Shown here in pieces: positions 1-47,024 of a stretch of 47,024 nucleotides of DNA. The notes below the pieces were generated by a model. That model did not search any database. It worked only from the letters and a program-made list of their open reading frames with translations, and was not told where the DNA came from. The translations under genes were made by a program, and so were the position numbers. The number at the start of each line of letters is the position of its first letter. Position 1 is the first letter of the stretch. The DNA is taken from assembly GCA_031255175.1 (NCBI GenBank), contig JAIRTA010000091.1, forward strand, positions 1 through 47,024. Direction: 5' to 3'. The DNA comes from Oscillospiraceae bacterium. Lineage in GTDB: Bacteria > Bacillota > Clostridia > Oscillospirales > UBA929.

Positions 1-155
1 GGCACGGCGGCGAGCTTTTCGAGTACCGCCTCATCGGTCATCGGGTTGTACTGCACGGCAAAAGCGTCGAACGGATCCCCGCCGATCGCCAAGGCGGGCA
101 GCGAACATGTGGCGAGCAACGCCACACAAACAAGCAGTGAACAGAATCTTTTCAT
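1..155 (-). CDS. Secreted protein, N-terminal fragment (gene continues beyond the left edge)
   Basis: Not in the ORF track (only 51 codons lie in the window). Minus-strand ATG at 155-153 with RBS AAAGGAGAAGATT directly upstream (156-168). The translation MKRFCSLLVCVALLATCSLPALAIGGDPFDAFAVQYNPM... has a basic N-terminus, a hydrophobic core and an ALA-type cleavage site, i.e. a signal peptide. Confidence 0.55.
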   Translation of the reverse strand, partial: MKRFCSLLVCVALLATCSLPALAIGGDPFDAFAVQYNPMTDEAVLEKLAAV

Positions 156-432
156 AATCTTCTCCTTTCTATGGACGCCAGATGCGCTTCTGACGCCTGA
201 ACCAGTTGCGGAGTTTGGGCAAAAAGCGACGCGAGCGCTGCGGATCAAGGACTTCTCATGCGGGGGCACCTCCTCGTTTATGGCCCGGATACCGGACGCG
301 TTCCCGACACCGAAACCATTGGTTGATGGTTTACATGCCTATACACACTTCTCGTGCTTGCAACGTCATCTGCCAAGGAGGCCGCTTTTTCCGTCCGGCG
401 GCATAGGGCCCCCATTGCCGGAATTCAAAAGA

Positions 433-461
433 AGTATAGCATAGAATGTTGCGGATGTCAA
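433..461 (-). promoter_or_regulatory. Sigma-A-type promoter for the leader and secreted-protein gene
   Basis: Minus strand reads TTGACA (461-456), 17 nt, TATACT (438-433). This lies about 270 nt upstream of the ATG at 155. Confidence 0.6.
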
Positions 462-572
462 CGTTTTAGCTGGGTATTTCGACGAATATAATTGGGAAAT
501 TATCGAAAAACCGAAAATGAGAGCGCATTTTTCTATATAATTTGCTATGAGCCGCCAAGCGAACCCACGCAC

Positions 573-606
573 AAAAAAATCTCCGCCCCGATGAACCCGG
601 ACGGAG
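573..606 (-). terminator. Putative intrinsic terminator downstream of the TA operon
   Basis: Minus strand: imperfect hairpin CTCCGTCC-GGGTTCATC-GGGGCGGAG followed by ATTTTTTT (plus-strand A-run 573-579). Confidence 0.45.
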
Positions 607-741
607 GGGAGGCTGAGTGTGATTTTATGTATTGGAGTCCTGCGGACTCCGGCCCGAACGAACCCGGACGGAGGGGATGTCGATTGTGATTTTATGTATT
701 GGAGTCCTGCGGACTCCGGCCCGCACGAACCCGGGCGGGGG
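593..741. repeat. 67-bp tandem direct repeat, 2.2 copies
   Basis: Units at 593-659 and 660-726 differ mainly in a 7-nt patch (GGCTGAG vs TGTCGAT) and one A/C. A partial third unit covers 727-741. Each full unit carries the hairpin GGAGTCC-TGC-GGACTCC (634-650, 701-717) and the AT-rich core TGTGATTTTATGTATT. Confidence 0.9.
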
Positions 742-748
742 ACGAAGA

Positions 749-1141
749 TTATTTTGCGTGTTCTTCTAAAAACGCCGCCGCCGTCATAACAGACGGTTCG
801 TCCGGATAATGACGCCGGTTGCCGGTGACCAGAACCGCACCGCAGAATTTCGCGACTTCGTAGAATTTGCGATCGGTCTCGTCTGTAAAAGCAACCTCTG
901 TTTTGGGCGCGACGACGGACAACCCGCCGGTTTTGATTCCGCTCAGCAGATCACGTATGTCCGACGGCGCAAACCGAAACTTCGGGCGGCTCAGCACCGC
1001 CGTGTATTCCTCCATCATCCGGTGGTCATAGCACACCGCCAGCCGGCCCGTCAGAACCTCGCGGACGATACCGGCCGGCTTGCCGTCCGCGCTCCACAGG
1101 GCGGAGACCAAAATATTGGTGTCGAGCACAACCCGCGTCAT
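749..1141 (-). CDS. vapC: PIN-domain toxin (VapC-like) of a type II toxin-antitoxin pair
   Basis: 130 aa starting MTRVVLDTNILVSAL... (acidic DTN start typical of PIN domains), with later conserved acidic positions (FTDETD, VTGN). Small size. 4-nt ATGA overlap with the upstream antitoxin gene. Confidence 0.8.
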   Translation of the reverse strand: MTRVVLDTNILVSALWSADGKPAGIVREVLTGRLAVCYDHRMMEEYTAVLSRPKFRFAPSDIRDLLSGIKTGGLSVVAPKTEVAFTDETDRKFYEVAKFCGAVLVTGNRRHYPDEPSVMTAAAFLEEHAK

Positions 1142-1428
1142 TGGACATCTCCGCTTGTTTCGGCGCGATACGCCCGGATTTCGGCCTCGATCTCTTCTTC
1201 GGACAAATACCCTCGCCCGGCGGCCTCCTCGCGCATACGGTTGAAGGCCCGCATCGCCTTCGCCTGCCGGACGCTCGCCAATATCTCCTCAAAGTTGCTC
1301 TCGGTGATGTTCAGCAGCAACGCGGTGGGCCTGCCGTTGTTCGTCACGATGATCTCCTCATTGTTTACCAATTTATCCCAAATCTCCCGTGATGCACTGC
1401 GAAAGTCGCGGACTGTCACAAACTGCAT
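1138..1428 (-). CDS. Phd/YefM-family antitoxin
   Basis: 96 aa, MQFVTVRDFRSASREIWDKLVNNEEIIVTNNGRPTALLLN... matches the Phd/YefM N-terminal pattern. Start moved from the track's GTG (1437) to the ATG at 1428, which sits 10 nt after GGGAGG. The stop overlaps the toxin start. Confidence 0.75.
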   Translation of the reverse strand: MQFVTVRDFRSASREIWDKLVNNEEIIVTNNGRPTALLLNITESNFEEILASVRQAKAMRAFNRMREEAAGRGYLSEEEIEAEIRAYRAETSGDVQ

Positions 1429-1454
1429 ATCGCTCACGCCTCCCTTGCTCTCTC

Positions 1455-1483
1455 AGTATACACAATTGTCACACAATTGTCAA
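1455..1483 (-). promoter_or_regulatory. TA-operon promoter with embedded tandem palindromic operator
   Basis: Minus strand: TTGACA (1483-1478), 17 nt, TATACT (1460-1455). The -35/spacer is built from two tandem 11-bp units (plus strand CACAATTGTCA at 1461-1471 and 1472-1482). Each unit contains the 8-bp palindrome ACAATTGT. Confidence 0.7.
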
Positions 1484-1515
1484 CATTCGCCGCGCCCAGC
1501 GGCCATATGGAGACG

Positions 1516-1541
1516 AAAAAAAGCGGGAGCTCAACTCCCGC
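1516..1541 (-). terminator. Intrinsic terminator after spoVM
   Basis: GCGGGAG-CTCAA-CTCCCGC hairpin (1523-1541). On the minus strand it is followed by T7 (plus-strand A-run 1516-1522). Confidence 0.8.
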
Positions 1542-1611
1542 CGTGTGTAGGGGCACGCGTTTCCTTTTAGAATCAACCGCTTTAGAATCGACCGCTCGGC
1601 GCGGCGCCGCT

Positions 1612-1695
1612 CTAGGATTTCACGCCGCGAATGCCAAACAGCGCGCGCAAAACCCCTCTGAGCAGCTGGGGCGACTTGTAGACGACGATCTTCAT
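1612..1695 (-). CDS. spoVM: Stage V sporulation protein M (27-aa amphipathic peptide)
   Basis: Hidden at the C-terminus of the spurious 169-aa track ORF 1612..2121. ATG at 1695-1693 after RBS AAGGTGGTG. MKIVVYKSPQLLRGVLRALFGIRGVKS aligns with B. subtilis SpoVM MKFYTIKLPKFLGGIVRAMLGSFRKD (MK, K7, P9, L12, G14, R17-A18, G21). It sits next to thiN, as in B. subtilis. Confidence 0.75.
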   Translation of the reverse strand: MKIVVYKSPQLLRGVLRALFGIRGVKS

Positions 1696-1817
1696 AGGGG
1701 GCACCACCTTCGAAATTGACGGTGCGCCGCGGACCGCCGGGAGCGGCGCGTTCGCCGGCGCGGCGCGTCTGTTCTCATTATACGGTCCGGCCGGAGAAAA
1801 AGTGATTGCGGCGGGCG

Positions 1818-2462
1818 TTATGCGCGTTTTCGCACCGCCTGCACCACCAGCGCGCGGCCGCGGGCAATCGCGATCTCCACGGGCTCCCCCGTTCCCAGCG
1901 GTTCGTTGCTGAGCCCCAGCGTCTCCGTCCGCCTCAGTTCGGCGTCTGTGAGAGAAAAGCGCAGACCGCGCAGCGTCACGCCGGAGATACAGCCGTCCAG
2001 CGGGATGAGCGAGAGATACACAAAGGCGTCCGGGTTCGCAATTGTCATGACGCCGCCGGTGTGAAGCCGGATCTCGTGCCGCGCGTCCACAATCTGCGCG
2101 CGCGCGCCCTTCTCGGCGCAATACTCCAACAGGCCCAAATTTCCCAGGAAATGGTCCAAGCGGGGCCCGCCGCCGCAGCCCAGCATGAGAAACTCATCAC
2201 AGCCGTTTTGCAGGCCGTAGTCCAAACAGGCCTGCAGGTCTGTCTGGTCCTTCTCGCGGGGCAGACGAATGACCGATGTCCCCGGCGGCGGCCACCGCCC
2301 GCCGGAGTCCGCGTCCCCTATCAGCGCGTGAAACCGGAGACCGAGCGCGCGCGCGTGGCGCAGTCCGCCGTCTGCGCACAGCACCATGTCGTCCGGCCGC
2401 AGGTAGCCCGACACATAGTCCGACTTACCAAGCGGCGCCGCTCCCAACACCAAACCCCGCAT
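1818..2462 (-). CDS. thiN: Thiamine diphosphokinase
   Basis: 214 aa with the LIGDADS and EKDQTD motifs of the TPK catalytic domain plus a C-terminal thiamine-binding-like domain. Syntenic with B. subtilis yloS. Confidence 0.8.
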   Translation of the reverse strand: MRGLVLGAAPLGKSDYVSGYLRPDDMVLCADGGLRHARALGLRFHALIGDADSGGRWPPPGTSVIRLPREKDQTDLQACLDYGLQNGCDEFLMLGCGGGPRLDHFLGNLGLLEYCAEKGARAQIVDARHEIRLHTGGVMTIANPDAFVYLSLIPLDGCISGVTLRGLRFSLTDAELRRTETLGLSNEPLGTGEPVEIAIARGRALVVQAVRKRA

Positions 2463-2505
2463 TCACCGTGCCCCTCTCTATCTCTGTCGAACGTCGCTCC
2501 GCCTC

Positions 2506-3375
2506 TCAAAACCGCTTTCGCTCCGACGCGGCGCGGTGGAGCCGCGCATAACTCGCGTGCCGGGAGGGCCGGATCACCCCGCGCGCCAGCGCCTCCAGCA
2601 CAGCGCAGCCGGCCACGCCGATATGGTGACAGCCCGTAAACCGGCAGGCGCCCTCAAACGGCCGGAATTCCGGGAACAAATCCCGCAGCCGGACCGGGTC
2701 CAGGTCCTCGTCGTCAAACGTAGAAAACCCCGGCGTGTCGGCCGCCCAGGCGCCGCCCTGCATGGGCAGAAGTTCCGTATGGCGCGTGGTGTGCCGCCCG
2801 CGGCCGCCCCGGTGGCTGACATCGCCCACCCGAAGCGCGAGTTCCGGCCGGAGCCGGTTGAGCAGGCTCGACTTTCCCACGCCGGAGTTCCCTGTAAAGG
2901 CAACTACCTTTCCGGCAATGAGCCGCGCCAACTCATCGACGCCCTCACCCGTCCCGGCACTCAAAAGCACGGTTGGGTAGCCAACCGCGCGGTACACCTC
3001 CGCCAATTCACCCGCCGGCTTGATGTCGATCTTGTTGAAGCAGATGAGCGCCCCAATCTCCCTGGACTCCGCCAGCGCCGTCATGCGGTCGATCAAAAAC
3101 GGGTCCGTCTCGGGCACGGCCTTGGCGCCGACGATGACAAGCGTCTCGATGTTGGCCACGGGCGGGCGGGCAAACGCGTTTTGCCTGGGCAAAATCTCGT
3201 CGATGAGACCGGAACCGTCCGGCAGCACCCGCAGCCGCACGCGGTCGCCGGGCAGAGGCCGGAGACGCTCCAGCCGCAGCCGGCCGCGCAGCTTGCAGAC
3301 AACGGTCGTCCCGTTGTCCCAGACGGTGTAAAAGCCGCCGACGCCCTTGAGAATCAACCCCTCACGTTCCGCCAT
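2506..3375 (-). CDS. rsgA: Ribosome small-subunit-dependent GTPase A
   Basis: 289 aa with circularly permuted GTPase motifs NKIDI ... GNSGVGKSSLLNRL ... and a C-terminal zinc cluster CRFTGCHH. Confidence 0.9.
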   Translation of the reverse strand: MAEREGLILKGVGGFYTVWDNGTTVVCKLRGRLRLERLRPLPGDRVRLRVLPDGSGLIDEILPRQNAFARPPVANIETLVIVGAKAVPETDPFLIDRMTALAESREIGALICFNKIDIKPAGELAEVYRAVGYPTVLLSAGTGEGVDELARLIAGKVVAFTGNSGVGKSSLLNRLRPELALRVGDVSHRGGRGRHTTRHTELLPMQGGAWAADTPGFSTFDDEDLDPVRLRDLFPEFRPFEGACRFTGCHHIGVAGCAVLEALARGVIRPSRHASYARLHRAASERKRF

Positions 3376-3379
3376 CGGG

Positions 3380-5452
3380 TCAGGGCAGGTCGCTCATGCG
3401 GTACTCCTCGTACTGCACGCTGTCGATATAAACCCGCACGCTGTCGTCCACGTAGCCGGACACTGCGCAGGTGTAGTATATGTCGAGTGTGCTGACCTGC
3501 TCGTTTCTGACGATGTTGTTTCCGACGTACACCGTCACCTGCACCTGCTCGGGTGAGGACGGCAGCGCCACGCGCAGTGTCCGGGTCAGCAGCAAATCGT
3601 CCGGTATTGAGGGCGACGTGCTGACGGGCCCGTCCGGGCCGTCCGGCGGCGGCGGATCGTCCGACGGCGGCGGAGATTCGACCGGCCCCCGGCTGACATC
3701 CACATCGATCACGGTCCTCTTCTCGACCTCCGTGTATTTTTCGACGCTCTGCCCGACGATCGTACCCACGGGCTTGTCGTTGTCAACATTGCGTTTGACG
3801 CCCACGACAAGATCTATCTGTTCCAGCACGCGCGCCAGATCGTCCACCATAGTGTCGGTCAAGTCGGGCACGCGCACCATCTGCATCTCAGGCCCCTTGC
3901 TGACGATGAGGCGGATGACGTCGCCCTCGTGTACGTCGTCGCCGTTTTTCGGCTCGGTGCTGATCACCATGCCCTCCACCAGATCGGAATTGACATATTC
4001 CGGTTCGCCGAATTTCAACTTGAGCCGGGCGAGCTCCCGCTGGGCGTCCCGGTAATTCATATTGCTGTAGTCGAGGAGCTGGAACGTGTAGCGCCCCAGA
4101 CTGAGCGTCACCGTAACGGTCTCACCCTTCTTGTGCATCTCGCCCTCCCGCGGGTCCTGCTCCAGGATGACGCCCTCCTCGGCCTCGTCGGAGTACTCCC
4201 CTTCCTCGCTGCGAACAATGGTAAAATTTTCCTCATATCGCGGGTTGTTCCTGACTTCTCTCTCGTAGTGCAGCCCGACCAAGCCCGGCACCTGCACGTC
4301 TTCCGCCGGCTTGTCATTGCCCGCGAGCAGTTGGAGGATCAAAAATCCGAGGCCCGCCACAAAGACAAACACCGCCAGCACACCGGTGAGCACGGTGATC
4401 TTACTGTTGCGGCGGCGAACCCGGTAGTCCTCCTCTTCCAGTTCCTCCTCCGAGCGCGGCGCCGTGCGCCCGCGCCCCTTCGACGGCGCGCGGCGGCGGT
4501 CGGACGGCGCCGGACGTTCGACGGCGTTGAGCGCCTCCCGGGTCTGCCCCAGCGGTCGGGTCGGCTCCTCCACCGCCGCGTTCTCCTGCGGGTGGAACCC
4601 GCTCAGGTCGTAGTCAAAGCTGATGCTCGGATTTTTTCTAAATTCTTCCAAATCGTGCAGCATGGCCTCGGCCGACGTGTAGCGGTGCGTCAGGCTGGCC
4701 GACATGGCCTTCATCGTGATGATCTCCAGCGCCTCCGGCACCTCGGCGTTGATCTCACGGGGTGAGAGCGGCATGGAGTTGATGTGCTGGATGGCCACCG
4801 ACACGGGCGAATCGCCCTCGTACGGGAGCCGCCCTGTCAGCATCTCGTACATCACAACGCCCACGGAGTAGAGGTCGGAGCGGGCGTCTATGTGGCTCCC
4901 GCGCGCCTGCTCGGGCGAGATGTAGTGCACGGACCCAAGCGCCTCCTGCGTCAATGTGTTCTGCACGGACACAAGCCGGGCAATGCCGAAGTCGGCCACT
5001 TTGACGCTGCCGTCGCGCAAAATCATGATGTTGTGGGGCTTGATGTCCCGGTGAATGATGCCGCGCCCGTGGGCGTGGCTGAGCGCTTTGACAATCTGCG
5101 TGGTAAAATGCAGCGCCTCCCGCCAGTTCAGCACGCCCTTGCGCTGCATATACTGCTTGAGCGTGATACCGTCGATCAGCTCCATGACGATGTATTCCGT
5201 GTCTATAGAACGGCTGACGTCGTACACCGCGACGATATTGGGGTGCGACAGCATTGCCACGGCCTGGCTTTCCGCGTGGAATCGGCGGCGGAAATCGGCG
5301 TCTCTGGCGTAGTCCTCCCGCAGAATCTTCACGGCCACAAAGCGGTTGAGCCTATGGCAGCGCGCCTTGTAGACCACAGCCATGCCGCCGCTCCCGATGA
5401 CCTCCAATATTTCATACCGGTTGTCCAGCATTTTGCCGATATACTTTTCCAC
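3380..5452 (-). CDS. prkC: Ser/Thr protein kinase with extracellular PASTA repeats
   Basis: Hanks kinase motifs GSGGMAVVYKA, VAVKIL, HRDIKPHN, DFG, SPEQ. One TM segment (ITVLTGVLAVFVFVAGLGFLILQLL) followed by three PASTA-like repeats. Start set to the GTG at 5452, 9 nt after AGAGGAGG (the track used TTG at 5476). Confidence 0.9.
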   Translation of the reverse strand: MEKYIGKMLDNRYEILEVIGSGGMAVVYKARCHRLNRFVAVKILREDYARDADFRRRFHAESQAVAMLSHPNIVAVYDVSRSIDTEYIVMELIDGITLKQYMQRKGVLNWREALHFTTQIVKALSHAHGRGIIHRDIKPHNIMILRDGSVKVADFGIARLVSVQNTLTQEALGSVHYISPEQARGSHIDARSDLYSVGVVMYEMLTGRLPYEGDSPVSVAIQHINSMPLSPREINAEVPEALEIITMKAMSASLTHRYTSAEAMLHDLEEFRKNPSISFDYDLSGFHPQENAAVEEPTRPLGQTREALNAVERPAPSDRRRAPSKGRGRTAPRSEEELEEEDYRVRRRNSKITVLTGVLAVFVFVAGLGFLILQLLAGNDKPAEDVQVPGLVGLHYEREVRNNPRYEENFTIVRSEEGEYSDEAEEGVILEQDPREGEMHKKGETVTVTLSLGRYTFQLLDYSNMNYRDAQRELARLKLKFGEPEYVNSDLVEGMVISTEPKNGDDVHEGDVIRLIVSKGPEMQMVRVPDLTDTMVDDLARVLEQIDLVVGVKRNVDNDKPVGTIVGQSVEKYTEVEKRTVIDVDVSRGPVESPPPSDDPPPPDGPDGPVSTSPSIPDDLLLTRTLRVALPSSPEQVQVTVYVGNNIVRNEQVSTLDIYYTCAVSGYVDDSVRVYIDSVQYEEYRMSDLP

Positions 5453-5535
5453 TGAACTGAACCTCCTCTTTGCCAAATGGACGTGCGAACCGCGGCGCCG
5501 AAAGGCCGGCCGCCCGGATACGCCCGGAAAGATTT

Positions 5536-6270
5536 TTACACCTGCGCGACCACAACCGTCACGTTGTCGGGGCCGCCCCGGTCGTTCACCAGTTCGACCA
5601 ACCGGCGGCAGCGCTGAGGAAGTTCCCCCTCCCGCAGCACCTCGGCCAGGATCTCCCTGTCCTCCACCACGTTTGTGAGCCCGTCCGAACAGAGCAGCAG
5701 ATGCTCGCCCGGCGTCAGATCGAAGGTGTACAGATCGCAGTCTACGCGGGGCTCCGTGCCCAGCGCGCGGGTGATCAGATTCTTGCTGGGGTGAGAACGC
5801 GCCTGCTCGAAGGTGAGATCGCCCTTGTCGATCAGCGCCTCCACCAGCGAATGGTCGCGCGTCACGCGCGTCACGCCGTGTGCGCCGACGCGGTACGCGC
5901 GGCTGTCGCCGATGTTGACCACGGCCGCCTGCCGGCCGGAAAGGATGGCGCCGACCAACGTCGTGCCCATCCCCGTGTAGGCCTCGTTGGACTGCGCGCG
6001 CGCGAAGACGCGCGCGTTGGCCTCTTCGACGGCCCGTGTCAGCGTCTGTTCCATCTCCTGCTTATCCGGCGACGCGCGAAGGTCCCGGCGAACTTCCTCC
6101 ACAAAGACCTCCAGCGCGAGCTCAGAGGCCACGTTGCCGGCGCGCGCGCCTCCCATCCCGTCGCAGACCGCAAGGACGGCCTGCGACGACTCATGCGACA
6201 CATGCAGGAAAAATGCGTCCTGGTTTTGGGTACGCACCTTGCCCCGGTCGGTGATGCCCCATGCGTTCAT
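5536..6270 (-). CDS. prpC: PP2C-family Ser/Thr phosphatase
   Basis: MNAWGITDRGKVRTQNQDAF..., VCDGMGG, LLCSDGL and GGPDNVTVVV are PP2C signatures. The track N-terminus (TTG at 6369) runs into an AT-rich repeat array without an RBS. The ATG at 6270 gives a canonical PrpC/Stp N-terminus. Confidence 0.85.
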   Translation of the reverse strand: MNAWGITDRGKVRTQNQDAFFLHVSHESSQAVLAVCDGMGGARAGNVASELALEVFVEEVRRDLRASPDKQEMEQTLTRAVEEANARVFARAQSNEAYTGMGTTLVGAILSGRQAAVVNIGDSRAYRVGAHGVTRVTRDHSLVEALIDKGDLTFEQARSHPSKNLITRALGTEPRVDCDLYTFDLTPGEHLLLCSDGLTNVVEDREILAEVLREGELPQRCRRLVELVNDRGGPDNVTVVVAQV

Positions 6271-6362
6271 CTGTTCCACCCACTTCTTGGCCCGTGGCGG
6301 CACCCCCCGGCGGAGCCGCTGCCCGGACTTTTCTGCAAACCGAAGTTTCCGTCCTTTGGACA

Positions 6363-6416
6363 TTGACAATTGATAATTGAATTGATAATTGGCAATTGAC
6401 AGTTGACAATTAACAG
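6363..6416. repeat. Tandem heptamer array (TTGAYAA-like, 8 units)
   Basis: Read directly: TTGACAA TTGATAA TTGAA TTGATAA TTGGCAA TTGACAG TTGACAA TTAACAG. Located in the rlmN-prpC intergenic region. Confidence 0.9.
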
Positions 6417-6485
6417 ACTGTTGGCCGCTTCCTCTCTTTCGTTGCGCGGGGAGAGAGGGAGCAACATGACTTATTGTACGACATT

Positions 6486-7502
6486 TTACTCGATTTGTCT
6501 ACGCAATTGTCCGCAGGCGGCGTCAATCTCCTGCCCCAGGCGTCTGCGGCACGTCACACTCGGCCCGTGCGAGGCCACGGCGGCGGCAAAACAACGGACT
6601 TGATCCGGCCGGCTCGGCCGAAATTCGCCCCGCCCCGCCGGATTGTACGGGATCAGATTCACGTGGGCCGGCGTGCCCGCCAGCAGGCGGCCCAACAAAT
6701 GCGCCCGGTCCTCCGTGTCGTTCACATCCCGCAGGAGGATGTATTCGTAAGATACGCGCCGCCCCGTGGCCTTGAAGTAACGCCGGCAGGCGTCCAGCAG
6801 CACGGATACCCCCGGGTTGCCCGGCATGAGCCGGGTGCGCGTCCCGTCGTCGGGCGCGTGCAGCGACACGGACAGCGTGAGCGGCAGGGCCGCGGCCGCC
6901 AGCCGGTCAATGCCGTCGATCAGGCCGCAGGTTGACAGCGATACGCGGCGCGGGCTCATGCGCAGCCCGTCCGGGTGCGCCAGCAGGCGCACGAAGCGCT
7001 CGACCTCGTCCAGATTGTCCAGCGGCTCCCCGATCCCCATGAGCACCACGCCGGAGACGGGTACGCCGACCTCCCGGGCGGTGCCCGTGACCTGCGCCAG
7101 CATCTCCCCGGCCGTCAGATTCCTGATGAGCCCCCCCACCGTGGAGGCGCAGAAGGCGCAGCCCTGCCGGCAGCCCGCCTGCGTAGAAAGGCACACCGTG
7201 TTGCCGTGCCGGTAGCGCATGAGCACGCTCTCCACGCCCTGCCCGTCCGACAGCCGCCAAAGGATCTTGGCGGTGCCGTCGCGGGCCGTCTGACACCGCG
7301 CGGCCGTCGGCGCGGTCAGGTGCCCGAGCTCCGCCAGCCGCGCCCGGAAAGACAGCGGCAGATCCGTCATCTCATCAAAGGCGCGCGCGCCTTTTTGCAG
7401 CCACCGGAACGCCTGCCCCACGCGGTACGCCGGCACCTCCGGCAACAGGGCCCGCAGTTCTTCCGGCGTGCGGGAGACAAGCTCCGCCGGTCCTCCCGTC
7501 AT
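6486..7502 (-). CDS. rlmN: 23S rRNA/tRNA adenine-C2 methyltransferase (radical SAM)
   Basis: 338 aa with the radical SAM cluster GCRQGCAFCAS, GIGEPL, and a C-terminal conserved Cys region. Syntenic with yloN. Confidence 0.9.
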   Translation of the reverse strand: MTGGPAELVSRTPEELRALLPEVPAYRVGQAFRWLQKGARAFDEMTDLPLSFRARLAELGHLTAPTAARCQTARDGTAKILWRLSDGQGVESVLMRYRHGNTVCLSTQAGCRQGCAFCASTVGGLIRNLTAGEMLAQVTGTAREVGVPVSGVVLMGIGEPLDNLDEVERFVRLLAHPDGLRMSPRRVSLSTCGLIDGIDRLAAAALPLTLSVSLHAPDDGTRTRLMPGNPGVSVLLDACRRYFKATGRRVSYEYILLRDVNDTEDRAHLLGRLLAGTPAHVNLIPYNPAGRGEFRPSRPDQVRCFAAAVASHGPSVTCRRRLGQEIDAACGQLRRQIE

Positions 7503-7526
7503 ACGGTCTCACCCCCGCCCAGGCTA

Positions 7527-7616
7527 TGTGAAAAACAATTTTCACATTCTTGTTTCTTATTGTCGCTTCGCGGCAATAAGAAACAAGAATTGGGTTGCGG
7601 GTTGCGGATGCAACCC
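7527..7616. other. Three consecutive hairpins in the rsmB-rlmN intergenic region
   Basis: (1) TGTGAAAA-ACAA-TTTTCACA at 7527-7546. (2) A 20-bp near-perfect inverted repeat TTCTTGTTTCTTATTGTCGC-TTC-GCGGCAATAAGAAACAAGAA at 7547-7589, with one T/G wobble. (3) GGGTTGC-GGAT-GCAACCC at 7599-7616. Confidence 0.85.
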
Positions 7617-7687
7617 ACGTTAGATATATGATGAAATGTTATAAAAATAAAATATTGACTGTAAAAAATTACCATATTCGAACGCTT

Positions 7688-9031
7688 TCAAATTTTTTCG
7701 CGGTCTTCGCCGCCCGTGCGCCCAAACAGCGCGATAAAAAACCCGTCCGTCTCCGCACGGTGCGGCCACAGCGTGACGCGCCCCTTCGTGCCTCCGACGG
7801 GCGGCGGCAGCGCAAAGGGCTCCGGCGCGAAGGCGGGATGGTCCCGCAAAAAATCGTCCGCCACCGCCTCGTTCTCCTCCGTCCGCAGCGTACATGTGAC
7901 ATATAAGAGCCGCCCGCCCGGCCGCACATAGCGCGCGAGGTTGTAGAGCAGCCTGCGCTGCACGGCGGGCAACCCCGCCACATCCCCGGCGTCTCTGTCG
8001 CGGATATCCGGTTTTTTGCGCACAACGCCCAAACCGGAACAGGGCAGGTCGGCGATCACCAGATCGGCACTCCCCTCCCATGACGGGTCGAACACGCCCG
8101 CGTCTTTGATGCACGGCGCCACGGCGGAGAGGCCCAGCCGCGCCGCGCCCTTCTCCAGCAGCGTCTTCTTGTGCCTGTGTATGTCGCAGGCCAAGACGCG
8201 CCCGCGGTTTTGCATCTCCAGGGCCGCGAGAAAACTCTTGCCGCCCGGCGCGGCGCAGCCGTCGATCACCGTCTCACCGGGGCGCGGACGCGCCGCCGAT
8301 ACGGCCAGCCGGGCGGCCGGGTCGGCCACCAAAAACCACCCTGCCCGGTATGTCTCCAGCGCCTCGATATCCCCGGTGTGGCTGAGCGCCAGGCAGCCGG
8401 GCACAAAAGGGTGCGGCGCCGACGCCACCCCCTCCGCGGCGAGGCGCTCCGTCAGTTCTTCCACGCGGCCGCACAGGGGATTTGCCTGCACCCAGACGGG
8501 AGGAGCCCCGTTGTCCGCGCGCAGCAACGCCTCGCACTCGTCCGGCCCCAACCGGTCCAGATACAGCGCCACCTGCCACGCGGGCCGGCTGTAAAGCACC
8601 GAGAGACGCTCGACGTCCGTGCCGCCGGGCTGCGGCAGCGGCTCACGCAGCAGCGCGCGGAGCACCGCGTTGACATAGCCGGCCGCCCTGTCTCCGGACA
8701 GCGCGCGCGCCATATCCACACAGGCCGAGACGCCCGCGTAGTCCGGAACCTTGTCTAAAAACACAAGCTGGTACGCGCCGAGGCGCAGGATGTCCAAGAT
8801 CCCCGCCTCCAGCCGGGTAAGCGGCAGGCGCGAACGGGCCGCCAGGTAAAAATCCAGCAATTTTTCGTTTTGCAAAACGCCGTAACTCAGCCGCGTGCAC
8901 AGCGCCGCGTCGCGGGCGGAAAACTGTCCGCGTCTCAGCTCTTCCTTCAGCGCCCGGTCCGGCCACCCGCCGTGTCGCCGCGCCGCCAGAACCCGCAGCG
9001 CGCCGGCGCGCGCCGGCGTCGCGTCCGACAT
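7688..9031 (-). CDS. rsmB: 16S rRNA cytosine-C5 methyltransferase
   Basis: 447 aa with a NusB-like N-terminal domain, then the SAM-MTase motifs CAAPGGKS and DLPCSGLGV. Confidence 0.9.
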   Translation of the reverse strand: MSDATPARAGALRVLAARRHGGWPDRALKEELRRGQFSARDAALCTRLSYGVLQNEKLLDFYLAARSRLPLTRLEAGILDILRLGAYQLVFLDKVPDYAGVSACVDMARALSGDRAAGYVNAVLRALLREPLPQPGGTDVERLSVLYSRPAWQVALYLDRLGPDECEALLRADNGAPPVWVQANPLCGRVEELTERLAAEGVASAPHPFVPGCLALSHTGDIEALETYRAGWFLVADPAARLAVSAARPRPGETVIDGCAAPGGKSFLAALEMQNRGRVLACDIHRHKKTLLEKGAARLGLSAVAPCIKDAGVFDPSWEGSADLVIADLPCSGLGVVRKKPDIRDRDAGDVAGLPAVQRRLLYNLARYVRPGGRLLYVTCTLRTEENEAVADDFLRDHPAFAPEPFALPPPVGGTKGRVTLWPHRAETDGFFIALFGRTGGEDREKI

Positions 9032-9708
9032 CAGCGCCGGCGGCCGCCGCGCTGCCCGCCAAAGAGCAGCAGCAACCGCAAAAATTGCGCCAGCGAGACG
9101 GCCAGGGCCGCCACATAGGTGAGCGCCGCCGCCGACAGCACCCGGCGGGCCTGCGGGAGCTCCGTCTCGTCGAGCAGGCGGTACTCTTCGAGCGCCGCCA
9201 ACGCGCGGCGGGACGCGTTGAACTCGACCGGCAGCGTGACAAGCTGAAAGAGAACCGCCAACCCAAAGAAAAGGATCCCGAGTTGGATCAGCCGCCCGTA
9301 GGAGAGGAAAAATCCCAGCAAAATCAGCGGCATCGCCAGCGTCGAACCCACCCGGGTGACGGGGATGATCGCCTGGCGGATGCGGATGGGCACGTACCCG
9401 TCTCCGTATTGCACGGCGTGCCCCGCCTCATGCGCGGCTATGCCGACGGCGGCCACGCTGTCCGCCCCGTACACCGACTCCGACAGGCGGATCACGCCGT
9501 TTTTCGGGTCGTAATGGTCGGAGAGCTGCCCCGCCACCGTTTCGACGCGGACGTCAATGATGTCGTGGGCGCGCAAGATGGCCTGGGCGGCCTGCGCGCC
9601 GGTCACCGCGCGCCGCGTGCGCACCTGCGCGTATTTGTGAAACGAACGGTGCACCAGCATCTGCGCCAGCAGCGCCAGCAACGCCGCCGGCAGCACCAAA
9701 ATCAACAT
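9031..9708 (-). CDS. Membrane zinc metallopeptidase (HExxH)
   Basis: HEAGHAVQ motif, TM segments at both ends. Start set to the ATG at 9708, 9 nt after GGGGAGG (the track ATG at 9726 lacks an RBS). Its TGA shares one base with the rsmB ATG. Confidence 0.75.
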   Translation of the reverse strand: MLILVLPAALLALLAQMLVHRSFHKYAQVRTRRAVTGAQAAQAILRAHDIIDVRVETVAGQLSDHYDPKNGVIRLSESVYGADSVAAVGIAAHEAGHAVQYGDGYVPIRIRQAIIPVTRVGSTLAMPLILLGFFLSYGRLIQLGILFFGLAVLFQLVTLPVEFNASRRALAALEEYRLLDETELPQARRVLSAAALTYVAALAVSLAQFLRLLLLFGGQRGGRRR

Positions 9709-9742
9709 ATGTGACAACCTCCCCATTCAAACGCCGCGGTTT

Positions 9743-10684
9743 TTATGGTTTTCCCTCTTCGCCGCCGCGCAAAGACGGCGGAACCGCGTGACCGCGGGCG
9801 TAGTCCGCCGCGGCCATGCGCCGGCTTCCCCCGGCTTGCAGCTCCGTGACGAGTACCGTGTATCCGTCCCCGCAGAGGACCTCCAGCCCCGCCGGGCCGA
9901 CGCCGACCACGTCGCCGGGCGCGCCGTCGCCCCGGCGGCCGGTCTCCCGGGCGGCGTAGATCTTCCATGCCTCCCGGCCGGCGCGGGCCAGCGGCCAGGG
10001 CTGCATTCCGCGCACCAGACAGCAGACCTGACGGGCCCCGGCCCGCCAGTCGATCCGCCCGTCCTCGCGGCGCAGAAGGGGCGCGAAAGAGGCCCCGGCA
10101 TCGTCTTGCGGCGTGCGCGGCGCCGCCCCCTCCGCGAGAGAGCGCACGGTTCTCGCCAGCAGCGACGCCCCCAAAAGCATCAGCCGTTCCTGCAGCGCGG
10201 CGGCCGTCTCGTCCGGCCCGATGGAGACGGACTCGGCGTAGATGATATCCCCGCTGTCGAGCGACGGGGCCATATGCATCGTGGTCACGCCGGTCTCGGT
10301 CTCTCCGTTGACCACCGCCCACTGGATGGGCGCGGCGCCCCGATATTTGGGCAGCAGAGACGCGTGCAGATTGACACAGCCCACCGGGGGGATCTCGAGC
10401 ACCGACCGCGGCAGGATCCGCCCGTAGGCGACCACCGCGATCAGATCCGGCGCCAGTGCGCGCAGTGTCTCCGCCGCCGCGCCGTCCCGGAACGTTTCGG
10501 GCTGAAAGACCGGTATGCCGTGGGCCGCCGCCAGCTCCTTGACAGGGGAAAACGTGACGGCGTGCCCGCGCCCGCGGGGCCTGTCCGGCTGGGTGAACAC
10601 GCCCGCCACCCGGTGCCCGTCCGCCAGCAGTGCCCGCAGCGACGGCACGGCGAAATCCGGGGTCCCCATAAAGACAAGCCTCAT
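9743..10684 (-). CDS. fmt: Methionyl-tRNA formyltransferase
   Basis: MRLVFMGTPDFAVPSL..., HASLLPKYRGAAPIQWA. ATGA overlap with the def stop. Confidence 0.92.
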   Translation of the reverse strand: MRLVFMGTPDFAVPSLRALLADGHRVAGVFTQPDRPRGRGHAVTFSPVKELAAAHGIPVFQPETFRDGAAAETLRALAPDLIAVVAYGRILPRSVLEIPPVGCVNLHASLLPKYRGAAPIQWAVVNGETETGVTTMHMAPSLDSGDIIYAESVSIGPDETAAALQERLMLLGASLLARTVRSLAEGAAPRTPQDDAGASFAPLLRREDGRIDWRAGARQVCCLVRGMQPWPLARAGREAWKIYAARETGRRGDGAPGDVVGVGPAGLEVLCGDGYTVLVTELQAGGSRRMAAADYARGHAVPPSLRGGEEGKP

Positions 10685-11175
10685 ACCGGCGCGCCCCCGT
10701 CCTCCGACGCCGGCGGCTCCTCCCGGTCTAAATATTCGGTGGCGAGCTCCGTAAACAGCCGCCCGTTCAGGTGGTCGATCTCATGACAAAACGCCCGCGC
10801 CAGCATGTCCTCCCCCGTCACCGTGACCGGCTGCCCGTGGCGGTCCTGCGCCCGCACGGTCACGCGCATCGGGCGCTTTACGATCCCGTAGAGGCCGGGT
10901 ATGCTGAGGCAGCCCTCGGGCCCGTCCTGTTCCCCCTCTTCCCGGACGATCTCGGGGTTCACGAGCTCAATGGGCGCGCCCTCCTCCACTTCGATCACCA
11001 CCGCGCGGCGCAACACCCCGATCTGAGGCGCCGCCAAGCCGGCCCCGCGGGCATCGCGCAGGGTCTCCATCATATCGTCCAGCAGCGTGTGCAGGCGTTT
11101 GTCAAACCGTGTGACGGGGCGGGACGTCTTTTGCAGCGTCTCGTCCCCATGCATCAAAATTTGCCGCAGAGCCAT
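10681..11175 (-). CDS. def: Peptide deformylase
   Basis: 164 aa with GLAAPQIG, EGCLS and HEIDHL motifs. ATG at 11175 follows GAGGAGG. The longer track ORF (to 11484) is an Arg/Gly-rich extension overlapping priA. Confidence 0.9.
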   Translation of the reverse strand: MALRQILMHGDETLQKTSRPVTRFDKRLHTLLDDMMETLRDARGAGLAAPQIGVLRRAVVIEVEEGAPIELVNPEIVREEGEQDGPEGCLSIPGLYGIVKRPMRVTVRAQDRHGQPVTVTGEDMLARAFCHEIDHLNGRLFTELATEYLDREEPPASEDGGAPV

Positions 11176-11192
11176 ACGGCGCACCTCCTCGT

Positions 11193-13664
11193 TCAAAAGG
11201 CGTTCAAATCGGCGTAGAGATGGACGCCGCGGTTCCGGCCGTCCTCCTTGAACGCCGTGAGCAGCCCGCCCACATAGCCGCGGACCGCCTTGTCGTAACG
11301 GCCGGTCATCGTCATGTGGTAGCGGTAACGGTTGTTCACCTTCCAAGTGGGCGCGGGCGCGGGGCCCAGAACCTGCGCAAACAGGCGCCGCCCGGTTTGT
11401 TCCACCGTCCGGCGCAGCCGCAAACAGGCGTGCCGCACCCGTTCCGGGTCCGTCCCCGAAAATACCAGTGTTACGATGTCGCAAAACGGCGGAAGACCGG
11501 CCGCCTGCCGCAGGGCGATCTCATCGCGGTAAAACGCCTCGTAATCCTGCGCGGCGGCGGCCGCAAGCACCGGATGGTCCGGCGTGAAGGTTTGGATCAC
11601 CGCGCGCCCCGGTTTCTCGCCGCGGCCGGCACGGCCCACCACCTGCGTGATCAGCGAAAACGCCCGCTCGTGGGCGCGGAAATCCCCGGTGTGGAGCGCC
11701 ATATCGGCGTCCAGCACACCGACCAGGGTGACGTTTTCAAAGTCCAGCCCCTTTGTCACCATCTGCGTCCCGATAAGCAGCGGCACGCGGCCCTCGCGAA
11801 AGCGCGCCAGCAATTTCGCGTGCGCGCCCTGCCCGGCGGTGGTGTCGGCGTCCATCCGCAGCGTCTCCGCGCCGGGGAAGAGGGCGCGCAGTTCCTCCTC
11901 CACCTTTTGCGTGCCGGCCCCCACGGGCCGGAGCGCGCCGGCGCAGTCGGGGCACGCGTCGGGCCGTTTTTCCGAATGTCCGCAGCGGTGGCACATCAGC
12001 CGGTCGTTGGCGGCGTGATAGGTCAGCGTGACGCTGCACCGCGGGCAGTCGCGCGCGCCCCCGCAGCTCTCGCAGAGCAAAAACCGGTTGTAACCCCGCC
12101 GGTTGAGAAAGAGAATGCTCTGCTGCCCGGACGCGAGATTTTTTTCGATCTCCGCGCACAGCACGGCGCTGAGAGCGCCGGCGTTGCCCTCCCGGAGTTC
12201 CCGGCGCAGATCGGCCATCAGCACCCGCGGCAGCGCGCGCGCGTTGTAGCGCACCGGCAGCTCCAGCGACACATACCGCCCGCCGCGGGCAAAGAAGGTA
12301 CTCTCCACAGACGGGGTGGCGCTGCCGAGCAGCAGCAGACCGCCGGACCGGGCACACCGGTACTTGGCGACATCGCGCGCGTGGTAGCGCGGCGCATTTT
12401 CAGACTTGTAGCTGTGTTCCTGCTCCTCGTCCATGACAATGAGCTTCAGGCGCGTCAGCGGGGCGAAGACCGCCGAACGGGTGCCGAGCACCACATCGAC
12501 GCCGCCCGCGCGGATGCGCTTCCACTCGTCATACCGCTCGCCCAGCGAGAGCCCGCTGTGCAACAGGGCCACGCGGTCGCCGAACGCGCGGGAAAATATC
12601 TCCATAAGCTGGGGCGTCAGCACGATCTCCGGCACCATGACGATGGATTGCCCGCCCTGTTTGCCTATATGCCGGATCAGTTCAAGATAGACCGACGTCT
12701 TTCCGCTGCCCGTCACGCCAAAGAGCAGCGCGCAGGCGGGCCGGCCGGCGTCCGCCAGCCCGGCAAGACGCGTCAGGGCCGCTTGCTGCCCGTCGTTTAA
12801 GACCAAAGGCGCCGCCGGTTCCCGGGAGGCGCCCGCCGGGCGGCGGTATACCTCCCGCTCCTCAAACGCCACGAGACCCCGCCGCGCGAGTTGCGTGAGC
12901 AGGGCGGGCCGGGCGCCCGTCAGGTAGCTGATCTCGTGCGTCGACACCGTCTCCGCCTCGCAGAGCAGCGTGAGCACCGCCGCCTGCATGGGCGCGCGCG
13001 TCGCGCCGGCGGCGGCCAGCGCGCGCGCGTCCTCAGCCGGAACGGCGAGACGGACGCCCCGCACGGTCTTGTCGCCCACACGGCGGCGCGTCACCGTCCG
13101 CCCCTCGGCCAGGCCTTTGCCGGCCAGCGTGCGGAGCGCGTCGCGCAGCGCGGCCGCGCCGCCCAGCAGTTCCTCGGCGTCGCGCAGGGGCAGACGCCCC
13201 TCCGGCGCGCCGTACAGTGCCTCCAGCAGCCGCGCCGCCTTTGGAGACTGGGCCAAAAGCGCCGTCGCCTCCGCCCGGTCAACCCCCGGGGTCAGCGCCA
13301 CCGTCTCAACGAGCGCGTGCCACAGCCCCGCCGGGAGCATGGCGCGCGCGGCCTCGTAGCAGGTGCAGACATAGCGCTCCCGCATCCACAGCGCCAGCCG
13401 CATGGCTTCCTCGTCCAGCACGGGGGCGCGGTCGAGGAGCCCGGCGACGGGTTTTGTCTTCTCCACCCGGCTCTCGCCGGCCAGTTCCCACACAAATCCC
13501 TCGCTGCGCCGGTTGCCCCGCCCAAACGGCACGAGCACCCGGCAGCCCGGCGCGATGTCCGCGCGCATGGCCTCCGGCACGGCGTAGTCATACAGACGGT
13601 CGATGGCAAACACGGCGTCGGCCACAGCTACCCTCGCGTACCGCGCGCCGTCTCCGTCGCTCAT
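11193..13664 (-). CDS. priA: Primosomal protein N' (replication restart helicase)
   Basis: 823 aa with Walker A GVTGSGKT, helicase motif II VMDEEQE, and Cys-rich zinc insert CESCGG..CPRCS...CHRCGH...CPDC. The ATG at 13664 overlaps the rpoZ TGA (ATGA). Confidence 0.9.
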   Translation of the reverse strand: MSDGDGARYARVAVADAVFAIDRLYDYAVPEAMRADIAPGCRVLVPFGRGNRRSEGFVWELAGESRVEKTKPVAGLLDRAPVLDEEAMRLALWMRERYVCTCYEAARAMLPAGLWHALVETVALTPGVDRAEATALLAQSPKAARLLEALYGAPEGRLPLRDAEELLGGAAALRDALRTLAGKGLAEGRTVTRRRVGDKTVRGVRLAVPAEDARALAAAGATRAPMQAAVLTLLCEAETVSTHEISYLTGARPALLTQLARRGLVAFEEREVYRRPAGASREPAAPLVLNDGQQAALTRLAGLADAGRPACALLFGVTGSGKTSVYLELIRHIGKQGGQSIVMVPEIVLTPQLMEIFSRAFGDRVALLHSGLSLGERYDEWKRIRAGGVDVVLGTRSAVFAPLTRLKLIVMDEEQEHSYKSENAPRYHARDVAKYRCARSGGLLLLGSATPSVESTFFARGGRYVSLELPVRYNARALPRVLMADLRRELREGNAGALSAVLCAEIEKNLASGQQSILFLNRRGYNRFLLCESCGGARDCPRCSVTLTYHAANDRLMCHRCGHSEKRPDACPDCAGALRPVGAGTQKVEEELRALFPGAETLRMDADTTAGQGAHAKLLARFREGRVPLLIGTQMVTKGLDFENVTLVGVLDADMALHTGDFRAHERAFSLITQVVGRAGRGEKPGRAVIQTFTPDHPVLAAAAAQDYEAFYRDEIALRQAAGLPPFCDIVTLVFSGTDPERVRHACLRLRRTVEQTGRRLFAQVLGPAPAPTWKVNNRYRYHMTMTGRYDKAVRGYVGGLLTAFKEDGRNRGVHLYADLNAF

Positions 13665-13870
13665 GAAAGGCGGTCGGAATGCAGCGCGCGGGCGGTCAGT
13701 CGCCCTTCGGCGATCTCCTCGATGGCCAATTTGACCGACTTTTCGTTCAGTTGGATCCCCTGCCGCTCGGCCTCCGCGGCGATCTCCCGCGCACGCGCGG
13801 CCGTGACGTTTACAAGCAGATAGCGCGTATCGATCTGACGCATCAGTTGGTTCAGCGACGGTTCCAGCAT
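13661..13870 (-). CDS. rpoZ: DNA-directed RNA polymerase subunit omega
   Basis: 69 aa, MLEPSLNQLMRQIDTRYLLVNVTAARAREI... resembles Firmicute omega. ATG at 13870 follows GGGAGG. Syntenic between gmk and priA. Confidence 0.8.
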   Translation of the reverse strand: MLEPSLNQLMRQIDTRYLLVNVTAARAREIAAEAERQGIQLNEKSVKLAIEEIAEGRLTARALHSDRLS

Positions 13871-13996
13871 CCGTGATACCTCCCATTTTCCCAAGATAAA
13901 CTGCGTCCATAAGCGAGATTTCCGTTTTTTATTGCCGTTTCGCGGCGGCAAAGTGCCAAGATGAGCTGCGCTTGCAACCCAAACCGCGGACACCCG

Positions 13997-14620
13997 TCAC
14001 GGCGTCCGCACGCCGGACCAGAGAAGCTGCCGCGCCACACGGCAGCGCTCGGCGCGGATGACGGCCTCAATCTGCTGGGCCGCCTTCTCCACGGAATCGT
14101 TGAAGACCACATAGTCGTAATCGCCGATGTAGTTGAATTCCTCGTGGGCAATGGCGAGACGCCGCACGATCTTCTCCTCCGGCTCGCTCTGCCGGCCACG
14201 CAAGCGTTTTTCCAATTCTTCCCATGACGGCGGCATCAAGAACACCAGCACGGCGTCCGGCCGGCGGCTCTTCACCTGCATGGCGCCGCGGACCTCGATG
14301 TCGAGCAGCGCGCACCCGCCCTCCGCCAGGTATTGTTCCACCGGGGCGCGCGGCGTCCCGTAGCAATGCCCCGCGTACTCGGCGTACTCGAGGAACCCGT
14401 CGCGCTCAATGAGCGTCTCAAAGTCCGCCCGCGACACAAAGTGGTAGTGTACGCCGTCTTTCTCGCCCGCGCGCGGGGCGCGCGTCGTCGAGGACACGGA
14501 GAAAAACAGGGGTTTTTCGAAGCGCTTCTCCGCGCTGAGCAGTTCCCGGATTACGGTGGACTTGCCCGCACCCGAGGGGCCCGAGATGACGATCAGGACG
14601 CCCGCGCCGTCACGCATCAT
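13997..14620 (-). CDS. gmk: Guanylate kinase
   Basis: 207 aa with P-loop [12 protein letters not shown] and a typical GMP-binding region ([12 protein letters not shown]). Confidence 0.92.
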
Positions 14621-14888
14621 CGGCCACGTCTTCCGTCATGCCGTCTTCTTCCTCCCGCACGTCCAGCCGGTGCGCGACCGTCTCGGGCTGGATGGCCGAC
14701 AGGATGATGTGGCCGCTGTCGGCCACCAGCACCGCGCGCGTGCGGCGCCCGTAGGTGGCGTCGATCAGAAGCCCCTGGTCGCGCGCCTCCTGGATGATCC
14801 TCTTGACGGGTGCGGACTCCGGACTCACAATGGCAATCAACCGCCCGGCCGACACCATGTTGCCAAAGCCTATGTTGATCAGTTTCAT
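14610..14888 (-). CDS. remA: RemA/YlzA (DUF370) regulator
   Basis: 92 aa, [39 protein letters not shown]... is the highly conserved RemA sequence. ATG at 14888 follows GGGGAGAG. 11-nt overlap with gmk. Confidence 0.88.
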
Positions 14889-15013
14889 ACCGTCTCTCCC
14901 CGCGCCGCGGCACGCCCCTGCCGGAGGGTGCGCCGGGCGCAAACACAAGTTTCGCGGCTCTGTGCCGCCCCGGCCCGCGCGGACCGGGGCGTACGGCGAA
15001 CCTCAACCCGCGG

Positions 15014-15892
15014 CTACTCGATGTTTTGCGCCTGTTCCCGGATTTTTTCGATCTCCGATTTCAGATCTACCACCAGCCGCGCGATCTCGGCGTCGTTTCC
15101 CTTTGACCCGATGGTGTTGGCCTCCCGGTTGAATTCTTGAATCAAAAAGTCCAGCTTGCGGCCGACCCCGCCGCCCGCGCGAAGCAGCGCGCGCGCCTGG
15201 TCGATGTGGCTGTGCAGGCGCACGGTCTCCTCGTCCACCGCCACCCGGTCGGCGTACAGCGCGGCCTCGGCCAAGATGCGGTTTTCGTCAACCCCGACGC
15301 CGTGCAGCACCTCCTGCATACGGGCTTCCAGGCGGGCGCGGTATTCGGCCAGCAACCGGGGCGCGCGGGCCTCGATCTTCGCGGTCAGCGCCTCAACGGC
15401 GTCGAGCCGGGCCAGCATGTCCTCCGCCAGCCGCGCGCCTTCGCGCGCACGCATCTCCAAAAACACCGTAAGCGCCTCGTCCGTCGCCGCCGTCACGTCC
15501 GCCAGTAGGGCCTCGGCGTCGACCTCGGCCCGGCGCACGCTGAACACCTCCGGCAGACGCGCCAGGGAGACGACGGAGAGATCCTCCCGCAGGCCGTACC
15601 GGTCTGCCATACCGTGCAGAGCGGACAGATACCCCTCTAAGACAGGGGTATTCAGGGCGATGTCCGGGGCCTCCGAGTCGGTGAAATCCAGCACAACGTA
15701 CACGTCCACCTTGCCGCGGCTCACCGCCTTTTGCACCCGGGCGCGAACCGCCTCCTCGAGATAGGTGAACAGGCGCGGCGCCCGCACGGAGCAGTCGTAA
15801 TAGCGGTGGTTGACGGAACGGATCTCGATCGTGACTGTTCTCTGCGCGCCGACGCGTTCCGCGCGGCCGTACCCTGTCATGCTGGCGACCAT
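15014..15892 (-). CDS. YicC/YloC-family stress-induced protein
   Basis: 292 aa with N-terminal MVASMTGYGRAE and C-terminal EFNREANTIGSK...EKIREQAQNIE signatures. ATG at 15892 is 7 nt after GGGGAGG. Confidence 0.85.
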   Translation of the reverse strand: MVASMTGYGRAERVGAQRTVTIEIRSVNHRYYDCSVRAPRLFTYLEEAVRARVQKAVSRGKVDVYVVLDFTDSEAPDIALNTPVLEGYLSALHGMADRYGLREDLSVVSLARLPEVFSVRRAEVDAEALLADVTAATDEALTVFLEMRAREGARLAEDMLARLDAVEALTAKIEARAPRLLAEYRARLEARMQEVLHGVGVDENRILAEAALYADRVAVDEETVRLHSHIDQARALLRAGGGVGRKLDFLIQEFNREANTIGSKGNDAEIARLVVDLKSEIEKIREQAQNIE

Positions 15893-15925
15893 GATCAAGC
15901 CTCCCCGTTTTGACCAATGTGATTC

Positions 15926-15954
15926 ATTTTACACGTTTTCAGGCGTTTTGTCAA
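15926..15954 (-). promoter_or_regulatory. Sigma-A-type promoter of the yicC-remA-gmk block
   Basis: Minus strand: TTGACA (15954-15949), 17 nt, TAAAAT (15931-15926). Confidence 0.6.
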
Positions 15955-15981
15955 TTTTTCGCCGCCCCCGGGCCGGGCGTC

Positions 15982-16497
15982 TCACCGCAGCCGCGCCAAT
16001 CTGTCCGCCACGAAGGCAAACAGACGGGAGAGGCCAATATCGTAACACACAAACACGGCGTCGAGCCCCAACCACACAAACGGCCAAACGGGCCGGGCCG
16101 TCAGGTCGGCGCCCGGCCCCAACACCGCCGGCAGCAGGAAAACAAAACCCGCCAGCACGGCGTTAAAAAAGAGCAGCTTCAGCAGCCACTCGACCGCCCG
16201 GCTTCGCTGCCGCTCGCAAAAACTCTTGACAAGCGGATACGGCCCGAAGGCCGCGAGATACAAAATCGCCACACTCCGCAGGGGCAGCAGAAGCAGTCCC
16301 GTCAGCCCGGCCGCAACCCACACGCCGGCGCCGGACGCCGGCCCGTGCCGCATCACGGCCACGGCCACGGGGACGCCGGCCAGCGCGCAAAACCCGAGGC
16401 GTCCGGTCGGCCAGAGGGCCGCCGCCGCCAGCAAGACAATCGACAGCGCCGCCAGCAGCGCGCAAAACACCAGCCGTTTGGTATTGAGATGTGTCAT
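15982..16497 (-). CDS. Hypothetical polytopic membrane protein
   Basis: 171 aa from MTHLNTKRLVFCALLAALSIVLLAAAAL..., with 5-6 hydrophobic segments. I cannot assign a family. The start is uncertain (the track start at 16545 lies inside a hairpin arm). Confidence 0.5.
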   Translation of the reverse strand: MTHLNTKRLVFCALLAALSIVLLAAAALWPTGRLGFCALAGVPVAVAVMRHGPASGAGVWVAAGLTGLLLLPLRSVAILYLAAFGPYPLVKSFCERQRSRAVEWLLKLLFFNAVLAGFVFLLPAVLGPGADLTARPVWPFVWLGLDAVFVCYDIGLSRLFAFVADRLARLR

Positions 16498-16622
16498 GCT
16501 CTTCCCGGTATCCTCCTCACATCCGTCCCGCATCATATACAACATATAGTATGTGCACCACTATATGTTGTATGTATGCCGCTATATATTGTATAGCGCG
16601 TTTTCGCGCCGAGCGCCGGCGG

Positions 16623-17255
16623 TCAGCAGCAGGAGATCAGGTCCGACCCCATGCACTCGCAGCAGCAGTCGGCGCACAAAAGCGACGTGCAGCAGTCGCA
16701 GGAACTGCAACCGCTCTGCCGCGGGTATCCGCCGTACCTCTGCCGCTCGTAAAAACCGCCGAAATCGGGCCGCCGGTAGGCCGCGCCGCGCATCTGCTCC
16801 TGCGCCTGGCGGTATTCCGGATTTCCGGGGTCTTGGGCGCAGGCGTGCTCCACATGACGCCTGGCCTCGTCAAACCAACCCTTGCGGTGACAGACGCTGC
16901 CCATCAAAAAGTACCATTCCGCGTCGCGCGTGTCCATCTCCTGCAGCGCGCGTTCGGCCTCGGCCACGCGCCCCGCCATGATGTCGCGCCGCACCCGGGC
17001 GTAGACCCCGTGGCCCCCCTGCGTGGGGCCCGCCCAGCCGCCGGCGGACGCGCGCGCGCCGCCGCTCTCCCGCTCGCGCACGATCGTCTCGTAGGCCTCG
17101 TTGATCTCCTTCATTTTCTCCTGCGCCAGATCGGCCAGGTCGTTGCCCACGTAGTTGTCCGGGTGATATTTGCGCGCCAAATCCCGGTAGGCCTTTTTGA
17201 TCTCGCCGTCGGAGGCCGACCGGGCAACGCCGAGTACGCTGTACGGATCTTTCAT
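16623..17255 (-). CDS. J-domain protein with TPR-like middle and C-terminal cysteine string
   Basis: 210 aa, [34 protein letters not shown]... (HPD motif). The last 28 residues, [28 protein letters not shown], contain 11 Cys. The ATG at 17255 overlaps the upstream stop (ATGA). Confidence 0.85.
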
Positions 17256-18175
17256 CCTACATTCCCTTCGTCTTCTATGTCTGCCATGCCGGCCGCGTCG
17301 GAACCGAACGGCCGCCTGGCCCGCGGCCGGTGCCCGGAGAGTACCTGCGCCTCCGTATGGGGCAGCCCGCCGAGAATGATGTTGGCCACAACCGGCGTGT
17401 CCGGCGTGTCCGGCAGCAGGGACAGCGCCAGTTCCATCTCCCGCCGGGAACACAGCGCCGTCTCGCCCAGCGAGGCCTTGGCTTCTTCCGTCAACGCGCC
17501 GTCTTCGATCCGGTAACGGGCGGCCACCGGATTGTAACGGCCCTTTGCCGTGTCGGCCGGGAGGTCCTGGCAGGCGTCCATCAGATAGATCCACCGGCCC
17601 AGGTGATACAGCAAGCGCCGCAGCACCCGTCGGCCGCCCTCCTCGGGCGCGAGATCGCCCAGAGAGGCGAGCAGGCGCGCGAACGCGTCGGCGGGCGGGT
17701 CAATGGCCGGGACCCGGACCTCCTCCAGGGCGCGCAAATCCTCCAGGGCGCGCACCACCGCTGCCGCCGTCTCCGGCCGCCGCGCGGCGGCTTTGCGGCA
17801 CGCGCCGCGAAACAGCCGCCCGACCAGCCGCGCGGCCAGCGCCGCCGGGCCGGATTCGTCGCGCACCGTGTCCCGCCATTTGTGATATGTGAGCAGCACC
17901 GTGAGGTCGGCGGCGGCGCGCATGGCCTCGCCGGACGCCAGACAGGGGCGGGGGCGAAACGGATGCGCCGGACAGCGCCGCCGCCCGGACCGCGCGGGCG
18001 TCTCATACAGCGAGAGCGCCAAAGCCAAAAACGTAAAGTCATACCCCAGCAGATAACGCGCCTTCCAGCCGTACTCACGCGCGAGGGTATGGCAGAGCCC
18101 GCAATAGGCCGCCCGGAAGCGTTCCCAGTCGATGACGCGCAACTCACAGCGCAGCGGGCGGACATAGCCAAACAC
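17252..18175 (-). CDS. DUF5685-like protein (family name from memory)
   Basis: 307 aa from the GTG at 18175: [37 protein letters not shown]... The upstream part of the track ORF is Arg/Gly-rich and overlaps the RseC-like gene. The GTG shares one base with that gene's TAG. Confidence 0.65.
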
Positions 18176-18588
18176 TACCGCGTGCCCTCCACGGCCACGA
18201 TGCGCGCCGTCACGCCTCCGCGCCGCCCCAACCGCCGGCCGCCCAGCCAGACGCAGACAAGCCCGGCCGCGAAACCGGCCATGCCGGTCAGCGCCGGCGA
18301 AACGCCGGCAAACGCCGCGCCCAGGGCGTACCCGAGGAAGAACAGCCCCACCGGGGCCAGGTAGACCAGCGCGGCCCACTTTAAGATCTGCCTCGTCTCC
18401 GAGCACACCGTCACCACATCGCCCTCGCGCGCGCCCAGCGGATTCGCCGCGTTCACCAGCACCCGCGCGCCGTCCGCGCACAGGCCGCCGCAGGCGGCGC
18501 AGTCATGCCCGCAGGCCGAGAGCCGGCGCACCTCCACCAGAGCCGTGCGCGCGTTCAGCACCCGTTTGATCACCGCTTGCTGCTGCAT
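18175..18588 (-). CDS. RseC/MucC-family (SoxR-reducing-system-like) membrane protein
   Basis: 137 aa, MQQQAVIKRVLNARTALVEVRRLSACGHDCAACGGLC..., followed by two TM segments. The ATG at 18588 follows GTGGGGGCGG. Confidence 0.7.
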   Translation of the reverse strand: MQQQAVIKRVLNARTALVEVRRLSACGHDCAACGGLCADGARVLVNAANPLGAREGDVVTVCSETRQILKWAALVYLAPVGLFFLGYALGAAFAGVSPALTGMAGFAAGLVCVWLGGRRLGRRGGVTARIVAVEGTR

Positions 18589-18601
18589 AACCGCCCCCAC
18601 T

Positions 18602-18636
18602 TTGGTAATTGACAATTGACAATTGTTAATTACTAA
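18602..18636. repeat. Tandem heptamer array (TTGACAA-like, 5 units)
   Basis: TTGGTAA TTGACAA TTGACAA TTGTTAA TTACTAA, ending 14 nt upstream of the RseC-like ATG. Contains the palindrome ACAATTGT (18619-18626). Confidence 0.9.
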
Positions 18637-18655
18637 ACGAACTTTCGTTGTTTTA

Positions 18656-19906
18656 TTATGTTGATTTTATTACGTCGATGACGATTTTGTAGTCCCCCAA
18701 TACGCCTACGTCGGCAACGCCGTCGATGGACACTTGCGCCGCCACGGTCTGTTGGCCGACGATCAGCTCCCAATCCGTCAGGTCGGCCACGACGCGGATG
18801 TTGTGGCCGCTCACCAACTCAACGGACGAGAGCGGGCCGCGCACCATCGCCGGGATGGTCTGCGTGACGATGTTCACCTCGTAGCCGGCGGGGGGACGGT
18901 CGCCCACGGTGGAGATGTTTTCCGTGTCGATCCGCATCACCGTGAGGCCCGTGATGTTCACCGTGACCGTGGCGTCCGTGCTTCCGTCCACCACGGCCGT
19001 CTCGTTCGGCGGCTTGATGGGCATTGTGCTGCGCGTCGTGCCGTTGGGCGTTTTGGAAAGATCGACCGCGCCGAGTGTTATCCGGTTCGTGTTCTCCAAA
19101 ATACCCGGGTCGCCCGTCAGGCGGATCGTCGCCGGGGACACCGTGATCGCGGCATGGCGCCGGAGCGCGCCGCCGCCCTCGATGACATCCACCTCCAGCG
19201 GCACGTCTTTTGTCATCGAGACATCCAAGATCACGGAGATCTCGCGGGTCTCCGTCTCCAGCATATCCGACACGACCGCGTTGCCGTCCAAATCGATCAA
19301 TTCGACCGGCAGCCGCAGCGTCATCGCGCGGTCGATCTCCAGGGCGCTGGACGTCACCCGCGCGCGGGCGACGCCGTTCACCAGTTTGGACGGGCCCGTC
19401 ACCCGGATCTGGGCCGGCTCCGGCTGTATGCGTTCCAGGTTGTAATTGTCCGCGATCGCGTTCTCCCCGTCCATGACCACCTCGATGTCCAACACGCGGG
19501 AGATGATCTTGTCGCTCGTCAGCGTGACGTAAGAGGGCGAGCTCCAATCGGTGGTGGGGCCTGTCACTGTCCCCGGCAGCTGAATGTCGTATTTGAGATT
19601 TTGGACGCCGCTCTCCCAGATGTCCGTGAGATTGACGATCACCTGCACGTTTTGCTCGTTGCATTGCTCGAGGTCGGCGGGCCGCCCGCGCAGGCGCAGC
19701 GACACCGTGGTGTCGAGCCCGCTCATGATCCGCAGGTTGCGGTCGGTCAGAAGCGTCTCCTCCCCCACCGGGGTGATCAATATGTTGTTCAGCGACTTCG
19801 TGGACTCCGGGTCCAAGCTGACTTGGACATACAGCCAGAGAATAACCGACACAAGCAAAGAGAGCACCCAAAACAAAATGTTGTGCTTCTTCAGCCATTT
19901 GATCAT
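18656..19906 (-). CDS. cdaR: YbbR-domain regulator of diadenylate cyclase
   Basis: 416 aa with an N-terminal TM segment (ILFWVLSLLVSVILWLYV), then repeated YbbR-like beta-rich modules. Lies directly downstream of cdaA. Confidence 0.85.
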   Translation of the reverse strand: MIKWLKKHNILFWVLSLLVSVILWLYVQVSLDPESTKSLNNILITPVGEETLLTDRNLRIMSGLDTTVSLRLRGRPADLEQCNEQNVQVIVNLTDIWESGVQNLKYDIQLPGTVTGPTTDWSSPSYVTLTSDKIISRVLDIEVVMDGENAIADNYNLERIQPEPAQIRVTGPSKLVNGVARARVTSSALEIDRAMTLRLPVELIDLDGNAVVSDMLETETREISVILDVSMTKDVPLEVDVIEGGGALRRHAAITVSPATIRLTGDPGILENTNRITLGAVDLSKTPNGTTRSTMPIKPPNETAVVDGSTDATVTVNITGLTVMRIDTENISTVGDRPPAGYEVNIVTQTIPAMVRGPLSSVELVSGHNIRVVADLTDWELIVGQQTVAAQVSIDGVADVGVLGDYKIVIDVIKST

Positions 19907-19940
19907 CCTAACGATCCCTCCCCGCGCCGCATGCGCCGTT

Positions 19941-20798
19941 TCAGCCGTTCTTTCGCGTCAGCCGCCGCCACAGGCCCGACATGCCGCGGGCGGGAATCTC
20001 CTCCCCGCTCGGCATCATCTCCTGCTTCAAAAGAAGCCCCAGCGTTTCCGGGTCGAGATGACGCTTCAGCATACCGCCGTCCGCCACCGAGATAGAGCCG
20101 GACTCCTCCGACACAACCACGACAAGCGCGTCGGAATTTTCACTCATGCCGATGCCGGCGCGGTGCCGCATCCCCAGGTCGCGGCTCAGGTTTTGGTTGC
20201 CCGAGAGCGGCAGCATACACCCCGCGGCGGCCAGCCGGCCCTCGCGGATGATGACGGCCCCGTCGTGCAGCGGCGCTTTGGGAAAGAAGATGTTCTTCAA
20301 AAGCTCGGCGGTCACTTCCGCATTCAGCAGCGTGCCCGTTTTTACCACATCGTCCAAAAGCGTCCTCCGCTCAAAGACAATCAGGGCGCCCTCCCGCCGC
20401 CACGAGAGCGTGCCGCAGGCGCCGACCGTCTGCATGATCACGCTCTCCCAATGGCCCTGGCTCTCCCGGCCGAGCAAGCCCGTCAGCTTGCCGGAACCCA
20501 TCTGCTCCAGCATCCGCCGCAGCTCCGGCTGAAAGACGACGACCAGGGCCAGCAGGCCGAGCTGCATCGTATTGGCCAGCACAAAACTGACCATGTGGAA
20601 CTCCAGGAGCTCCACCACCCAACTGACGGCCAAAAGCACCGCGATGCCCTTGAGGACACGCACGCCGTTGCTCTTGCGCAAAAGCTCGATCAGCTTGTAG
20701 ACGACGACGGTCATGATAAGAATGTCCAGCCCGTCTTTGACCGAGATCAGGGTGACGTAACGGGAAAGATTTTGTATGATCTCTTTGATGATCTCCAT
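19941..20798 (-). CDS. cdaA: Diadenylate cyclase (c-di-AMP synthase)
   Basis: 285 aa with three N-terminal TM segments, then DAC-domain motifs DGAVII, RHRAGIGMSE and VVVVSEESGSISVA. Confidence 0.92.
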   Translation of the reverse strand: MEIIKEIIQNLSRYVTLISVKDGLDILIMTVVVYKLIELLRKSNGVRVLKGIAVLLAVSWVVELLEFHMVSFVLANTMQLGLLALVVVFQPELRRMLEQMGSGKLTGLLGRESQGHWESVIMQTVGACGTLSWRREGALIVFERRTLLDDVVKTGTLLNAEVTAELLKNIFFPKAPLHDGAVIIREGRLAAAGCMLPLSGNQNLSRDLGMRHRAGIGMSENSDALVVVVSEESGSISVADGGMLKRHLDPETLGLLLKQEMMPSGEEIPARGMSGLWRRLTRKNG

Positions 20799-20950
20799 CC
20801 CGGCACATCCTCCTTTGTTCCCTTATCTTCCGACAATCGTTCCGGGCGGCGCGCGACGCGCCTCACATCTCTATCATAACACACCGCGAGGGCCTAGGGA
20901 AAGTGATTTTGTAAACTTTTGGGAGTCATCGGGCAGATTGTCCTTTGCCG

Positions 20951-22549
20951 TCACCGAGGATTTGAGCAAGTTTCATAAAACCGGCGGATACGCGCCTTGT
21001 TTTCGCACACGCGCTCAAAATCCGCGAGATACTCGTAAGGGTACTTGGGGTTGAACACCCGTTCGATGCGGCCGCGCGCGGGGTCCACCAGTTTGGTCAC
21101 ACCGCCGCCGCCCAGGGCGATCACCGTGTGCAGCTCCTCCATCATGCAGATGTTGTAGAGCCCGACGGCGCCCGGCTTCGCCCAGCCCGTATTTTCAAAT
21201 TGGCCGGCCATATATTTTTGCCGGTACAGATAGTAGGCACGATAACCGGCCCCGGCAAGACAATCATACGCCCCCGTCAGCATGGTTTCCACACTGTCTG
21301 AGCCGGAGGGGGAAATTTCAAATCCGGGTGGATTTGAAGATATGGTTTCTACACTATCTGAGCCGGAAGGGGAAATTCTAAACCCGGATGGATTTGAAGA
21401 TATAACTTCTATACCGTCTGATCTGGAGGGCGGGCGGGTGAGGCGGGCTCCGCGTTTGCGGGCCAGTGTGTGGAGGGTGACGTTTTCCGGGTCCATCGCC
21501 AGCACCTCGGCGACCGACGCGGCAAAGCCCGTCGGCGTGTCGCCCGGCAGCCCGGCGATGAGGTCCATGTTGACCACCGGAAACCCGGCGCGGCGGACCA
21601 GCACGTACGCCGCGCGCACATCCGCGGCCGTGTGGGGCCGCCCGACGGCCGCGAGCACATTGTCCCGCATCGACTGCGGGTTGACGCTCACGCGCGTGAC
21701 GCCGCAGCCGCGCAGCACGGCCAGTTTCTCCGCGTCGACGGTGTCCGGCCGTCCGGCCTCCACCGAATACTCCCGCAGGGCCGTCAGGTCGAAGCGCGCG
21801 GCCAGCGCCGCCGTCACCTCGCCGAGCTGCGCGGCGGAGAGCGTGGTCGGCGTCCCGCCGCCGATGTACAGCGCGACGGGGCGCAGTGAGAGGGACCGGC
21901 AGAGCGCGCCCACAACCTCGATCTCCCGGACGAGCGCGCGGACAAACGCCGGCAGCAGCGCACCGGCCTTTTCGACGGAATGGCTGACAAAGGTGCAGTA
22001 GGCGCAACGCGTGGGGCAAAACGGAACGCCGACATAGATCGACACGTCTCGCGGGGCCAAGGTCGCCTCCGCGGCCCGGGCCGCCTCCGCGGCCTCCATA
22101 CACAAAAAACGCTGCCGCGGAAACACCCGGTGGCGGTCCCGCAGCAACCGGTCCGCCTGCGCCCGCGTGCCGCCCGCGCGCAGCACCCGCAACGCGACGC
22201 CGGCCGGCCGGATGCCGGTCAGCGCGCCCCAGGGCGGCCGGCGGCCCGTGGCCCGGCAGGCGGCGCGGTAAAAGGACAGCTTTAACGCGTAACGCCACGC
22301 GCGCGTCCTCTCCGCATCGTCCGCCGCCCCGGCCGGCGCGTACGCCGCCCCGCGCGAGACGCGTCCGCCCAGGCGGATCACGGTGACGGCGGTGACCCGC
22401 GCCGCGCCGCGCAGGAGGCGGGATTCGACCCCATCCGCGTCCGGCGCCGGCGGGCCCGGAGGAAACACGGGGCGCTCATCCGGGAAAAACGCCAGCAGGC
22501 ACTGTTCGACGGCGTAACGTTCCCCGTGGCCGCTGAGATGGAGATTCAC
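20951..22549 (-). CDS. Radical SAM HemN/HemZ-like coproporphyrinogen dehydrogenase family protein
   Basis: CxxxCxxC cluster GVPFCPTRCAYCTF, a long N-terminal extension as in HemZ, and a HemN_C-like end. Start proposed at the GTG at 22549, overlapping the MBL gene's TGA (GTGA). No good RBS, so the start is uncertain. Confidence 0.75.
   Translation of the reverse strand: MNLHLSGHGERYAVEQCLLAFFPDERPVFPPGPPAPDADGVESRLLRGAARVTAVTVIRLGGRVSRGAAYAPAGAADDAERTRAWRYALKLSFYRAACRATGRRPPWGALTGIRPAGVALRVLRAGGTRAQADRLLRDRHRVFPRQRFLCMEAAEAARAAEATLAPRDVSIYVGVPFCPTRCAYCTFVSHSVEKAGALLPAFVRALVREIEVVGALCRSLSLRPVALYIGGGTPTTLSAAQLGEVTAALAARFDLTALREYSVEAGRPDTVDAEKLAVLRGCGVTRVSVNPQSMRDNVLAAVGRPHTAADVRAAYVLVRRAGFPVVNMDLIAGLPGDTPTGFAASVAEVLAMDPENVTLHTLARKRGARLTRPPSRSDGIEVISSNPSGFRISPSGSDSVETISSNPPGFEISPSGSDSVETMLTGAYDCLAGAGYRAYYLYRQKYMAGQFENTGWAKPGAVGLYNICMMEELHTVIALGGGGVTKLVDPARGRIERVFNPKYPYEYLADFERVCENKARIRRFYETCSNPR
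21283..21435. repeat. 60-bp in-frame tandem repeat inside the HemZ-like gene (2.5 copies)
   Basis: Units at 21283-21342 and 21343-21402, with a partial unit at 21403-21435. They encode SDGIEVISSNPSGFRISPSG / SDSVETISSNPPGFEISPSG / SDSVETM. Unit 2 is 26/60 G+C by my count, against clearly GC-richer flanks (flanks not counted). Confidence 0.9.
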
Positions 22550-23172
22550 AGGTTGAAAGGAGGCTGCAAATAGGGGTTCTCCGCCTGCTCGCGGGCGAGC
22601 GTCGTGGCCTCCCCGTGGCCGGGGTAGACGTCGCCGCCGTCCGGCCAGGCGGCGATTTGCGCCAGAGAGCGCCGCATGTCCTCCGCGTCGCCGCCCGGCA
22701 GATCCACCCGGCCCACATCCCCCGCGAAGAGGGTGTCGCCGGAGAAGATCGTGTCCCCGCATACGATCATGCAGGCGCCGCGCGAGTGCCCCGGCGTGTG
22801 GCGGTAAGTAAACGTCATGGTCCCGGTCGTCAGCCGCGTACCGTCCTCCACGGCGCGCACATCCTCGGGCGGCCGGTACGAGAGCGGCAATCCGTAGCGC
22901 CGGCCGGGGGCGACGATGCCGTCTCTGTCCAGCCGGTGTACGTACACGGGCGCGCCGGTGGCCCGCTGCAGGGCGGGCGCGCCCAGGAAATGGTCAAAAT
23001 GTGCGTGCGTGATGAGGATCTGGGCGAGGGTCAGTTCCTCCCGCCGCAACGCCTCCAGGATCCGCTCCGGCTGTCCGCCCGGGTCGATGACCACCGCCGG
23101 GCCGGACGCCTCCTCCCACACAAGGTAACAATTTTCCGAAAAATGGCCGACAACAAGCGTTTCGACCTGCAT
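22546..23172 (-). CDS. MBL-fold metallo-hydrolase
   Basis: 208 aa with the HxHxDH motif ITHAHFDHF and later His/Asp ligands (HTPGHS, SGDTLF). The ATG at 23172 follows AAAGGAGGGG. The track extension upstream translates a 12-mer DNA repeat (KRARKRAR...). Confidence 0.88.
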   Translation of the reverse strand: MQVETLVVGHFSENCYLVWEEASGPAVVIDPGGQPERILEALRREELTLAQILITHAHFDHFLGAPALQRATGAPVYVHRLDRDGIVAPGRRYGLPLSYRPPEDVRAVEDGTRLTTGTMTFTYRHTPGHSRGACMIVCGDTIFSGDTLFAGDVGRVDLPGGDAEDMRRSLAQIAAWPDGGDVYPGHGEATTLAREQAENPYLQPPFNL

Positions 23173-23188
23173 TGAATACCCCTCCTTT

Positions 23189-23236
23189 GCCCGTTTGCGT
23201 GCCCGTTTGCGTGCCCGTTTGCGTGCCCGTTTGCGC
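23189..23236. repeat. 12-bp tandem repeat, 4 copies
   Basis: GCCCGTTTGCGT x3 plus GCCCGTTTGCGC (23189-23236). It abuts the RBS of the MBL gene and lies 30 nt from the rel stop. Confidence 0.95.
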
Positions 23237-23266
23237 CCGCAGCAAGAGGCCGTCATCGGACGGCGG

Positions 23267-25474
23267 TCACTGGATGGCGCTCCGGGCCACTTCGATGACG
23301 CCCTCCACGCGGCCCAGCCGGGTGATGACGTCCAGGAGCTGTTGGTTGTCGCGCACCTCCACCGTGAGGCAGACGGCGGCCTGGTCGTCCCCCTGGCTGC
23401 GGCCGCTGATCTGGCGCGCCGACACTTTGAGATTGCTGAGCGCCGTGGCAATGTCGAGGAAAAGGCCGTCTCTGTCCCGCGCGGTGACGTGCAGGCCGGC
23501 CTGGTACAGGTCTTTGATCTCCTCCGACCACGTGACGCGCACCCAGCGGCCCGAGGCGTCCGAGGCGGTCTGGCCCTTGACGGCGTTTTCACAGGACGCC
23601 TTGTGCACCGACACGCCGTAACCGCGCGTGATAAAGCCCACGATGTCGTCGCCGGGCACCGGCGCGCAGCAGCGGGCGAATTTGATGAGGCAGTTGTCTA
23701 TCCCCTCGACGATCACGCCGGAGATGGCCTTGCGGGCCTTTTTCACGTCCCGCACAAAGCGCTCCACCGTCTCCTTGTCGGTCTGCATTTGCAGGCGGTT
23801 GATGCGCACCAGCTCATCCCGGATCCGGTTCACCGCCCGGATGGCCGTGATGCCGCCGTACCCGACGGCGGCGTAAAGCTCCTCCATCGAACCGAAGGAG
23901 AGCCGTTTTAAGACGGCGGCCTGGGTGTCCTCCGCCGCCAGCGTGGTCATCGGGATGCCCGCGCGCTTGAGCTCCCGGTCAAATTCCTCGCGGCCCTGCG
24001 CGATGTTTTCTTCCCGGCGCTCTTTTTTGAACCACTGGCGGATCTTGTTGCGCGCCTCGTTGGTCTTGGCCAGCTTGAGCCAGTCACGCGAGGGGCCGTG
24101 CGTGTTGCCGGTCAGGATCTCGATGATGTCGCCGTTTTGCAGGTTGTAGTCTATGCTGACAATCCGCCCGTTCACCTTCGCGCCCATCATCCGGTTGCCC
24201 ACCGCGGAGTGGATGGCGTAGGCGAAATCGACCGGCGTCGCCTTGGCGGGCAGGTTGATGACGTCACCGCGCGGCGTGAAGACAAAGACCTCGTCGGCAA
24301 ACATGTCGATCTTCAAGCTGCGGATGAAGTCCTCGGCGTCGGTGTCCTGCTGTGCCTCCAGCAGGCGGCGCACCCACTCGAGCTTCTGCTCCATCCCGAG
24401 CTGGCCTTCGACACCCTGCTTGTACTTCCAGTGCGCGGCGATGCCGTATTCCGCCGTGTGGTGCATCTCCCACGTGCGGATCTGCACCTCAAAGGGCAGC
24501 CCCTCGCGGCCGATGACCGTCGTGTGCAGGGACTGATACATGTTCGGTTTCGGCGTGGAGATATAATCTTTGAACCGCCCGGGCATGGGCTTGTAGAGGT
24601 CGTGGACAAAGCCCAGCACATTGTAGCAGTCCGCCAGCTCGTCAACGATCACCCGCACGGCGTAGAGGTCGTAGATCTCAAACAGAGACTTATGCATGTT
24701 GTACATCTTGCGGTAGATGCTGTAGATGTGCTTGATGCGCCCCTCGATGTGGGCCTTGATGCCGCTCTCCACCAGCCGGTCGGCCAGCCGCTCCTGCACA
24801 TGGGCCAGAAAAGACTCGTGGACCGCGCTGCGCGTCGCGAGTTCGCTCATGATCTCTTTGTAGCCGACGGGGTCGAGATTGAAGAGCGCCAGGTCTTCGA
24901 GCTCCCACTTCATCTTTTGCATCCCGAGGCGGTGCGCCAGCGGCGCGTAGATCTCCATCGTCTCGAGCGACTTTTCGCGGCGTTTTTGCGCGTTGTGGTA
25001 CTCCAGCGTGCGCATGTTGTGCAGGCGGTCGCAGATCTTGATGAGGATGACCCGGATGTCGCGCGCCATAGCGAGGAACATCTTGCGCAGATTCTCCATC
25101 TGCTGGTCTTCCTTCGACGTGTAGGGCACACGGGTCAGCTTTGTGACGCCGTCCACAAGGTTGGCCACCGTCGCGCCGAAATTCGACTTGATGTCGGCGT
25201 ACTCAAAGCCGGTGTCCTCAATGGTGTCGTGGAGCAGCGCCGCGATCACGGAATCGAGGTCGAGCGCCAGATCGACCACGATGTGGGCGACCTCGACCGG
25301 GTGGGTCACATACGGGCTGCCGTCTTTGCGAAGCTGCCCCTCGTGAGCGCGGGCGGCAAACTCATAGGCCGCGCGCAGGCGCGCCGCGTCGACGGCGGGC
25401 ATGTTGGCCTGCAGCCGCGTGAGCAATTCCTCGTAGCGCTGTTCGCACAGCGCGGCGGCTTTGTTCTTCTCCAT
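23267..25474 (-). CDS. relA: Bifunctional (p)ppGpp synthetase/hydrolase (long RSH)
   Basis: 735 aa with the HD hydrolase motif HDTIEDT, the synthetase region (YQSLHTTV), and TGS and C-terminal ACT-like domains. Confidence 0.93.
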   Translation of the reverse strand: MEKNKAAALCEQRYEELLTRLQANMPAVDAARLRAAYEFAARAHEGQLRKDGSPYVTHPVEVAHIVVDLALDLDSVIAALLHDTIEDTGFEYADIKSNFGATVANLVDGVTKLTRVPYTSKEDQQMENLRKMFLAMARDIRVILIKICDRLHNMRTLEYHNAQKRREKSLETMEIYAPLAHRLGMQKMKWELEDLALFNLDPVGYKEIMSELATRSAVHESFLAHVQERLADRLVESGIKAHIEGRIKHIYSIYRKMYNMHKSLFEIYDLYAVRVIVDELADCYNVLGFVHDLYKPMPGRFKDYISTPKPNMYQSLHTTVIGREGLPFEVQIRTWEMHHTAEYGIAAHWKYKQGVEGQLGMEQKLEWVRRLLEAQQDTDAEDFIRSLKIDMFADEVFVFTPRGDVINLPAKATPVDFAYAIHSAVGNRMMGAKVNGRIVSIDYNLQNGDIIEILTGNTHGPSRDWLKLAKTNEARNKIRQWFKKERREENIAQGREEFDRELKRAGIPMTTLAAEDTQAAVLKRLSFGSMEELYAAVGYGGITAIRAVNRIRDELVRINRLQMQTDKETVERFVRDVKKARKAISGVIVEGIDNCLIKFARCCAPVPGDDIVGFITRGYGVSVHKASCENAVKGQTASDASGRWVRVTWSEEIKDLYQAGLHVTARDRDGLFLDIATALSNLKVSARQISGRSQGDDQAAVCLTVEVRDNQQLLDVITRLGRVEGVIEVARSAIQ

Positions 25475-25573
25475 CCGGCTCCCCCCCTTTCAGGCCGTAT
25501 GAAAATACAATTTTTCCCATTTCTGGGCACTCCATAGTCTTTGCCGTGACGCCGCTTTGATGCGGGGCCGCCG

Positions 25574-27625
25574 TCACGGGGCCAGCGACATGAGCACCCG
25601 GGAGGCGGTGAGATCGGCCTTCTCCCGAACGGAGGCTGTCTCGATCGTGAGCTCGGCCCCCGCCTCCCACCGCCGGATCAGCGACAGCTCCGAAAAGACA
25701 TCCAGCGCCACCGCCACCCGGCCGAACCCCCCGGACAGGCCCGCGTCCCGCATGATTTTCCGCACCAGCACCGCGCGCTGCTCGGTGAGCGGCGAAACGG
25801 CCGTCATCCGCTTCAAATAGCGCCACACGGCGGCCAGGTCCTCGCGGGAGGGCCGCAGCAGCGCGGCCTCCTCCTCCGTGAGCGCGCCGCCGGCCTCAAA
25901 CCGGGCGTACAGCGCCCGCTCCCGCGACTCCTGCGCCCGCTCCGGCATGGCGAGGCGCATGTCGCAAAACCGAAGCTGCACACGGGAACGGTTCCGGAAG
26001 GTGTTGATCTCCGCGTGAAACGCGAGATCCACCATGTCTCCCTGCGCATACCCGAGCGCCACGGCGTCCATGCCGAAGCAGATGACATCCAGCGAGACGC
26101 CGCCGCCCGAGACCGAGAGGCGCAGGTGCCGGCCGCCGCCGATGGGCCGCACCTCGCTCAGGCACACGCCCTCCAGGCAGAACACGGGCGCGGGGTGCCC
26201 CGTCCCGTGCGGTTCCAGCCGCCGGAGTTCGTCCACATGGGCCATCACAAGCTGAGGCGGCGTCACAAACGCGTCCACGGCCAGCGACGGCGGTTCGGAC
26301 GGCGGCTGCGCGTCGGCGACGCCGCAGAGCCTGTCTCTGAGCGCGTCGACGTGCGCCGCCGGAAGCGTAAACCCGGCGGCCTTCTCGTGCCCGCCGTAGT
26401 GGTCCAGCAGATCGGACGCCCGCGTCAGCGCGTCCACCAAATTCAGGCCGCCGGCGCTGCGCGCCGACCCGCGGCCGCTGTCGTTTTCCAGGCAAATGAG
26501 AAAGACGGGCCGCTTGAACTGTTCGGCCAGCCGGGCGGCCACGATGCCCACCACGCCCACATGCCAGTCACGGCCGGCCAGCACAATGGCCGGCGGGGGC
26601 GTCCCGTCCGCCAGCAACGCCAGCGCGTCTTGAAAGATCACGTTTTCTACCTGCCGCCGGTGGCGGTTCAGATCGCAGAGCTCGCCGGCCAGGTGCGCGG
26701 CTTCGGCCGGGTCGTCCGTGAGCAGCAATTCGACGGCCGTCTGCGCCCGGCCCATGCGCCCCGCCGCGTTGATCCTGGGCCCCAAGCCGTAGCCGATCGA
26801 GTCGGCCGTGAGCCGCCCCGCCTCGAGACCGGCCTCCCGCAGCAGATGCCTGACCCCCAGGTTGGGGCTGTTTTCCAGCAGGGAGAGCCCCCTGGCCACG
26901 AGCGCGCGGTTCTCGCCGGTCAGCGGCATGACGTCGGCCACCGTGCCGAGCGCCACAAGGTCGCCGTAGCGCGCCAGTATCTCCGACGCCTTCGCGGGCG
27001 CCTCCAGCGCGCAGAGGAGCTTGAAGGCGACGCCGACGCCCGCCAGGGCGGACGACGGATAGTCGCAGTCCGGCCGGCAGGGGTTGACGACGGCGCAGAC
27101 GTCCGGCAATGTCTCCCGGCACTGGTGATGGTCGGTGATCACGAGGTCCAGGCCCATCTCCCGGGCGGCCTCGGCCTCGGCAATGGCCGTCACGCCGGTG
27201 TCCACCGTGATCACCAGGCGCACACCCTGCTCACGCAGCCGCGTGAGCCCGGAGACGTTCAGCCCGTACCCCTCCTCAACCCGGTCCGGGACATACCAGA
27301 CCACGCGGGCGCCCCGCGCGCGCAGCGCGCGCGTGAGCATCGCGGTCGCGGTGATGCCGTCCACATCGTAGTCGCCGTACACCGCTATGCAGTCCCCCGC
27401 CGCGAGACTTTCTCGAACGCGCGCCACGGCGCGGTCCATGTCGCGCAGCAAAAACGGGTCCGGCAGCGCGGCGAGATCCGTCGCCAAAAACGCGCCGGCC
27501 TCCTCGGGCGTCGCGCAGCCCCGCGCGCAGAGCACGCGCGCCAGCAGCGGCCCATACCCCGCCGCCGCCAGTCTCTCCGCCGCCCGTTCATCCGCCGGCC
27601 GGCCGGTCCAATCCCGGTATTTCAT
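25574..27625 (-). CDS. recJ: Single-stranded-DNA-specific exonuclease RecJ
   Basis: 683 aa with DHH motifs (VYGDYDVDGIT, ITDHHQ) and DHHA1 GGHEKAAG. Start set to the ATG at 27625 (MKYRDW...). The track extension is Lys/Arg-rich read-through of a repeat region. Confidence 0.9.
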   Translation of the reverse strand: MKYRDWTGRPADERAAERLAAAGYGPLLARVLCARGCATPEEAGAFLATDLAALPDPFLLRDMDRAVARVRESLAAGDCIAVYGDYDVDGITATAMLTRALRARGARVVWYVPDRVEEGYGLNVSGLTRLREQGVRLVITVDTGVTAIAEAEAAREMGLDLVITDHHQCRETLPDVCAVVNPCRPDCDYPSSALAGVGVAFKLLCALEAPAKASEILARYGDLVALGTVADVMPLTGENRALVARGLSLLENSPNLGVRHLLREAGLEAGRLTADSIGYGLGPRINAAGRMGRAQTAVELLLTDDPAEAAHLAGELCDLNRHRRQVENVIFQDALALLADGTPPPAIVLAGRDWHVGVVGIVAARLAEQFKRPVFLICLENDSGRGSARSAGGLNLVDALTRASDLLDHYGGHEKAAGFTLPAAHVDALRDRLCGVADAQPPSEPPSLAVDAFVTPPQLVMAHVDELRRLEPHGTGHPAPVFCLEGVCLSEVRPIGGGRHLRLSVSGGGVSLDVICFGMDAVALGYAQGDMVDLAFHAEINTFRNRSRVQLRFCDMRLAMPERAQESRERALYARFEAGGALTEEEAALLRPSREDLAAVWRYLKRMTAVSPLTEQRAVLVRKIMRDAGLSGGFGRVAVALDVFSELSLIRRWEAGAELTIETASVREKADLTASRVLMSLAP

Positions 27626-27652
27626 GGATGTTCGTTTCCTTTTCCTCATCTG

Positions 27653-27689
27653 TTTCCGTCTGTCTCTTTCCGTCTGTCTCTTTCGTCTC
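27653..27689. repeat. 14-bp tandem repeat (2.6 copies), purine-rich on the recJ coding strand
   Basis: TTTCCGTCTGTCTC x2 (27653-27666, 27667-27680) plus TTTCGTCTC. The minus strand reads GAGACAGACGGAAA. Confidence 0.9.
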
Positions 27690-27793
27690 TTTGGCGCGAT
27701 GTAGATTTGTTTATTATACCAAGCAATCCGGCAAAGAGCAAGGGAGAGACCCGTGTTTTTTGGCGCCGTCCGCCGCGGCGCGCAAACAGAGCG

Positions 27794-27822
27794 TTGAATT
27801 TCTCCGGTGTCTTGCGTATAAT
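27794..27822 (+). promoter_or_regulatory. Candidate sigma-A promoter for murD
   Basis: TTGAAT (27794-27799), 17 nt, TATAAT (27817-27822), about 50 nt upstream of the murD RBS GAGGTGAGG. Confidence 0.5.
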
Positions 27823-27875
27823 AAAGGAAACCGGAATACCCGCGCCGGACTTTTTCGAACCGTTTGAGGTGAGGC

Positions 27876-29285
27876 ATGACTTCTTCGTTTGACGCATATT
27901 TGCGCGCGTTTCGGGGCGTTTCGGTGGCCGTACTCGGCATCGGCGTCAGCAACACGCCGCTCATCCGCCTGCTGGCGGGCGCCGGCGCGCGCGTGACGGC
28001 CTGCGACCGAAAAGAGCGCGCGGCGCTGGGGCCCGCCGCGGATGAACTCGCGGCGCTGGGCGTCGATCTGCGCTGCGGTCCCGACTATCTGGACCATCTC
28101 ACACAGCAGCGCATCTACCGCACGCCGGGGATGCGCCCCGACTTGCCGGCGCTCGCGCGGGCCCGGGCGGGCGGCGCCGTCGTCACCTCGGAGATGGAGG
28201 ACTTCCTGTCCGTTTGCCCCTGCCCCGTCATCGGTGTGACCGGCAGCGACGGCAAGACGACAACCGCCACGCTGGTCGCGGAGATGCTCCGCGCCGAGGG
28301 CGTGACCGTCCACCTGGGCGGCAACATCGGCCGGCCGCTGCTGGCCGACGCCGGCCGCATGACCCCGGAAGACGCGGCGGTGCTGGAGTTGTCGTCCTTC
28401 CAACTGATGACCCTGCCGACAAGCCCCGGCGCGGCGGTGATCACCAACGTGACGCCGAACCATCTCGACGTCCATCTCTCGATGGAAGAATACGTACAGG
28501 CCAAAGAAAATATCTTTCGCCACCAGGACAAAAACGGGCTGGTCGTCTTAAACGCCGGCTGCGCGCGCACGCGGGTCATGGCCGAAGCGGCCCCGGGCCG
28601 GGCGCGCCTCTTCTCCGGAACCGCGCCGCTGCCGGAGGGCGTGTCGCTGGAAGACGGCATACTCGTCGTCCGGGAGGACGGCCGGCGCGAGCGCCTGTTT
28701 GCCGCGCGGGAAATCCGCCTGCCCGGAATGCACAATGTGGAAAACTATCTGGCGGCCTGCGCCGTGTTGTACGGGCGCGTGCGCCCGGAGACTATGGCGC
28801 GGGTCGCCCGGGATTTCGCCGGCGTGCCGCACCGGATCGAATTCGTCGCGGAGGTGGGGGGCGTGCGCTGCTACAACGACTCCATCGCCTCCAGCCCCAC
28901 GAGGACGCTGGCCGGGCTGCGCGCGTTCGCGCAGAAGGTGATCCTCATCGCGGGCGGATACGATAAGCGCATCCCGTTCGACGACCTGGGCCCGGCGGCG
29001 GCGGCGCATGTGAAGTCGCTCATCCTCATCGGCGCCACGGCGCCCGCGATCCGTGCCGCCGTGGCGGGCGTGCCCGGCGCGCCGCCCATCACCGACGCCG
29101 GGGATCTCACACGAGCGGTGTGCGCGGCGTTTGCGCAGGCGGCGCCCGGCGACGTCATCCTGCTCTCGCCCGCGTGCGCCTCGTTTGACCAGTTCCCGAA
29201 CTTCGAGGCGCGCGGGAATCGCTTCAAAGAACTGGTGCTCGCCCGGGCAACGGTACGCCGGGCGGGAACGGAGGAACCCATATGA
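27876..29285 (+). CDS. murD: UDP-N-acetylmuramoylalanine--D-glutamate ligase
   Basis: 469 aa with an N-terminal Rossmann-like VAVLGIGVSN, the Mur ligase P-loop GVTGSDGKTTT, and a C-terminal Mur ligase domain. Confidence 0.88.
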   Translation: MTSSFDAYLRAFRGVSVAVLGIGVSNTPLIRLLAGAGARVTACDRKERAALGPAADELAALGVDLRCGPDYLDHLTQQRIYRTPGMRPDLPALARARAGGAVVTSEMEDFLSVCPCPVIGVTGSDGKTTTATLVAEMLRAEGVTVHLGGNIGRPLLADAGRMTPEDAAVLELSSFQLMTLPTSPGAAVITNVTPNHLDVHLSMEEYVQAKENIFRHQDKNGLVVLNAGCARTRVMAEAAPGRARLFSGTAPLPEGVSLEDGILVVREDGRRERLFAAREIRLPGMHNVENYLAACAVLYGRVRPETMARVARDFAGVPHRIEFVAEVGGVRCYNDSIASSPTRTLAGLRAFAQKVILIAGGYDKRIPFDDLGPAAAAHVKSLILIGATAPAIRAAVAGVPGAPPITDAGDLTRAVCAAFAQAAPGDVILLSPACASFDQFPNFEARGNRFKELVLARATVRRAGTEEPI

Positions 29286-30358
29286 CAGACGTCTTCGCCC
29301 TGCTCTCGGAACTCACCCACCCGCCGGGGCCGGCCGGCCGGGAGGGCCCGGCCGTGCATGCCGCCGCGGCGCTGCTGGCCCCGCTGACGGACAGCGTGGA
29401 GATCGACCGGCTGGGCAGCCTGATCGGCCGCAAACGGTGCGGCAGGCCGGACGCGCCCCTGCTGCTGCTGGACGCGCATCTCGATGAGGTCGGCTTTGTC
29501 ATCACAGGCCGCGCGGGGGGCTTTCTGCGCTTTCGCACGGTGGGCGGCATCGACCCGCGCGTCCTGCCAAACCAATCCGTCCGCCTGCTCGGCGACCCGC
29601 CCGGCCTCGGGCTCGTCACCTGCCTGCCGCCCCATTTGCAGAGCGCGGACAGCGCACGCGTGATCCCGACGGACGATCTCTTCATCGACACCGGCCTCAC
29701 GGAGGCGGAGGTGGCGCGCCGTTTTCCGGTGGGCACATTCTGCGTCTTCGACGCGGCGTGCTTTTCGCTCGGCAGCGGGCAGTGCGCAGGCCGCGCGCTG
29801 GACGACCGGGCCGGGTTTGCCGTACTGCTGCGCGCGCTGACGCTCCTGGGCGACACCGCGTGCGCCGCGGACCTCGCGGTGTGCGGCAGCGTGCAGGAGG
29901 AGGCGGGGTTCCGGGGCGCGCGCGCGGCGGCCTTCGGCCTTCGGCCGGACGTCTGCATCGCGGTGGATGTGACCCACGCGCACACGCCGGACGCCCCGCC
30001 CGCGCGCACATTCGCGCCCGGCGGCGGGCCGTGTATCGGCGTGGGGCCGAACTGCGACCGGCGCCTGGCGGCGGCGCTGACCGCGCTGGCGCGGGCCCGG
30101 GGAATCCCCTTTCAGATCGAAGCGATGGAGGGCTCCAGCGGCACAAACGGATGGGTGCTGCAAACCGCCGGCGCGGGCACCGCGACGGCCGTGCTGTCGG
30201 TGCCGCTCAAGTACATGCACACCCCCGTCGAAACACTCCGCCTGGATGATCTGGAAAACACCGCGCGCCTGCTTTGCGCCTTTCTCTCATCCCAGGAACT
30301 GGAAGAACTCGCGCCGGCGCGGGGCGCGGCAAATCGCTTAGGACCTGTTCAGAAATAA
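29282..30358 (+). CDS. M42-family (TET/FrvX/YsdC-like) aminopeptidase, paralog 1
   Basis: 358 aa with all five metal-ligand motifs present: AHLDEVG, ALDDRAG, VQEEAG, IAVDVT, KYMHTP. ATGA overlap with murD. Confidence 0.85.
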   Translation: MTDVFALLSELTHPPGPAGREGPAVHAAAALLAPLTDSVEIDRLGSLIGRKRCGRPDAPLLLLDAHLDEVGFVITGRAGGFLRFRTVGGIDPRVLPNQSVRLLGDPPGLGLVTCLPPHLQSADSARVIPTDDLFIDTGLTEAEVARRFPVGTFCVFDAACFSLGSGQCAGRALDDRAGFAVLLRALTLLGDTACAADLAVCGSVQEEAGFRGARAAAFGLRPDVCIAVDVTHAHTPDAPPARTFAPGGGPCIGVGPNCDRRLAAALTALARARGIPFQIEAMEGSSGTNGWVLQTAGAGTATAVLSVPLKYMHTPVETLRLDDLENTARLLCAFLSSQELEELAPARGAANRLGPVQK

Positions 30359-30399
30359 CCAGATCCTAAGAGCGCCAAACGGGCGCGAGGTGAGAAATT

Positions 30400-31428
30400 A
30401 TGCTTTCATTGGTCAAGACACTCTGCGCGCTGGACGGCGTCTCCGGCTGGGAGGACGAGGTGCGCGACGAGATCCGCCGGCGGGTCGCCCCGTACGCCGA
30501 CGAGATCCGCTCCGACGCGCTCGGCAACCTGATGGTCTTCCGGCGCGGGGCGCGTCCGGACGGCCGGACGCTCATGCTCTGCGCCCACATGGACGAGGTG
30601 GGGCTTCTTGTCAAGCGGATCACCGACGAGGGGTATCTGCGCTTCGGCTGCGTCGGCGGGTTTGACCGGCGGGTTCTCCCGGGGCGCCGCGTGTCGGTCG
30701 GGCCGGGCAAACACCCGGGGGTCATCGGTCTCAGGGCCTACCATCTGCGCGAGCGCGAGGACGACGACAAACCGCCGAAAGTCGAAGACCTTTACATCGA
30801 CATCGGGGCGCGCGACCGGGCCGAAGCCGAGGCGATGGCCGCGCCGGGCGACGTGTGCGCCTTCCACAGCCCGCCGGAGGACTCCGGCGCGGAGTGGATC
30901 CGGGCCAAAGCGCTGGACGACCGGGCGGGCTGCGCCTGCCTGGTCCGGCTGCTGGCCGAGGCGCGCCCGGCGCCGGACACCTGGACGGTCTTTACGGTTC
31001 AGGAGGAGGTCGGCGCCCGGGGCGCGCACGCGGCGGGCCAGACCCTCGCCCCCGATTTCGCCGTGGTGGTGGAGAGCACCACGGCGGCCGAGCAGCCGGA
31101 CCTGCCGCCGCACAAACAGGTCTGCCATCTGGGCGGCGGCGTGGTCATCCCCGTCATGGACCGGGGCACGGTGTACGACGCGGGCCTGACGCGGCGGCTG
31201 ATCGCGACGGCCGAGGCCGCCGGTATCCCCTGGCAATACAAAGAATTTTTGGCCGGCGGCACAGACGCGGGCGCGCTCCACCTCAGCCGGTGCGGCGTAC
31301 CGGTCGCCGCGCTGGCCCTGCCGGTGCGCTATCTGCACAGCGCCCACTCCCTGGCAAACCCCGCCGATCTCACACATCTTTACGCGCTCTTGCGCGCCTT
31401 TGTCACGCAATTTTCAACCCGGGCATGA
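30400..31428 (+). CDS. M42-family aminopeptidase, paralog 2
   Basis: 342 aa with AHMDEVG, ALDDRAG, VQEEVG, VVVEST and RYLHSA. RBS GGTGAG. Confidence 0.85.
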   Translation: MLSLVKTLCALDGVSGWEDEVRDEIRRRVAPYADEIRSDALGNLMVFRRGARPDGRTLMLCAHMDEVGLLVKRITDEGYLRFGCVGGFDRRVLPGRRVSVGPGKHPGVIGLRAYHLREREDDDKPPKVEDLYIDIGARDRAEAEAMAAPGDVCAFHSPPEDSGAEWIRAKALDDRAGCACLVRLLAEARPAPDTWTVFTVQEEVGARGAHAAGQTLAPDFAVVVESTTAAEQPDLPPHKQVCHLGGGVVIPVMDRGTVYDAGLTRRLIATAEAAGIPWQYKEFLAGGTDAGALHLSRCGVPVAALALPVRYLHSAHSLANPADLTHLYALLRAFVTQFSTRA

Positions 31429-31432
31429 CACG

Positions 31433-31472
31433 GAGATACAGAGATACAGAGATACGGAGATACGGAGATAAA
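31433..31472. repeat. 8-bp tandem repeat, 5 copies
   Basis: GAGATACA GAGATACA GAGATACG GAGATACG GAGATAAA, immediately after the paralog-2 stop codon. Confidence 0.95.
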
Positions 31473-31521
31473 ATACCCATATTTTGCCATTCTTATAAGA
31501 TTTACAAAAGGGGCGTTCACC

Positions 31522-32607
31522 ATGACAGAAACGGCGGGGATCACAGAATTCACAAACACCTTGCGCGCGCTGGCGGGCATTGTGGGGGTGTCGGGCGACG
31601 AGGACGCGGTGGCCCGGGCGATCTCGGCGCTGGCGGCCCCCTACGCGGACGAGACGCACACAGACGCGCTCGGCAATCTGATCGTCCGCCGACGGGGCCC
31701 GGGGCCGCATGTCATGCTATCCGCCCGCATGGACACCGCCGGCCTGCTTGTCACACACGTCGACGCGGCGGGCTTCGCGCGCGTGGCCCCCGTGGGCGCG
31801 CTGCCGCTCCCCCACGCGCTGGGCCACGCGTTCGCGCTGGCGGGCGGCGCGCGCGGCGTCTTGGCCCACGAGGGCAAAACCGCACCGAAGGACGTCACTT
31901 GGGAACACTGTTATCTCGACTTCGGCGCGTCCGGCCGCGAGAATTGCGCGGCGCAGGTCGGAGACCGCGCCGCGCTGGCGGCGGAGACTTTTGTGGCGGG
32001 CAGCCGCGTCGTCTCGCCCGGCCTGAGCGGCCGCGCCGGCTGCGCGGTGCTGCTGCGCGTGCTGGCGCAGATGCGGCCGCCGGCGTGCTGCGACCTCTCC
32101 TTTGTCTTCACGGCGCAGGGAGCGCTCGGCGCGCGCGGGGCCCGCACGGCGTCTTACGCGCTCGCGCCGGCGTGGGCCGTCTCCGTCGGCGTCTCCGAAA
32201 CCGGCGACACGCCGGAGAGCGCCCACAAAAACGAGGTGACGCTGGGCGGCGGCGGCGCCCTGCGGGTGATGGACGACACACTGATCACCCCCGCCCCTCT
32301 GCTGCGCCTTCTGGAAGACACCGCCCGGGCGCGTCAGATCCCCCTCCAGCGGGCCGTGCCGCCGCGGGGCGGTTCCGACGCAGGCGCCGTCCTCATCTCG
32401 CGGTCCGGCGTGCCCGCCGGCGCCGTTGACATCCCGGTCCGCTACGCACACACGGCGGTCGAAACGGCCGATTTGCGCGACTTTATCTCATGTTCCGATC
32501 TGATCGCCGCCCTGCCGGCCGCATTTTCTGCTCTGGAAGCCGGTGGAAATGCGGAAGAAACCGGCGGAAATGCGGAAAATGATTTGACAAGGCGGCTTTC
32601 GACATGA
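31522..32607 (+). CDS. M42-fold paralog 3 with degenerate active site (probable pseudopeptidase)
   Basis: 361 aa, alignable to paralogs 1 and 2. The ligand motifs read ARMDTAG, GLSGRAG, AQGALG and VSVGVS; only RYAHTA is retained. Confidence 0.8.
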   Translation: MTETAGITEFTNTLRALAGIVGVSGDEDAVARAISALAAPYADETHTDALGNLIVRRRGPGPHVMLSARMDTAGLLVTHVDAAGFARVAPVGALPLPHALGHAFALAGGARGVLAHEGKTAPKDVTWEHCYLDFGASGRENCAAQVGDRAALAAETFVAGSRVVSPGLSGRAGCAVLLRVLAQMRPPACCDLSFVFTAQGALGARGARTASYALAPAWAVSVGVSETGDTPESAHKNEVTLGGGGALRVMDDTLITPAPLLRLLEDTARARQIPLQRAVPPRGGSDAGAVLISRSGVPAGAVDIPVRYAHTAVETADLRDFISCSDLIAALPAAFSALEAGGNAEETGGNAENDLTRRLST

Positions 32608-32613
32608 TATTAT
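32584..32613 (+). promoter_or_regulatory. Candidate promoter for the Pro-rich membrane protein gene
   Basis: TTGACA (32584-32589), 18 nt, TGaTATTAT (extended -10; hexamer at 32608-32613). Overlaps the end of the paralog-3 gene. Confidence 0.5.
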
Positions 32614-32700
32614 GATAACTACCGTAACGAAACGAGCGCCAAAATTGTAGAATGTGAAAAAGGCGCGGTGCGGACACTCAACTCGACAGGAGGGGAGACA

Positions 32701-33363
32701 GTGGATTACTCAAACGACCCAAACAACCAAAACAATCCCTACAACAGCTCCGACCAACCCCCGCAGCCGGGGGCGCCGTATCAGGAGCCGCAGCCGTACC
32801 AGGGGCAGCCCCCCTACCAGGGCCAGCCTCCGTATCCGGAGCAACCCCCTTACCAGGGCCAACCCCCGTATCAGGAGCAGCCTCCCTATCAGGGCCAGCC
32901 TCCCTACCAACCGCAGCAGCCCTACAAGGGCCAGCAACCTTATCTTGGGCCGCAGCCCTACCAAGACGCGCCGCCCTACCAGGGGCAAGCCTACCAGCCG
33001 CCTTACCAGGACCCCGGGGCGGCGTACCCGCCGTCCTATGACGCCGCCCAACCGGGCCACGCGCCGGGGCACGGCATGGGCATCGCTTCACTGGTCCTCG
33101 GCATCATCGCCTTGGTGATCATGTTCATTCCCTTTGTCAACATCGCCTCTCTCCTCATGTCCATCATCGGTCTCATCCTGGCCGTCAGCGCGCGGAAAAA
33201 GAACGCCGCCGCGGGCGTGACCGGCGGTGTGGCCACCGGCGGCCTCGTCTGCTGCATCATCGCGCTGGCGCTTTCCATTCTCGCTGTTGTGACCTGCACG
33301 CTCTGCGCGGCCGCCATTGGGAGTTACGCCGATGGGTTTTCAAATTTTTGGGATTATTATTGA
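32701..33363 (+). CDS. Pro/Gln/Tyr-rich hexapeptide-repeat protein with C-terminal membrane domain
   Basis: 220 aa from the GTG at 32701, 7 nt after AGGAGGGGAG. About a dozen QPPYQG-type repeats, then hydrophobic segments GIASLVLGIIALVIMFIPFV... and GGLVCCIIALALSILAVV (DUF4190-like by recollection). Confidence 0.75.
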   Translation: MDYSNDPNNQNNPYNSSDQPPQPGAPYQEPQPYQGQPPYQGQPPYPEQPPYQGQPPYQEQPPYQGQPPYQPQQPYKGQQPYLGPQPYQDAPPYQGQAYQPPYQDPGAAYPPSYDAAQPGHAPGHGMGIASLVLGIIALVIMFIPFVNIASLLMSIIGLILAVSARKKNAAAGVTGGVATGGLVCCIIALALSILAVVTCTLCAAAIGSYADGFSNFWDYY

Positions 33364-33541
33364 TGGCTTGACGCTCTCTTTCGGCGCGGCGGGCCGTGCC
33401 GCGGGCGGATGCGCCCGTGCAATCTGATTTTGTTTTTCTGCAAACACCGGTTCCGCTCCGGGCTTTCCGGGTGGAACCGTGTTGTTTTTTCGCAGCTTCG
33501 GGCCGGCCGGGTGTGCCCGTAACCGAGGGAGGGAGGTGCGT

Positions 33542-34321
33542 ATGTACCCGTTTTTGTCTCTGTTTGGCTTTCAAATCCCGTCTTACGGGCTCATGTGTGT
33601 CCTAGGCGGCGCGTTGGCGGTCGTCGTGGTGGTGGCGCGCTGCCGACGTCTCTCTTTTCCGCGGGCGGACGCCGTAAATCTCTTCGCGTTGTGCATTGTG
33701 GGCGCGCTCGCGGGCGCCAAGCTGGTTTTTCTGTTTACAAACGTCCCCCGGGCGGTGCGCCGCTGGGATCTTGTGACCGCGCACCCGTGGGAGGCGCTTC
33801 TCGCGCTGGGCGGCGGGCTGGTCTTTTACGGCGGCGTCATCGGCGGCCTTCTGACGGCCCTGTGGTACCTCCGCCGGTTTCGGCTCGATTTCGCCGCGGC
33901 GGCCGATCTGTTCGCGCCCGCCATCCCCGCCGGGCACATGCTTGGCCGGGTGGGGTGTTTTTTGGGCGGCTGCTGTTACGGCGCGGAGGCGTCGTGGGGC
34001 CCTGTCTTCACGCATTCTCCCCTGCTCGAGGCCAACGGCGTGCCGCGCCTGCCGGTTCCGCTCTTTGAGGCCGCCGGCAACCTGCTGATCTGTCTGGCTC
34101 TGCTGTGGTACGAGCGCCGTCCGCACCCGCCGGGGCGCGCGCTGGCGCTGTATCTCCTGCTCTACGCGCCGCTGCGGTTTACGCTGGAATTCTTCCGCGG
34201 CGACGTCGTCCGCGGTTTTGTCCTCGGGGTATCCACCTCCCAGTGGATCAGCGTGCTGCTCTTCGCGGCGGGCCTCCTCTGGCTGTCGCGGCGCCCGTCC
34301 GTTTCTCCCCAAGCCGTGTAA
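33542..34321 (+). CDS. lgt: Prolipoprotein diacylglyceryl transferase
   Basis: 259 aa with the Lgt signature GRVGCFLGGCCYG and multiple TM segments. The ATG at 33542 follows GGGAGGGAGG. Confidence 0.9.
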   Translation: MYPFLSLFGFQIPSYGLMCVLGGALAVVVVVARCRRLSFPRADAVNLFALCIVGALAGAKLVFLFTNVPRAVRRWDLVTAHPWEALLALGGGLVFYGGVIGGLLTALWYLRRFRLDFAAAADLFAPAIPAGHMLGRVGCFLGGCCYGAEASWGPVFTHSPLLEANGVPRLPVPLFEAAGNLLICLALLWYERRPHPPGRALALYLLLYAPLRFTLEFFRGDVVRGFVLGVSTSQWISVLLFAAGLLWLSRRPSVSPQAV

Positions 34322-34513
34322 AAACCATAAGTTTTGCATAGCGCGCCCAAATCTGACGAATACTAGGGATTGTCTGAATCCCGTTTTGACGCGGTCTTTG
34401 GCGCCGCGCACCCGGCGCGAACCGGACGCCATGTCATGACGGACACACCGGTCGGCGATTCGTCCGCCTGACCGGCGCGTGGACGACAAACAACATCAGG
34501 AGGGTTTCGGATC

Positions 34514-35062
34514 GTGAAAGCCACAGGCATCGTCAGACGCATAGACGACTTGGGACGGGTGGTGATCCCCAAGGAAATCCGCAGAACCATGCGCATCCGC
34601 GAGGGCGACCCGTTGGAAATCTATACCGACAAGGAAGGCGGCGTTATCTTCCGAAAATATTCTCCGATGGGTGAACTGTCCGATTTTGCCGTGCAGGTCT
34701 GCGAGACGCTACACAAGATCGGCGGGTTCATGGCCGCCGTCACCGACAGGGACACGGTGATCGCCGTGTCCGGGCCGGTCAAACGCGAGATGGTGGACAA
34801 ACGCTTGAGCGAGGGCGTGGAACAGCTCATGGAGGAACGCCAGCCCTACCGCTGCCAACAGGAACACACCAAAGTGCCTGTTCTCGACGGGCACGAAAAA
34901 TACTATGTGGGCGTCGCGGCGCCGATTTTAGCGGAGGGTGACGTGTCCGGCTGCGTGCTGCTTTTGGTTCCGGCGGGCGACACGCCGGTCCTCATGGGCG
35001 ACACGGAATCCAAGCTCGCGCAAGTGGCGGCGGGTTTTCTGGGCCGGCAGATGGAAGTGTAG
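34514..35062 (+). CDS. spoVT: Stage V sporulation protein T (AbrB-family regulator)
   Basis: 182 aa with the SpoVT-AbrB swapped-hairpin N-terminus MKATGIVRRIDDLGRVVIPKEIRRTMRIREGDPLEIY plus a GAF-like C-terminal domain. GTG start after AGGAGGG. Confidence 0.9.
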   Translation: MKATGIVRRIDDLGRVVIPKEIRRTMRIREGDPLEIYTDKEGGVIFRKYSPMGELSDFAVQVCETLHKIGGFMAAVTDRDTVIAVSGPVKREMVDKRLSEGVEQLMEERQPYRCQQEHTKVPVLDGHEKYYVGVAAPILAEGDVSGCVLLLVPAGDTPVLMGDTESKLAQVAAGFLGRQMEV

Positions 35063-35096
35063 ACAACCGCCGCCGCCCGCATTTGCCGGCAAAAAA

Positions 35097-35131
35097 CACC
35101 GCAGGCCCCAAAACAGGGCTTGCGGTGTTTT
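35097..35131 (+). terminator. Intrinsic terminator after spoVT
   Basis: CACCGCAGGCCC-CAAAACA-GGGCTTGCGGTG (12 bp with one G-U) followed by TTTT. An A-run precedes it, so it may act in both directions. Confidence 0.85.
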
Positions 35132-35261
35132 GCCAAAGGCGGCCGGGCGCGTCCGCCGCCGGCGCGCGGCTCTTATGAAAATTCTGCTTGCCGTTATAGA
35201 AAAATATGGTATTTTTCGAAACTTGCAACCTTCAAACCGCCGTGCATACGCAGGAAACCTT

Positions 35262-35290
35262 TTGACTTTTACCCCGGCGGCTGGTACAAT
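35262..35290 (+). promoter_or_regulatory. rnpB promoter
   Basis: TTGACT (35262-35267), 17 nt, TGgTACAAT (extended -10; hexamer at 35285-35290). The predicted start, about 7 nt downstream, coincides with the RNase P RNA 5' end. Confidence 0.7.
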
Positions 35291-35297
35291 ATTGGGT

Positions 35298-35662
35298 GCG
35301 AGTAAGCCGGGCAGTCGCGTGCGCAGCGCTGAAAGGCCGCGCACGAGGAAAGTCCGAGCTCCATAGGGCAAGGATAACGGGTAACGCCCGCCGGAGGCGA
35401 CTCCAGGAATAGTGCAACAGAGATATACCGCCTGGCAGCTGCCGGTTCGCCGGCGGTGATCCAGGTAAGGGTGGAAAGGCGAGGTAAGAGCTCACCGGCG
35501 CCCGGGAAACCGGGCGGCCCTGTAAACTCTATCCGGAGCAACACCGTTCAGTGGGACACGAGGCTGGCCCGGCCGTCCCCACAGGTGGCTGGAGCCATGT
35601 GGCAACGCATGGCCTAGATAGATGACTGTTCAAGACAGAACTCGGCTTACAGACTTACTCGC
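35298..35662 (+). ncRNA. rnpB: RNase P RNA (bacterial type A)
   Basis: Universal blocks read directly: GAGGAAAGTCCGAGCTCCATAGGGCA, GGGTAACGCC, AGTGCAACAGAGA, CAGGTAAGGGTGGAAAGG, GGTAAGAGCTCACC, GTAAACTCTATCCGGAGCAA, ACAGAACTCGGCTTAC. The 5' GCGAGTAAGCCG is complementary to the 3' CGGCTTA/CTTACTCGC. Ends are good to about 10 nt. The track ORFs on the minus strand here are spurious. Confidence 0.92.
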
Positions 35663-35667
35663 CGGCC

Positions 35668-35697
35668 GCGCGCGGGGGGCTTTTGTCCCCCGCGCGC
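35668..35697 (+). terminator. GC-rich hairpin immediately after rnpB (terminator or processing stem)
   Basis: GCGCGCGGGGG-GCTTTTGT-CCCCCGCGCGC, an 11-bp perfect stem with no T-run after it. Confidence 0.4.
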
Positions 35698-35851
35698 AAT
35701 GCCGAACGCCCGACAGAGACGGCCAAAAGCTGAATCTGAAAATTTTGTCCCCCGCGCGGTGCGAACCGTACGCTGCGGCACGTGTCGGCGTTTTCGGCGT
35801 ACAAAACAGGCGGCGCGGCGTCCGCGCGCCGGCGGAGAGAGGGTGACGCGT

Positions 35852-36421
35852 ATGCTTTCCTGGGATGCCTTGGAGTCCTCTGTGCGGGGCTGCGCGCGCT
35901 GCGCGCTGGCGGAGACCCGGCAAAACGTCGTCTTTGGCGTGGGCAAACGGGACGCCGGCGTCATGTTCATCGGGGAGGGGCCCGGGCAGCAGGAGGATCT
36001 CACCGGAGAACCTTTTGTGGGCCGGGCGGGCAAGCTGCTTGACGACATGATGACGGTCATCGGGCTCGACCGCACGCGCGTGTACATCGCCAATATCGTC
36101 AAATGCCGCCCGCCGGGCAACCGCGACCCGCTCGGGGTGGAGCAAGACGCCTGCATCGGCTGGCTGCGCAACCAAGTCGCGCTGATCCGCCCCAAGATCA
36201 TCGTCTGCCTGGGCCGCGTCGCGGCGGTGCGCATCATCAAAGAAGATTTTAAGATCACCCGCGAACACGGCGTGATCTTTCCGCGCGGCGACTACCGGCT
36301 CATGGCCACCTTCCACCCCTCGTTCCTGCTGCGCGATCCGCGCCGGCGTCCGGAGGCTTTCGACGACCTGAAAATCCTGGAGGCCGCCATTTTGGAGTGC
36401 TGTCCCGACACGTTGGCCTGA
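35852..36421 (+). CDS. Family-4 uracil-DNA glycosylase
   Basis: 189 aa with the Cys cluster CARCAL, the motif GEGPGQQED, and the C-terminal HPSFLLR. The ATG at 35852 follows GGAGAGAGGGTG. Confidence 0.88.
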
Positions 36422-36561
36422 CCCGGAGCGGATCGGCCCGCGTGTCGTGTGGGGGCGTGTACGTGCGCCTATATATTGCGGCGTGGGGTCCTTTTCTTCA
36501 CCATGACTTTCCTATGCGCATAGGATGGGGTAAATGTCAGAAGGACTTGGGAGGGACCGTC

Positions 36562-37629
36562 ATGTCGGCAGAATTCTTTTTGGGCGCCAACACCCCGGCA
36601 GGGTTTTATTCATTATACGATGGGCTCATCGACACGGACACCGCGCGGGACGTCATCGTGCTCAAAGGGGGGCCCGGCTGCGGGAAGTCCACTTTTATGC
36701 GTCGGGTCGGCGCGTTGGTGGCCGACGCCGGTCACAGCGTCGAATTCATTCTCTGCTCCTCCGACCCGGACTCGCTGGACGGCGTGGTTTTTCCCGGCCT
36801 GAAGGCCGCCGTCGTCGACGGCACCGCGCCCCATGTGGTGGAGCCCGTCTTCCCGCTGGCGGTCGAGCGCTACTGCAACCTGGGCGCGCACTGCGACGTA
36901 GACGCCGTTAAGCTGCACGTGGCGGAGATCCGGCGGCTGACCCGCGCAATCCGCCCCTGTTACGCGCGCGCCACCCGCTGCCTGTCCGCCGCCCGCGCGC
37001 TGGAAGACGACATGTTTGACTGCGTGCTGAACAACGCGGCGCTGGATACGCTGGCGCGCCGCGCGCGAGGGATCATCAGCCGGGAGATCAAACCGGGGCC
37101 CGGTCCGGCGCTGAAAAAACGTTTTCTCAGCGCCATCACGCCGCGCGGTCTGCTCTGCCGTCACGACACGGCGCACGCCCTCTGCCCCCGCCTCTACGAA
37201 TTGAACGACGACTACGGGCTGGCGCATATGATGCTCTCCCCCATCCTGGAAGCGGCTCTCGCCGCCGGGCAAGAGGCTATCGCCTGCTACAGCCCGATGA
37301 ACCCGGACCATCAGCTCGAGCACCTGCTGTTCCCCGGCCTGGGGGTCGGTTTTGTCTCCTCCGGGCATCTGCACGCCTACGACGGAAAACCCTTCCGCCG
37401 CCTGCGCTTAAACGCCTGTCTGGACCCGGAGCTGCTGCGCCGTCATCGCGTCCGTCTGCGCTTTCTGCGCAAGACCGAGCACGCCCTGATGGCCGAGGCG
37501 GTGGGGGCGCTGGCCGACGCCAAACGTCTCCACGACGAGCTGGAGTCCCACTACTGCCCTCACATGGACTTTGCCGCCGTCAAACACTGCGCCGACCAAA
37601 CCGCCGCCTGTCTCTTGCGCCAGGCATGA
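36562..37629 (+). CDS. P-loop NTPase of unknown function
   Basis: 355 aa with Walker A GGPGCGKST near the N-terminus and a possible Walker B AAVVDGT. I cannot name a family. The ATG at 36562 follows GGGAGGGA. Host-like GC. Confidence 0.7.
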   Translation: MSAEFFLGANTPAGFYSLYDGLIDTDTARDVIVLKGGPGCGKSTFMRRVGALVADAGHSVEFILCSSDPDSLDGVVFPGLKAAVVDGTAPHVVEPVFPLAVERYCNLGAHCDVDAVKLHVAEIRRLTRAIRPCYARATRCLSAARALEDDMFDCVLNNAALDTLARRARGIISREIKPGPGPALKKRFLSAITPRGLLCRHDTAHALCPRLYELNDDYGLAHMMLSPILEAALAAGQEAIACYSPMNPDHQLEHLLFPGLGVGFVSSGHLHAYDGKPFRRLRLNACLDPELLRRHRVRLRFLRKTEHALMAEAVGALADAKRLHDELESHYCPHMDFAAVKHCADQTAACLLRQA

Positions 37630-37635
37630 CAAAAA

Positions 37636-37661
37636 CACCCCGCAGTCGCCGCTGCGGGGTG
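37636..37661. terminator. Bidirectional intrinsic terminator at the left island border
   Basis: CACCCCGCAG-TCGCCG-CTGCGGGGTG. T-rich (TTATGTT) after it on the plus strand and TTTTT after it on the minus strand (plus A-run 37631-37635). It serves the converging ATPase gene and the island operon. Confidence 0.85.
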
Positions 37662-37753
37662 TTATGTTAGACGCAGAGGAATTGGAAATTTCAGGTTTTT
37701 CAAAGCCCCCGTTCCGCGGTGGCCGCGAAAAGGATCCGCCGTTCAGCGGGTTC

Positions 37754-38908
37754 TCACTTTTCGCTTCGTTTCAATGTCACTACAAACCAATTTTTCTCTC
37801 TGTCATCGAAAAAATCGATGTCAGGATAGCAGCTCAAAGCACGCAAAATGCCGGAACCGTAACCGCGATAAGGCAACACATGATTTGCAAACGAGGCCAG
37901 CAGAGGGTTCCTTGCATTTGAGTTTCCCGATTTGATGTTCGCAACTGTCAAATTATTCGGCAAATGCCCGGGACTTCTTATTTCTACACGGTTCCGAAAA
38001 ACAAATACCTGCACAGGCGCAGAAAGAAAATAATCGCGATGGATCAGTGCATTGGCAACAAGCTCTTCAATGGCTTCGGGAGGAATCTCCGGTATGCCCA
38101 CACTGTTTATGCCCTGCTCCCCTTGAATATGCCGGAGATTAGAGACAATAAAACTGACCGTCTGCCGAAACACATCGGACAATTTCCCTGTGATATCGCG
38201 GCTGTCATTGTACCCGGTAGCGGCAAGATCATTTGCGTCAAAGGCGCCCGCCTTGACGATGAAAATAGGCAGCCTAAATTGTGGTGACTTTGAAAAGAGC
38301 AATGTGGCGGCGACATTGAGAGAATCGTCTTTCAACAAATTCATATTTTCGAGAATCTTCGGCAATGGCAAGGTTTGCGCGTCCAGCGTCCGACCAAAAC
38401 GTCTTTGGAAAAAATCTCCAAAATATTCCAGATCTAAATCGGCTGTCGTGACGCCCGCAACCGGAAGTTCGTCCGCGTGGACAAGACTTGACGCTTGAAA
38501 CAACCGCTGTATTTCCTCACGAGAGGTCGCTTTCCGTTTATCAGCGCCATTTTTTACCCAGAATATACCATCCTTATCTTGATACGGCTTATTGATGCCG
38601 GAAGAGATGTCAACCACCACAACAAGTCCGCTATCTGTCATGATATTCTCAGTCGAGGGATTGATCGCGGGTTGAATCCATTGACTGGCGACATTGGATA
38701 TCATCTGATTTAAGCGGCGCACATCGTCGCCGGTCAACCCGGAAATTGAACCATCGTCGTCAACACCGATGAATATTTTACCTCCGCCTCCGTTGCTAAA
38801 AGCAACCATTTCAGAGGCCAGCGCTTCTCGACTGTTTATGTTTTTTTTAAATTGCCGGCTGCTGTCCTCACCGCGTTCCAGAAGAGATAAAAGTTCTATG
38901 ATTTCCAT
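37754..38908 (-). CDS. AlbA_2 (Schlafen-like) nucleic-acid-binding domain fused to a GHKL-like (HATPase_c_4-type) C-terminal domain
   Basis: 384 aa. The N-terminus, LLERGEDSSRQFKKNI...EMVAFSNGGGGKIFIGVDDDGSISGL, fits the AlbA_2 pattern (E..EFK, then AF.N..GG.i.iGV.D.G). The C-terminus, EELVANALIHRDYFLSAPVQVFVFRNRVEIRSPGHLPNNLTV...RNPLLASF...RGYGSGILRAL, fits the family often mis-annotated as RecG-like. AT-rich codon usage. RBS AAGGAG about 10 nt upstream. Confidence 0.75.
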   Translation of the reverse strand: MEIIELLSLLERGEDSSRQFKKNINSREALASEMVAFSNGGGGKIFIGVDDDGSISGLTGDDVRRLNQMISNVASQWIQPAINPSTENIMTDSGLVVVVDISSGINKPYQDKDGIFWVKNGADKRKATSREEIQRLFQASSLVHADELPVAGVTTADLDLEYFGDFFQRRFGRTLDAQTLPLPKILENMNLLKDDSLNVAATLLFSKSPQFRLPIFIVKAGAFDANDLAATGYNDSRDITGKLSDVFRQTVSFIVSNLRHIQGEQGINSVGIPEIPPEAIEELVANALIHRDYFLSAPVQVFVFRNRVEIRSPGHLPNNLTVANIKSGNSNARNPLLASFANHVLPYRGYGSGILRALSCYPDIDFFDDREKNWFVVTLKRSEK

Positions 38909-41511
38909 ATTTTATAAATCTCCTTTCTTCTTTCGAACGCCTCTTCGCCGCCCTCCATAATGACAACAATTTGTTCCTGCTGTGTGGGGTTGTCAATGCT
39001 GCCGCTTTGGATAGAAATTTTCGTATCTGAGAGCGAGCAAGCATGTATTTGTTCGGCGTCGCCAAGGACAGGAATATTTGGATTGTGTGTCGCAAAGATG
39101 AATTGTATTTTTGGTTTTAATCTACATATCAATTTAATGACATCTTCATAAATGCTTCGGTTGTCAAGATCATCTTCCGGCTGGTCGATAATGACAACAT
39201 CGTTTTCTTGCTGGCCCAACACAAACAAAATCAACGCCGACGCTCGTTGCCCCAGCGAATGCTCCGCGAGTTTCTTGTCATGGTACATAATGGTATATTT
39301 ATTGGGTGTCTGATAGGTGAGCAAATTTTTCAGATTTTGGTTGAACAGATCGGAAAACTTATCAGGGCTGCTGCCAAACATATTTTTTGCGTTTTCAAAA
39401 TCACAGTAAATATCAGAAAAACTCGAATATTTTTCAACGAGATTTTGTAAAGTAACCTCTCTTGTGTTGCTGCCTCTGAATACATTTTTGAAATAGTCAC
39501 GAAACGCGGCTTTATCTTCCTTAAACTCGACTGAAAATCTCAGTGCCGTGTTTTTTTGAGAAATCTCATCCAATTCAGCCTTGACCATTTGGAATTCTTC
39601 ATGCCAAAGATCATTCAGCTTATGCAATTCTTCATATAGATTGTTTTGGACCGTGTTTTTTTGGTCTTTGTTTTTTGAAAGTGCCGCCAATTTTGTCTCG
39701 GCGGCAATCAATTGTTTTTTGGCCGCCAAAAATTCATCTGTACTGATGTTTTGTCCAATGGCAGTTTTTAGTTCCGTCGCAAGCACTCGCTCGACCTCAG
39801 CGAACTCATCTGCCAATCCGTCCCGCGCCACGAGAAGTTTTTCATGTTCTTTCCTCAATATATCAAGAACCGCTTCCGACCCTGCCAATTCCGCTTTTAT
39901 AATTTCTATGCTTTGAATGCTCCGCATGAAATGTCCGTCGAATTTTTCAAACAATTCAGCGTTGTTTTCAGAAGTATACCCGGAAAAATTGCGCAATTCA
40001 TCCTCGTGTTTTGCGAGCAAATCCCGAATATCGGAGGCAAGTAGTTCAATCAGATGTATCCCTTTTTGGGCCTTGCGAATATCCGCTTCAAAACCGAGAC
40101 GTTTTTGCAATCTTTCTTCGAGTTTGTGTTCTTTATAAAAATTGAGTCGAAATTCCATATTCTGTTTTATTTTTGTCTGTTCTGCGATGAGCTCATCGAC
40201 ATTGCTAATTTTTGACAATCTGTCAATGGCCTCTATGACTCTCGATTTTTGTTCGGCAATTCGACGATGGATCTCATCGCATTTGGTGTTCAATAATTTC
40301 TCAATCAGATCTTTTCCCGAATCTTTTCCGGCAGTGGCAAGTTCTTTTTGACCAAAAAACAGCGGCTTATTTAAAACAGTTTCGCGAATGGAAACGCCTG
40401 GCTGCCATTTTTCCTCGATGAACACTTTGGCGTTTTCTTTCAATATCCGCCTGATCTGATATGGCTGCCCGTGGCGGTCTACGACATCGAGCACAACTCT
40501 GCCCCCGCTGCCAAGTGTGCGCTCCACCAATCTCTCCTTATATCCGCGCTCGCTGTCATTTTCTTCAAGCCGAATGTCCAAAACATAGCGCAAAGCCTCT
40601 AAAATCGAGGATTTTCCACTGCCGCGGATGCCGATAAAGGTGTTGAGTTCCGGTGAAAAACAGATCGTCTGTCCGTCCAGCGTCCCACCCTCAAAACGCA
40701 TTTGTCTGATATGCGAATGCGTATATTGCGGCACACTTTCTGAACACACGCGATGCTCATAATCTGCCAGCGCGAATTTAACGGCTTCAAATGTGAACGC
40801 GCCGAGTTTGAGATAACAGGCTTTCTTTTGCCCAATCTGCTCAATATTTTTGGGGTCGCTGCCCTCCACCTCCGCAGGATACCACCCTCTGAGCCAGTGT
40901 TTGACCTTTTGCCGTTCGTCCTGCGTTCTGACCTGCTGAAAACCCCGTGTCCGCTCTCTAACTGTTTGATATCTTGAGCCACACCACTCCTGGAATCTCC
41001 CGCCGCCGATTTCGTGCCACAGGCCCTTGCTGTCCTCAACATGGGCAAAAATCAGAAAATAATCATATCCCGATTTTTCAAGTTCTTCCACCGTTTGCAA
41101 GATGTTTTTATCACTGCACCCATTCTTATTTTCATACTCTGTCCGCGCCTTGCCGGGGAACATAGCATTCAGAAACGGAGATATCTTATCATTTCCATTC
41201 TCAATCCATGTATCGGCAAAGACAACCAAAACATGGGTGCCATTTGCGCCCTCGCCCACAGACAATTCGACACCGGGGAGTAAAAATATATTTTCCTTCT
41301 TTGCCGTTTTCCGCAACGCGCTGAACTCTTCCAGCTTGAATTTGTTGTGATTCGCAATTACGCCGACACGTATACGCGCCCTCTTTAACGCGTCAACATA
41401 GTCAGTGTTATAATAATTCTCATCACCGGAATACCCAAATTCTCTATCTGCCTTGGTGTGCAGATGGAAATCCGCTCGCATCCACGCGGCTCCGTTTGAA
41501 AACAAATTCAT
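38896..41511 (-). CDS. PHP phosphoesterase fused to a Rad50/SbcC-like coiled-coil ABC ATPase
   Basis: 871 aa. PHP motifs: ADFHLHT (13-19), VIANHN (51-56), GVE (80-82), THV (92-94), FAHVED (155-160), GSD (217-219). Walker A GIRGSGKSS (294-302). A long helical Lys/Glu/Leu-rich insert (about 400-700). Signature-like HSLGQRAS (751-758). Walker B/D-loop VVIIDQPEDDLD (772-783). H-loop FATHN (806-810). RBS GAGGTGA before the ATG at 41511. Confidence 0.8.
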   Translation of the reverse strand: MNLFSNGAAWMRADFHLHTKADREFGYSGDENYYNTDYVDALKRARIRVGVIANHNKFKLEEFSALRKTAKKENIFLLPGVELSVGEGANGTHVLVVFADTWIENGNDKISPFLNAMFPGKARTEYENKNGCSDKNILQTVEELEKSGYDYFLIFAHVEDSKGLWHEIGGGRFQEWCGSRYQTVRERTRGFQQVRTQDERQKVKHWLRGWYPAEVEGSDPKNIEQIGQKKACYLKLGAFTFEAVKFALADYEHRVCSESVPQYTHSHIRQMRFEGGTLDGQTICFSPELNTFIGIRGSGKSSILEALRYVLDIRLEENDSERGYKERLVERTLGSGGRVVLDVVDRHGQPYQIRRILKENAKVFIEEKWQPGVSIRETVLNKPLFFGQKELATAGKDSGKDLIEKLLNTKCDEIHRRIAEQKSRVIEAIDRLSKISNVDELIAEQTKIKQNMEFRLNFYKEHKLEERLQKRLGFEADIRKAQKGIHLIELLASDIRDLLAKHEDELRNFSGYTSENNAELFEKFDGHFMRSIQSIEIIKAELAGSEAVLDILRKEHEKLLVARDGLADEFAEVERVLATELKTAIGQNISTDEFLAAKKQLIAAETKLAALSKNKDQKNTVQNNLYEELHKLNDLWHEEFQMVKAELDEISQKNTALRFSVEFKEDKAAFRDYFKNVFRGSNTREVTLQNLVEKYSSFSDIYCDFENAKNMFGSSPDKFSDLFNQNLKNLLTYQTPNKYTIMYHDKKLAEHSLGQRASALILFVLGQQENDVVIIDQPEDDLDNRSIYEDVIKLICRLKPKIQFIFATHNPNIPVLGDAEQIHACSLSDTKISIQSGSIDNPTQQEQIVVIMEGGEEAFERRKEIYKIWKS

Positions 41512-41566
41512 ACCCTTTCACCTCACTCCAGAAGCGTTTTTGCCACGATGATCCATGATTTATGTA

Positions 41567-42493
41567 TCAAACACTTGAATCATCCATCCGGGCGCCATCG
41601 CGCCGGATGGGCTTGCCGGTTGCCGAGAGGAACATGGAGGCCACCATCAGCGCGGCGCCGGCCAAAAATGCGACGGTGATCCGGTCGTAGCCAAGCAGGG
41701 CGGAAAACAAAACCGCGAAGACCGACTCCGTACACAGGACAACCGCCACGGAGGCGGCGGGCAGCCGCGCCTGTACAAAGGTTTGCGCGAAGGCGCAAAA
41801 TCCCGTTGGGAACACGCCCAAAAACAGCAGGCCCAGCCCCGTTTCGGCCCAGGGGATGTCCGCCGTAAAAGGCTGCTCCCGCACGAAAGAGATGAACAGC
41901 GACAGGGCCGACGACACGAAGAGCTGGATGGCGGTGAAGTTGACGGGATGCACCGAAGGGGCGTACTTCCCCAGCAGCACAATCTGCACCGCCAGCGCCA
42001 CCGCGCAAAACACGCTCAGCAGGTCGCCCGCGTTGAGGGAAAAGCGCTCGAAGAGCACGTTTGAGATCAACAAGACGCCCGCGAAGCCCACCGCCGCCGC
42101 GAACAATGGCCGCGGTGTCCAGACCCGCCGGGCCGCCATCAGCAGCAGGGGCACAAAGATCACATAGAGCCCGGTGAAGAGCCCGTTCTTCGCCGGGGTG
42201 GTGATGCCCACTCCAACCGTCTGAAGGACATACGCCGCAAAGGTGACGGCCCCCAGCAGCGCGCCGCAGCGGAACTCGTCGCGCCGCAGCGGGGTGCGCC
42301 CGCCGAACGCCCGGCACGGCCGCAGGCACAGCAGAAGGACGCCTCCGAGCAAGAAGCGAAGGCCCAGCAAAAGGAAGAGAGGAAACCCCTGCGTGAGCAG
42401 ATTCTTGACCACGATGAAGCTGTACCCGAAGACAACGCAGACAAGCAGCATCAACGCGAGATAGCCGGCGCGCGCCGCACCCTCACGCCTCAT
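41567..42493 (-). CDS. EamA/DMT-family transporter
   Basis: 308 aa with about 10 TM segments in two EamA-like halves. The ATG overlaps the stop of the upstream SLH gene (ATGA). Confidence 0.85.
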   Translation of the reverse strand: MRREGAARAGYLALMLLVCVVFGYSFIVVKNLLTQGFPLFLLLGLRFLLGGVLLLCLRPCRAFGGRTPLRRDEFRCGALLGAVTFAAYVLQTVGVGITTPAKNGLFTGLYVIFVPLLLMAARRVWTPRPLFAAAVGFAGVLLISNVLFERFSLNAGDLLSVFCAVALAVQIVLLGKYAPSVHPVNFTAIQLFVSSALSLFISFVREQPFTADIPWAETGLGLLFLGVFPTGFCAFAQTFVQARLPAASVAVVLCTESVFAVLFSALLGYDRITVAFLAGAALMVASMFLSATGKPIRRDGARMDDSSV

Positions 42494-43257
42494 GTGAGCA
42501 GCGCACTCAAAACTTTTGCCATCTCCTGCCGGGTGATGGAAGATTTAGGCCGAAAGTTGACGCCGTTGCCCACCATAATGCCCTCGTGAAACACGGCGGC
42601 GATGTAGGGCCGGTACGCGGCGGCGGCGTATGTGATGTCCCCGACGGTGAAGGCCCCGGCCGCCGAGGCATCCTGCGCGGCCTTCGTATCGAGCGCGTAG
42701 AGCCGCGCGACGGCGGCGGCCACCTCCTCACGGGTGGCGGCTTGCTGCGGCCGCAACGTGCCGCCGGCCGCGTCCAGCAGGCCCGCCTCCGCCGCGTAGA
42801 CGGCGGCGTCCCGGTACCAGGCCTCCTCCGGCACGTCTGTGAGCGCAACGGGGTTTCGCGTCAGCGTCCCGTCGAGGCGGGAGAGGATCGTGGCCAGTTC
42901 CGCCCGCGTCACCGGAGCCAGCGGCCGGAAGCGGCCTCCGGATCCGATCAAAAGACCCGCCTCATGGGCGGCCAAGACCGGGCGCAGCGCCCACTCGGCA
43001 ATCTGCCCCGCGTCGCCGTAGAGGCCGGCCAGCGCCGCCCCCGGGTCCGGAACCGGCTCCGGAACCGGATCCGGGTCCGTCGCCTGCGTCTCTGTCTCCG
43101 CCTCTGTGCCCGGCGCGGCCGTTCCCTCCGCCGGTTCCCCGGCCGTCACGGCGCCGGCCGCCGGGCCGGGGTCCGGCGTCATCCGCGCCACAGGCGCGCA
43201 GACGCACAAAAATGCCGCCGCGCTCAACAGCGCGGCCCATCGGCATACAAATTTCAA
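42490..43257 (-). CDS. Secreted protein with three SLH-like repeats
   Basis: 255 aa from the TTG at 43257, 7 nt after GGAGGAGG. Signal peptide (M)KFVCRWAALLSAAAFLCVCAPVA, then a Pro/Glu/Thr-rich linker. Three repeats of the SLH pattern follow (D...WA/Y....A...GL..G.....RP....TR.E.A). The track's 380-aa version runs through a terminator. Confidence 0.75.
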   Translation of the reverse strand: MKFVCRWAALLSAAAFLCVCAPVARMTPDPGPAAGAVTAGEPAEGTAAPGTEAETETQATDPDPVPEPVPDPGAALAGLYGDAGQIAEWALRPVLAAHEAGLLIGSGGRFRPLAPVTRAELATILSRLDGTLTRNPVALTDVPEEAWYRDAAVYAAEAGLLDAAGGTLRPQQAATREEVAAAVARLYALDTKAAQDASAAGAFTVGDITYAAAAYRPYIAAVFHEGIMVGNGVNFRPKSSITRQEMAKVLSALLT

Positions 43258-43577
43258 ACAAAAACCTCCTCCGGTGCGCTGTGTCATCCAAATCATGACC
43301 AAACGCACGCATATGCCGGCGGCCTTGCGCAATCCGCCGAAATCGCGTTTTGCTCCGCCGTCTGAGCGAACGGCGCATGTGGCCGCGTCCGCCATGCGGC
43401 CTCTCCCATCTCCCGTTCTATAATATAGCCGCTCGGTTCGTTTTGTCAAGTCGGACGCGCGGTCCGCGACCGTCAGAAGTCCCGCCCACCGCCGCCCGGC
43501 CGTCGATTGCGCGCGGTATTTCGCCTCCCCCGCTCTTCGCGGTGTTTCGCCCCGCGCGTCACGGGGCCGCCGCGCAT

Positions 43578-43618
43578 AAAAAAAGTCCGCAAACCCTGTG
43601 ATTTCAAGGTTTGCGGAC
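43578..43618 (-). terminator. Intrinsic terminator after cheV
   Basis: 11-bp stem GTCCGCAAACC / GGTTTGCGGAC with a 12-nt loop. On the minus strand it is followed by T7 (plus A-run 43578-43584). Confidence 0.85.
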
Positions 43619-43654
43619 CCGTTTATCTGCAAAAACCCGCCGTGTCGCCGGTTT

Positions 43655-44575
43655 TTAGAGGATCCAATCGTCCACGGTGGCGACGAGTTTGCCGATCTCC
43701 GGTTTGGAGAGCTGCGCGTTCGCGCCCAGTTCCTCCCCTTTGACCCGCATGGCCTCGTCGATGAGAGACGAGAAGATGATGACCGGGATCTTGCTCAGTT
43801 CGCCGTCTTCTTTGATGAGCTTCGTGAGCCGGTGCCCGTCCATTTTGGGCATCTCGATGTCGGTGATCACGCAGCTCACTTTCGACTCGATGGAGCCGTC
43901 CTGGCCTTTCAGCGATTGCAGCGCGTCCCAGGCCTCCTGGCCGTTGGCGAAGGCCATAACATTTGAGTATCCCGCCGTGTCCAGCGCCTCCAGCATCATC
44001 TTTTGCAGCAGCGTCGAGTCCTCGGCCATGACGATCGGTTTCTCGCTGCGCTCCCGCGGGCCCAGCCGCTGGATCTCCGTCATCTGGATGCCGGATTGGG
44101 GGCTGATGTCAAACACAATCTTCTCAAAGTCGATGATGGTGATCAGCCGGTCGTGGAACTTGGCAATGCCGGTGGCGAGCCCTTCCTGGCCGCCGTAGAT
44201 GGTGCTGTCCGGCTTTTCAATCTCGTTCCACGAGATACGGTGGATCCCCTCGACCGTGTGGACGTGGAAGGCCACGTTCATCTTGTTGAAGTTTGTGATG
44301 ATAAACATGTCCCGCTCGAAGTCGTCGCGGTGCGGCAGCTTCATGTAAGAGGCGAGATCGATCACCGTGATGATCATGTTGCGCGGCTTGAAGACGCCCT
44401 CCACATCCGGATGCGAATTCGGCATGGGCTTGACGGGCGCATACTTCATGATCTCCGTGACCTTGGCCACATTGATTCCAAAGATGTTGCCGGCGATGGT
44501 GAATTCCATGATCTCCAACTCGTTGGTCCCGCTCTCCAGCAGGATCTCTGTACTGGTGGGCGCTGTCTGTGCCAA
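43655..44575 (-). CDS. cheV: Chemotaxis coupling protein CheV (CheW domain plus receiver)
   Basis: 306 aa with an N-terminal CheW-like domain (ELEIMEFTIAGNIFGINVAKV) and a C-terminal REC domain with the phospho-acceptor context VITDIEMPKMDG. TTG start at 44575, 8 nt after GAGGAGG. Confidence 0.88.
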   Translation of the reverse strand: MAQTAPTSTEILLESGTNELEIMEFTIAGNIFGINVAKVTEIMKYAPVKPMPNSHPDVEGVFKPRNMIITVIDLASYMKLPHRDDFERDMFIITNFNKMNVAFHVHTVEGIHRISWNEIEKPDSTIYGGQEGLATGIAKFHDRLITIIDFEKIVFDISPQSGIQMTEIQRLGPRERSEKPIVMAEDSTLLQKMMLEALDTAGYSNVMAFANGQEAWDALQSLKGQDGSIESKVSCVITDIEMPKMDGHRLTKLIKEDGELSKIPVIIFSSLIDEAMRVKGEELGANAQLSKPEIGKLVATVDDWIL

Positions 44576-44624
44576 ATCCCTCGCCTCCTCAGCGTGTCGT
44601 CCCGCCGACAGCGCGCCTTTACAC

Positions 44625-44657
44625 CACTATATCTTGTGGTTTCCACAAGATATAGTG
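44625..44657. promoter_or_regulatory. Perfect 15-bp inverted repeat upstream of cheV
   Basis: CACTATATCTTGTGG-TTT-CCACAAGATATAGTG, centred about 66 nt upstream of the cheV start. AT-rich in a GC-rich intergenic region. Confidence 0.6.
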
Positions 44658-44727
44658 TGCCGCCGCGCGGGACACTATCGGCCTCATATCAACCTTTATA
44701 TCGGTAGATTGCCCGGTTTCCTTTAGC

Positions 44728-44769
44728 AAAAAAGGCTGCCGCAACAGGGTTTTCCCCGCCGCGGCAGCC
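44728..44769 (-). terminator. Intrinsic terminator after the PLP enzyme gene
   Basis: GGCTGCCGC ... GCGGCAGCC (9-bp stem, 18-nt loop). On the minus strand it is followed by T6 (plus A-run 44728-44733). Confidence 0.75.
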
Positions 44770-44791
44770 CACCGGTCCGATTGGGCCCAGG

Positions 44792-46018
44792 TTATGCATG
44801 TTCCGCCGGCGCGCGCGCCGCGGCCACTTCCTCCTCGGAGATCGGGAACTCCCGCAGCAGCACGTGTTCGAACTGCTCCAGCGCGTGGTCAAGCTGTTCC
44901 TGCGTGTGCGTGGCGGTGTAACTGGTGCGCAGGATCGCCTCGCCCGCGGGAACGGCGGGCGACACCACCGGGTTCACGTACACCCCGCGCTCCAGCAGCG
45001 CGCGCGTGACGCGGAAGGTGCGCTCGTCGAAATATGTCAAAATCGGAATGATGGGCGCCACCGAGTCGCCGATGGGCAGCCCCAGGCGGCTCAGCTCCCG
45101 GCGCATGTAATCCGCATTTTGATTGAGACGGGCCACACGTTCCGGCTCCGCCTGCAAAATCCGCAGCGCCTCAATCACGGCGCCCACATTGGGCGGCGGC
45201 ATGGAGGCGCTGAAGATGAACGGCCGGGAGTGGTGCTTCAAATATTCTATCACTTTGGTCTCGCCGGCCACAAAACCGCCGAGGCTGGCAAATGACTTGC
45301 TGAACGTGCCCATGTACAGGTCGATCTCGTCCATGAGGCCAAAATGCTCTCCGCAGCCCCGCCCCGTCTTGCCCATGACGCCGGCGCCGTGGGAATCGTC
45401 CACGAGAATCCGCGCCCCATACCGGCGGGCCAGCCGCACGATGTTCGGCAGATCGGCCAGGTCGCCCTCCATCGAGAAGACGCCGTCCACAACAATCATC
45501 TTCCCCCTGTCCTCCGGGCAGCGGGCAAGCAGCTCCTCGAGCTCCTCCATGTTGTTGTGGCGGTACTTGAGCGTCTTGCCAAAGCTGAGCCGCGCGCCGT
45601 CGACCAGGGAGGCGTGATTCATCCTGTCGAAATAGAGGTTGTCGTGGTATGAGCAGATACCGGCCAGGATGCCGAGATTTGTCTGGAACCCGGTGGAAAA
45701 ACTGACCGCCGCCTCCTTGCCGAAGAATTCGGCAAGCTGCCGCTCCATCTCGTTGTGGAGCGAGAGCGTCCCGTTGAGGTAGCGGGACCCGGAGCAGCCG
45801 GACCCAAAGGTGTCCAGCGCCGCCTGCGCGGCCGCGATGACCCTGTCGTCGCTGGTGAGGCCCAGATAGTTGTTGGACCCGAGCATCACGGTGCGCCGAC
45901 CGTACATCATCACCTCGGCGTGCTGGCGCGACGTGATCTCATGGAAAAAGGGATACAGCCCGGCGGCTTTCGTCTCCTCGGCGCGGGTGAATTCGAAACA
46001 CTTTTGAAAAATATCCAT
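44792..46018 (-). CDS. Alpha-oxoamine synthase family PLP enzyme (BioF/KBL/serine palmitoyltransferase-like)
   Basis: 408 aa with LGSNNYLGL, DDSHGAG and the PLP-lysine context GTFSKSFASLGG. The specific substrate cannot be decided from sequence alone. RBS AAGGAGGA. Confidence 0.8.
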   Translation of the reverse strand: MDIFQKCFEFTRAEETKAAGLYPFFHEITSRQHAEVMMYGRRTVMLGSNNYLGLTSDDRVIAAAQAALDTFGSGCSGSRYLNGTLSLHNEMERQLAEFFGKEAAVSFSTGFQTNLGILAGICSYHDNLYFDRMNHASLVDGARLSFGKTLKYRHNNMEELEELLARCPEDRGKMIVVDGVFSMEGDLADLPNIVRLARRYGARILVDDSHGAGVMGKTGRGCGEHFGLMDEIDLYMGTFSKSFASLGGFVAGETKVIEYLKHHSRPFIFSASMPPPNVGAVIEALRILQAEPERVARLNQNADYMRRELSRLGLPIGDSVAPIIPILTYFDERTFRVTRALLERGVYVNPVVSPAVPAGEAILRTSYTATHTQEQLDHALEQFEHVLLREFPISEEEVAAARAPAEHA

Positions 46019-46042
46019 TTTCTTCCTCCTTCTCTGCCACTG

Positions 46043-46834
46043 TCAAACCCGTCCTGCCATCTCCAAAATATGCAGCGCGTTTTTCTCATAGATCAGCTCC
46101 AATTCCCGGTCGGACAGCCCCAGCGCGTCCACGCGCCGTTTCTCTTCGCCCGGGTCCCACATCGGGTAATCCGAACCGAAGAGGATCCGCTCGGCCCCAT
46201 ACATCCGAATCAGCTCCGCGGCGCGCCGCGGCCCCAAAAACATGATGGAACTCGAGACGTCGAGATAACAGGGCCGGTTGCACAAATACTCCCACGCGAG
46301 ATCAAACAGCGACCAGCCTCCAAAATGGGCGGCGATCACGGTGAGCCTCGGAAACAGATCCAGCACCTTCGCGAGACGCGCCGGGTTGGAATAGTCGTAG
46401 CGGTAGTCTCCGCAGTGCAACAGCAGCGGCATCCGCCCCTGGATCATGTCGTAGATCCCGTACATGCCCTCGTCGTCGATGCGAAAGCGCTGCATGTCGG
46501 GGTGCAGTTTGATCCCCCTCAGCCCGAGGGAAAGGATCCGCGCGATCTCGTCCTCCGGGTGTTCCATGTCCCCATGAAGGGTGCCGAAGCCAGTGAGTTG
46601 CGGGTTGGCCCGGCAGGTCTCCGCCGTGAAGTTGTTGATGCTCTCCACCTGAGCCGGGACACCTGCCACCGGCAGAATCACAAATCTGTCCACCCCACCC
46701 CGGCGCCCGCACGCCAGCAGGTCTTCCACCGTGCCGCCGCCCTGAACCGTGATGGTATAAAACTTGGCCACACTGTCGATCGCCTTGCCGGCCACTTTGT
46801 CCGGATAGACGTGCGTGTGAAAATCAATGACCAT
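46043..46834 (-). CDS. Amidohydrolase-2-type TIM-barrel metal-dependent hydrolase
   Basis: 263 aa from MVIDFHTHVYPDK (HxH metal motif), with later HCGD and AHFGG motifs. Start trimmed from the track's 46885. Confidence 0.75.
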   Translation of the reverse strand: MVIDFHTHVYPDKVAGKAIDSVAKFYTITVQGGGTVEDLLACGRRGGVDRFVILPVAGVPAQVESINNFTAETCRANPQLTGFGTLHGDMEHPEDEIARILSLGLRGIKLHPDMQRFRIDDEGMYGIYDMIQGRMPLLLHCGDYRYDYSNPARLAKVLDLFPRLTVIAAHFGGWSLFDLAWEYLCNRPCYLDVSSSIMFLGPRRAAELIRMYGAERILFGSDYPMWDPGEEKRRVDALGLSDRELELIYEKNALHILEMAGRV

Positions 46835-46893
46835 ACCGCTGTTTCTTCTCTCCCATCCCCGCTCCCCGCGCAAAGCCGGGGGCAATTTGAGTC

Positions 46894-46922
46894 ATTATAT
46901 CACGCCTTTCATCAAAAGTCGA
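46894..46922 (-). promoter_or_regulatory. Candidate promoter of the amidohydrolase/PLP-enzyme operon
   Basis: Minus strand: TCGACT (46922-46917), 17 nt including the extended TG, TATAAT (46899-46894). Confidence 0.45.
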
Positions 46923-47024
46923 ACAAAAAGTGCAGCGGTTCCCAATTGCTTGTTAACGCGCGCCATGTGGGCGCGCATGCCGCCGGGGTTGGAATCCGCC
47001 CTGCGGTGTCGTCCGCGGAGACGC

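Follow-up and report, generated by a model that had tools for sequence, protein, structure and literature searches.

A horizontally acquired island in an Oscillospiraceae genome carries a TrlF-family PHP-ATPase and a Schlafen-like partner, a strong candidate for a two-gene defence cassette

Ppl was reportedly described by Gao et al. in 2020 as a single-gene anti-phage system. It protects against T7 and Bas63Δ130 (PMC11482910) and is an NTP-inhibited ssDNA 3'-5' exonuclease that senses and needs 3'-OH ends (reviewed in PMC12904381). In Wadjet JetC/JetD, Lamassu and SbcCD/Mre11-Rad50, ABC heads split by a long coiled coil are combined with a metal-dependent nuclease. The anticodon nucleases PrrC and RloC, encoded inside Type I hsd operons, couple an ABC-type ATPase to a tRNA-directed nuclease fold, and RloC has a Rad50-like coiled coil. 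Among prokaryotic Schlafens (pSlfns), a Schlafen domain joined to a histidine-kinase-like module is the commonest architecture (34%; Taboada et al., bioRxiv 2025.07.24.666596), the catalytic motif is E-x4-(E/D)-x-K, and about 30% of the proteins are not near known defence genes (bioRxiv 10.1101/2025.07.24.666596). The validated members, DUF262-Slfn and the Ig-like RorSlfn5, are single proteins that carry this motif and cleave tRNA, and the text of that study makes no mention of a separate PHP-ATPase partner (bioRxiv 2025.07.24.666596).

Here we describe an island of 3905 nt in a window of 47,024 nt, the whole stretch of DNA analysed, from contig JAIRTA010000091.1 of an Oscillospiraceae bacterium. 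Exactly two long minus-strand ORFs lie within it, as the preliminary description had reported; they are 871 and 384 aa long and overlap by 13 nt, and we refer to their products as P1 and P2. The island and its edges comprise the following features.

37662..41566, minus strand: compositionally foreign island with a two-gene cassette (G+C z = -9.4 and tetranucleotide distance)
41512..41566, minus strand: 55-nt leader from the EamA stop to the P1 start, with a GAGGTGA ribosome-binding site (sequence; alignment with the related contig L086)
38896..41511, minus strand: P1, 871 aa, PHP-like phosphoesterase and ABC/SMC-type ATPase with a coiled-coil insert (NCBIfam NF045780)
37754..38908, minus strand: P2, 384 aa, prokaryotic Schlafen (AlbA_2) fused to a minimal histidine-kinase-like ATPase (Pfam, PDB, Foldseek)
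37736..37749, minus strand: small hairpin CCGCTGAACGGCGG with a T-rich tail, immediately 3' of the P2 stop (terminator scan)
37634..37663, no strand assigned: perfect 12-bp GC-rich hairpin, then TTTTGT on the minus strand (terminator scan; inverted repeat I11, 100% complementary)

The break in composition that had been noted on single 60-nt lines (0.35, 0.367 and 0.433 G+C inside, 0.60 and 0.70 outside) was borne out. The G+C content of the island is 0.449 (44.9%), against a mean of 0.662 in 354 host windows of the same size (sd 0.023, minimum 0.611), and the profile falls from 0.65-0.70 on both flanks to 0.36-0.52 within ~37650-41560. The tetranucleotide L1 distance between island and host is 0.657, while that of the host windows reaches at most 0.221. 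The switch in amino acid usage also stood, since Ala, Arg, Gly and Pro together account for 0.219 of the island proteins versus 0.348 of their host neighbours, and Lys, Asn, Ile, Glu and Phe for 0.339 versus 0.205. Both edges were confirmed. On the left the island abuts the GC-rich hairpin, which also lies directly downstream of the plus-strand ATPase gene and is likely the terminator of the P1-P2 operon. On the right, the proximal ~35 nt of the leader are similar in L086 and thus belong to the cassette; no sigma-70-like promoter was detected in the leader, making read-through from EamA possible, and no operon promoter was identified within the window. The last 24 nt of EamA are indeed AT-rich (0.417 G+C versus 0.683 just upstream), and the window and L086 diverge in the tail of this gene from about 41621; the proposed rebuilding of its 3' end by the junction is plausible rather than proven. 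In agreement with the preliminary description, no integrase or transposase adjoins the island, no flanking direct repeats above chance were found at its ends, and the window contains no tRNA or tmRNA gene.

P1 matches NCBIfam NF045780 ("TrlF family AAA-like ATPase") over residues 6-867 with 540 bits, against a curated cutoff of 350. Its domains are arranged as follows.

40717..41496, minus strand: P1 residues 6-265, PHP-like phosphoesterase region with a DFHLHT motif and conserved His/Asp/Glu (conservation and profiles)
40297..40686, minus strand: P1 residues 276-405, N-terminal half of the ABC head, with Walker A GSGKS 297-301 and Q-loop Q388 (conservation and profiles)
39547..40284, minus strand: P1 residues 410-655, long antiparallel coiled-coil insert (AF2 model and Foldseek)
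38899..39546, minus strand: P1 residues 656-871, C-terminal half of the ABC head (motif conservation and AAA_21)

Like P1, Ppl (NCBIfam NF042955, "anti-phage protein Ppl") consists of an N-terminal PHP phosphoesterase followed by an ABC-type NTPase, in about 870-880 aa. The Ppl profile aligns with P1 from end to end (residues 7-862, 151 bits, E 3e-44), while the PADLOC Ppl model matches its N-terminal 300 residues only (1.5e-32). P1 is thus a full-length but distant Ppl homologue; the two fall into different families, as the 151 bits compare with an equivalog cutoff of 1000 for Ppl and with 540 bits for the TrlF model. The PHP region was assigned through remote similarity: P1 matches the CehA/McbA metallohydrolase model at 9.9e-6, and Foldseek, run on a weak model, returns the PHP proteins 3e0f and 7ug9, whereas Pfam PHP gives no match on P1 of the window and matches its homologues only below the cutoff. 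The active sites of P1 are intact, with H16, H18, D22, H55, E82, H157 and E159 kept in 78/78 homologues and D14, H93 and D219 in 77/78. Equally invariant (78/78) are G297, K300, S301 and Q388, the signature SLGQR 752-756, Walker B D776...E779, D-loop D783 and H-loop H809, and the ATPase call is further supported by matches of SMC_N, AAA_29 and RecF to residues 276-313 and of Pfam AAA_21 to residues 619-813 (41 bits, cutoff 27). AlphaFold models of P1 and P2 were both of low confidence (pLDDT 55.6 and 58.2). The coiled coil is the sole confident part of the P1 model, its helices spanning 412-653 with a break at 508-517, and it resembles the coiled coils of MukB, JetC, Rad50 and SMC proteins. 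In Foldseek, the P1 model matches MukB, JetC and Rad50 best, with TM-scores kept low by the weakness of that model. P1 differs from these systems in that its nuclease is of PHP type and fused in cis, rather than Toprim or Mre11; kleisin and KITE subunits are absent, and the coiled coil, at about 245 residues, is short and has neither a zinc hook nor any Cys hook at its apex (about residues 508-517).

P2, whose domain calls likewise held up in profile searches, is made up of these parts.

38528..38869, minus strand: P2 residues 14-127, Schlafen/AlbA_2 domain (Pfam PF04326, SLFN_AlbA_2, E 4.4e-22)
38846..38869, minus strand: P2 residues 14-21, E-DSSR-Q-F-K, Gln variant of the Schlafen catalytic motif (motif comparison)
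37829..38020, minus strand: P2 residues 297-360, HATPase_c_4, minimal GHKL/histidine-kinase-like module (Pfam PF13749, E 4.7e-13)

Both domains score well above their cutoffs (79.3 bits versus 25.3 for SLFN_AlbA_2, 49.4 versus 26 for HATPase_c_4), which places P2 among the pSlfns of the commonest architecture. Foldseek matches its model to 3lmm and to the nuclease domains of SLFN11/13/14 and SAMD9, and, as is general among pSlfns, P2 is linked to defence islands. Among solved structures, only DIP2311 of Corynebacterium diphtheriae (PDB 3lmm, a COG2865-type "RecG-related" protein; 1.1e-9) is significantly similar to P2 in sequence, and it is also the best whole-length fold match (1.3e-13); DIP2311, however, has 583 aa and extra C-terminal domains, whereas P2 stops right after the HATPase_c_4 module. 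In the alignment of homologues (A2), N286, H290, R291, G314, G349, G351 and G353 are invariant, as are E14, K21 and D51. The second catalytic acid, in contrast, is replaced by Gln: E-x4-Q-x-K is present in 72/73 P1-linked P2 homologues and in 71/74 of the representatives that share at least 40% identity with P2, while the canonical E-E-K prevails below about 38% identity. This departure from the validated pSlfns, seen in a clade coupled to a separate PHP-ATPase gene, is a new observation. In a few clade members the motif is degraded further (QQT, ERC, DIR), suggesting that catalysis is not selected for at the Schlafen site. A Glu-to-Gln exchange is not by itself proof of lost RNase activity. 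The earlier proposal that both proteins act on nucleic acids may therefore hold for binding by P2, but not for cleavage.

The co-occurrence of the two families, proposed earlier as a check, extends over many phyla. At 68/75 informative loci (91%, or 93% with two degraded copies) P1 and P2 homologues stand directly in this order and overlap in the same way, the intact P2 homologue beginning 13 nt ahead of the P1 stop at all 68 (tblastn offset -6 in 63/68). TrlF-family genes are thus coupled to a Schlafen-like partner in 91% of the informative loci, whereas Ppl acts as a single gene. The identities of P1 and P2 correlate over 67 loci (r = 0.64, p = 7e-9), and dN/dS against L086 is 0.093 for P1 and 0.082 for P2. 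The pair is translationally coupled through its overlap, travels together over bacterial phyla, co-diverges and is under purifying selection in both genes (dN/dS about 0.08-0.09). Both genes are present in 40/40 E. coli records, and P2 adjoins "TrlF" on about 50 plasmids. Type I/III restriction or BREX loci often house the pair: roughly half of the immediate same-strand neighbours (n=59) are restriction, BREX or Abi proteins, among them about 10 of HsdR type, 9 HsdS, 6 N6/N4 methylases, MmeI, PglZ, AIPR and DUF1016/YhcG. It is also frequent on conjugative plasmids, adjoining recombinases, transposases and toxin-antitoxin genes. The pair thus sits preferentially in restriction-modification (R-M) and other defence loci, plasmids and transposons. 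These neighbourhoods and the purifying selection favour the suggested defence locus, although PADLOC-DB v2.0.0 does not call the pair. In the source genome, no other defence genes adjoin the island; the cassette lies alone between housekeeping genes and looks intact, both genes being full length with all conserved residues present.

Taken together, these data point, with a probability of roughly 0.55, to a self-contained anti-phage or anti-mobile-DNA cassette in which P1 is the nuclease and P2 a non-catalytic partner. Judged from its homology to Ppl and SMC/Rad50-type ATPases, P1 would dimerise through its ATP-binding heads and coiled coil and be gated by nucleotide binding and hydrolysis, and its PHP phosphoesterase domain may degrade foreign DNA from free ends or nicks. 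The clade-specific Glu-to-Gln change in P2, set against the strictly conserved catalytic residues of P1, suggests that P2 is not the killing enzyme; with its Schlafen fold and minimal GHKL ATP-binding module, it could serve as a nucleic-acid-binding sensor or regulatory subunit that either licenses P1 or steers it to the invader.

The roles could instead be reversed, following the logic of PrrC and RloC, with P1, a Rad50-like ATPase, sensing DNA ends or the loss of a neighbouring restriction enzyme, and P2, its Gln variant still catalytically competent, acting as a Schlafen tRNase effector that shuts down translation in abortive infection. We consider this unlikely though credible. In E. coli (JJ2434) the pair lies within an hsd locus, in the order hsdR-P1-P2-hsdS-AAA-hsdM on a Tn7-like element, a placement between hsdR and hsdS that mirrors that of prrC. 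Abortive infection through cleavage of the tRNA anticodon arm is known for bacterial Schlafens that carry different fused domains (bioRxiv 10.1101/2025.07.24.666596), and Schlafen-HisK-wHTH proteins by BREX loci have been interpreted as back-up RNase effectors (PMC12839542). The invariant E14, K21 and D51 fit such an effector, as do orphan P2 genes without P1 (L089 and L091), which suggest that P2 may act independently of P1. The Gln that replaces the second acid, retained as Glu in distant relatives, and the loss of the whole motif in some members speak against it, as does the complete PHP-type site of P1, which would be superfluous in a pure sensor. No sequence relationship to PrrC/RloC was detected, nor was such a model among the 21 PADLOC families matching P1, and the pair differs from them in having the ATPase and the Schlafen fold on two polypeptides, a PHP nuclease within the ATPase, an altered tRNase-like motif, and a distribution that extends outside R-M loci, as in the window. 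The presence of P1 without P2 at five restriction-linked loci likewise counts against P2 as the effector. All P2-less P1 genes but one lie beside restriction genes (HsdR, Mrr, or a methylase together with a ResIII helicase), in keeping with a further idea, that the pair is an R-M accessory, for instance a back-up on Type I inhibition or a helper acting on restriction products, and an inert remnant where the R-M partner is missing, as in the window. Type I R-M operons do embed it in E. coli, Enterobacter, Azospira, Pseudogulbenkiania and Vogesella, and R-M proteins dominate its immediate neighbours. Such dependence is nevertheless quite doubtful: hsd genes were found by tblastn near only about 15/80 loci, the pair stands without companions on plasmids pYR3 and pPsv48B and at many genome loci, and the intact genes of the window keep dN/dS below 0.1 against L086, which is likewise without R-M genes.

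A non-immune role, as a DNA-end processing or repair machine resembling a fused SbcCD/Mre11-Rad50 or as a stabilisation (addiction) module of mobile elements, would agree with a nuclease joined to a Rad50/SbcC-like ATPase and with the plasmid settings described above, but is very unlikely. The distribution is patchy and horizontal, with 57-77% identity across phyla, and RefSeq annotates the pair in only 38/5426 E. coli genomes (0.7%); together with the embedding in R-M and BREX loci and the homology to Ppl, this is typical of defence genes and not of repair genes. It is extremely improbable that the genes are a vertically inherited core whose odd composition reflects function rather than origin. 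The Oscillospiraceae contig L086 (identity to the window 95.6% for CheV, 89% for SLH and 78% for EamA) does carry the pair on the same side of EamA, so that the insertion is not private to the source genome; there too the pair is low in G+C. At the ATPase-side junction, two close relatives (L083/L084 and L085) lack the island, their homology to the window ending at 37614-37618 and giving way to different low-GC DNA. GC3 is 0.474 in P1 and 0.486 in P2, compared with 0.77-0.85 in seven neighbouring genes, and dS between the window and L086 is 1.48 and 1.10 for the pair, 2-4.6x that of the flanking genes (0.32-0.53). After L086, the nearest homologues are in other phyla (69-71% identity for P1, 76-79% for P2), and the same pair occurs on plasmids and a transposon in Proteobacteria. 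The island is thus real and horizontally acquired, as its foreign composition had suggested.

Whether the locus is "undescribed" depends on the level considered. In the literature we found no study that describes the pair as a system or tests it as one, and no experiments on the TrlF family; the P1 family, on the other hand, is named and curated, the P2 architecture is treated as defence-linked in recent literature, and the pair is already annotated in E. coli and on plasmids. As a unit, it is a strong candidate for a defence system.

A sharp break in composition had led the preliminary description to propose an undescribed defence locus at 37662-41566, and this break was borne out by G+C content, GC3 and tetranucleotide distance. 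In windows of 300 nt, G+C was 0.65-0.70 until about 37650, 0.36-0.52 until about 41560 and 0.61-0.78 thereafter. The island as a whole (3905 nt) has a G+C of 0.449, corresponding to z = -9.4 relative to 354 windows of the same size elsewhere in the 47 kb (mean 0.662, standard deviation 0.023, minimum 0.611). The tetranucleotide distance separating it from the remaining sequence is 0.657, whereas host windows do not exceed 0.221, and GC3 is 0.474 and 0.486 in its two genes, against 0.77-0.85 in seven neighbour genes. The earlier G+C counts on five 60-nt lines were reproduced, as was the switch in amino-acid composition. As described, the island contains exactly two overlapping minus-strand genes, encoding an 871-aa protein (P1) and its 384-aa partner (P2), and the domains assigned to both proteins agree with the profile matches, which for the PHP part of P1 are remote.

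38896-41511, minus strand: P1 gene, long open reading frame, 871 aa
37754-38908, minus strand: P2 gene, long open reading frame, 384 aa, overlapping the P1 gene by 13 nt
37634-37663, T-run on the minus strand: GC-rich hairpin, perfect over 12 bp, closing the P1-P2 operon

P1 and P2 are the sole content between the two host genes, a plus-strand P-loop ATPase gene and an EamA gene. The gap of 55 nt to the EamA stop codon was confirmed, and so was the AT-rich character of the final 24 nt of EamA. An inverted repeat, CCATCCGG...CCGGATGG, was seen by eye at about 41583-41612, at the 3' end of EamA just before the sequence turns AT-rich. Of the properties of a classical integrated island, the region has a foreign composition and is missing from close relatives, though one relative (L086) has the pair near EamA. 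The marks of integration, which the preliminary description had not seen either, were not found: there is no integrase or transposase between the host genes, no tRNA or tmRNA gene in the window and no direct repeats flanking the island beyond chance. A promoter search at the island gave nothing above chance. A conserved non-coding block nearby (35245-35706) was considered as a tRNA or tmRNA integration site and rejected, as it is RNase P RNA, 2 kb off and separated by two host genes. This RNA (bacterial class A, 266 bits) occupies 35299-35665 of the plus strand, between a SpoVT-like and a UDG gene, and accounts for the 94% identity of the block to relatives, against about 85% for the flanking genes.

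In two relatives, whose flanking ATPase is 85-86% identical, nucleotide synteny with the window extends from about 26.4 kb to 37614-37618, the end of the P-loop ATPase gene. Beyond this breakpoint, both continue with other low-GC DNA (0.40-0.53), unrelated to the island. What follows the ATPase gene differs in each of the three genomes: L083 carries 493- and 444-aa proteins without assigned function and an SLH protein, and L085 an ABC-transporter-like cluster. Since the relatives continue with different low-GC DNA, the position after the P-loop ATPase gene is a variable spot in the host's lineage, which is Oscillospiraceae by the names of the closest flank homologues; the breakpoint falls at about 37615-37630 in the window, and the divergent DNA starts at 11069 in L083 and at 9852 in L085. 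The designation "defence hot spot" was dropped, the relatives' cargo being without recognizable defence genes. No genome with an empty site, in which the P-loop ATPase gene adjoins EamA, was found; the relatives sharing the ATPase flank carry other cargo, and the one sharing the EamA flank carries the pair. Apart from the window, the exact EamA protein turned up on one short contig alone, from the same strain.

This EamA-flank relative, L086, harbors the closest homologue of the pair (76.6% identity for P1 and 84% for P2), on the same EamA side as in the window and with different genes on the far side. Its flanking genes are 95.6% (CheV), 89% (SLH) and 78% (EamA) identical to those of the window. 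Between EamA and the pair lies a GC-rich gene encoding an aldo/keto reductase with a ferredoxin domain (L086 2707-3903). Nothing homologous to this gene occurs in the window, so the two genomes differ at the junction of EamA and island. Nucleotide homology at the pair covers exactly the two coding sequences and a leader of about 35 nt. Relatives with these genes at host-like composition, held by the preliminary description to speak against its proposal, were not encountered; the L086 pair is low in G+C as well (0.38-0.51). Synonymous divergence between window and L086 is near saturation (dS of 1.48 for P1 and 1.10 for P2), 2 to 4.6 times that of CheV, SLH and EamA (0.32-0.53), and dN/dS is 0.09 for P1 and 0.08 for P2. 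The simplest readings are that one variable region acquired the pair twice, or that the pair was acquired long ago and later replaced by another allele; faster synonymous change in compositionally foreign DNA is a possible explanation of the high dS. That the junction remodelled the 3' end of EamA, as suggested earlier, is compatible with the EamA tails of window and L086 diverging from about 41621, but this does not prove it.

P1 matched the NCBIfam profile NF045780, "TrlF family AAA-like ATPase", over its full length (residues 6-867 on positions 1-944 of 944) with 540 bits (E 1.8e-161), well above the curated equivalog cutoff of 350. Judged by this profile, P1 falls within the curated TrlF family, the name that RefSeq also gives to its homologues. 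The origin of this name could not be traced in the literature, where matches were to TRLFS spectroscopy and to an unrelated TrlF of tropolone biosynthesis. The Ppl profile NF042955 (an equivalog with a cutoff of 1000 bits) also aligned end to end (P1 7-862, profile 1-878 of 882), with only 151 bits (E 3e-44); by this measure P1 is a homologue of Ppl but not a Ppl member. The Spaf_1101 family profile likewise aligned end to end, far below its cutoff. The PADLOC model of Ppl matched the N-terminal 300 residues (1.5e-32), and the other PADLOC matches of P1 (mad3, AriA, PtuA and GajA) were confined to head motifs.

Pfam recognized in P1 only an ABC/SMC-type ATPase (AAA_21 and SMC_N; 41 bits versus 27 for AAA_21). 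All the ABC motifs, namely, Walker A GSGKS (297-301), the Q-loop (Q388), the signature SLGQR (752-756), Walker B (D776/E779), the D-loop (D783) and the H-loop (H809), are present in 78 of 78 homologues, and predicted helices spanning 412-653 form the coiled-coil insert between the head halves expected of an ABC/SMC-type protein. The N-terminus resembles the PHP (polymerase and histidinol phosphatase) superfamily only distantly: with PF02811 (gathering threshold 26.4 bits) the window P1 gave no match and three homologues scored 15.6, 17.7 and 25.0 bits, while a CehA/McbA metallohydrolase model matched at 9.9e-6, below its cutoff. The N-terminus nevertheless shows the PHP-type pattern of an HxH followed by downstream His, Glu and Asp residues. 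Across 78 homologues drawn from many phyla, H16, H18, D22, H55, E82, H157 and E159 never vary, and 77 of the 78 keep D14, H93 and D219; these conserved residues are putative metal ligands.

Structure prediction relied on shallow alignments, one of 12 and one of 25 sequences, in which no identity was below 57%. The AlphaFold model of P1 had a pLDDT of 55.6, its sole confident part being a coiled coil of about 245 residues, and that of P2 a pLDDT of 58.2. Foldseek matched the P1 model best to MukB, Wadjet JetC, Rad50 and SMC, and its N-terminus to the PHP phosphoesterases 3e0f and RNase AM (7ug9), with probabilities of 0.96-0.98; the N-terminal domain of the P2 model resembled SLFN11, SLFN13, SLFN14 and the SAMD9 tRNase domain. 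Since both models are of low confidence, these fold matches lend weak support. A PDB sequence search with P1 returned nothing beyond SMC/Rad50 head motifs, and thus no usable Ppl or TrlF structure.

P2 belongs to two Pfam families, SLFN_AlbA_2 (PF04326; residues 14-127, 79.3 bits against a gathering threshold of 25.3) and HATPase_c_4 (PF13749; residues 297-360, 49.4 bits against 26), the latter part being predicted to form a minimal histidine-kinase-like module. The only solved relative found by sequence is 3lmm, whose function is not known. Active Schlafen RNases share the SLFN_AlbA_2 family with P2 and carry the motif E-x4-(E/D)-x-K (bioRxiv 2025.07.24.666596). P2 departs from it, with a glutamine at the second acid position (E14-DSSR-Q19-F-K21). 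This glutamine is found in 72 of 73 P2 homologues linked to P1. Among 1.84 billion cluster representatives searched, 74 relatives show 40% identity to P2 or more, and 71 of them have E-Q-K; below about 38% identity the canonical E-E-K comes in instead (17 of 36). In a few sequences of the glutamine clade the motif is wholly lost. Distant AlbA_2/HATPase_c_4 paralogues, 22-30% identical to P2, lie within 10 kb of the pair in some loci (L003 5937-6983 and 12567-13214, L013 7683-8729, L075 7944-8426); the unlinked copy in L013 has kept ESKTIEFK, the canonical E-x4-E-F-K.

Homologues of P1 at 57-77% identity number more than 3600 and occur in Clostridia, Bacteroidota, Synergistota, Chlorobiota, Gammaproteobacteria and other groups. 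A scan of about 186,000 representatives, one genome per species, yielded at least 581 P1 relatives, the best 80 loci of which were analysed. The preliminary description had asked whether the two families co-occur elsewhere, and this is the case: 68 of the 75 loci with enough downstream sequence have an intact P2 homologue, 50-65% identical, that starts just before the P1 stop codon, at an identical offset in 63 of the 68. Two further loci have a degraded P2 (a frameshift or an internal deletion) and five have none. The identities of P1 and P2 to the window copies co-vary (r = 0.64), and the closest database homologues of P2 lie on the same contigs as those of P1. The linkage is not absolute. 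Three contigs picked for their absence from the P1 list gave one internally deleted P1 and two cases of P2 alone, and all three P2 copies keep E-x4-Q-x-K. Among the decayed and orphan copies are the following.

L010 4024-5116: P2 with a frameshift
L034 12613-13059: P2 with an internal deletion
L089 2029-3192: P2 alone, on a Bathyarchaeota MAG contig
L090 4810-7176: P1 with an internal deletion
L091 6001-7164: orphan P2 with an adjoining methylase

The pair recurs beside restriction genes and on plasmids. In E. coli JJ2434, where the annotation of the two genes reads [quoted passage not shown], the pair and an extra AAA ATPase interrupt a Type I restriction operon (hsdR-P1-P2-hsdS-AAA-hsdM), and this operon is the cargo of a transposon.

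L081 (NZ_CP013835.1) 2715-19796: Tn7-like transposon with TnsA, TnsB, TnsC and a TnsD-family protein, between yhiN and yhiM

The pair is found in 38 of 5426 complete E. coli genomes (0.7%). Among 59 immediate same-strand neighbours in the 80 loci, taken from mechanically called open reading frames, about 10 were HsdR-type, 9 HsdS and 6 N6/N4 methylases, and others included MmeI, PglZ (BREX), AIPR, DUF1016/YhcG nucleases and DUF1156. P1 genes lacking P2 lie directly beside restriction genes in four of five cases, namely, HsdR (L038), a methylase with a ResIII helicase (L053 and L061) and Mrr (L072), with none at L065. P2 adjoins the TrlF gene on about 50 plasmids, most of them conjugative; Klebsiella, E. 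coli, Pseudomonas and Yersinia are among the hosts of the conjugative ones. Plasmids pYR3 and pPsv48B carry the pair on its own, with transposases and recombinases around it. A P1 relative (E <= 1e-30) is present on 224 plasmids (117 from Escherichia and 16 from Listeria), which cannot all be counted as carriers of the pair since only about 50 have a P2 relative; on the others the P1 relative presumably belongs to a different PHP-ABC family (Ppl, Spaf_1101-like) that lacks a Schlafen partner. Phage genomes hold essentially no full-length close homologues of the pair. This distribution over plasmids and restriction loci, nearly free of phages, is that expected of a defence cassette.

No model in PADLOC-DB 2.0.0 calls the pair, and no paper coupling a PHP protein with a bacterial Schlafen was found in the searchable literature. 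Matches of P1 to PARIS AriA, Septu PtuA, Gabija GajA, MADS mad3, AbiL and PDC-M49 are partial, covering head motifs (E 1e-16 to 5e-3), and P2 did not match the partner-gene models of these systems. E. coli with Ppl is protected from T7 and from a Bas63 phage that lacks gp130 (PMC11482910); Ppl is described as a 3'-5' exonuclease on ssDNA that is inhibited by NTPs bound at its PHP and NTPase domains and requires 3'-OH ends (PMC12904381). Unlike Ppl, which is a single-gene system, the TrlF gene has a coupled P2 gene in the window as in those 68 informative loci. We rate the cassette, from its sequence, as a probable nuclease system of the Ppl type whose Schlafen-like partner is obligate, and the translational coupling of the two genes suggests that P1 and P2 may form a complex.

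The two invariant active sites of P1, together with a P2 that is under strong constraint while lacking a catalytic acid, favour a reading in which P1 would be an ATP-gated nuclease and P2 a nucleic-acid-binding sensor or regulator of P1. The main rival reverses these roles along the logic of PrrC/RloC, P2 being the tRNase. Bacterial Schlafens with other fused domains are phage-activated tRNases that need E-x4-(E/D)-x-K, and the Schlafen-histidine-kinase proteins, although the commonest architecture, are not among the two shown to be protective (bioRxiv 2025.07.24.666596); the glutamine in the P2 motif weakens this rival. Schlafen-histidine-kinase proteins are also frequent beside BREX loci (PMC12839542). 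Another alternative, that the pair is purely an accessory of restriction, loses weight from the copies found on their own on plasmids and in the window. Returning to P1 as the nuclease and P2 as its sensor, we would give a probability of about 0.3 to the full proposal that the TrlF-pSlfn pair is a widespread two-component immune system, in which a catalytically dead Schlafen sensor controls a Rad50-like, ATP-gated PHP nuclease, the Schlafen domain having been converted from RNase effector to nucleic-acid sensor.

The window copy is an ordinary intact member of a widespread cassette, and for this genome the finding amounts to one more copy of this mobile cassette; the interest lies in the cassette itself, not in its insertion here. 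If the pair works in defence, it would be overlooked or wrongly labelled by present detection tools, and a common module, with at least 581 carriers among about 186,000 genomes that each represent one species, would be added to the defence catalogue. It would also show a single-gene nuclease system, Ppl, placed under the control of a second protein. The Glu-to-Gln swap of the partner clade, under strong purifying selection, would then be a natural experiment on Schlafen function and make it testable whether the Schlafen fold can act as a sensor and not as an RNase, work for which the E. coli and plasmid alleles are straightforward material. Should the tentative reading of the pair as an immune system with a Schlafen sensor hold, P2 would be the first "pseudo-nuclease" Schlafen to serve as an immune-system sensor, and the pair would provide a mechanistic link between Ppl-type attack on DNA ends and the Schlafen branch of immunity, which animals share.

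Follow-up and report, generated by a model that had tools for sequence, protein, structure and literature searches.

Based on profile searches, structure prediction and comparisons to published systems, we identify a two-gene locus of an Oscillospiraceae bacterium that is almost certainly a TrlF-TrlG pair, and we propose that it is a horizontally acquired module of the Ppl/TrlF superfamily serving, on the reading we favour, in defence against phages or mobile elements. From comparative analysis, TrlF would most likely be an NTP-gated exonuclease of the Ppl kind that counters phages or plasmids jointly with a Schlafen-GHKL protein. Positions refer to the window, i.e. the whole 47,024-nt stretch that was analysed (Table 1). 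As modelled, TrlF joins a metal-dependent PHP phosphoesterase to an ABC/SMC-type nucleotide-binding head split by a ~255-aa antiparallel coiled coil. The reading frame is present exactly as claimed by the original prediction, and every TrlF residue named there lies in place and is conserved in homologs. The fusion is no new design: the TrlF family is already named, and a description of the trlF-trlG operon dates from 2020.

Table 1. Features of the trlFG locus, in window coordinates.
Feature	Position	Strand	Description and basis
trlF	38896..41511	(-)	871 aa, ATG start; TrlF-family PHP phosphoesterase with split ABC/SMC-type head and coiled-coil insert
Predicted PHP domain, TrlF ~8-255	40747..41490	(-)	AF2 pLDDT ~85-94, Foldseek, ligand conservation
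Head, N-terminal half, TrlF ~266-398	40318..40716	(-)	Walker A and Q-loop Q388; Pfam; low AF2 confidence
Walker A, TrlF G294-S302	40606-40632	(-)	Invariant GxRGSGKS
Antiparallel coiled-coil insert, TrlF 399-653	39553..40317	(-)	AF2 long helices 399-507 and 518-653, pLDDT ~75-94
Head, C-terminal half, TrlF 654-871	38899..39552	(-)	AAA_21 match 619-813, E 3.3e-10 (Pfam)
Walker B/D-loop, TrlF D776-QPEDDLD-783	39163-39186	(-)	Motif conservation
trlG	37754..38908	(-)	384-aa Schlafen/AlbA_2 and GHKL ATPase ('Schlatpase'); Pfam, Foldseek
Schlafen/AlbA_2 domain, TrlG 14-127	38528..38869	(-)	Degenerate motif E14-x4-Q19-x-K21, plus D51
GHKL ATPase core, TrlG ~275-360	37829..38086	(-)	E282-x3-N286 Mg-ATP box; HATPase_c_4 match 297-360
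Low-GC island holding only trlF and trlG	37664..41566	.	~3.9 kb; GC and GC3 contrast
Ribosome-binding region	41513..41529	(-)	Purine-rich (GGAGTGAGGTGAAAGGG), upstream of the trlF ATG; sequence
Intrinsic terminator	37634..37663	(-)	12-bp stem, 8 GC pairs, T-tract; ends the trlFG transcript

TrlF matches the NCBIfam model TrlF_fam_ATP over its full length at 540 bits (cutoff 350, E 1.8e-161; the TrlF and Ppl families are NF045780 and NF042955, respectively), and its relatives comprise 7,113 cluster representatives at E<=1e-3. Conservation was followed in a close set of 31 homologs (57-77% identity to the window protein) and a distant set of 53 family representatives (26-47%). Membership of the N-terminus in the PHP superfamily, as predicted, is supported by Foldseek, a sub-threshold NCBIfam match to CehA/McbA metallohydrolases (9.9e-6) and ligand conservation, but not by the Pfam model PF02811, which gives no match to TrlF even at E<=1. 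The Foldseek matches include the PHP domain of RNase AM (7ug9; E 4e-6, TM 0.62) as well as 3e0f, BAD_1165 and the PHP domains of Pol III alpha and PolC. The candidate metal ligands are H16, H18, D22, H55, E82, H93, H157 and D219. In the close set H55, E82, H93 and H157 are invariant and H16, H18 and D219 at least 90% conserved; in the distant set H93 and H157 are invariant, and D14, H16, H18, E82 and D219 reach at least 90%. The ligand series had been described as intact, which holds for these residues but not for the last (ninth) canonical ligand, the His of D-x-H, as no His follows D219 (S-D219-P-K-N).

Six AF2 helices (399-434, 438-461, 465-507, 518-564, 567-581 and 591-653) lie between Walker A/Q-loop and signature/Walker B, in agreement with the split head foreseen; the coiled coil spans ~255 aa and the spacing from Q-loop to signature is ~360 aa. 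The insert contains a single Cys and no CxxC, i.e. no zinc hook in its sequence, and the residues of its apex loop (~503-517, EDELRNFSGYTSENN) are invariant in the close set. AF2 confidence for the ATPase head is poor (pLDDT 34-68). Pfam SMC_N, AAA_29 and AAA_23 match residues 276-313, and the structural comparison with Rad50 heads that had been recommended retrieves, by Foldseek at E 2e-8 to 6e-5, MukB, Smc, JetC and Rad50 for head and coiled coil. Pfam, NCBIfam, AF2 and Foldseek agree on a PHP domain and an SMC/Rad50-type head in one chain. GxRGSGKS and GQK are invariant across both sets, and the C-terminal half-head carries a signature-like S752-LGQR, the H-loop H809, GDAE (817-820) and MEGG..AF (852-859), motifs that persist in homologs down to 26% identity. 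Invariant in the close set are G294, G297, G299, K300, S301, S302, Q388, S752-L-G-Q755, D776, E779, D780, D781, L782, D783 and H809, and in the distant set the P-loop, Q388, S752, G754, D776-Q777-P778-E779 and H809.

In the alignment to the Smc head 5h68, Q777 takes the position of the catalytic Glu, so that the Walker-B Glu is an invariant Gln (DQPE) in TrlF, and a Gln in Ppl too. This exchange argues against a Rad50-type hydrolysis cycle and fits nucleotide sensing better; because of it, the TrlF head is probably a slow or non-hydrolysing NTP-binding switch and not a Rad50-like motor. Q777, a key head residue, was overlooked in the original prediction and lies outside its choice of D776/E779 mutants. 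TrlF resembles Rad50/SbcC-Mre11/SbcD and the SMC-family complexes (MukB, JetC/Wadjet, condensin) in that an antiparallel coiled coil divides its ABC head and a nuclease goes with the head. However, this nuclease is a PHP domain in cis instead of a separate protein of the calcineurin type, the short coiled coil has neither CxxC hook nor hinge, Gln replaces the catalytic Glu, and the nearest HMM families of the head are the AAA_21/AAA_15 defence ATPases (AriA, PtuA, mad3). With Rad50, SbcC and Mre11 profiles of Pfam and NCBIfam unmatched at threshold, the single-chain Mre11/Rad50 picture is reduced to an analogy.

Judged by sequence, TrlF is distantly related to Ppl (PplA), a PHP-ATPase that reportedly was described by Gao et al. 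in 2020 as protecting E. coli against phages as a single gene. On the TrlF family model Ppl itself reaches 477 bits; it is alike in overall architecture (891 versus 871 aa) and has in common with TrlF the motifs DFHxHT, DHN, E...H, AH, SD, GxRGSGKS, Q-loop, DQPEDDLD, H-loop, GDAE and MEGG..AF, at an identity of ~21-25%; the suspected relationship is thus borne out as homology. Orthology is rejected, as the window TrlF reaches 151 bits against a Ppl-model cutoff of 1000 and Ppl is one gene, whereas TrlF has the partner TrlG; the PADLOC Ppl model matches the window protein at 1.5e-32. Moreover, Ppl keeps the His of D-x-H (SDAHH versus SDPKN) and reads SPGQK at the signature, where TrlF reads SLGQR. 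According to two secondary accounts of Ppl, a review (PMC12904381) and PMC13434339 with its citation of Xu et al. (Mol Cell 2026), bound NTPs inhibit Ppl and NTP depletion relieves this inhibition. As far as these accounts go, nucleotide gating of TrlF is plausible, with a sign opposite to the ATP-driven nuclease originally envisaged. By analogy, bound NTPs would hold the TrlF PHP 3'-5' exonuclease off, and during infection NTP depletion and exposed DNA 3' ends would switch it on.

The partner TrlG combines a Schlafen(AlbA_2) domain with a GHKL ATPase, as found by Pfam (SLFN_AlbA_2, 4.4e-22; HATPase_c_4, 4.7e-13) and Foldseek (3lmm, E 4e-18; also SLFN11/13/14/5, the SAMD9 tRNase and PDHK/HK GHKL domains). 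It shares the PF04326 plus PF13749 composition, fold, GHKL E-x3-N box and a Schlafen-box-like 'AFSN' motif with other Schlatpases, i.e. SLFN-pAgo RzAgo and pSlfn-HisKinase fusions (bioRxiv 10.64898/2026.05.29.728809; Nat Microbiol 2026, PMC13056530), but is obligately paired with TrlF and lacks their pAgo, Ig-like or wHTH extension. E282, N286, H290 and R291 are invariant in aligned TrlGs, and the analogous E314 and N318 of RzAgo bind Mg-ATP (bioRxiv 10.64898/2026.05.29.728809). The canonical Schlafen nuclease motif E-x4-(E/D)-x-K (PMC13056530; RzAgo preprint, bioRxiv 10.64898/2026.05.29.728809) is replaced by E-x4-Q-x-K in 64/64 proteins of the TrlG clade, 13 of which have N or K for D51. The canonical motif survives only in two pairs, both with a TrlF devoid of the PHP HxH, a reciprocal degeneracy that amounts to one divergent lineage with two nearly identical pairs. 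Neither the degenerate motif nor the reciprocal pairs figured in the original prediction. As the Schlafen acidic triad is degenerate and the GHKL ATP box intact, a tRNase is a less likely role for TrlG than that of a sensor or adaptor which serves TrlF by binding nucleic acid and oligomerising in an ATP-dependent manner. A division of labour with TrlF as effector and TrlG as sensor is put forward tentatively.

The closest characterized counterpart is a trlF-trlG operon of Photorhabdus laumondii known as the temperature restriction locus (TRL; Front Microbiol 2020, PMC7554251). Homologs occur on plasmids of Yersinia ruckeri (pYR3, listed in that paper as carrying a TRL homolog), Klebsiella and the Pseudomonas syringae group. 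TRL and pYR3 encode both proteins in the same order and in overlapping frames, as in the window; the pYR3 pair is 48.9% (TrlF, annotated as such) and ~56-57% (TrlG) identical to ours, and TrlF-adjacent plasmid TrlGs range from 56 to 60%. The PHP, P-loop, DQPEDDLD and MEGG motifs and the TrlG E-x4-Q-x-K signature recur in the TRL homologs. The hosts differ, being gammaproteobacteria versus a high-GC spore-forming Firmicute, and so does the regulator: TRL has trlR upstream, whereas the window holds no homolog of pYR3 trlR anywhere, and the 55 nt between trlF and the end of the EamA gene upstream leave no room for one.

Photorhabdus also provides a case for the converse arrangement, which we consider rather unlikely, in which toxicity would come from TrlG as effector and TrlF would be a sensor or restrainer, an SMC-like scaffold keeping the Schlafen-GHKL protein inactive, with PHP activity auxiliary; a trigger (phage infection, DNA ends, an NTP drop or heat) would then free or oligomerise TrlG and arrest growth, e.g. 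through RNA cleavage or ATP-dependent binding. All mapped mutations of more than 20 independent temperature-tolerant mutants, among them stop codons and S16N within the E-x4-Q-x-K motif, lie in trlG; trlF, although 2.3-fold larger, has none, and the operon is dispensable, its complete deletion being viable (PMC7554251). This is hard to square with TrlF as sole toxic effector, and is expected if TrlF loss is counter-selected or non-rescuing. In addition, the Schlafen domain is the effector in every characterised prokaryotic case, and TrlG is the better-conserved partner (48/51 pairs). Against this stand the Gln at the second acidic Schlafen position of all TrlGs and the variable third, D51; the equivalent D32A mutation abolishes RzAgo tRNase activity (bioRxiv 10.64898/2026.05.29.728809). 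Furthermore, PHP ligands are strictly conserved in TrlG-partnered TrlF, which speaks for selection on PHP catalysis, and TrlF and Ppl genes that stand alone work, or at any rate persist, in the absence of TrlG.

trlF and trlG overlap and are inherited together, and they occur repeatedly on plasmids and in BREX, type I R-M and Hma loci. The coupled partner noted originally is confirmed by a 13-nt overlap of the trlG start with the trlF stop (38896-38908) and by TrlG directly downstream of TrlF in 53/68 informative loci (offsets -9 to +24 nt). It is improbable that TrlF is an autonomous Ppl-like defence nuclease with TrlG independent, merely co-located or regulatory, even though Ppl, in the accounts cited above, functions as a single gene, TrlG is absent from 15/68 TrlF-family loci (including solo copies in BREX loci and E. 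coli plasmids) and solo TrlG-like Schlatpases occur elsewhere. Frames overlap in nearly all pairs (-9 to -3 nt), identities of the two proteins are correlated (r = 0.92, 51 pairs), all plasmid-borne close TrlG relatives adjoin a TrlF, and the TrlG clade, defined by Q19 and the missing wHTH tail, occurs only beside TrlF. At loci L047 and L048 an overlapping GNAT takes the TrlG position, suggesting a dedicated partner slot.

The trlFG island appears from its composition to be horizontally acquired: GC is 0.44-0.47 in trlF/trlG versus 0.64 in the flanks, and GC3 0.47-0.49 versus 0.83 in EamA next to it. Housekeeping genes (UDG, SpoVT, EamA, SLH, CheV) lie on either side, no tRNA or flanking direct repeat was found at the island, and the terminator is common to trlFG and the convergent upstream gene. 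Housekeeping DNA repair (a single-chain Mre11/Rad50 or SbcCD analogue) or physiological temperature control is highly improbable, as the SMC/Rad50-like fold, a 'double-strand break repair' GO term given to one RefSeq homolog by electronic inference only and the Photorhabdus temperature phenotype (PMC7554251) are outweighed by the foreign island, a patchy, cross-phylum distribution of relatives at 57-77% identity, enrichment on conjugative plasmids (708 of 995 matching plasmid records; ~221 plasmids carrying relatives), insertions in BREX, R-M and Hma operons, the missing hook, catalytic Glu and Rad50, SbcC or Mre11 profile matches, and the dispensability in Photorhabdus (PMC7554251).

No experiment showing phage defence by any TrlF-TrlG pair was found in the literature searched; the two 'HisKinase'-type pSlfn systems tested in E. 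coli, which may or may not have been TrlG-type or partner-bearing, gave no protection (PMC13056530). In conclusion, with pairs or solo TrlF genes found within BREX, type I R-M and Hma loci, a defence role of TrlF-TrlG is probable, in which activation of the pair would lead to nucleic-acid degradation and, in turn, growth arrest.

Taken together, the analyses are best accounted for by an NTP-gated TrlF exonuclease that works with a non-catalytic TrlG partner. TrlF, an 871-residue protein, would operate as a Ppl-like PHP exonuclease mounted on a dimerising SMC-like scaffold and gated by NTPs, and TrlG, the 384-residue Schlafen-GHKL protein encoded next to it, would be ATP-dependent and probably non-catalytic, serving to sense or to adapt. 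Activation of the pair would then lead to nucleic-acid degradation and growth arrest.

Coordinates of the trlF-trlG locus and of neighbouring features in the window
Feature	Position	Strand	Description
231-aa ORF	32668-33363	+	repeat-rich protein
410-aa ORF	36397-37629	+	P-loop-like protein beside the island
Hairpin (likely terminator)	37634-37663		12-bp stem, GC-rich, T-tracts on both sides; between the convergent 410-aa ORF and trlG
trlG	37754..38908	-	overlaps the trlF 3' end by 13 nt
trlF	38896..41511	-	871 aa, ATG-initiated, from the ORF listing
Apex loop of TrlF	39961-40005		residues ~503-517
TrlF-TrlG island			~3.9 kb; GC 0.44-0.47 vs 0.64 in flanks; GC3 0.47-0.49 vs 0.83 in the adjacent gene

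Every residue named in the original prediction, from the PHP ligands through Walker A, the signature and Walker B to the H-loop, was found at its assigned position in TrlF. Among 31 full-length homologs, which share 57-77% identity with TrlF, H55, E82, H93, H157, Q388, S752-L-G-Q755, D776, E779-D-D-L-D783, H809 and the P-loop G294-x2-G297-S-G299-K300-S-S are invariant, with H16, H18 and D219 conserved in at least 90%. Invariance extends to 53 cluster representatives at 26-47% identity, obtained through an exhaustive HMMER search that uses no word index, for H93, H157, the P-loop, Q388, S752, G754, D776-Q777-P778-E779 and H809; in this set, conservation reaches at least 90% at D14, H16, H18, E82 and D219.

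The AlphaFold2 model of TrlF (mean pLDDT 75) displays an alpha/beta barrel-like N-terminal domain, with the PHP domain at ~85-94, and a helical insert of two long arms (residues 399-653, ~255 aa) between the head halves. The head itself reaches a pLDDT of only 34-68, and hence no conclusions were taken from its geometry. Foldseek against the PDB matched the two halves independently, the head to SMC-type heads with coiled coils (MukB 2e-8, Smc 5e-7, JetC, condensin, Rad50) and the N-terminal part to the PHP domains of RNase AM (7ug9, 4e-6, TM 0.62), BAD_1165, Pol III alpha and PolC. The predicted split-head topology, with ABC halves arranged around an antiparallel coiled coil, is borne out by the AlphaFold2 secondary structure and by Foldseek. 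A Pfam search with the PHP family (PF02811) returned nothing at E<=1, and the assignment of the N-terminus as a PHP phosphoesterase is therefore taken from the structural matches and from conservation of the ligands H16, H18, H55, E82, H93, H157 and D219. In TrlF, the canonical terminal D-x-H lacks its histidine, the sequence being S-D219-P-K as compared to S-D-A-H-H in Ppl. Searching PDB sequences with TrlF alone and with the family profile recovered just marginal P-loop matches to SMC, Rad50 and PtuA, and no Ppl or TrlF structure. At the predicted apex of the coiled coil, a strongly conserved loop is located, EDELRNFSGYTSENN, in which E503, D504, N508 and S514 are invariant across the 31 homologs. 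It lacks a CxxC hook, the whole of residues 399-653 containing a single cysteine, and could represent a dimerisation or partner-docking element.

The predicted single-chain Mre11/Rad50-like design describes a real architecture, but one that is already catalogued in a large named superfamily. TrlF scores 540 bits on the NCBIfam model NF045780, 'TrlF family AAA-like ATPase' (cutoff 350, E 1.8e-161), residues 6-867 aligning to model positions 1-944 and thus over the full length, and the family motifs GxRGSGKS, DQPEDDLD, GDAE and MEGG..AF are all present; chance or artefact is ruled out by an E-value of 1e-161. The superfamily comprises at least 7,000 clusters at 50% identity and ~1,000 plasmid records. 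The equivalog model for 'anti-phage protein Ppl' (NF042955) gives 151 bits against a cutoff of 1000, below which TrlF is rejected as a Ppl orthologue, and the 'Spaf_1101' model 153 bits against 475. Genuine E. coli Ppl (pNDM-SDCRK18-7) reaches 1330 bits on the Ppl model and 477 on the TrlF model; since it passes the broader model, Ppl is a named subfamily inside the TrlF superfamily. Judged by these profile scores, the window protein belongs to the superfamily outside its Ppl branch, at ~21-25% identity to Ppl.

The likeness to Mre11/Rad50 holds at the level of fold and design, i.e. an ABC head divided by an antiparallel coiled coil, as reflected in the Foldseek matches to MukB, Smc, JetC and Rad50, and does not extend further. 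In contrast to Rad50/SbcC, D776 is followed by Q777, so that the Walker-B catalytic glutamate (hhhhD-E) is missing, and neither the zinc hook (CxxC) nor a long coiled coil is present (insert ~255 aa). Nor is there a calcineurin-type Mre11/SbcD partner, the candidate nuclease being the PHP domain in cis and the partner a Schlafen-GHKL protein. Without hook, catalytic glutamate or profile match, TrlF is not a Rad50/SbcC orthologue.

The Walker B segment of TrlF reads I-I-D776-Q777-P-E779, and alignment to SMC heads places Q777 at the position of the catalytic glutamate, where wild-type SMC proteins carry D-E. The SMC chain 5h68, a construct engineered from E to Q, likewise shows D-Q at this position. 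All 53 of 53 TrlF representatives carry Q777, and glutamine also occupies the position in solo TrlFs, in TrlFs embedded in BREX and restriction-modification (R-M) operons, and in Ppl. A search of genome contigs with the single TrlF protein yielded 5 loci only, and loci were consequently collected through an alignment-based metagenome scan; as DQPEDDL was one of its baits, the case for an invariant DQPE is built on the unbiased HMMER representatives and not on these loci. In ABC ATPases, the E-to-Q exchange leaves ATP binding and head engagement in place and cripples hydrolysis, and such heads are used experimentally to trap ATP-engaged dimers. In light of this enzymology, a role as nucleotide-binding switch is likelier for the TrlF head than one as Rad50-like motor. 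Such a switch fits the NTP inhibition reported for Ppl: according to secondary sources, Ppl is a ssDNA 3'-5' exonuclease that NTPs inhibit by binding to the PHP as well as the NTPase domain, and that is switched on by NTP depletion together with 3'-OH ends (PMC12904381; PMC13434339 citing Xu et al. Mol Cell 2026). The systems differ in that Ppl is encoded by a single gene, whereas TrlF has an overlapping TrlG partner, conserved in 53 of 68 loci.

TrlG carries AlbA_2 (PF04326, E 4.4e-22) and GHKL (PF13749, 4.7e-13) domains, which together give the Schlatpase supradomain, and its fold matches DIP2311 (3lmm, 4e-18), the nuclease domains of Schlafen and SAMD9, and GHKL kinases. Characterised prokaryotic Schlafens contain an E-x4-(E/D)-x-K site (PMC13056530). 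From its position, D32 of RzAgo, a SLFN-pAgo Schlatpase in which D32A kills tRNase activity, would be the (D/E) residue of this motif. The canonical motif is absent from TrlG, which reads E14-x4-Q19-x-K21; the glutamine is present in 64 of 64 TrlG-clade proteins, and the motif is canonical in five outgroup Schlatpases. In 13 of the 64, N or K replaces D51, the third acidic residue, and E282 and N286 of the GHKL Mg-ATP box (E-x3-N) are invariant. Stand-alone Schlatpases combine the canonical motif with a C-terminal wHTH, both of which TrlG lacks.

Among TrlG-like partners, a canonical E-x4-E-x-K occurs in the Citrobacter and Vibrio pairs alone, and it is in these that TrlF has lost the PHP HxH: 'KCALQVNPA' stands in place of 'DFHLHT', and residues 1-280 contain no HxH. 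These two pairs, at L092 (296-4209) and L093 (308-4221), represent a divergent TrlF-TrlG clade at ~22% and ~30% identity, in which the PHP/Schlafen state is opposite to that of the window pair. Loss of the PHP HxH where the Schlafen motif is kept suggests one catalytic nuclease per TrlF-TrlG pair, a pattern drawn from just one divergent lineage. No mention of the DQPE, E-Q-K or reciprocal-degeneracy findings turned up in the literature searched.

The name TrlF derives from the temperature restriction locus (TRL) of Photorhabdus laumondii, an operon of trlR-trlF-trlG that restricts growth in a temperature-dependent manner; there, trlF bears the annotation histidinol phosphatase, and trlG, which has AlbA_2 and HATPase_c_4 domains, the mistaken one recG (PMC7554251). 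The window pair resembles it in that TrlG directly follows TrlF, with a 13-nt overlap, and in the placement of the TrlG Pfam domains (14-127 and 297-360, vs 14-128 and 298-365 in Photorhabdus); TrlF of the window shares 48.9% identity with that of the Yersinia ruckeri plasmid pYR3. The two loci differ in that no trlR lies upstream in the window, where 55 nt separate the EamA stop codon from the trlF start. A tblastn search with the TrlR of pYR3 detected no homolog in the window or, pYR3 excepted, in ~95 other loci; trlR falls outside the core TrlF-TrlG unit. Nearest to the window pair in function and descent are the TRL operon, i.e. the same pair minus trlR, and Ppl, with the same architecture but distant and single-gene.

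The Photorhabdus genetics are the main evidence against TrlF as the effector. All mapped temperature-tolerant mutations fall in trlG, among them stop codons and the motif substitution S16N, and none in the 2.3-fold larger trlF, though deletion of the whole operon is tolerated (PMC7554251); this fits an arrangement with toxicity residing in TrlG and TrlF holding it in check. A more elaborate alternative, which we regard as improbable, is an immune machine of two proteins, each a naturally mutated enzyme, where the SMC-like head, locked as E-to-Q, would sense nucleotide levels, the Schlafen pseudo-nuclease would bind tRNA or ssDNA and report to the PHP exonuclease, and clades would swap the catalytic site between PHP and Schlafen. 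If true, the swap would be a division-of-labour switch between DNA and RNA targeting on one conserved scaffold. The NTP-gated TrlF exonuclease with a non-catalytic TrlG remains the best-supported reading.

Of the fetched loci, 68 include an intact TrlF 3' end followed by 1.15 kb of sequence or more, and in 53 of these TrlG comes directly after TrlF, offset by -9 to +24 nt. Identities of TrlF and TrlG to the window pair are correlated (r = 0.92, 51 pairs), TrlG being the better conserved in 48 of the 51. The window TrlG is 56-60% identical to TrlGs that follow TrlF on pYR3 and on Klebsiella and Pseudomonas plasmids, and on plasmids each close TrlG relative adjoins a TrlF. By these measures of sequence, TrlF and TrlG behave as one unit, and a mobile one. 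Full-length TrlF relatives at 57-77% identity occur in Clostridia, Bacteroidota, Synergistota, Chlorobium and Methylococcales, and a plasmid search matched 995 records, 221 of them full-length and 708 conjugative.

In the window, the pair forms a low-GC island among ordinary spore-forming Firmicute genes (SpoVT, UDG, EamA, SLH protein, CheV), its left edge marked by the hairpin, likely a bidirectional terminator. At the borders no tRNA was detected, nor any direct or inverted repeat that convincingly flanks the island, and an empty insertion site was not found, the sole other contig with an identical EamA protein having the same junction. A prophage origin was rejected, as the PHROGs search gave no TrlF match and TrlF occurs in just 7 of 50,697 phage records. 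The 410-aa ORF beside the island contains a P-loop-like 'GGPGCGKST' and has no Pfam family at E<=1e-4. Elsewhere in the window, the 231-aa ORF encodes Pro/Gln/Tyr-rich tandem repeats (QPPYQGQPPYQ...) followed by hydrophobic DUF4190-like C-terminal segments (weak Pfam match, 0.007).

Among PADLOC models, Ppl matches the N-terminal 300 residues of TrlF (1.5e-32), and mad3, AriA and PtuA match the head. The pair is wedged in a BREX-1 operon on a Vibrio plasmid (pglX-TrlF-TrlG-pglZ-brxL); a Citrobacter IncC plasmid has it inside a type I R-M operon (hsdS-TrlF-TrlG-hsdR). Solo TrlF, without TrlG, resides within BREX (pglX-TrlF-pglZ-brxL; loci L001 and L015) or directly after brxL (pglZ-brxL-TrlF; L068 and L077). 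A human-gut metagenome lineage (L006-L009, 6001-9770, and flanks) has HmaA-TrlF-TrlG-HmaB, HmaA being a SNF2 helicase (PADLOC, 1638 bits) and HmaB a DUF1156 adenine methylase (1181 bits); a DUF499/HEPN_Swt1 gene comes next. At L047 (2690-3136) and L048 (7163-7600), a GNAT acetyltransferase of 145-148 aa (Pfam Acetyltransf_1, ~1e-10) replaces TrlG as the gene overlapping the TrlF stop, which suggests a partner slot after TrlF, and GNAT may be an alternative partner module. On E. coli IncF plasmids (L098, 3192-5813), a solo TrlF with 44% identity to the window protein and no TrlG adjoins vapB and GNAT/DUF1778 toxin-antitoxin genes. Neither a phage-defence test nor biochemistry of a TrlF-TrlG system was found in the literature searched.

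In conclusion, an apparent new Mre11/Rad50 design is here reclassified into the named TrlF superfamily, of which the Ppl branch has a published mechanism and the TrlF-TrlG branch is abundant, highly mobile and repeatedly nested in BREX, R-M and Hma operons. The architecture of TrlF is already known. Three sequence-level observations, namely DQPE throughout the superfamily, a degenerate Schlafen site in TrlG and reciprocal degeneracy in a divergent clade, make the biology of the TrlF-TrlG pair directly testable, by experiments that could explain how sensing and killing are split within the pair and why only trlG mutations relieve growth arrest in Photorhabdus.

Follow-up and report, generated by a model that had tools for sequence, protein, structure and literature searches.

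An Oscillospiraceae Schlafen-GHKL gene is a trlG orthologue coupled to trlF in a probable mobile defence cassette

The gene at positions 37754..38908 (minus strand) of the window, as we call the whole 47,024-nucleotide stretch of Oscillospiraceae DNA analysed here, is an orthologue of trlG, and sequence comparison shows that together with the large gene overlapping it this gene forms the trlF-trlG core of the temperature restriction locus (TRL). That locus, trlR-trlF-trlG, was described in Photorhabdus laumondii (Hapeshi et al. 2020, PMC7554251). On balance, and by analogy with better characterised proteins, we favour the reading that trlFG is a defence cassette in which a Ppl-like exonuclease accompanies a growth-arresting, ATP-driven Schlafen module. 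The first-pass annotation of this DNA had recognised both domains of TrlG and its link with a nuclease-ATPase gene, and our searches and survey bore this out. Its further remark that the pairing had not been described as a system was mistaken: the two genes are the trlF-trlG of TRL, the partner protein passes a curated NCBI TrlF model, and the domain fusion itself already carries the names 'Schlatpase' and pSlfn-HisKinase. Since the pairing and both families have thus been named, the window offers one more instance, from a Firmicute and without trlR, rather than a new system. What is new here are the pairing counts, the conserved 13-nt overlap, the co-divergence of the two proteins, the solo loci, the share of loci in defence operons, and the motif Ex4QxK in 81 of 81 orthologues.

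TrlG and its variant Schlafen motif

The trlG open reading frame starts at an ATG and fills exactly 37754..38908 (minus strand), giving a protein of 384 amino acids. Because its homologues number in the thousands, the gene is real far beyond chance; the best 120 of these thousands are 66-100% identical. Pfam places a Schlafen-type SLFN_AlbA_2 domain (PF04326, E = 4.4e-22, 79 bits against a cutoff of 25) at aa 14-127 (38528..38869, minus strand) and the core of a GHKL-type HATPase_c_4 domain (PF13749, E = 4.7e-13, 49 bits against a cutoff of 26) at aa 297-360 (37829..38020, minus strand); the protein has no HTH. All motifs quoted earlier for the gene are present in its translation, namely GEDSSRQFK (aa 13-21), VAFSNGGGGKIFIGVDDDG (35-53), ELVANALIHRDY (282-293), VEIRSPG (308-314), RNP (333-335) and GYGSGI (349-354). 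Within the AlbA_2 domain, the VAFSN Schlafen box (aa 35-39) is followed by the GG...GVxD core, here VAFSN-GGGGKIFIGVDDDG with GVDDDG at aa 48-53, and the Schlafen profile aligns with the SAFAN-GG-GVxD region of SLFN12, 13, 14, 5 and 11. The N-box E282-x3-N286 lies just upstream of the GHKL core, which itself holds the SPG, RNP and GYGSG lid motifs. Residues N286, H290, R291, P313, G314, N334, G349 and G353 are invariant among 81 orthologues, as is E282 in an alignment of 37 sequences.

Fold searches gave a matching picture. An AlphaFold2 model of TrlG (pLDDT 76) matched 3LMM over its full length (E = 1e-17). Using Foldseek, the modelled N-terminal domain resembled SLFN11, 13, 14, 12 and 5 and the SAMD9 tRNase (2e-5 to 8e-4), and the C-terminal domain resembled the GHKL domains of PDK proteins, including PDK4, and of histidine kinases.

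The alignment of orthologues revealed a departure from the Schlafen nuclease motif at E14-D15-S16-S17-R18-Q19-F20-K21 (38846..38869, minus strand). The catalytic Schlafen motif is Ex4(E/D)xK (PMC13056530; bioRxiv 10.64898/2026.05.29.728809), whereas TrlG reads Ex4QxK, that is E14-x4-Q19-x-K21. Of the 81 TrlG orthologues, every one has E14, D15, Q19 and K21. Distant AlbA_2-HATPase_c_4 proteins have E or D at the position of Q19, and the invariant Asp15 of the TrlG clade is absent from canonical relatives. Joint mutation of E15 and D20 abolishes the activity of RorSlfn5 (PMC13056530), and the single D32A mutant of RzAgo is likewise inactive (bioRxiv 10.64898/2026.05.29.728809). Given these mutants, an invariant Gln in place of the canonical second carboxylate means that tRNA cleavage by TrlG is not assured; with Asp15 gained, the protein may therefore cleave through a rearranged active site, or bind instead of cutting. 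In this respect TrlG is a naturally occurring and widespread departure from the usual Schlafen active site. If it is active, the range of functional Schlafen nucleases widens; if inactive, it exemplifies reuse of the Schlafen fold as a sensor or adaptor.

Coupling to trlF, the TRL phenotype and genomic distribution

The partner gene (38896..41511, minus strand) encodes an 871-aa trlF orthologue, in which an N-terminal PHP phosphoesterase domain precedes an ABC/SMC-type ATPase with a long helical insert. It scores 540 bits against a cutoff of 350 with the equivalog model NF045780, 'TrlF family AAA-like ATPase', over model positions 1-944, and the PADLOC Ppl model matches aa 6-311 (1.5e-32). The PHP domain (about aa 12-170; 41002..41478, minus strand) is matched by both CehA/McbA metallohydrolase and Ppl models and carries DFHLHT, NHNKF, PG-ELS, H93 and AHVE, motifs that are at least 97% conserved among 34 full-length orthologues. 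Walker A, G294-IRGSGK-S301 (40609..40632, minus strand), is kept in all orthologues and lies in a region matched by SMC_N, AAA_15 and AAA_29. Downstream, AAA_21 matches aa 619-813, where a conserved ABC signature-like HSLGQRAS (aa 751-758) and the Walker B/D-loop VVIIDQPEDDLD (aa 772-783) occupy 39163..39261 (minus strand). Across the 34 TrlF orthologues, both the PHP metal-binding motifs (DFHLHT, NHNKF, ELS, AHVE) and the ABC-type Walker A/B motifs (GIRGSGKS, IDQPEDDLD) are thus conserved. A search of PDB sequences with TrlF returned marginal SMC Walker-A matches and nothing better.

In the window, the trlF stop overlaps the trlG start by 13 nt (ATGGAAATCATAG; 38896..38908, minus strand), preceded by the Shine-Dalgarno-like sequence AAAGGAG. 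TrlG thus lies directly downstream of, and overlapping, a large nuclease-ATPase gene, as had been noticed before. To place this arrangement in context we rely on orthologue loci collected by an alignment-based metagenome scan. The neighbourhood survey found strong enrichment of PHP-ATPase genes, with trlF directly upstream of trlG in 44 of 74 informative loci and the identical 13-nt overlap in 34 of 40 measured junctions. The two proteins also co-diverge (Mantel r = 0.865; none of 2000 permutations as high). This conserved overlap and tight co-divergence suggest joint synthesis of TrlF and TrlG at matched levels and, probably, their action as a complex. When positions were sought that separate TrlG-paired from stand-alone TrlFs and might mark a docking surface, none qualified. 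The pairing is nevertheless facultative, since 28 of the 74 informative loci have TrlG, its Q-motif kept, without TrlF, some of them among non-defence genes. TrlF-family genes, too, occur without TrlG. Each protein would therefore be able to work alone, as each is found alone in nature.

Orthology to TRL was measured against the Yersinia ruckeri pYR3 loci named by Hapeshi et al.; the same paper reports TRL homologues on pYR3, on plasmids of the Pseudomonas syringae group and on IncC plasmids (PMC7554251). The window proteins are 56.4% (TrlG, over 383 aa) and 48.9% (TrlF, over 876 aa) identical to those of pYR3. Gene order, trlF then trlG, and the gene overlap are the same, and the domain limits nearly coincide: AlbA_2 at 14-128 and HATPase_c_4 at 298-365 in the TRL protein of about 383 aa (PMC7554251), against 14-127 and 297-360 in the window. 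The locus differs from TRL in its host, a high-GC Firmicute rather than a gammaproteobacterium, and in lacking the small proteobacterial regulator trlR (79 aa), which in TRL lies upstream. A tblastn search with the pYR3 TrlR-like protein gave no match to the window or to any of 80 metagenome loci, nor was an IncC-type HTH found in the window or any of the loci.

[quoted passage not shown] The growth arrest at 36 °C was relieved by 16 distinct loss-of-function mutations in trlG and by none in trlF; the cells were viable, and the whole operon complemented the defect. These mutations span both domains of TrlG: S16N lies beside the variant motif, V35I and A36V fall in the Schlafen box, and N335D and G354V affect the GHKL lid (all PMC7554251). 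Were both genes required, with the same mutability per base, all 16 mutations would fall in trlG with a probability of 0.306^16, or about 6e-9.

The distribution of trlFG suggests a link with genome defence. Half of the pairs, 22 of 44, belong to operons of the BREX, BREX-related or type I R-M kind. Some are flanked by pglX and pglZ, others by a methylase and SNF2-PglZ, and others again lie within SNF2/DUF1156/HEPN-DUF499 operons or an IncC type I R-M operon. Conjugative plasmids carry trlFG as well. At 60-84% identity, orthologues occur in Clostridia, Synergistota, Bacteroidota, Planctomycetota, Caldisericia and Gammaproteobacteria and in one archaeal MAG. This pattern fits mobile defence cargo and not a lineage-specific thermostat.

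Proposed action of trlFG and competing explanations

Our proposal draws on several systems that resemble the two genes. The combination of an SLFN AlbA_2 domain with a PF13749 GHKL ATPase, a supradomain named 'Schlatpase' in the Runella zeae SLFN-pAgo study (bioRxiv 10.64898/2026.05.29.728809), is the commonest prokaryotic Schlafen architecture; this name and pSlfn-HisKinase both date from 2026 papers (bioRxiv 10.64898/2026.05.29.728809; PMC13056530). The PF13749 domain of RzAgo binds ATP; it also drives the formation of tetramers and brings together the active tRNA-cleaving Schlafen dimer (bioRxiv 10.64898/2026.05.29.728809). TrlG has the same two-domain module with Schlafen box, N-box and Gly-rich lid, the PADLOC pAgo model aligns with its aa 34-321, and like TrlG such modules occur stand-alone or inside R-M-type operons. 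TrlG differs in having no Argonaute or HTH extension and in reading Ex4QxK instead of Ex4(E/D)xK. Moreover, the Schlatpase papers report no link to a PHP-ATPase, whereas about 60% of TrlG orthologues are coupled to one.

For TrlF the closest parallel is Ppl, a single-gene anti-phage PHP exonuclease/NTPase from the systems of Gao et al. 2020, which is summarised as an NTP-inhibited 3'-5' exonuclease acting on ssDNA (PMC12904381). Like TrlF, Ppl begins with a PHP domain and continues into an ABC/SMC-like ATPase; both are about 870-890 aa long and carried on plasmids. Ppl acts as a single gene, whereas TrlF of the clade found in the window usually comes with TrlG. Since the plasmid Ppl genes are only about 25% identical to TrlF, which also fails the NCBIfam Ppl equivalog NF042955 (151 bits against a cutoff of 1000), a Ppl mechanism for TrlF is an analogy.

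Two further comparisons concern the defence setting. Schlafen-'minimal histidine kinase'(-wHTH) genes in BREX and BREX-related (BR) loci, embedded there in at least 1017 taxa, are presumed backup effectors (NAR 2026, PMC12839542). TrlG orthologues, paired or alone, likewise lie between pglX and pglZ, beside SNF2-PglZ and in SNF2/DUF1156/HEPN-DUF499 operons; that survey (PMC12839542) does not mention a PHP-ATPase partner, and the window copy is in no such operon. PARIS, strictly as an analogy, also joins two genes, an ABC-type ATPase (the sensor AriA) and a translation-targeting effector (the Toprim tRNA nuclease AriB), and the ATPase half of TrlF weakly matches AriA models (2e-11). The PARIS effector fold is however unrelated to TrlG, and TrlF has a nuclease domain of its own. 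Bacterial Schlafens are known as phage-triggered tRNases (PMC13056530). In the Nat Microbiol screen, only DUF262 and Ig-like fusions protected (PMC13056530); hence the HisKinase-type fusions tested there, whether or not a TrlG was among them, were unprotective when expressed alone.

We picture trlFG, in the reading that we favour, as a mobile cassette against phages or mobile elements with two enzymatic arms. TrlG would be the growth-arrest arm: as in SLFN-pAgo, ATP bound by the GHKL domain would drive oligomerisation, pairing two Schlafen domains into a bilobed RNA-binding site, probably for tRNA, through which translation would be shut down and a bacteriostatic arrest imposed. For TrlF, the distant relationship to Ppl suggests by analogy a nucleotide-gated 3'-5' exonuclease that would act on invader DNA. 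The temperature restriction of Photorhabdus would then reflect autoimmunity, with TrlG misfiring at high temperature. A more specific version of this proposal strikes us as possible yet tentative. It holds that trlFG is an unrecognised anti-phage system in which an Ex4QxK Schlafen, its missing carboxylate compensated by Asp15, is translationally coupled to a Ppl-like nucleotide-gated exonuclease and shows heat-triggered autoimmunity. The two proteins would sense nucleotides in opposite ways, ATP being needed for assembly of TrlG and a fall in NTP releasing TrlF, and the cassette would be a backup layer plugged into BREX, BREX-related and type I R-M operons.

The first alternative to consider is that TrlG is a catalytically dead pseudo-Schlafen, a nucleic-acid sensor or specificity subunit that gates TrlF, the PHP exonuclease being the effector. 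We regard this as unlikely, although several observations speak for it: Gln occupies the second carboxylate position in 81 of 81 orthologues and the matching mutants inactivate RorSlfn5 and RzAgo, TrlF keeps all PHP and ATPase catalytic motifs, and the two genes share the conserved 13-nt translational coupling and co-diverge. However, escape mutations confined to trlG, 16 against none in a trlF gene 2.3 times longer, are unexpected if TrlF executes the arrest. Q-motif TrlG also exists without TrlF in the 28 of 74 informative loci, in part among non-defence genes, and the invariant Asp15 could stand in for the missing carboxylate. Thus, of the earlier suggestion that TrlG might be a sensor or regulatory subunit, the catalytic-position Gln remains in its favour; a role as mere accessory sits poorly with the frequent absence of TrlF and with a Photorhabdus arrest that needs trlG and not trlF.

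Less probable still is the view, proposed by its discoverers, that TRL is a physiological growth-control locus for high temperature or stationary phase and not an immune one. The induction of the operon on up-shift and in late growth and the reversible arrest of P. laumondii (PMC7554251) agree with such a role. Against it stand the scatter of orthologues at 60-84% identity across many bacterial groups and an archaeal MAG, the presence of trlFG on conjugative plasmids and in BREX, BR and type I R-M operons, and the window copy itself, a low-GC island without trlR. We give yet less credence to a toxin-antitoxin-like addiction module in which the toxin TrlG, neutralised by TrlF, would stabilise plasmids or islands. 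Plasmid carriage and translational coupling of trlF to trlG would suit it, and trlF mutants were never recovered, which would fit lethality of trlF loss. TrlF, however, at 871 aa and with its catalytic motifs fully conserved, is an enzyme and not a small labile antitoxin; TrlG is common without TrlF and TrlF-family genes occur without TrlG; and the order of a large then a small gene and the embedding in BREX and R-M operons are typical of defence cassettes.

Finally, we reject the readings of TrlG as a piece of a RecG-like helicase or as a transcriptional regulator of the HTH type, to which the database names 'ATP-dependent DNA helicase RecG', 'transcriptional regulator' and 'putative DNA binding domain-containing protein' point and which have almost no chance of being correct, since Pfam finds only AlbA_2 and HATPase_c_4 on the 384-aa protein and neither a helicase nor an HTH domain. 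In particular, Pfam detected no superfamily-2 helicase core (DEAD/Helicase_C) or wedge domain in TrlG, and the C-terminal wHTH of longer relatives is absent. The TRL paper calls 'recG' a misnomer (PMC7554251), and the view in the first-pass annotation that 'RecG-like' is a misannotation proved right. The labels 'RecG' or 'RNA-binding domain-containing protein' could be corrected whether TrlG is active or not. Beyond nomenclature, our analysis brings together three bodies of work: the TRL phenotype of 2020, the Schlafen/'Schlatpase' defence papers of 2026, and Ppl. Seen with the survey, they turn a puzzling 'temperature restriction' locus into what is likely a mobile immune cassette.

The locus in the window

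Composition profiling of the window delimits a low-GC island (37750..41560) that holds only trlF and trlG, with 40-47% GC against about 65% in the flanks. Its neighbours are host housekeeping genes (EamA, SLH, UDG, SpoVT and Lgt), and this copy of trlFG sits outside any defence island. No target-site duplication, inverted repeat, tRNA gene or integrase sought at the island borders brackets trlFG. At the 3' end of the trlFG transcript, an intrinsic terminator (12-bp stem, then a T-run; inverted repeat I11; 37634..37663, minus strand) stands back-to-back with a convergent gene ending at 37629. At the other end, the gap between trlF and the EamA gene of the host measures 55 nt; a search of this gap upstream of trlF gave no convincing sigma-70 promoter, and readthrough from EamA may transcribe the cassette. 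Probably, a bare two-gene trlFG cassette was acquired horizontally by this high-GC spore-forming Firmicute.

The trlF-trlG pair

The open reading frame at 37754..38908 on the minus strand, placed exactly there by the first-pass annotation, encodes a trlG orthologue of 384 aa with an ATG start. Profile searches confirmed both domains claimed for it, well over the curated Pfam cutoffs: SLFN_AlbA_2 (PF04326) on residues 14-127 (E = 4.4e-22) and the GHKL module HATPase_c_4 (PF13749) on residues 297-360 (E = 4.7e-13). Every motif quoted in that annotation was found in the protein. An AlphaFold2 model based on an alignment of 37 orthologues (mean pLDDT 76, pTM 0.49, flexible linker) matched the structural-genomics protein 3LMM end to end (E = 1e-17). 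Its N-terminal domain resembled SLFN14, 11, 13, 12 and 5 and the tRNase domain of SAMD9 (2e-5 to 8e-4), and its C-terminal domain resembled pyruvate dehydrogenase kinases and histidine kinases, as expected of a GHKL fold.

Upstream lies the trlF orthologue (38896..41511, minus strand, 871 aa), which covers the full NCBI equivalog model NF045780 'TrlF family AAA-like ATPase' (540 bits; cutoff 350) and scores far below threshold (151 bits against 1000) with the equivalog model of Ppl, a single-gene anti-phage PHP exonuclease/NTPase. The PADLOC Ppl model matched its N-terminal 310 residues (1.5e-32); PADLOC matches to AriA, PtuA and mad3 ATPase models were weak. Among 34 full-length orthologues, both the PHP motifs (DFHLHT, NHNKF, PG-ELS, H93, AHVE) and the ABC-ATPase motifs (GIRGSGKS, HSLGQRAS, IDQPEDDLD, ATHNPN) are essentially invariant, and the ~400 residues between Walker A and the signature motif are less conserved. 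These motifs make TrlF a fusion of an intact PHP phosphoesterase with an SMC/ABC-type ATPase. Ppl and TrlF are distant relatives (~25% identity). Ppl is reported to be a ssDNA 3'-5' exonuclease, inhibited by NTPs bound to both its domains and released when phage cause nucleotide depletion (PMC12904381).

The TAG stop of trlF falls within the first codons of trlG. As had been noticed, trlG thus overlaps, and directly follows, a large ATPase/nuclease-type gene; the overlap is 13 nt (ATGGAAATCATAG), with AAAGGAG upstream of it. We surveyed 80 metagenome loci with TrlG orthologues of 60-77% identity for the association with PHP-ATPase genes and found it strongly enriched: TrlF was directly upstream at 44 loci, reduced to an N-terminal remnant at 2 and missing from 28 (17 of these extending 1 kb or more upstream), while 6 loci were too short for a call. 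The overlap was identical to that of the window in 34 of 40 junctions measured, and pairwise identities of TrlF and TrlG were strongly correlated (Mantel r = 0.865, 30 loci; none of 2000 permutations reached this value). The pair moves and diverges as one unit. For 10 of 27 orphan TrlGs the nearest relative was a paired TrlG, pointing to repeated loss or gain of TrlF, and TrlF-family genes occur without TrlG on E. coli IncF plasmids (44% identity) and a Listeria plasmid (37%). Given the 44 paired loci, the orphan TrlGs and the stand-alone TrlFs, the partnership is real and strongly enriched, yet facultative both ways.

The proposed partnership with a PHP-ATPase therefore stood; the accompanying statement that the pairing had not been described as a system was wrong. 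TrlF was named by Hapeshi et al. 2020 (PMC7554251), who reported that the temperature restriction locus (TRL) trlR-trlF-trlG of Photorhabdus laumondii halts growth above ~35 °C. There, TrlG consists of AlbA_2 (14-128) and HATPase_c_4 (298-365) and is misnamed 'recG', TrlF is annotated as 'histidinol phosphatase', and the operon is also listed on Yersinia ruckeri plasmid pYR3, Pseudomonas syringae-group plasmids and others. The window pair is identical to that of pYR3 at 56.4% (TrlG) and 48.9% (TrlF) of positions, end to end, and to an IncC plasmid pair at ~60% and ~48%. We have little doubt that it is the orthologous trlF-trlG pair. Unlike the Photorhabdus TRL, the window cassette lacks trlR: a search with the 79-aa pYR3 protein found nothing in the window and nothing in the 80 metagenome loci, and the gap from trlF to the host EamA gene is only 55 nt.

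The domain fusion has likewise been named. According to a May 2026 preprint (10.64898/2026.05.29.728809), PF13749 occurs on 60,692 of 103,533 prokaryotic Schlafen-domain proteins, forming with AlbA_2 a 'Schlatpase' supradomain, with an active site made up of the motif E(x)4(D/E)xK and a 'SAFAN' box. When the GHKL domain of a Schlafen-Argonaute fusion binds ATP, it drives tetramerisation, which pairs two Schlafen domains in a mammalian-like bilobed shape and licenses tRNA cleavage; the modules shift among Argonaute, NACHT and type I R-M contexts and are sometimes stand-alone genes. Elsewhere (Nat Microbiol 2026, PMC13056530), the 'HisKinase' fusion is the commonest bacterial Schlafen architecture (34%), and Ex4(E/D)xK is required, the double mutant E15A/D20A being dead. 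Of seven systems tested there, only one DUF262 fusion and one Ig-like fusion gave protection, so the HisKinase type, expressed by itself, had no phenotype. Both the pair (as TRL) and the fusion (as Schlatpase) are thus known from before.

Distribution and defence neighbourhoods

TrlG relatives number in the thousands, and the best 120 (66-100% identical) are scattered over Clostridia, Synergistota, Bacteroidota, Planctomycetota, Chitinispirillales and an archaeal MAG, which indicates horizontal spread. Half of the paired loci (22/44; 13/23 where at least 9 kb of sequence was present) lie in or against modification-based defence operons. The trlFG cassette was found between a PglX-type methylase and PglZ (L063:1584-11386), between an N6/N4 methylase and SNF2 followed by PglZ (L073:2552-14133 and L058:2083-12105, PglZ being further downstream in the latter), between an SNF2-NOV_C helicase and a DUF1156 methylase with a HEPN-DUF499 ATPase (L019:1775-15327), and, on IncC plasmids, in a type I R-M operon ordered hsdR - trlFG - hsdS - AAA - hsdM (L001:2411-13181). 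Orphan TrlGs occupy the same operon types; their other neighbours are a second AlbA_2-GHKL gene, a HipA-like kinase or an HsdR fragment. [quoted passage not shown] We consider it probable that trlFG is defence cargo.

Two metagenome loci (L034:134-403, L067:180-551) carry only the first 96-125 TrlF residues, an N-terminal portion of the PHP domain, directly upstream of an intact TrlG, and look like deletion intermediates from a paired to an orphan TrlG. At L044 (3-1154 and 1165-2334), a distant paralogue precedes the TrlG orthologue in an AlbA_2-HATPase_c_4 tandem, and a RhuM-family gene and an AAA ATPase gene come next. On Bergeyella porcorum plasmid pQD2021 (L106:1348-5141), a TrlG-like gene of 33% identity, annotated as two 'ATP-binding protein' fragments, is preceded by an AAA 'double-strand break repair' ATPase gene; this could be a remoter form of the pair that has decayed.

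The Schlafen site and growth arrest

All 81 TrlG orthologues, paired and orphan alike, carry E14-D15-S16-x-x-Q19-F20-K21. In distant AlbA_2-GHKL proteins from the fetched loci, the Q19 position is E or D (the alignment being unambiguous) and the D15 position S, A or T. Since E or D occupies the aligned position, Q19 takes the place of the catalytic motif's second carboxylate, which is the one changed in dead variants of the bacterial Schlafen RorSlfn5; from its numbering, D32 of the Runella zeae Schlafen-Argonaute fusion RzAgo would be the same position. TrlG thus has Ex4QxK in place of the canonical Schlatpase motif Ex4(E/D)xK. The rest of the Schlafen site is invariant (E14, K21, Schlafen-box N39, D51 of GVxD), and so, in the GHKL domain, are N-box N286, the HR pair, SPG, RNP and the G349-x-G-x-G353 lid. 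TrlG is predicted to be either a pseudo-nuclease, which binds its substrate uncut, or an enzyme whose carboxylate has moved to D15.

Three IMG/VR viral contigs (L084:7956-9512, L085:8001-9512, L086:7989-9392) encode homologues ~50% identical to TrlG that keep Ex4QxK, so the Q-variant clade is wider than TrlG proper and reaches predicted viral/prophage contigs. These proteins have 467-518 aa with an extra C-terminal wHTH or Fic-like_C domain, and no TrlF was found near them.

In Photorhabdus, growth at 36 °C was restored by 16 distinct mutations, all in trlG (PMC7554251). They include S16N (beside the motif), V35I and A36V (Schlafen box), R126Q, and, around the GHKL lid, the substitutions P318R/L, S331Y, N335D and G354V; two stop codons and two IS insertions also belong to the set. 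None hit trlF, though it is 2.3 times longer. Assuming that the arrest needs both genes and that each base is equally mutable, we calculate the chance of 16/16 in trlG at ~0.306^16 = 6e-9. Because the mutations fall in both domains of TrlG and nowhere in TrlF, we infer that TrlG makes the arrest through both domains and that TrlF is dispensable for it. Arrested cells were viable, and complementation was by the whole operon (PMC7554251).

We tentatively propose one possible mechanism. TrlG would oligomerise on ATP binding to its GHKL domain, and its Schlafen domains would pair up on RNA, most probably on tRNA; translation would stop, and the arrest would be bacteriostatic. TrlF would form a second arm, a Ppl-like exonuclease acting on DNA ends. 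From the conserved overlap and the co-divergence, the two proteins seem to be made in matched amounts and probably form a complex. The temperature phenotype would most simply represent autoimmune misfiring.

The Q19 substitution and the coupling of trlF to trlG would also suit a TrlG that is a dead sensor gating the TrlF nuclease, a reading opposed by the Photorhabdus genetics and by the orphan genes. That trlFG is a toxin-antitoxin pair is argued against by TrlF being a large, intact enzyme and by the occurrence of each gene alone. A genuine thermostat or growth-control locus is contradicted by a distribution that is mobile, cross-phylum and defence-embedded. Finally, TrlG has neither a helicase nor an HTH domain, and we reject its identity as RecG or a regulator, names rightly suspected of being misannotations. 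Three leads deserve attention: the Ex4QxK variant, the coupling to a Ppl-like enzyme, which is facultative, and a reinterpretation of TRL as an immune cassette.

The window copy and its surroundings

In contrast to half of the paired loci, the window copy is not inside a defence operon; it forms an island of just two genes, with 40-47% GC against ~65% for the genome, flanked by the EamA transporter gene on one side and a strong terminator on the other. No tRNA, integrase or bounding repeat was found around the island. Nearby SpoVT, UDG, Lgt and SLH-domain genes point to a spore-forming Firmicute host.

The terminator after trlG backs onto a convergent gene, a 410-aa ORF (36397-37629, plus strand) whose stop abuts this common terminator. 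It has host-like GC and a P-loop-like GGPGCGKST, and matched no Pfam family. Further away on the plus strand, three successive ORFs of ~340-360 aa (29282-30358, 30400-31428, 31522-32607) appear to be mutual paralogues, as all carry '...D.LGN/SL...' and '...LDDRAG...' motifs. They are followed by a 231-aa ORF (32668-33363, plus strand) in which a long degenerate PYQGQPPYQ-type Pro/Gln/Tyr repeat run precedes hydrophobic, membrane-like segments.
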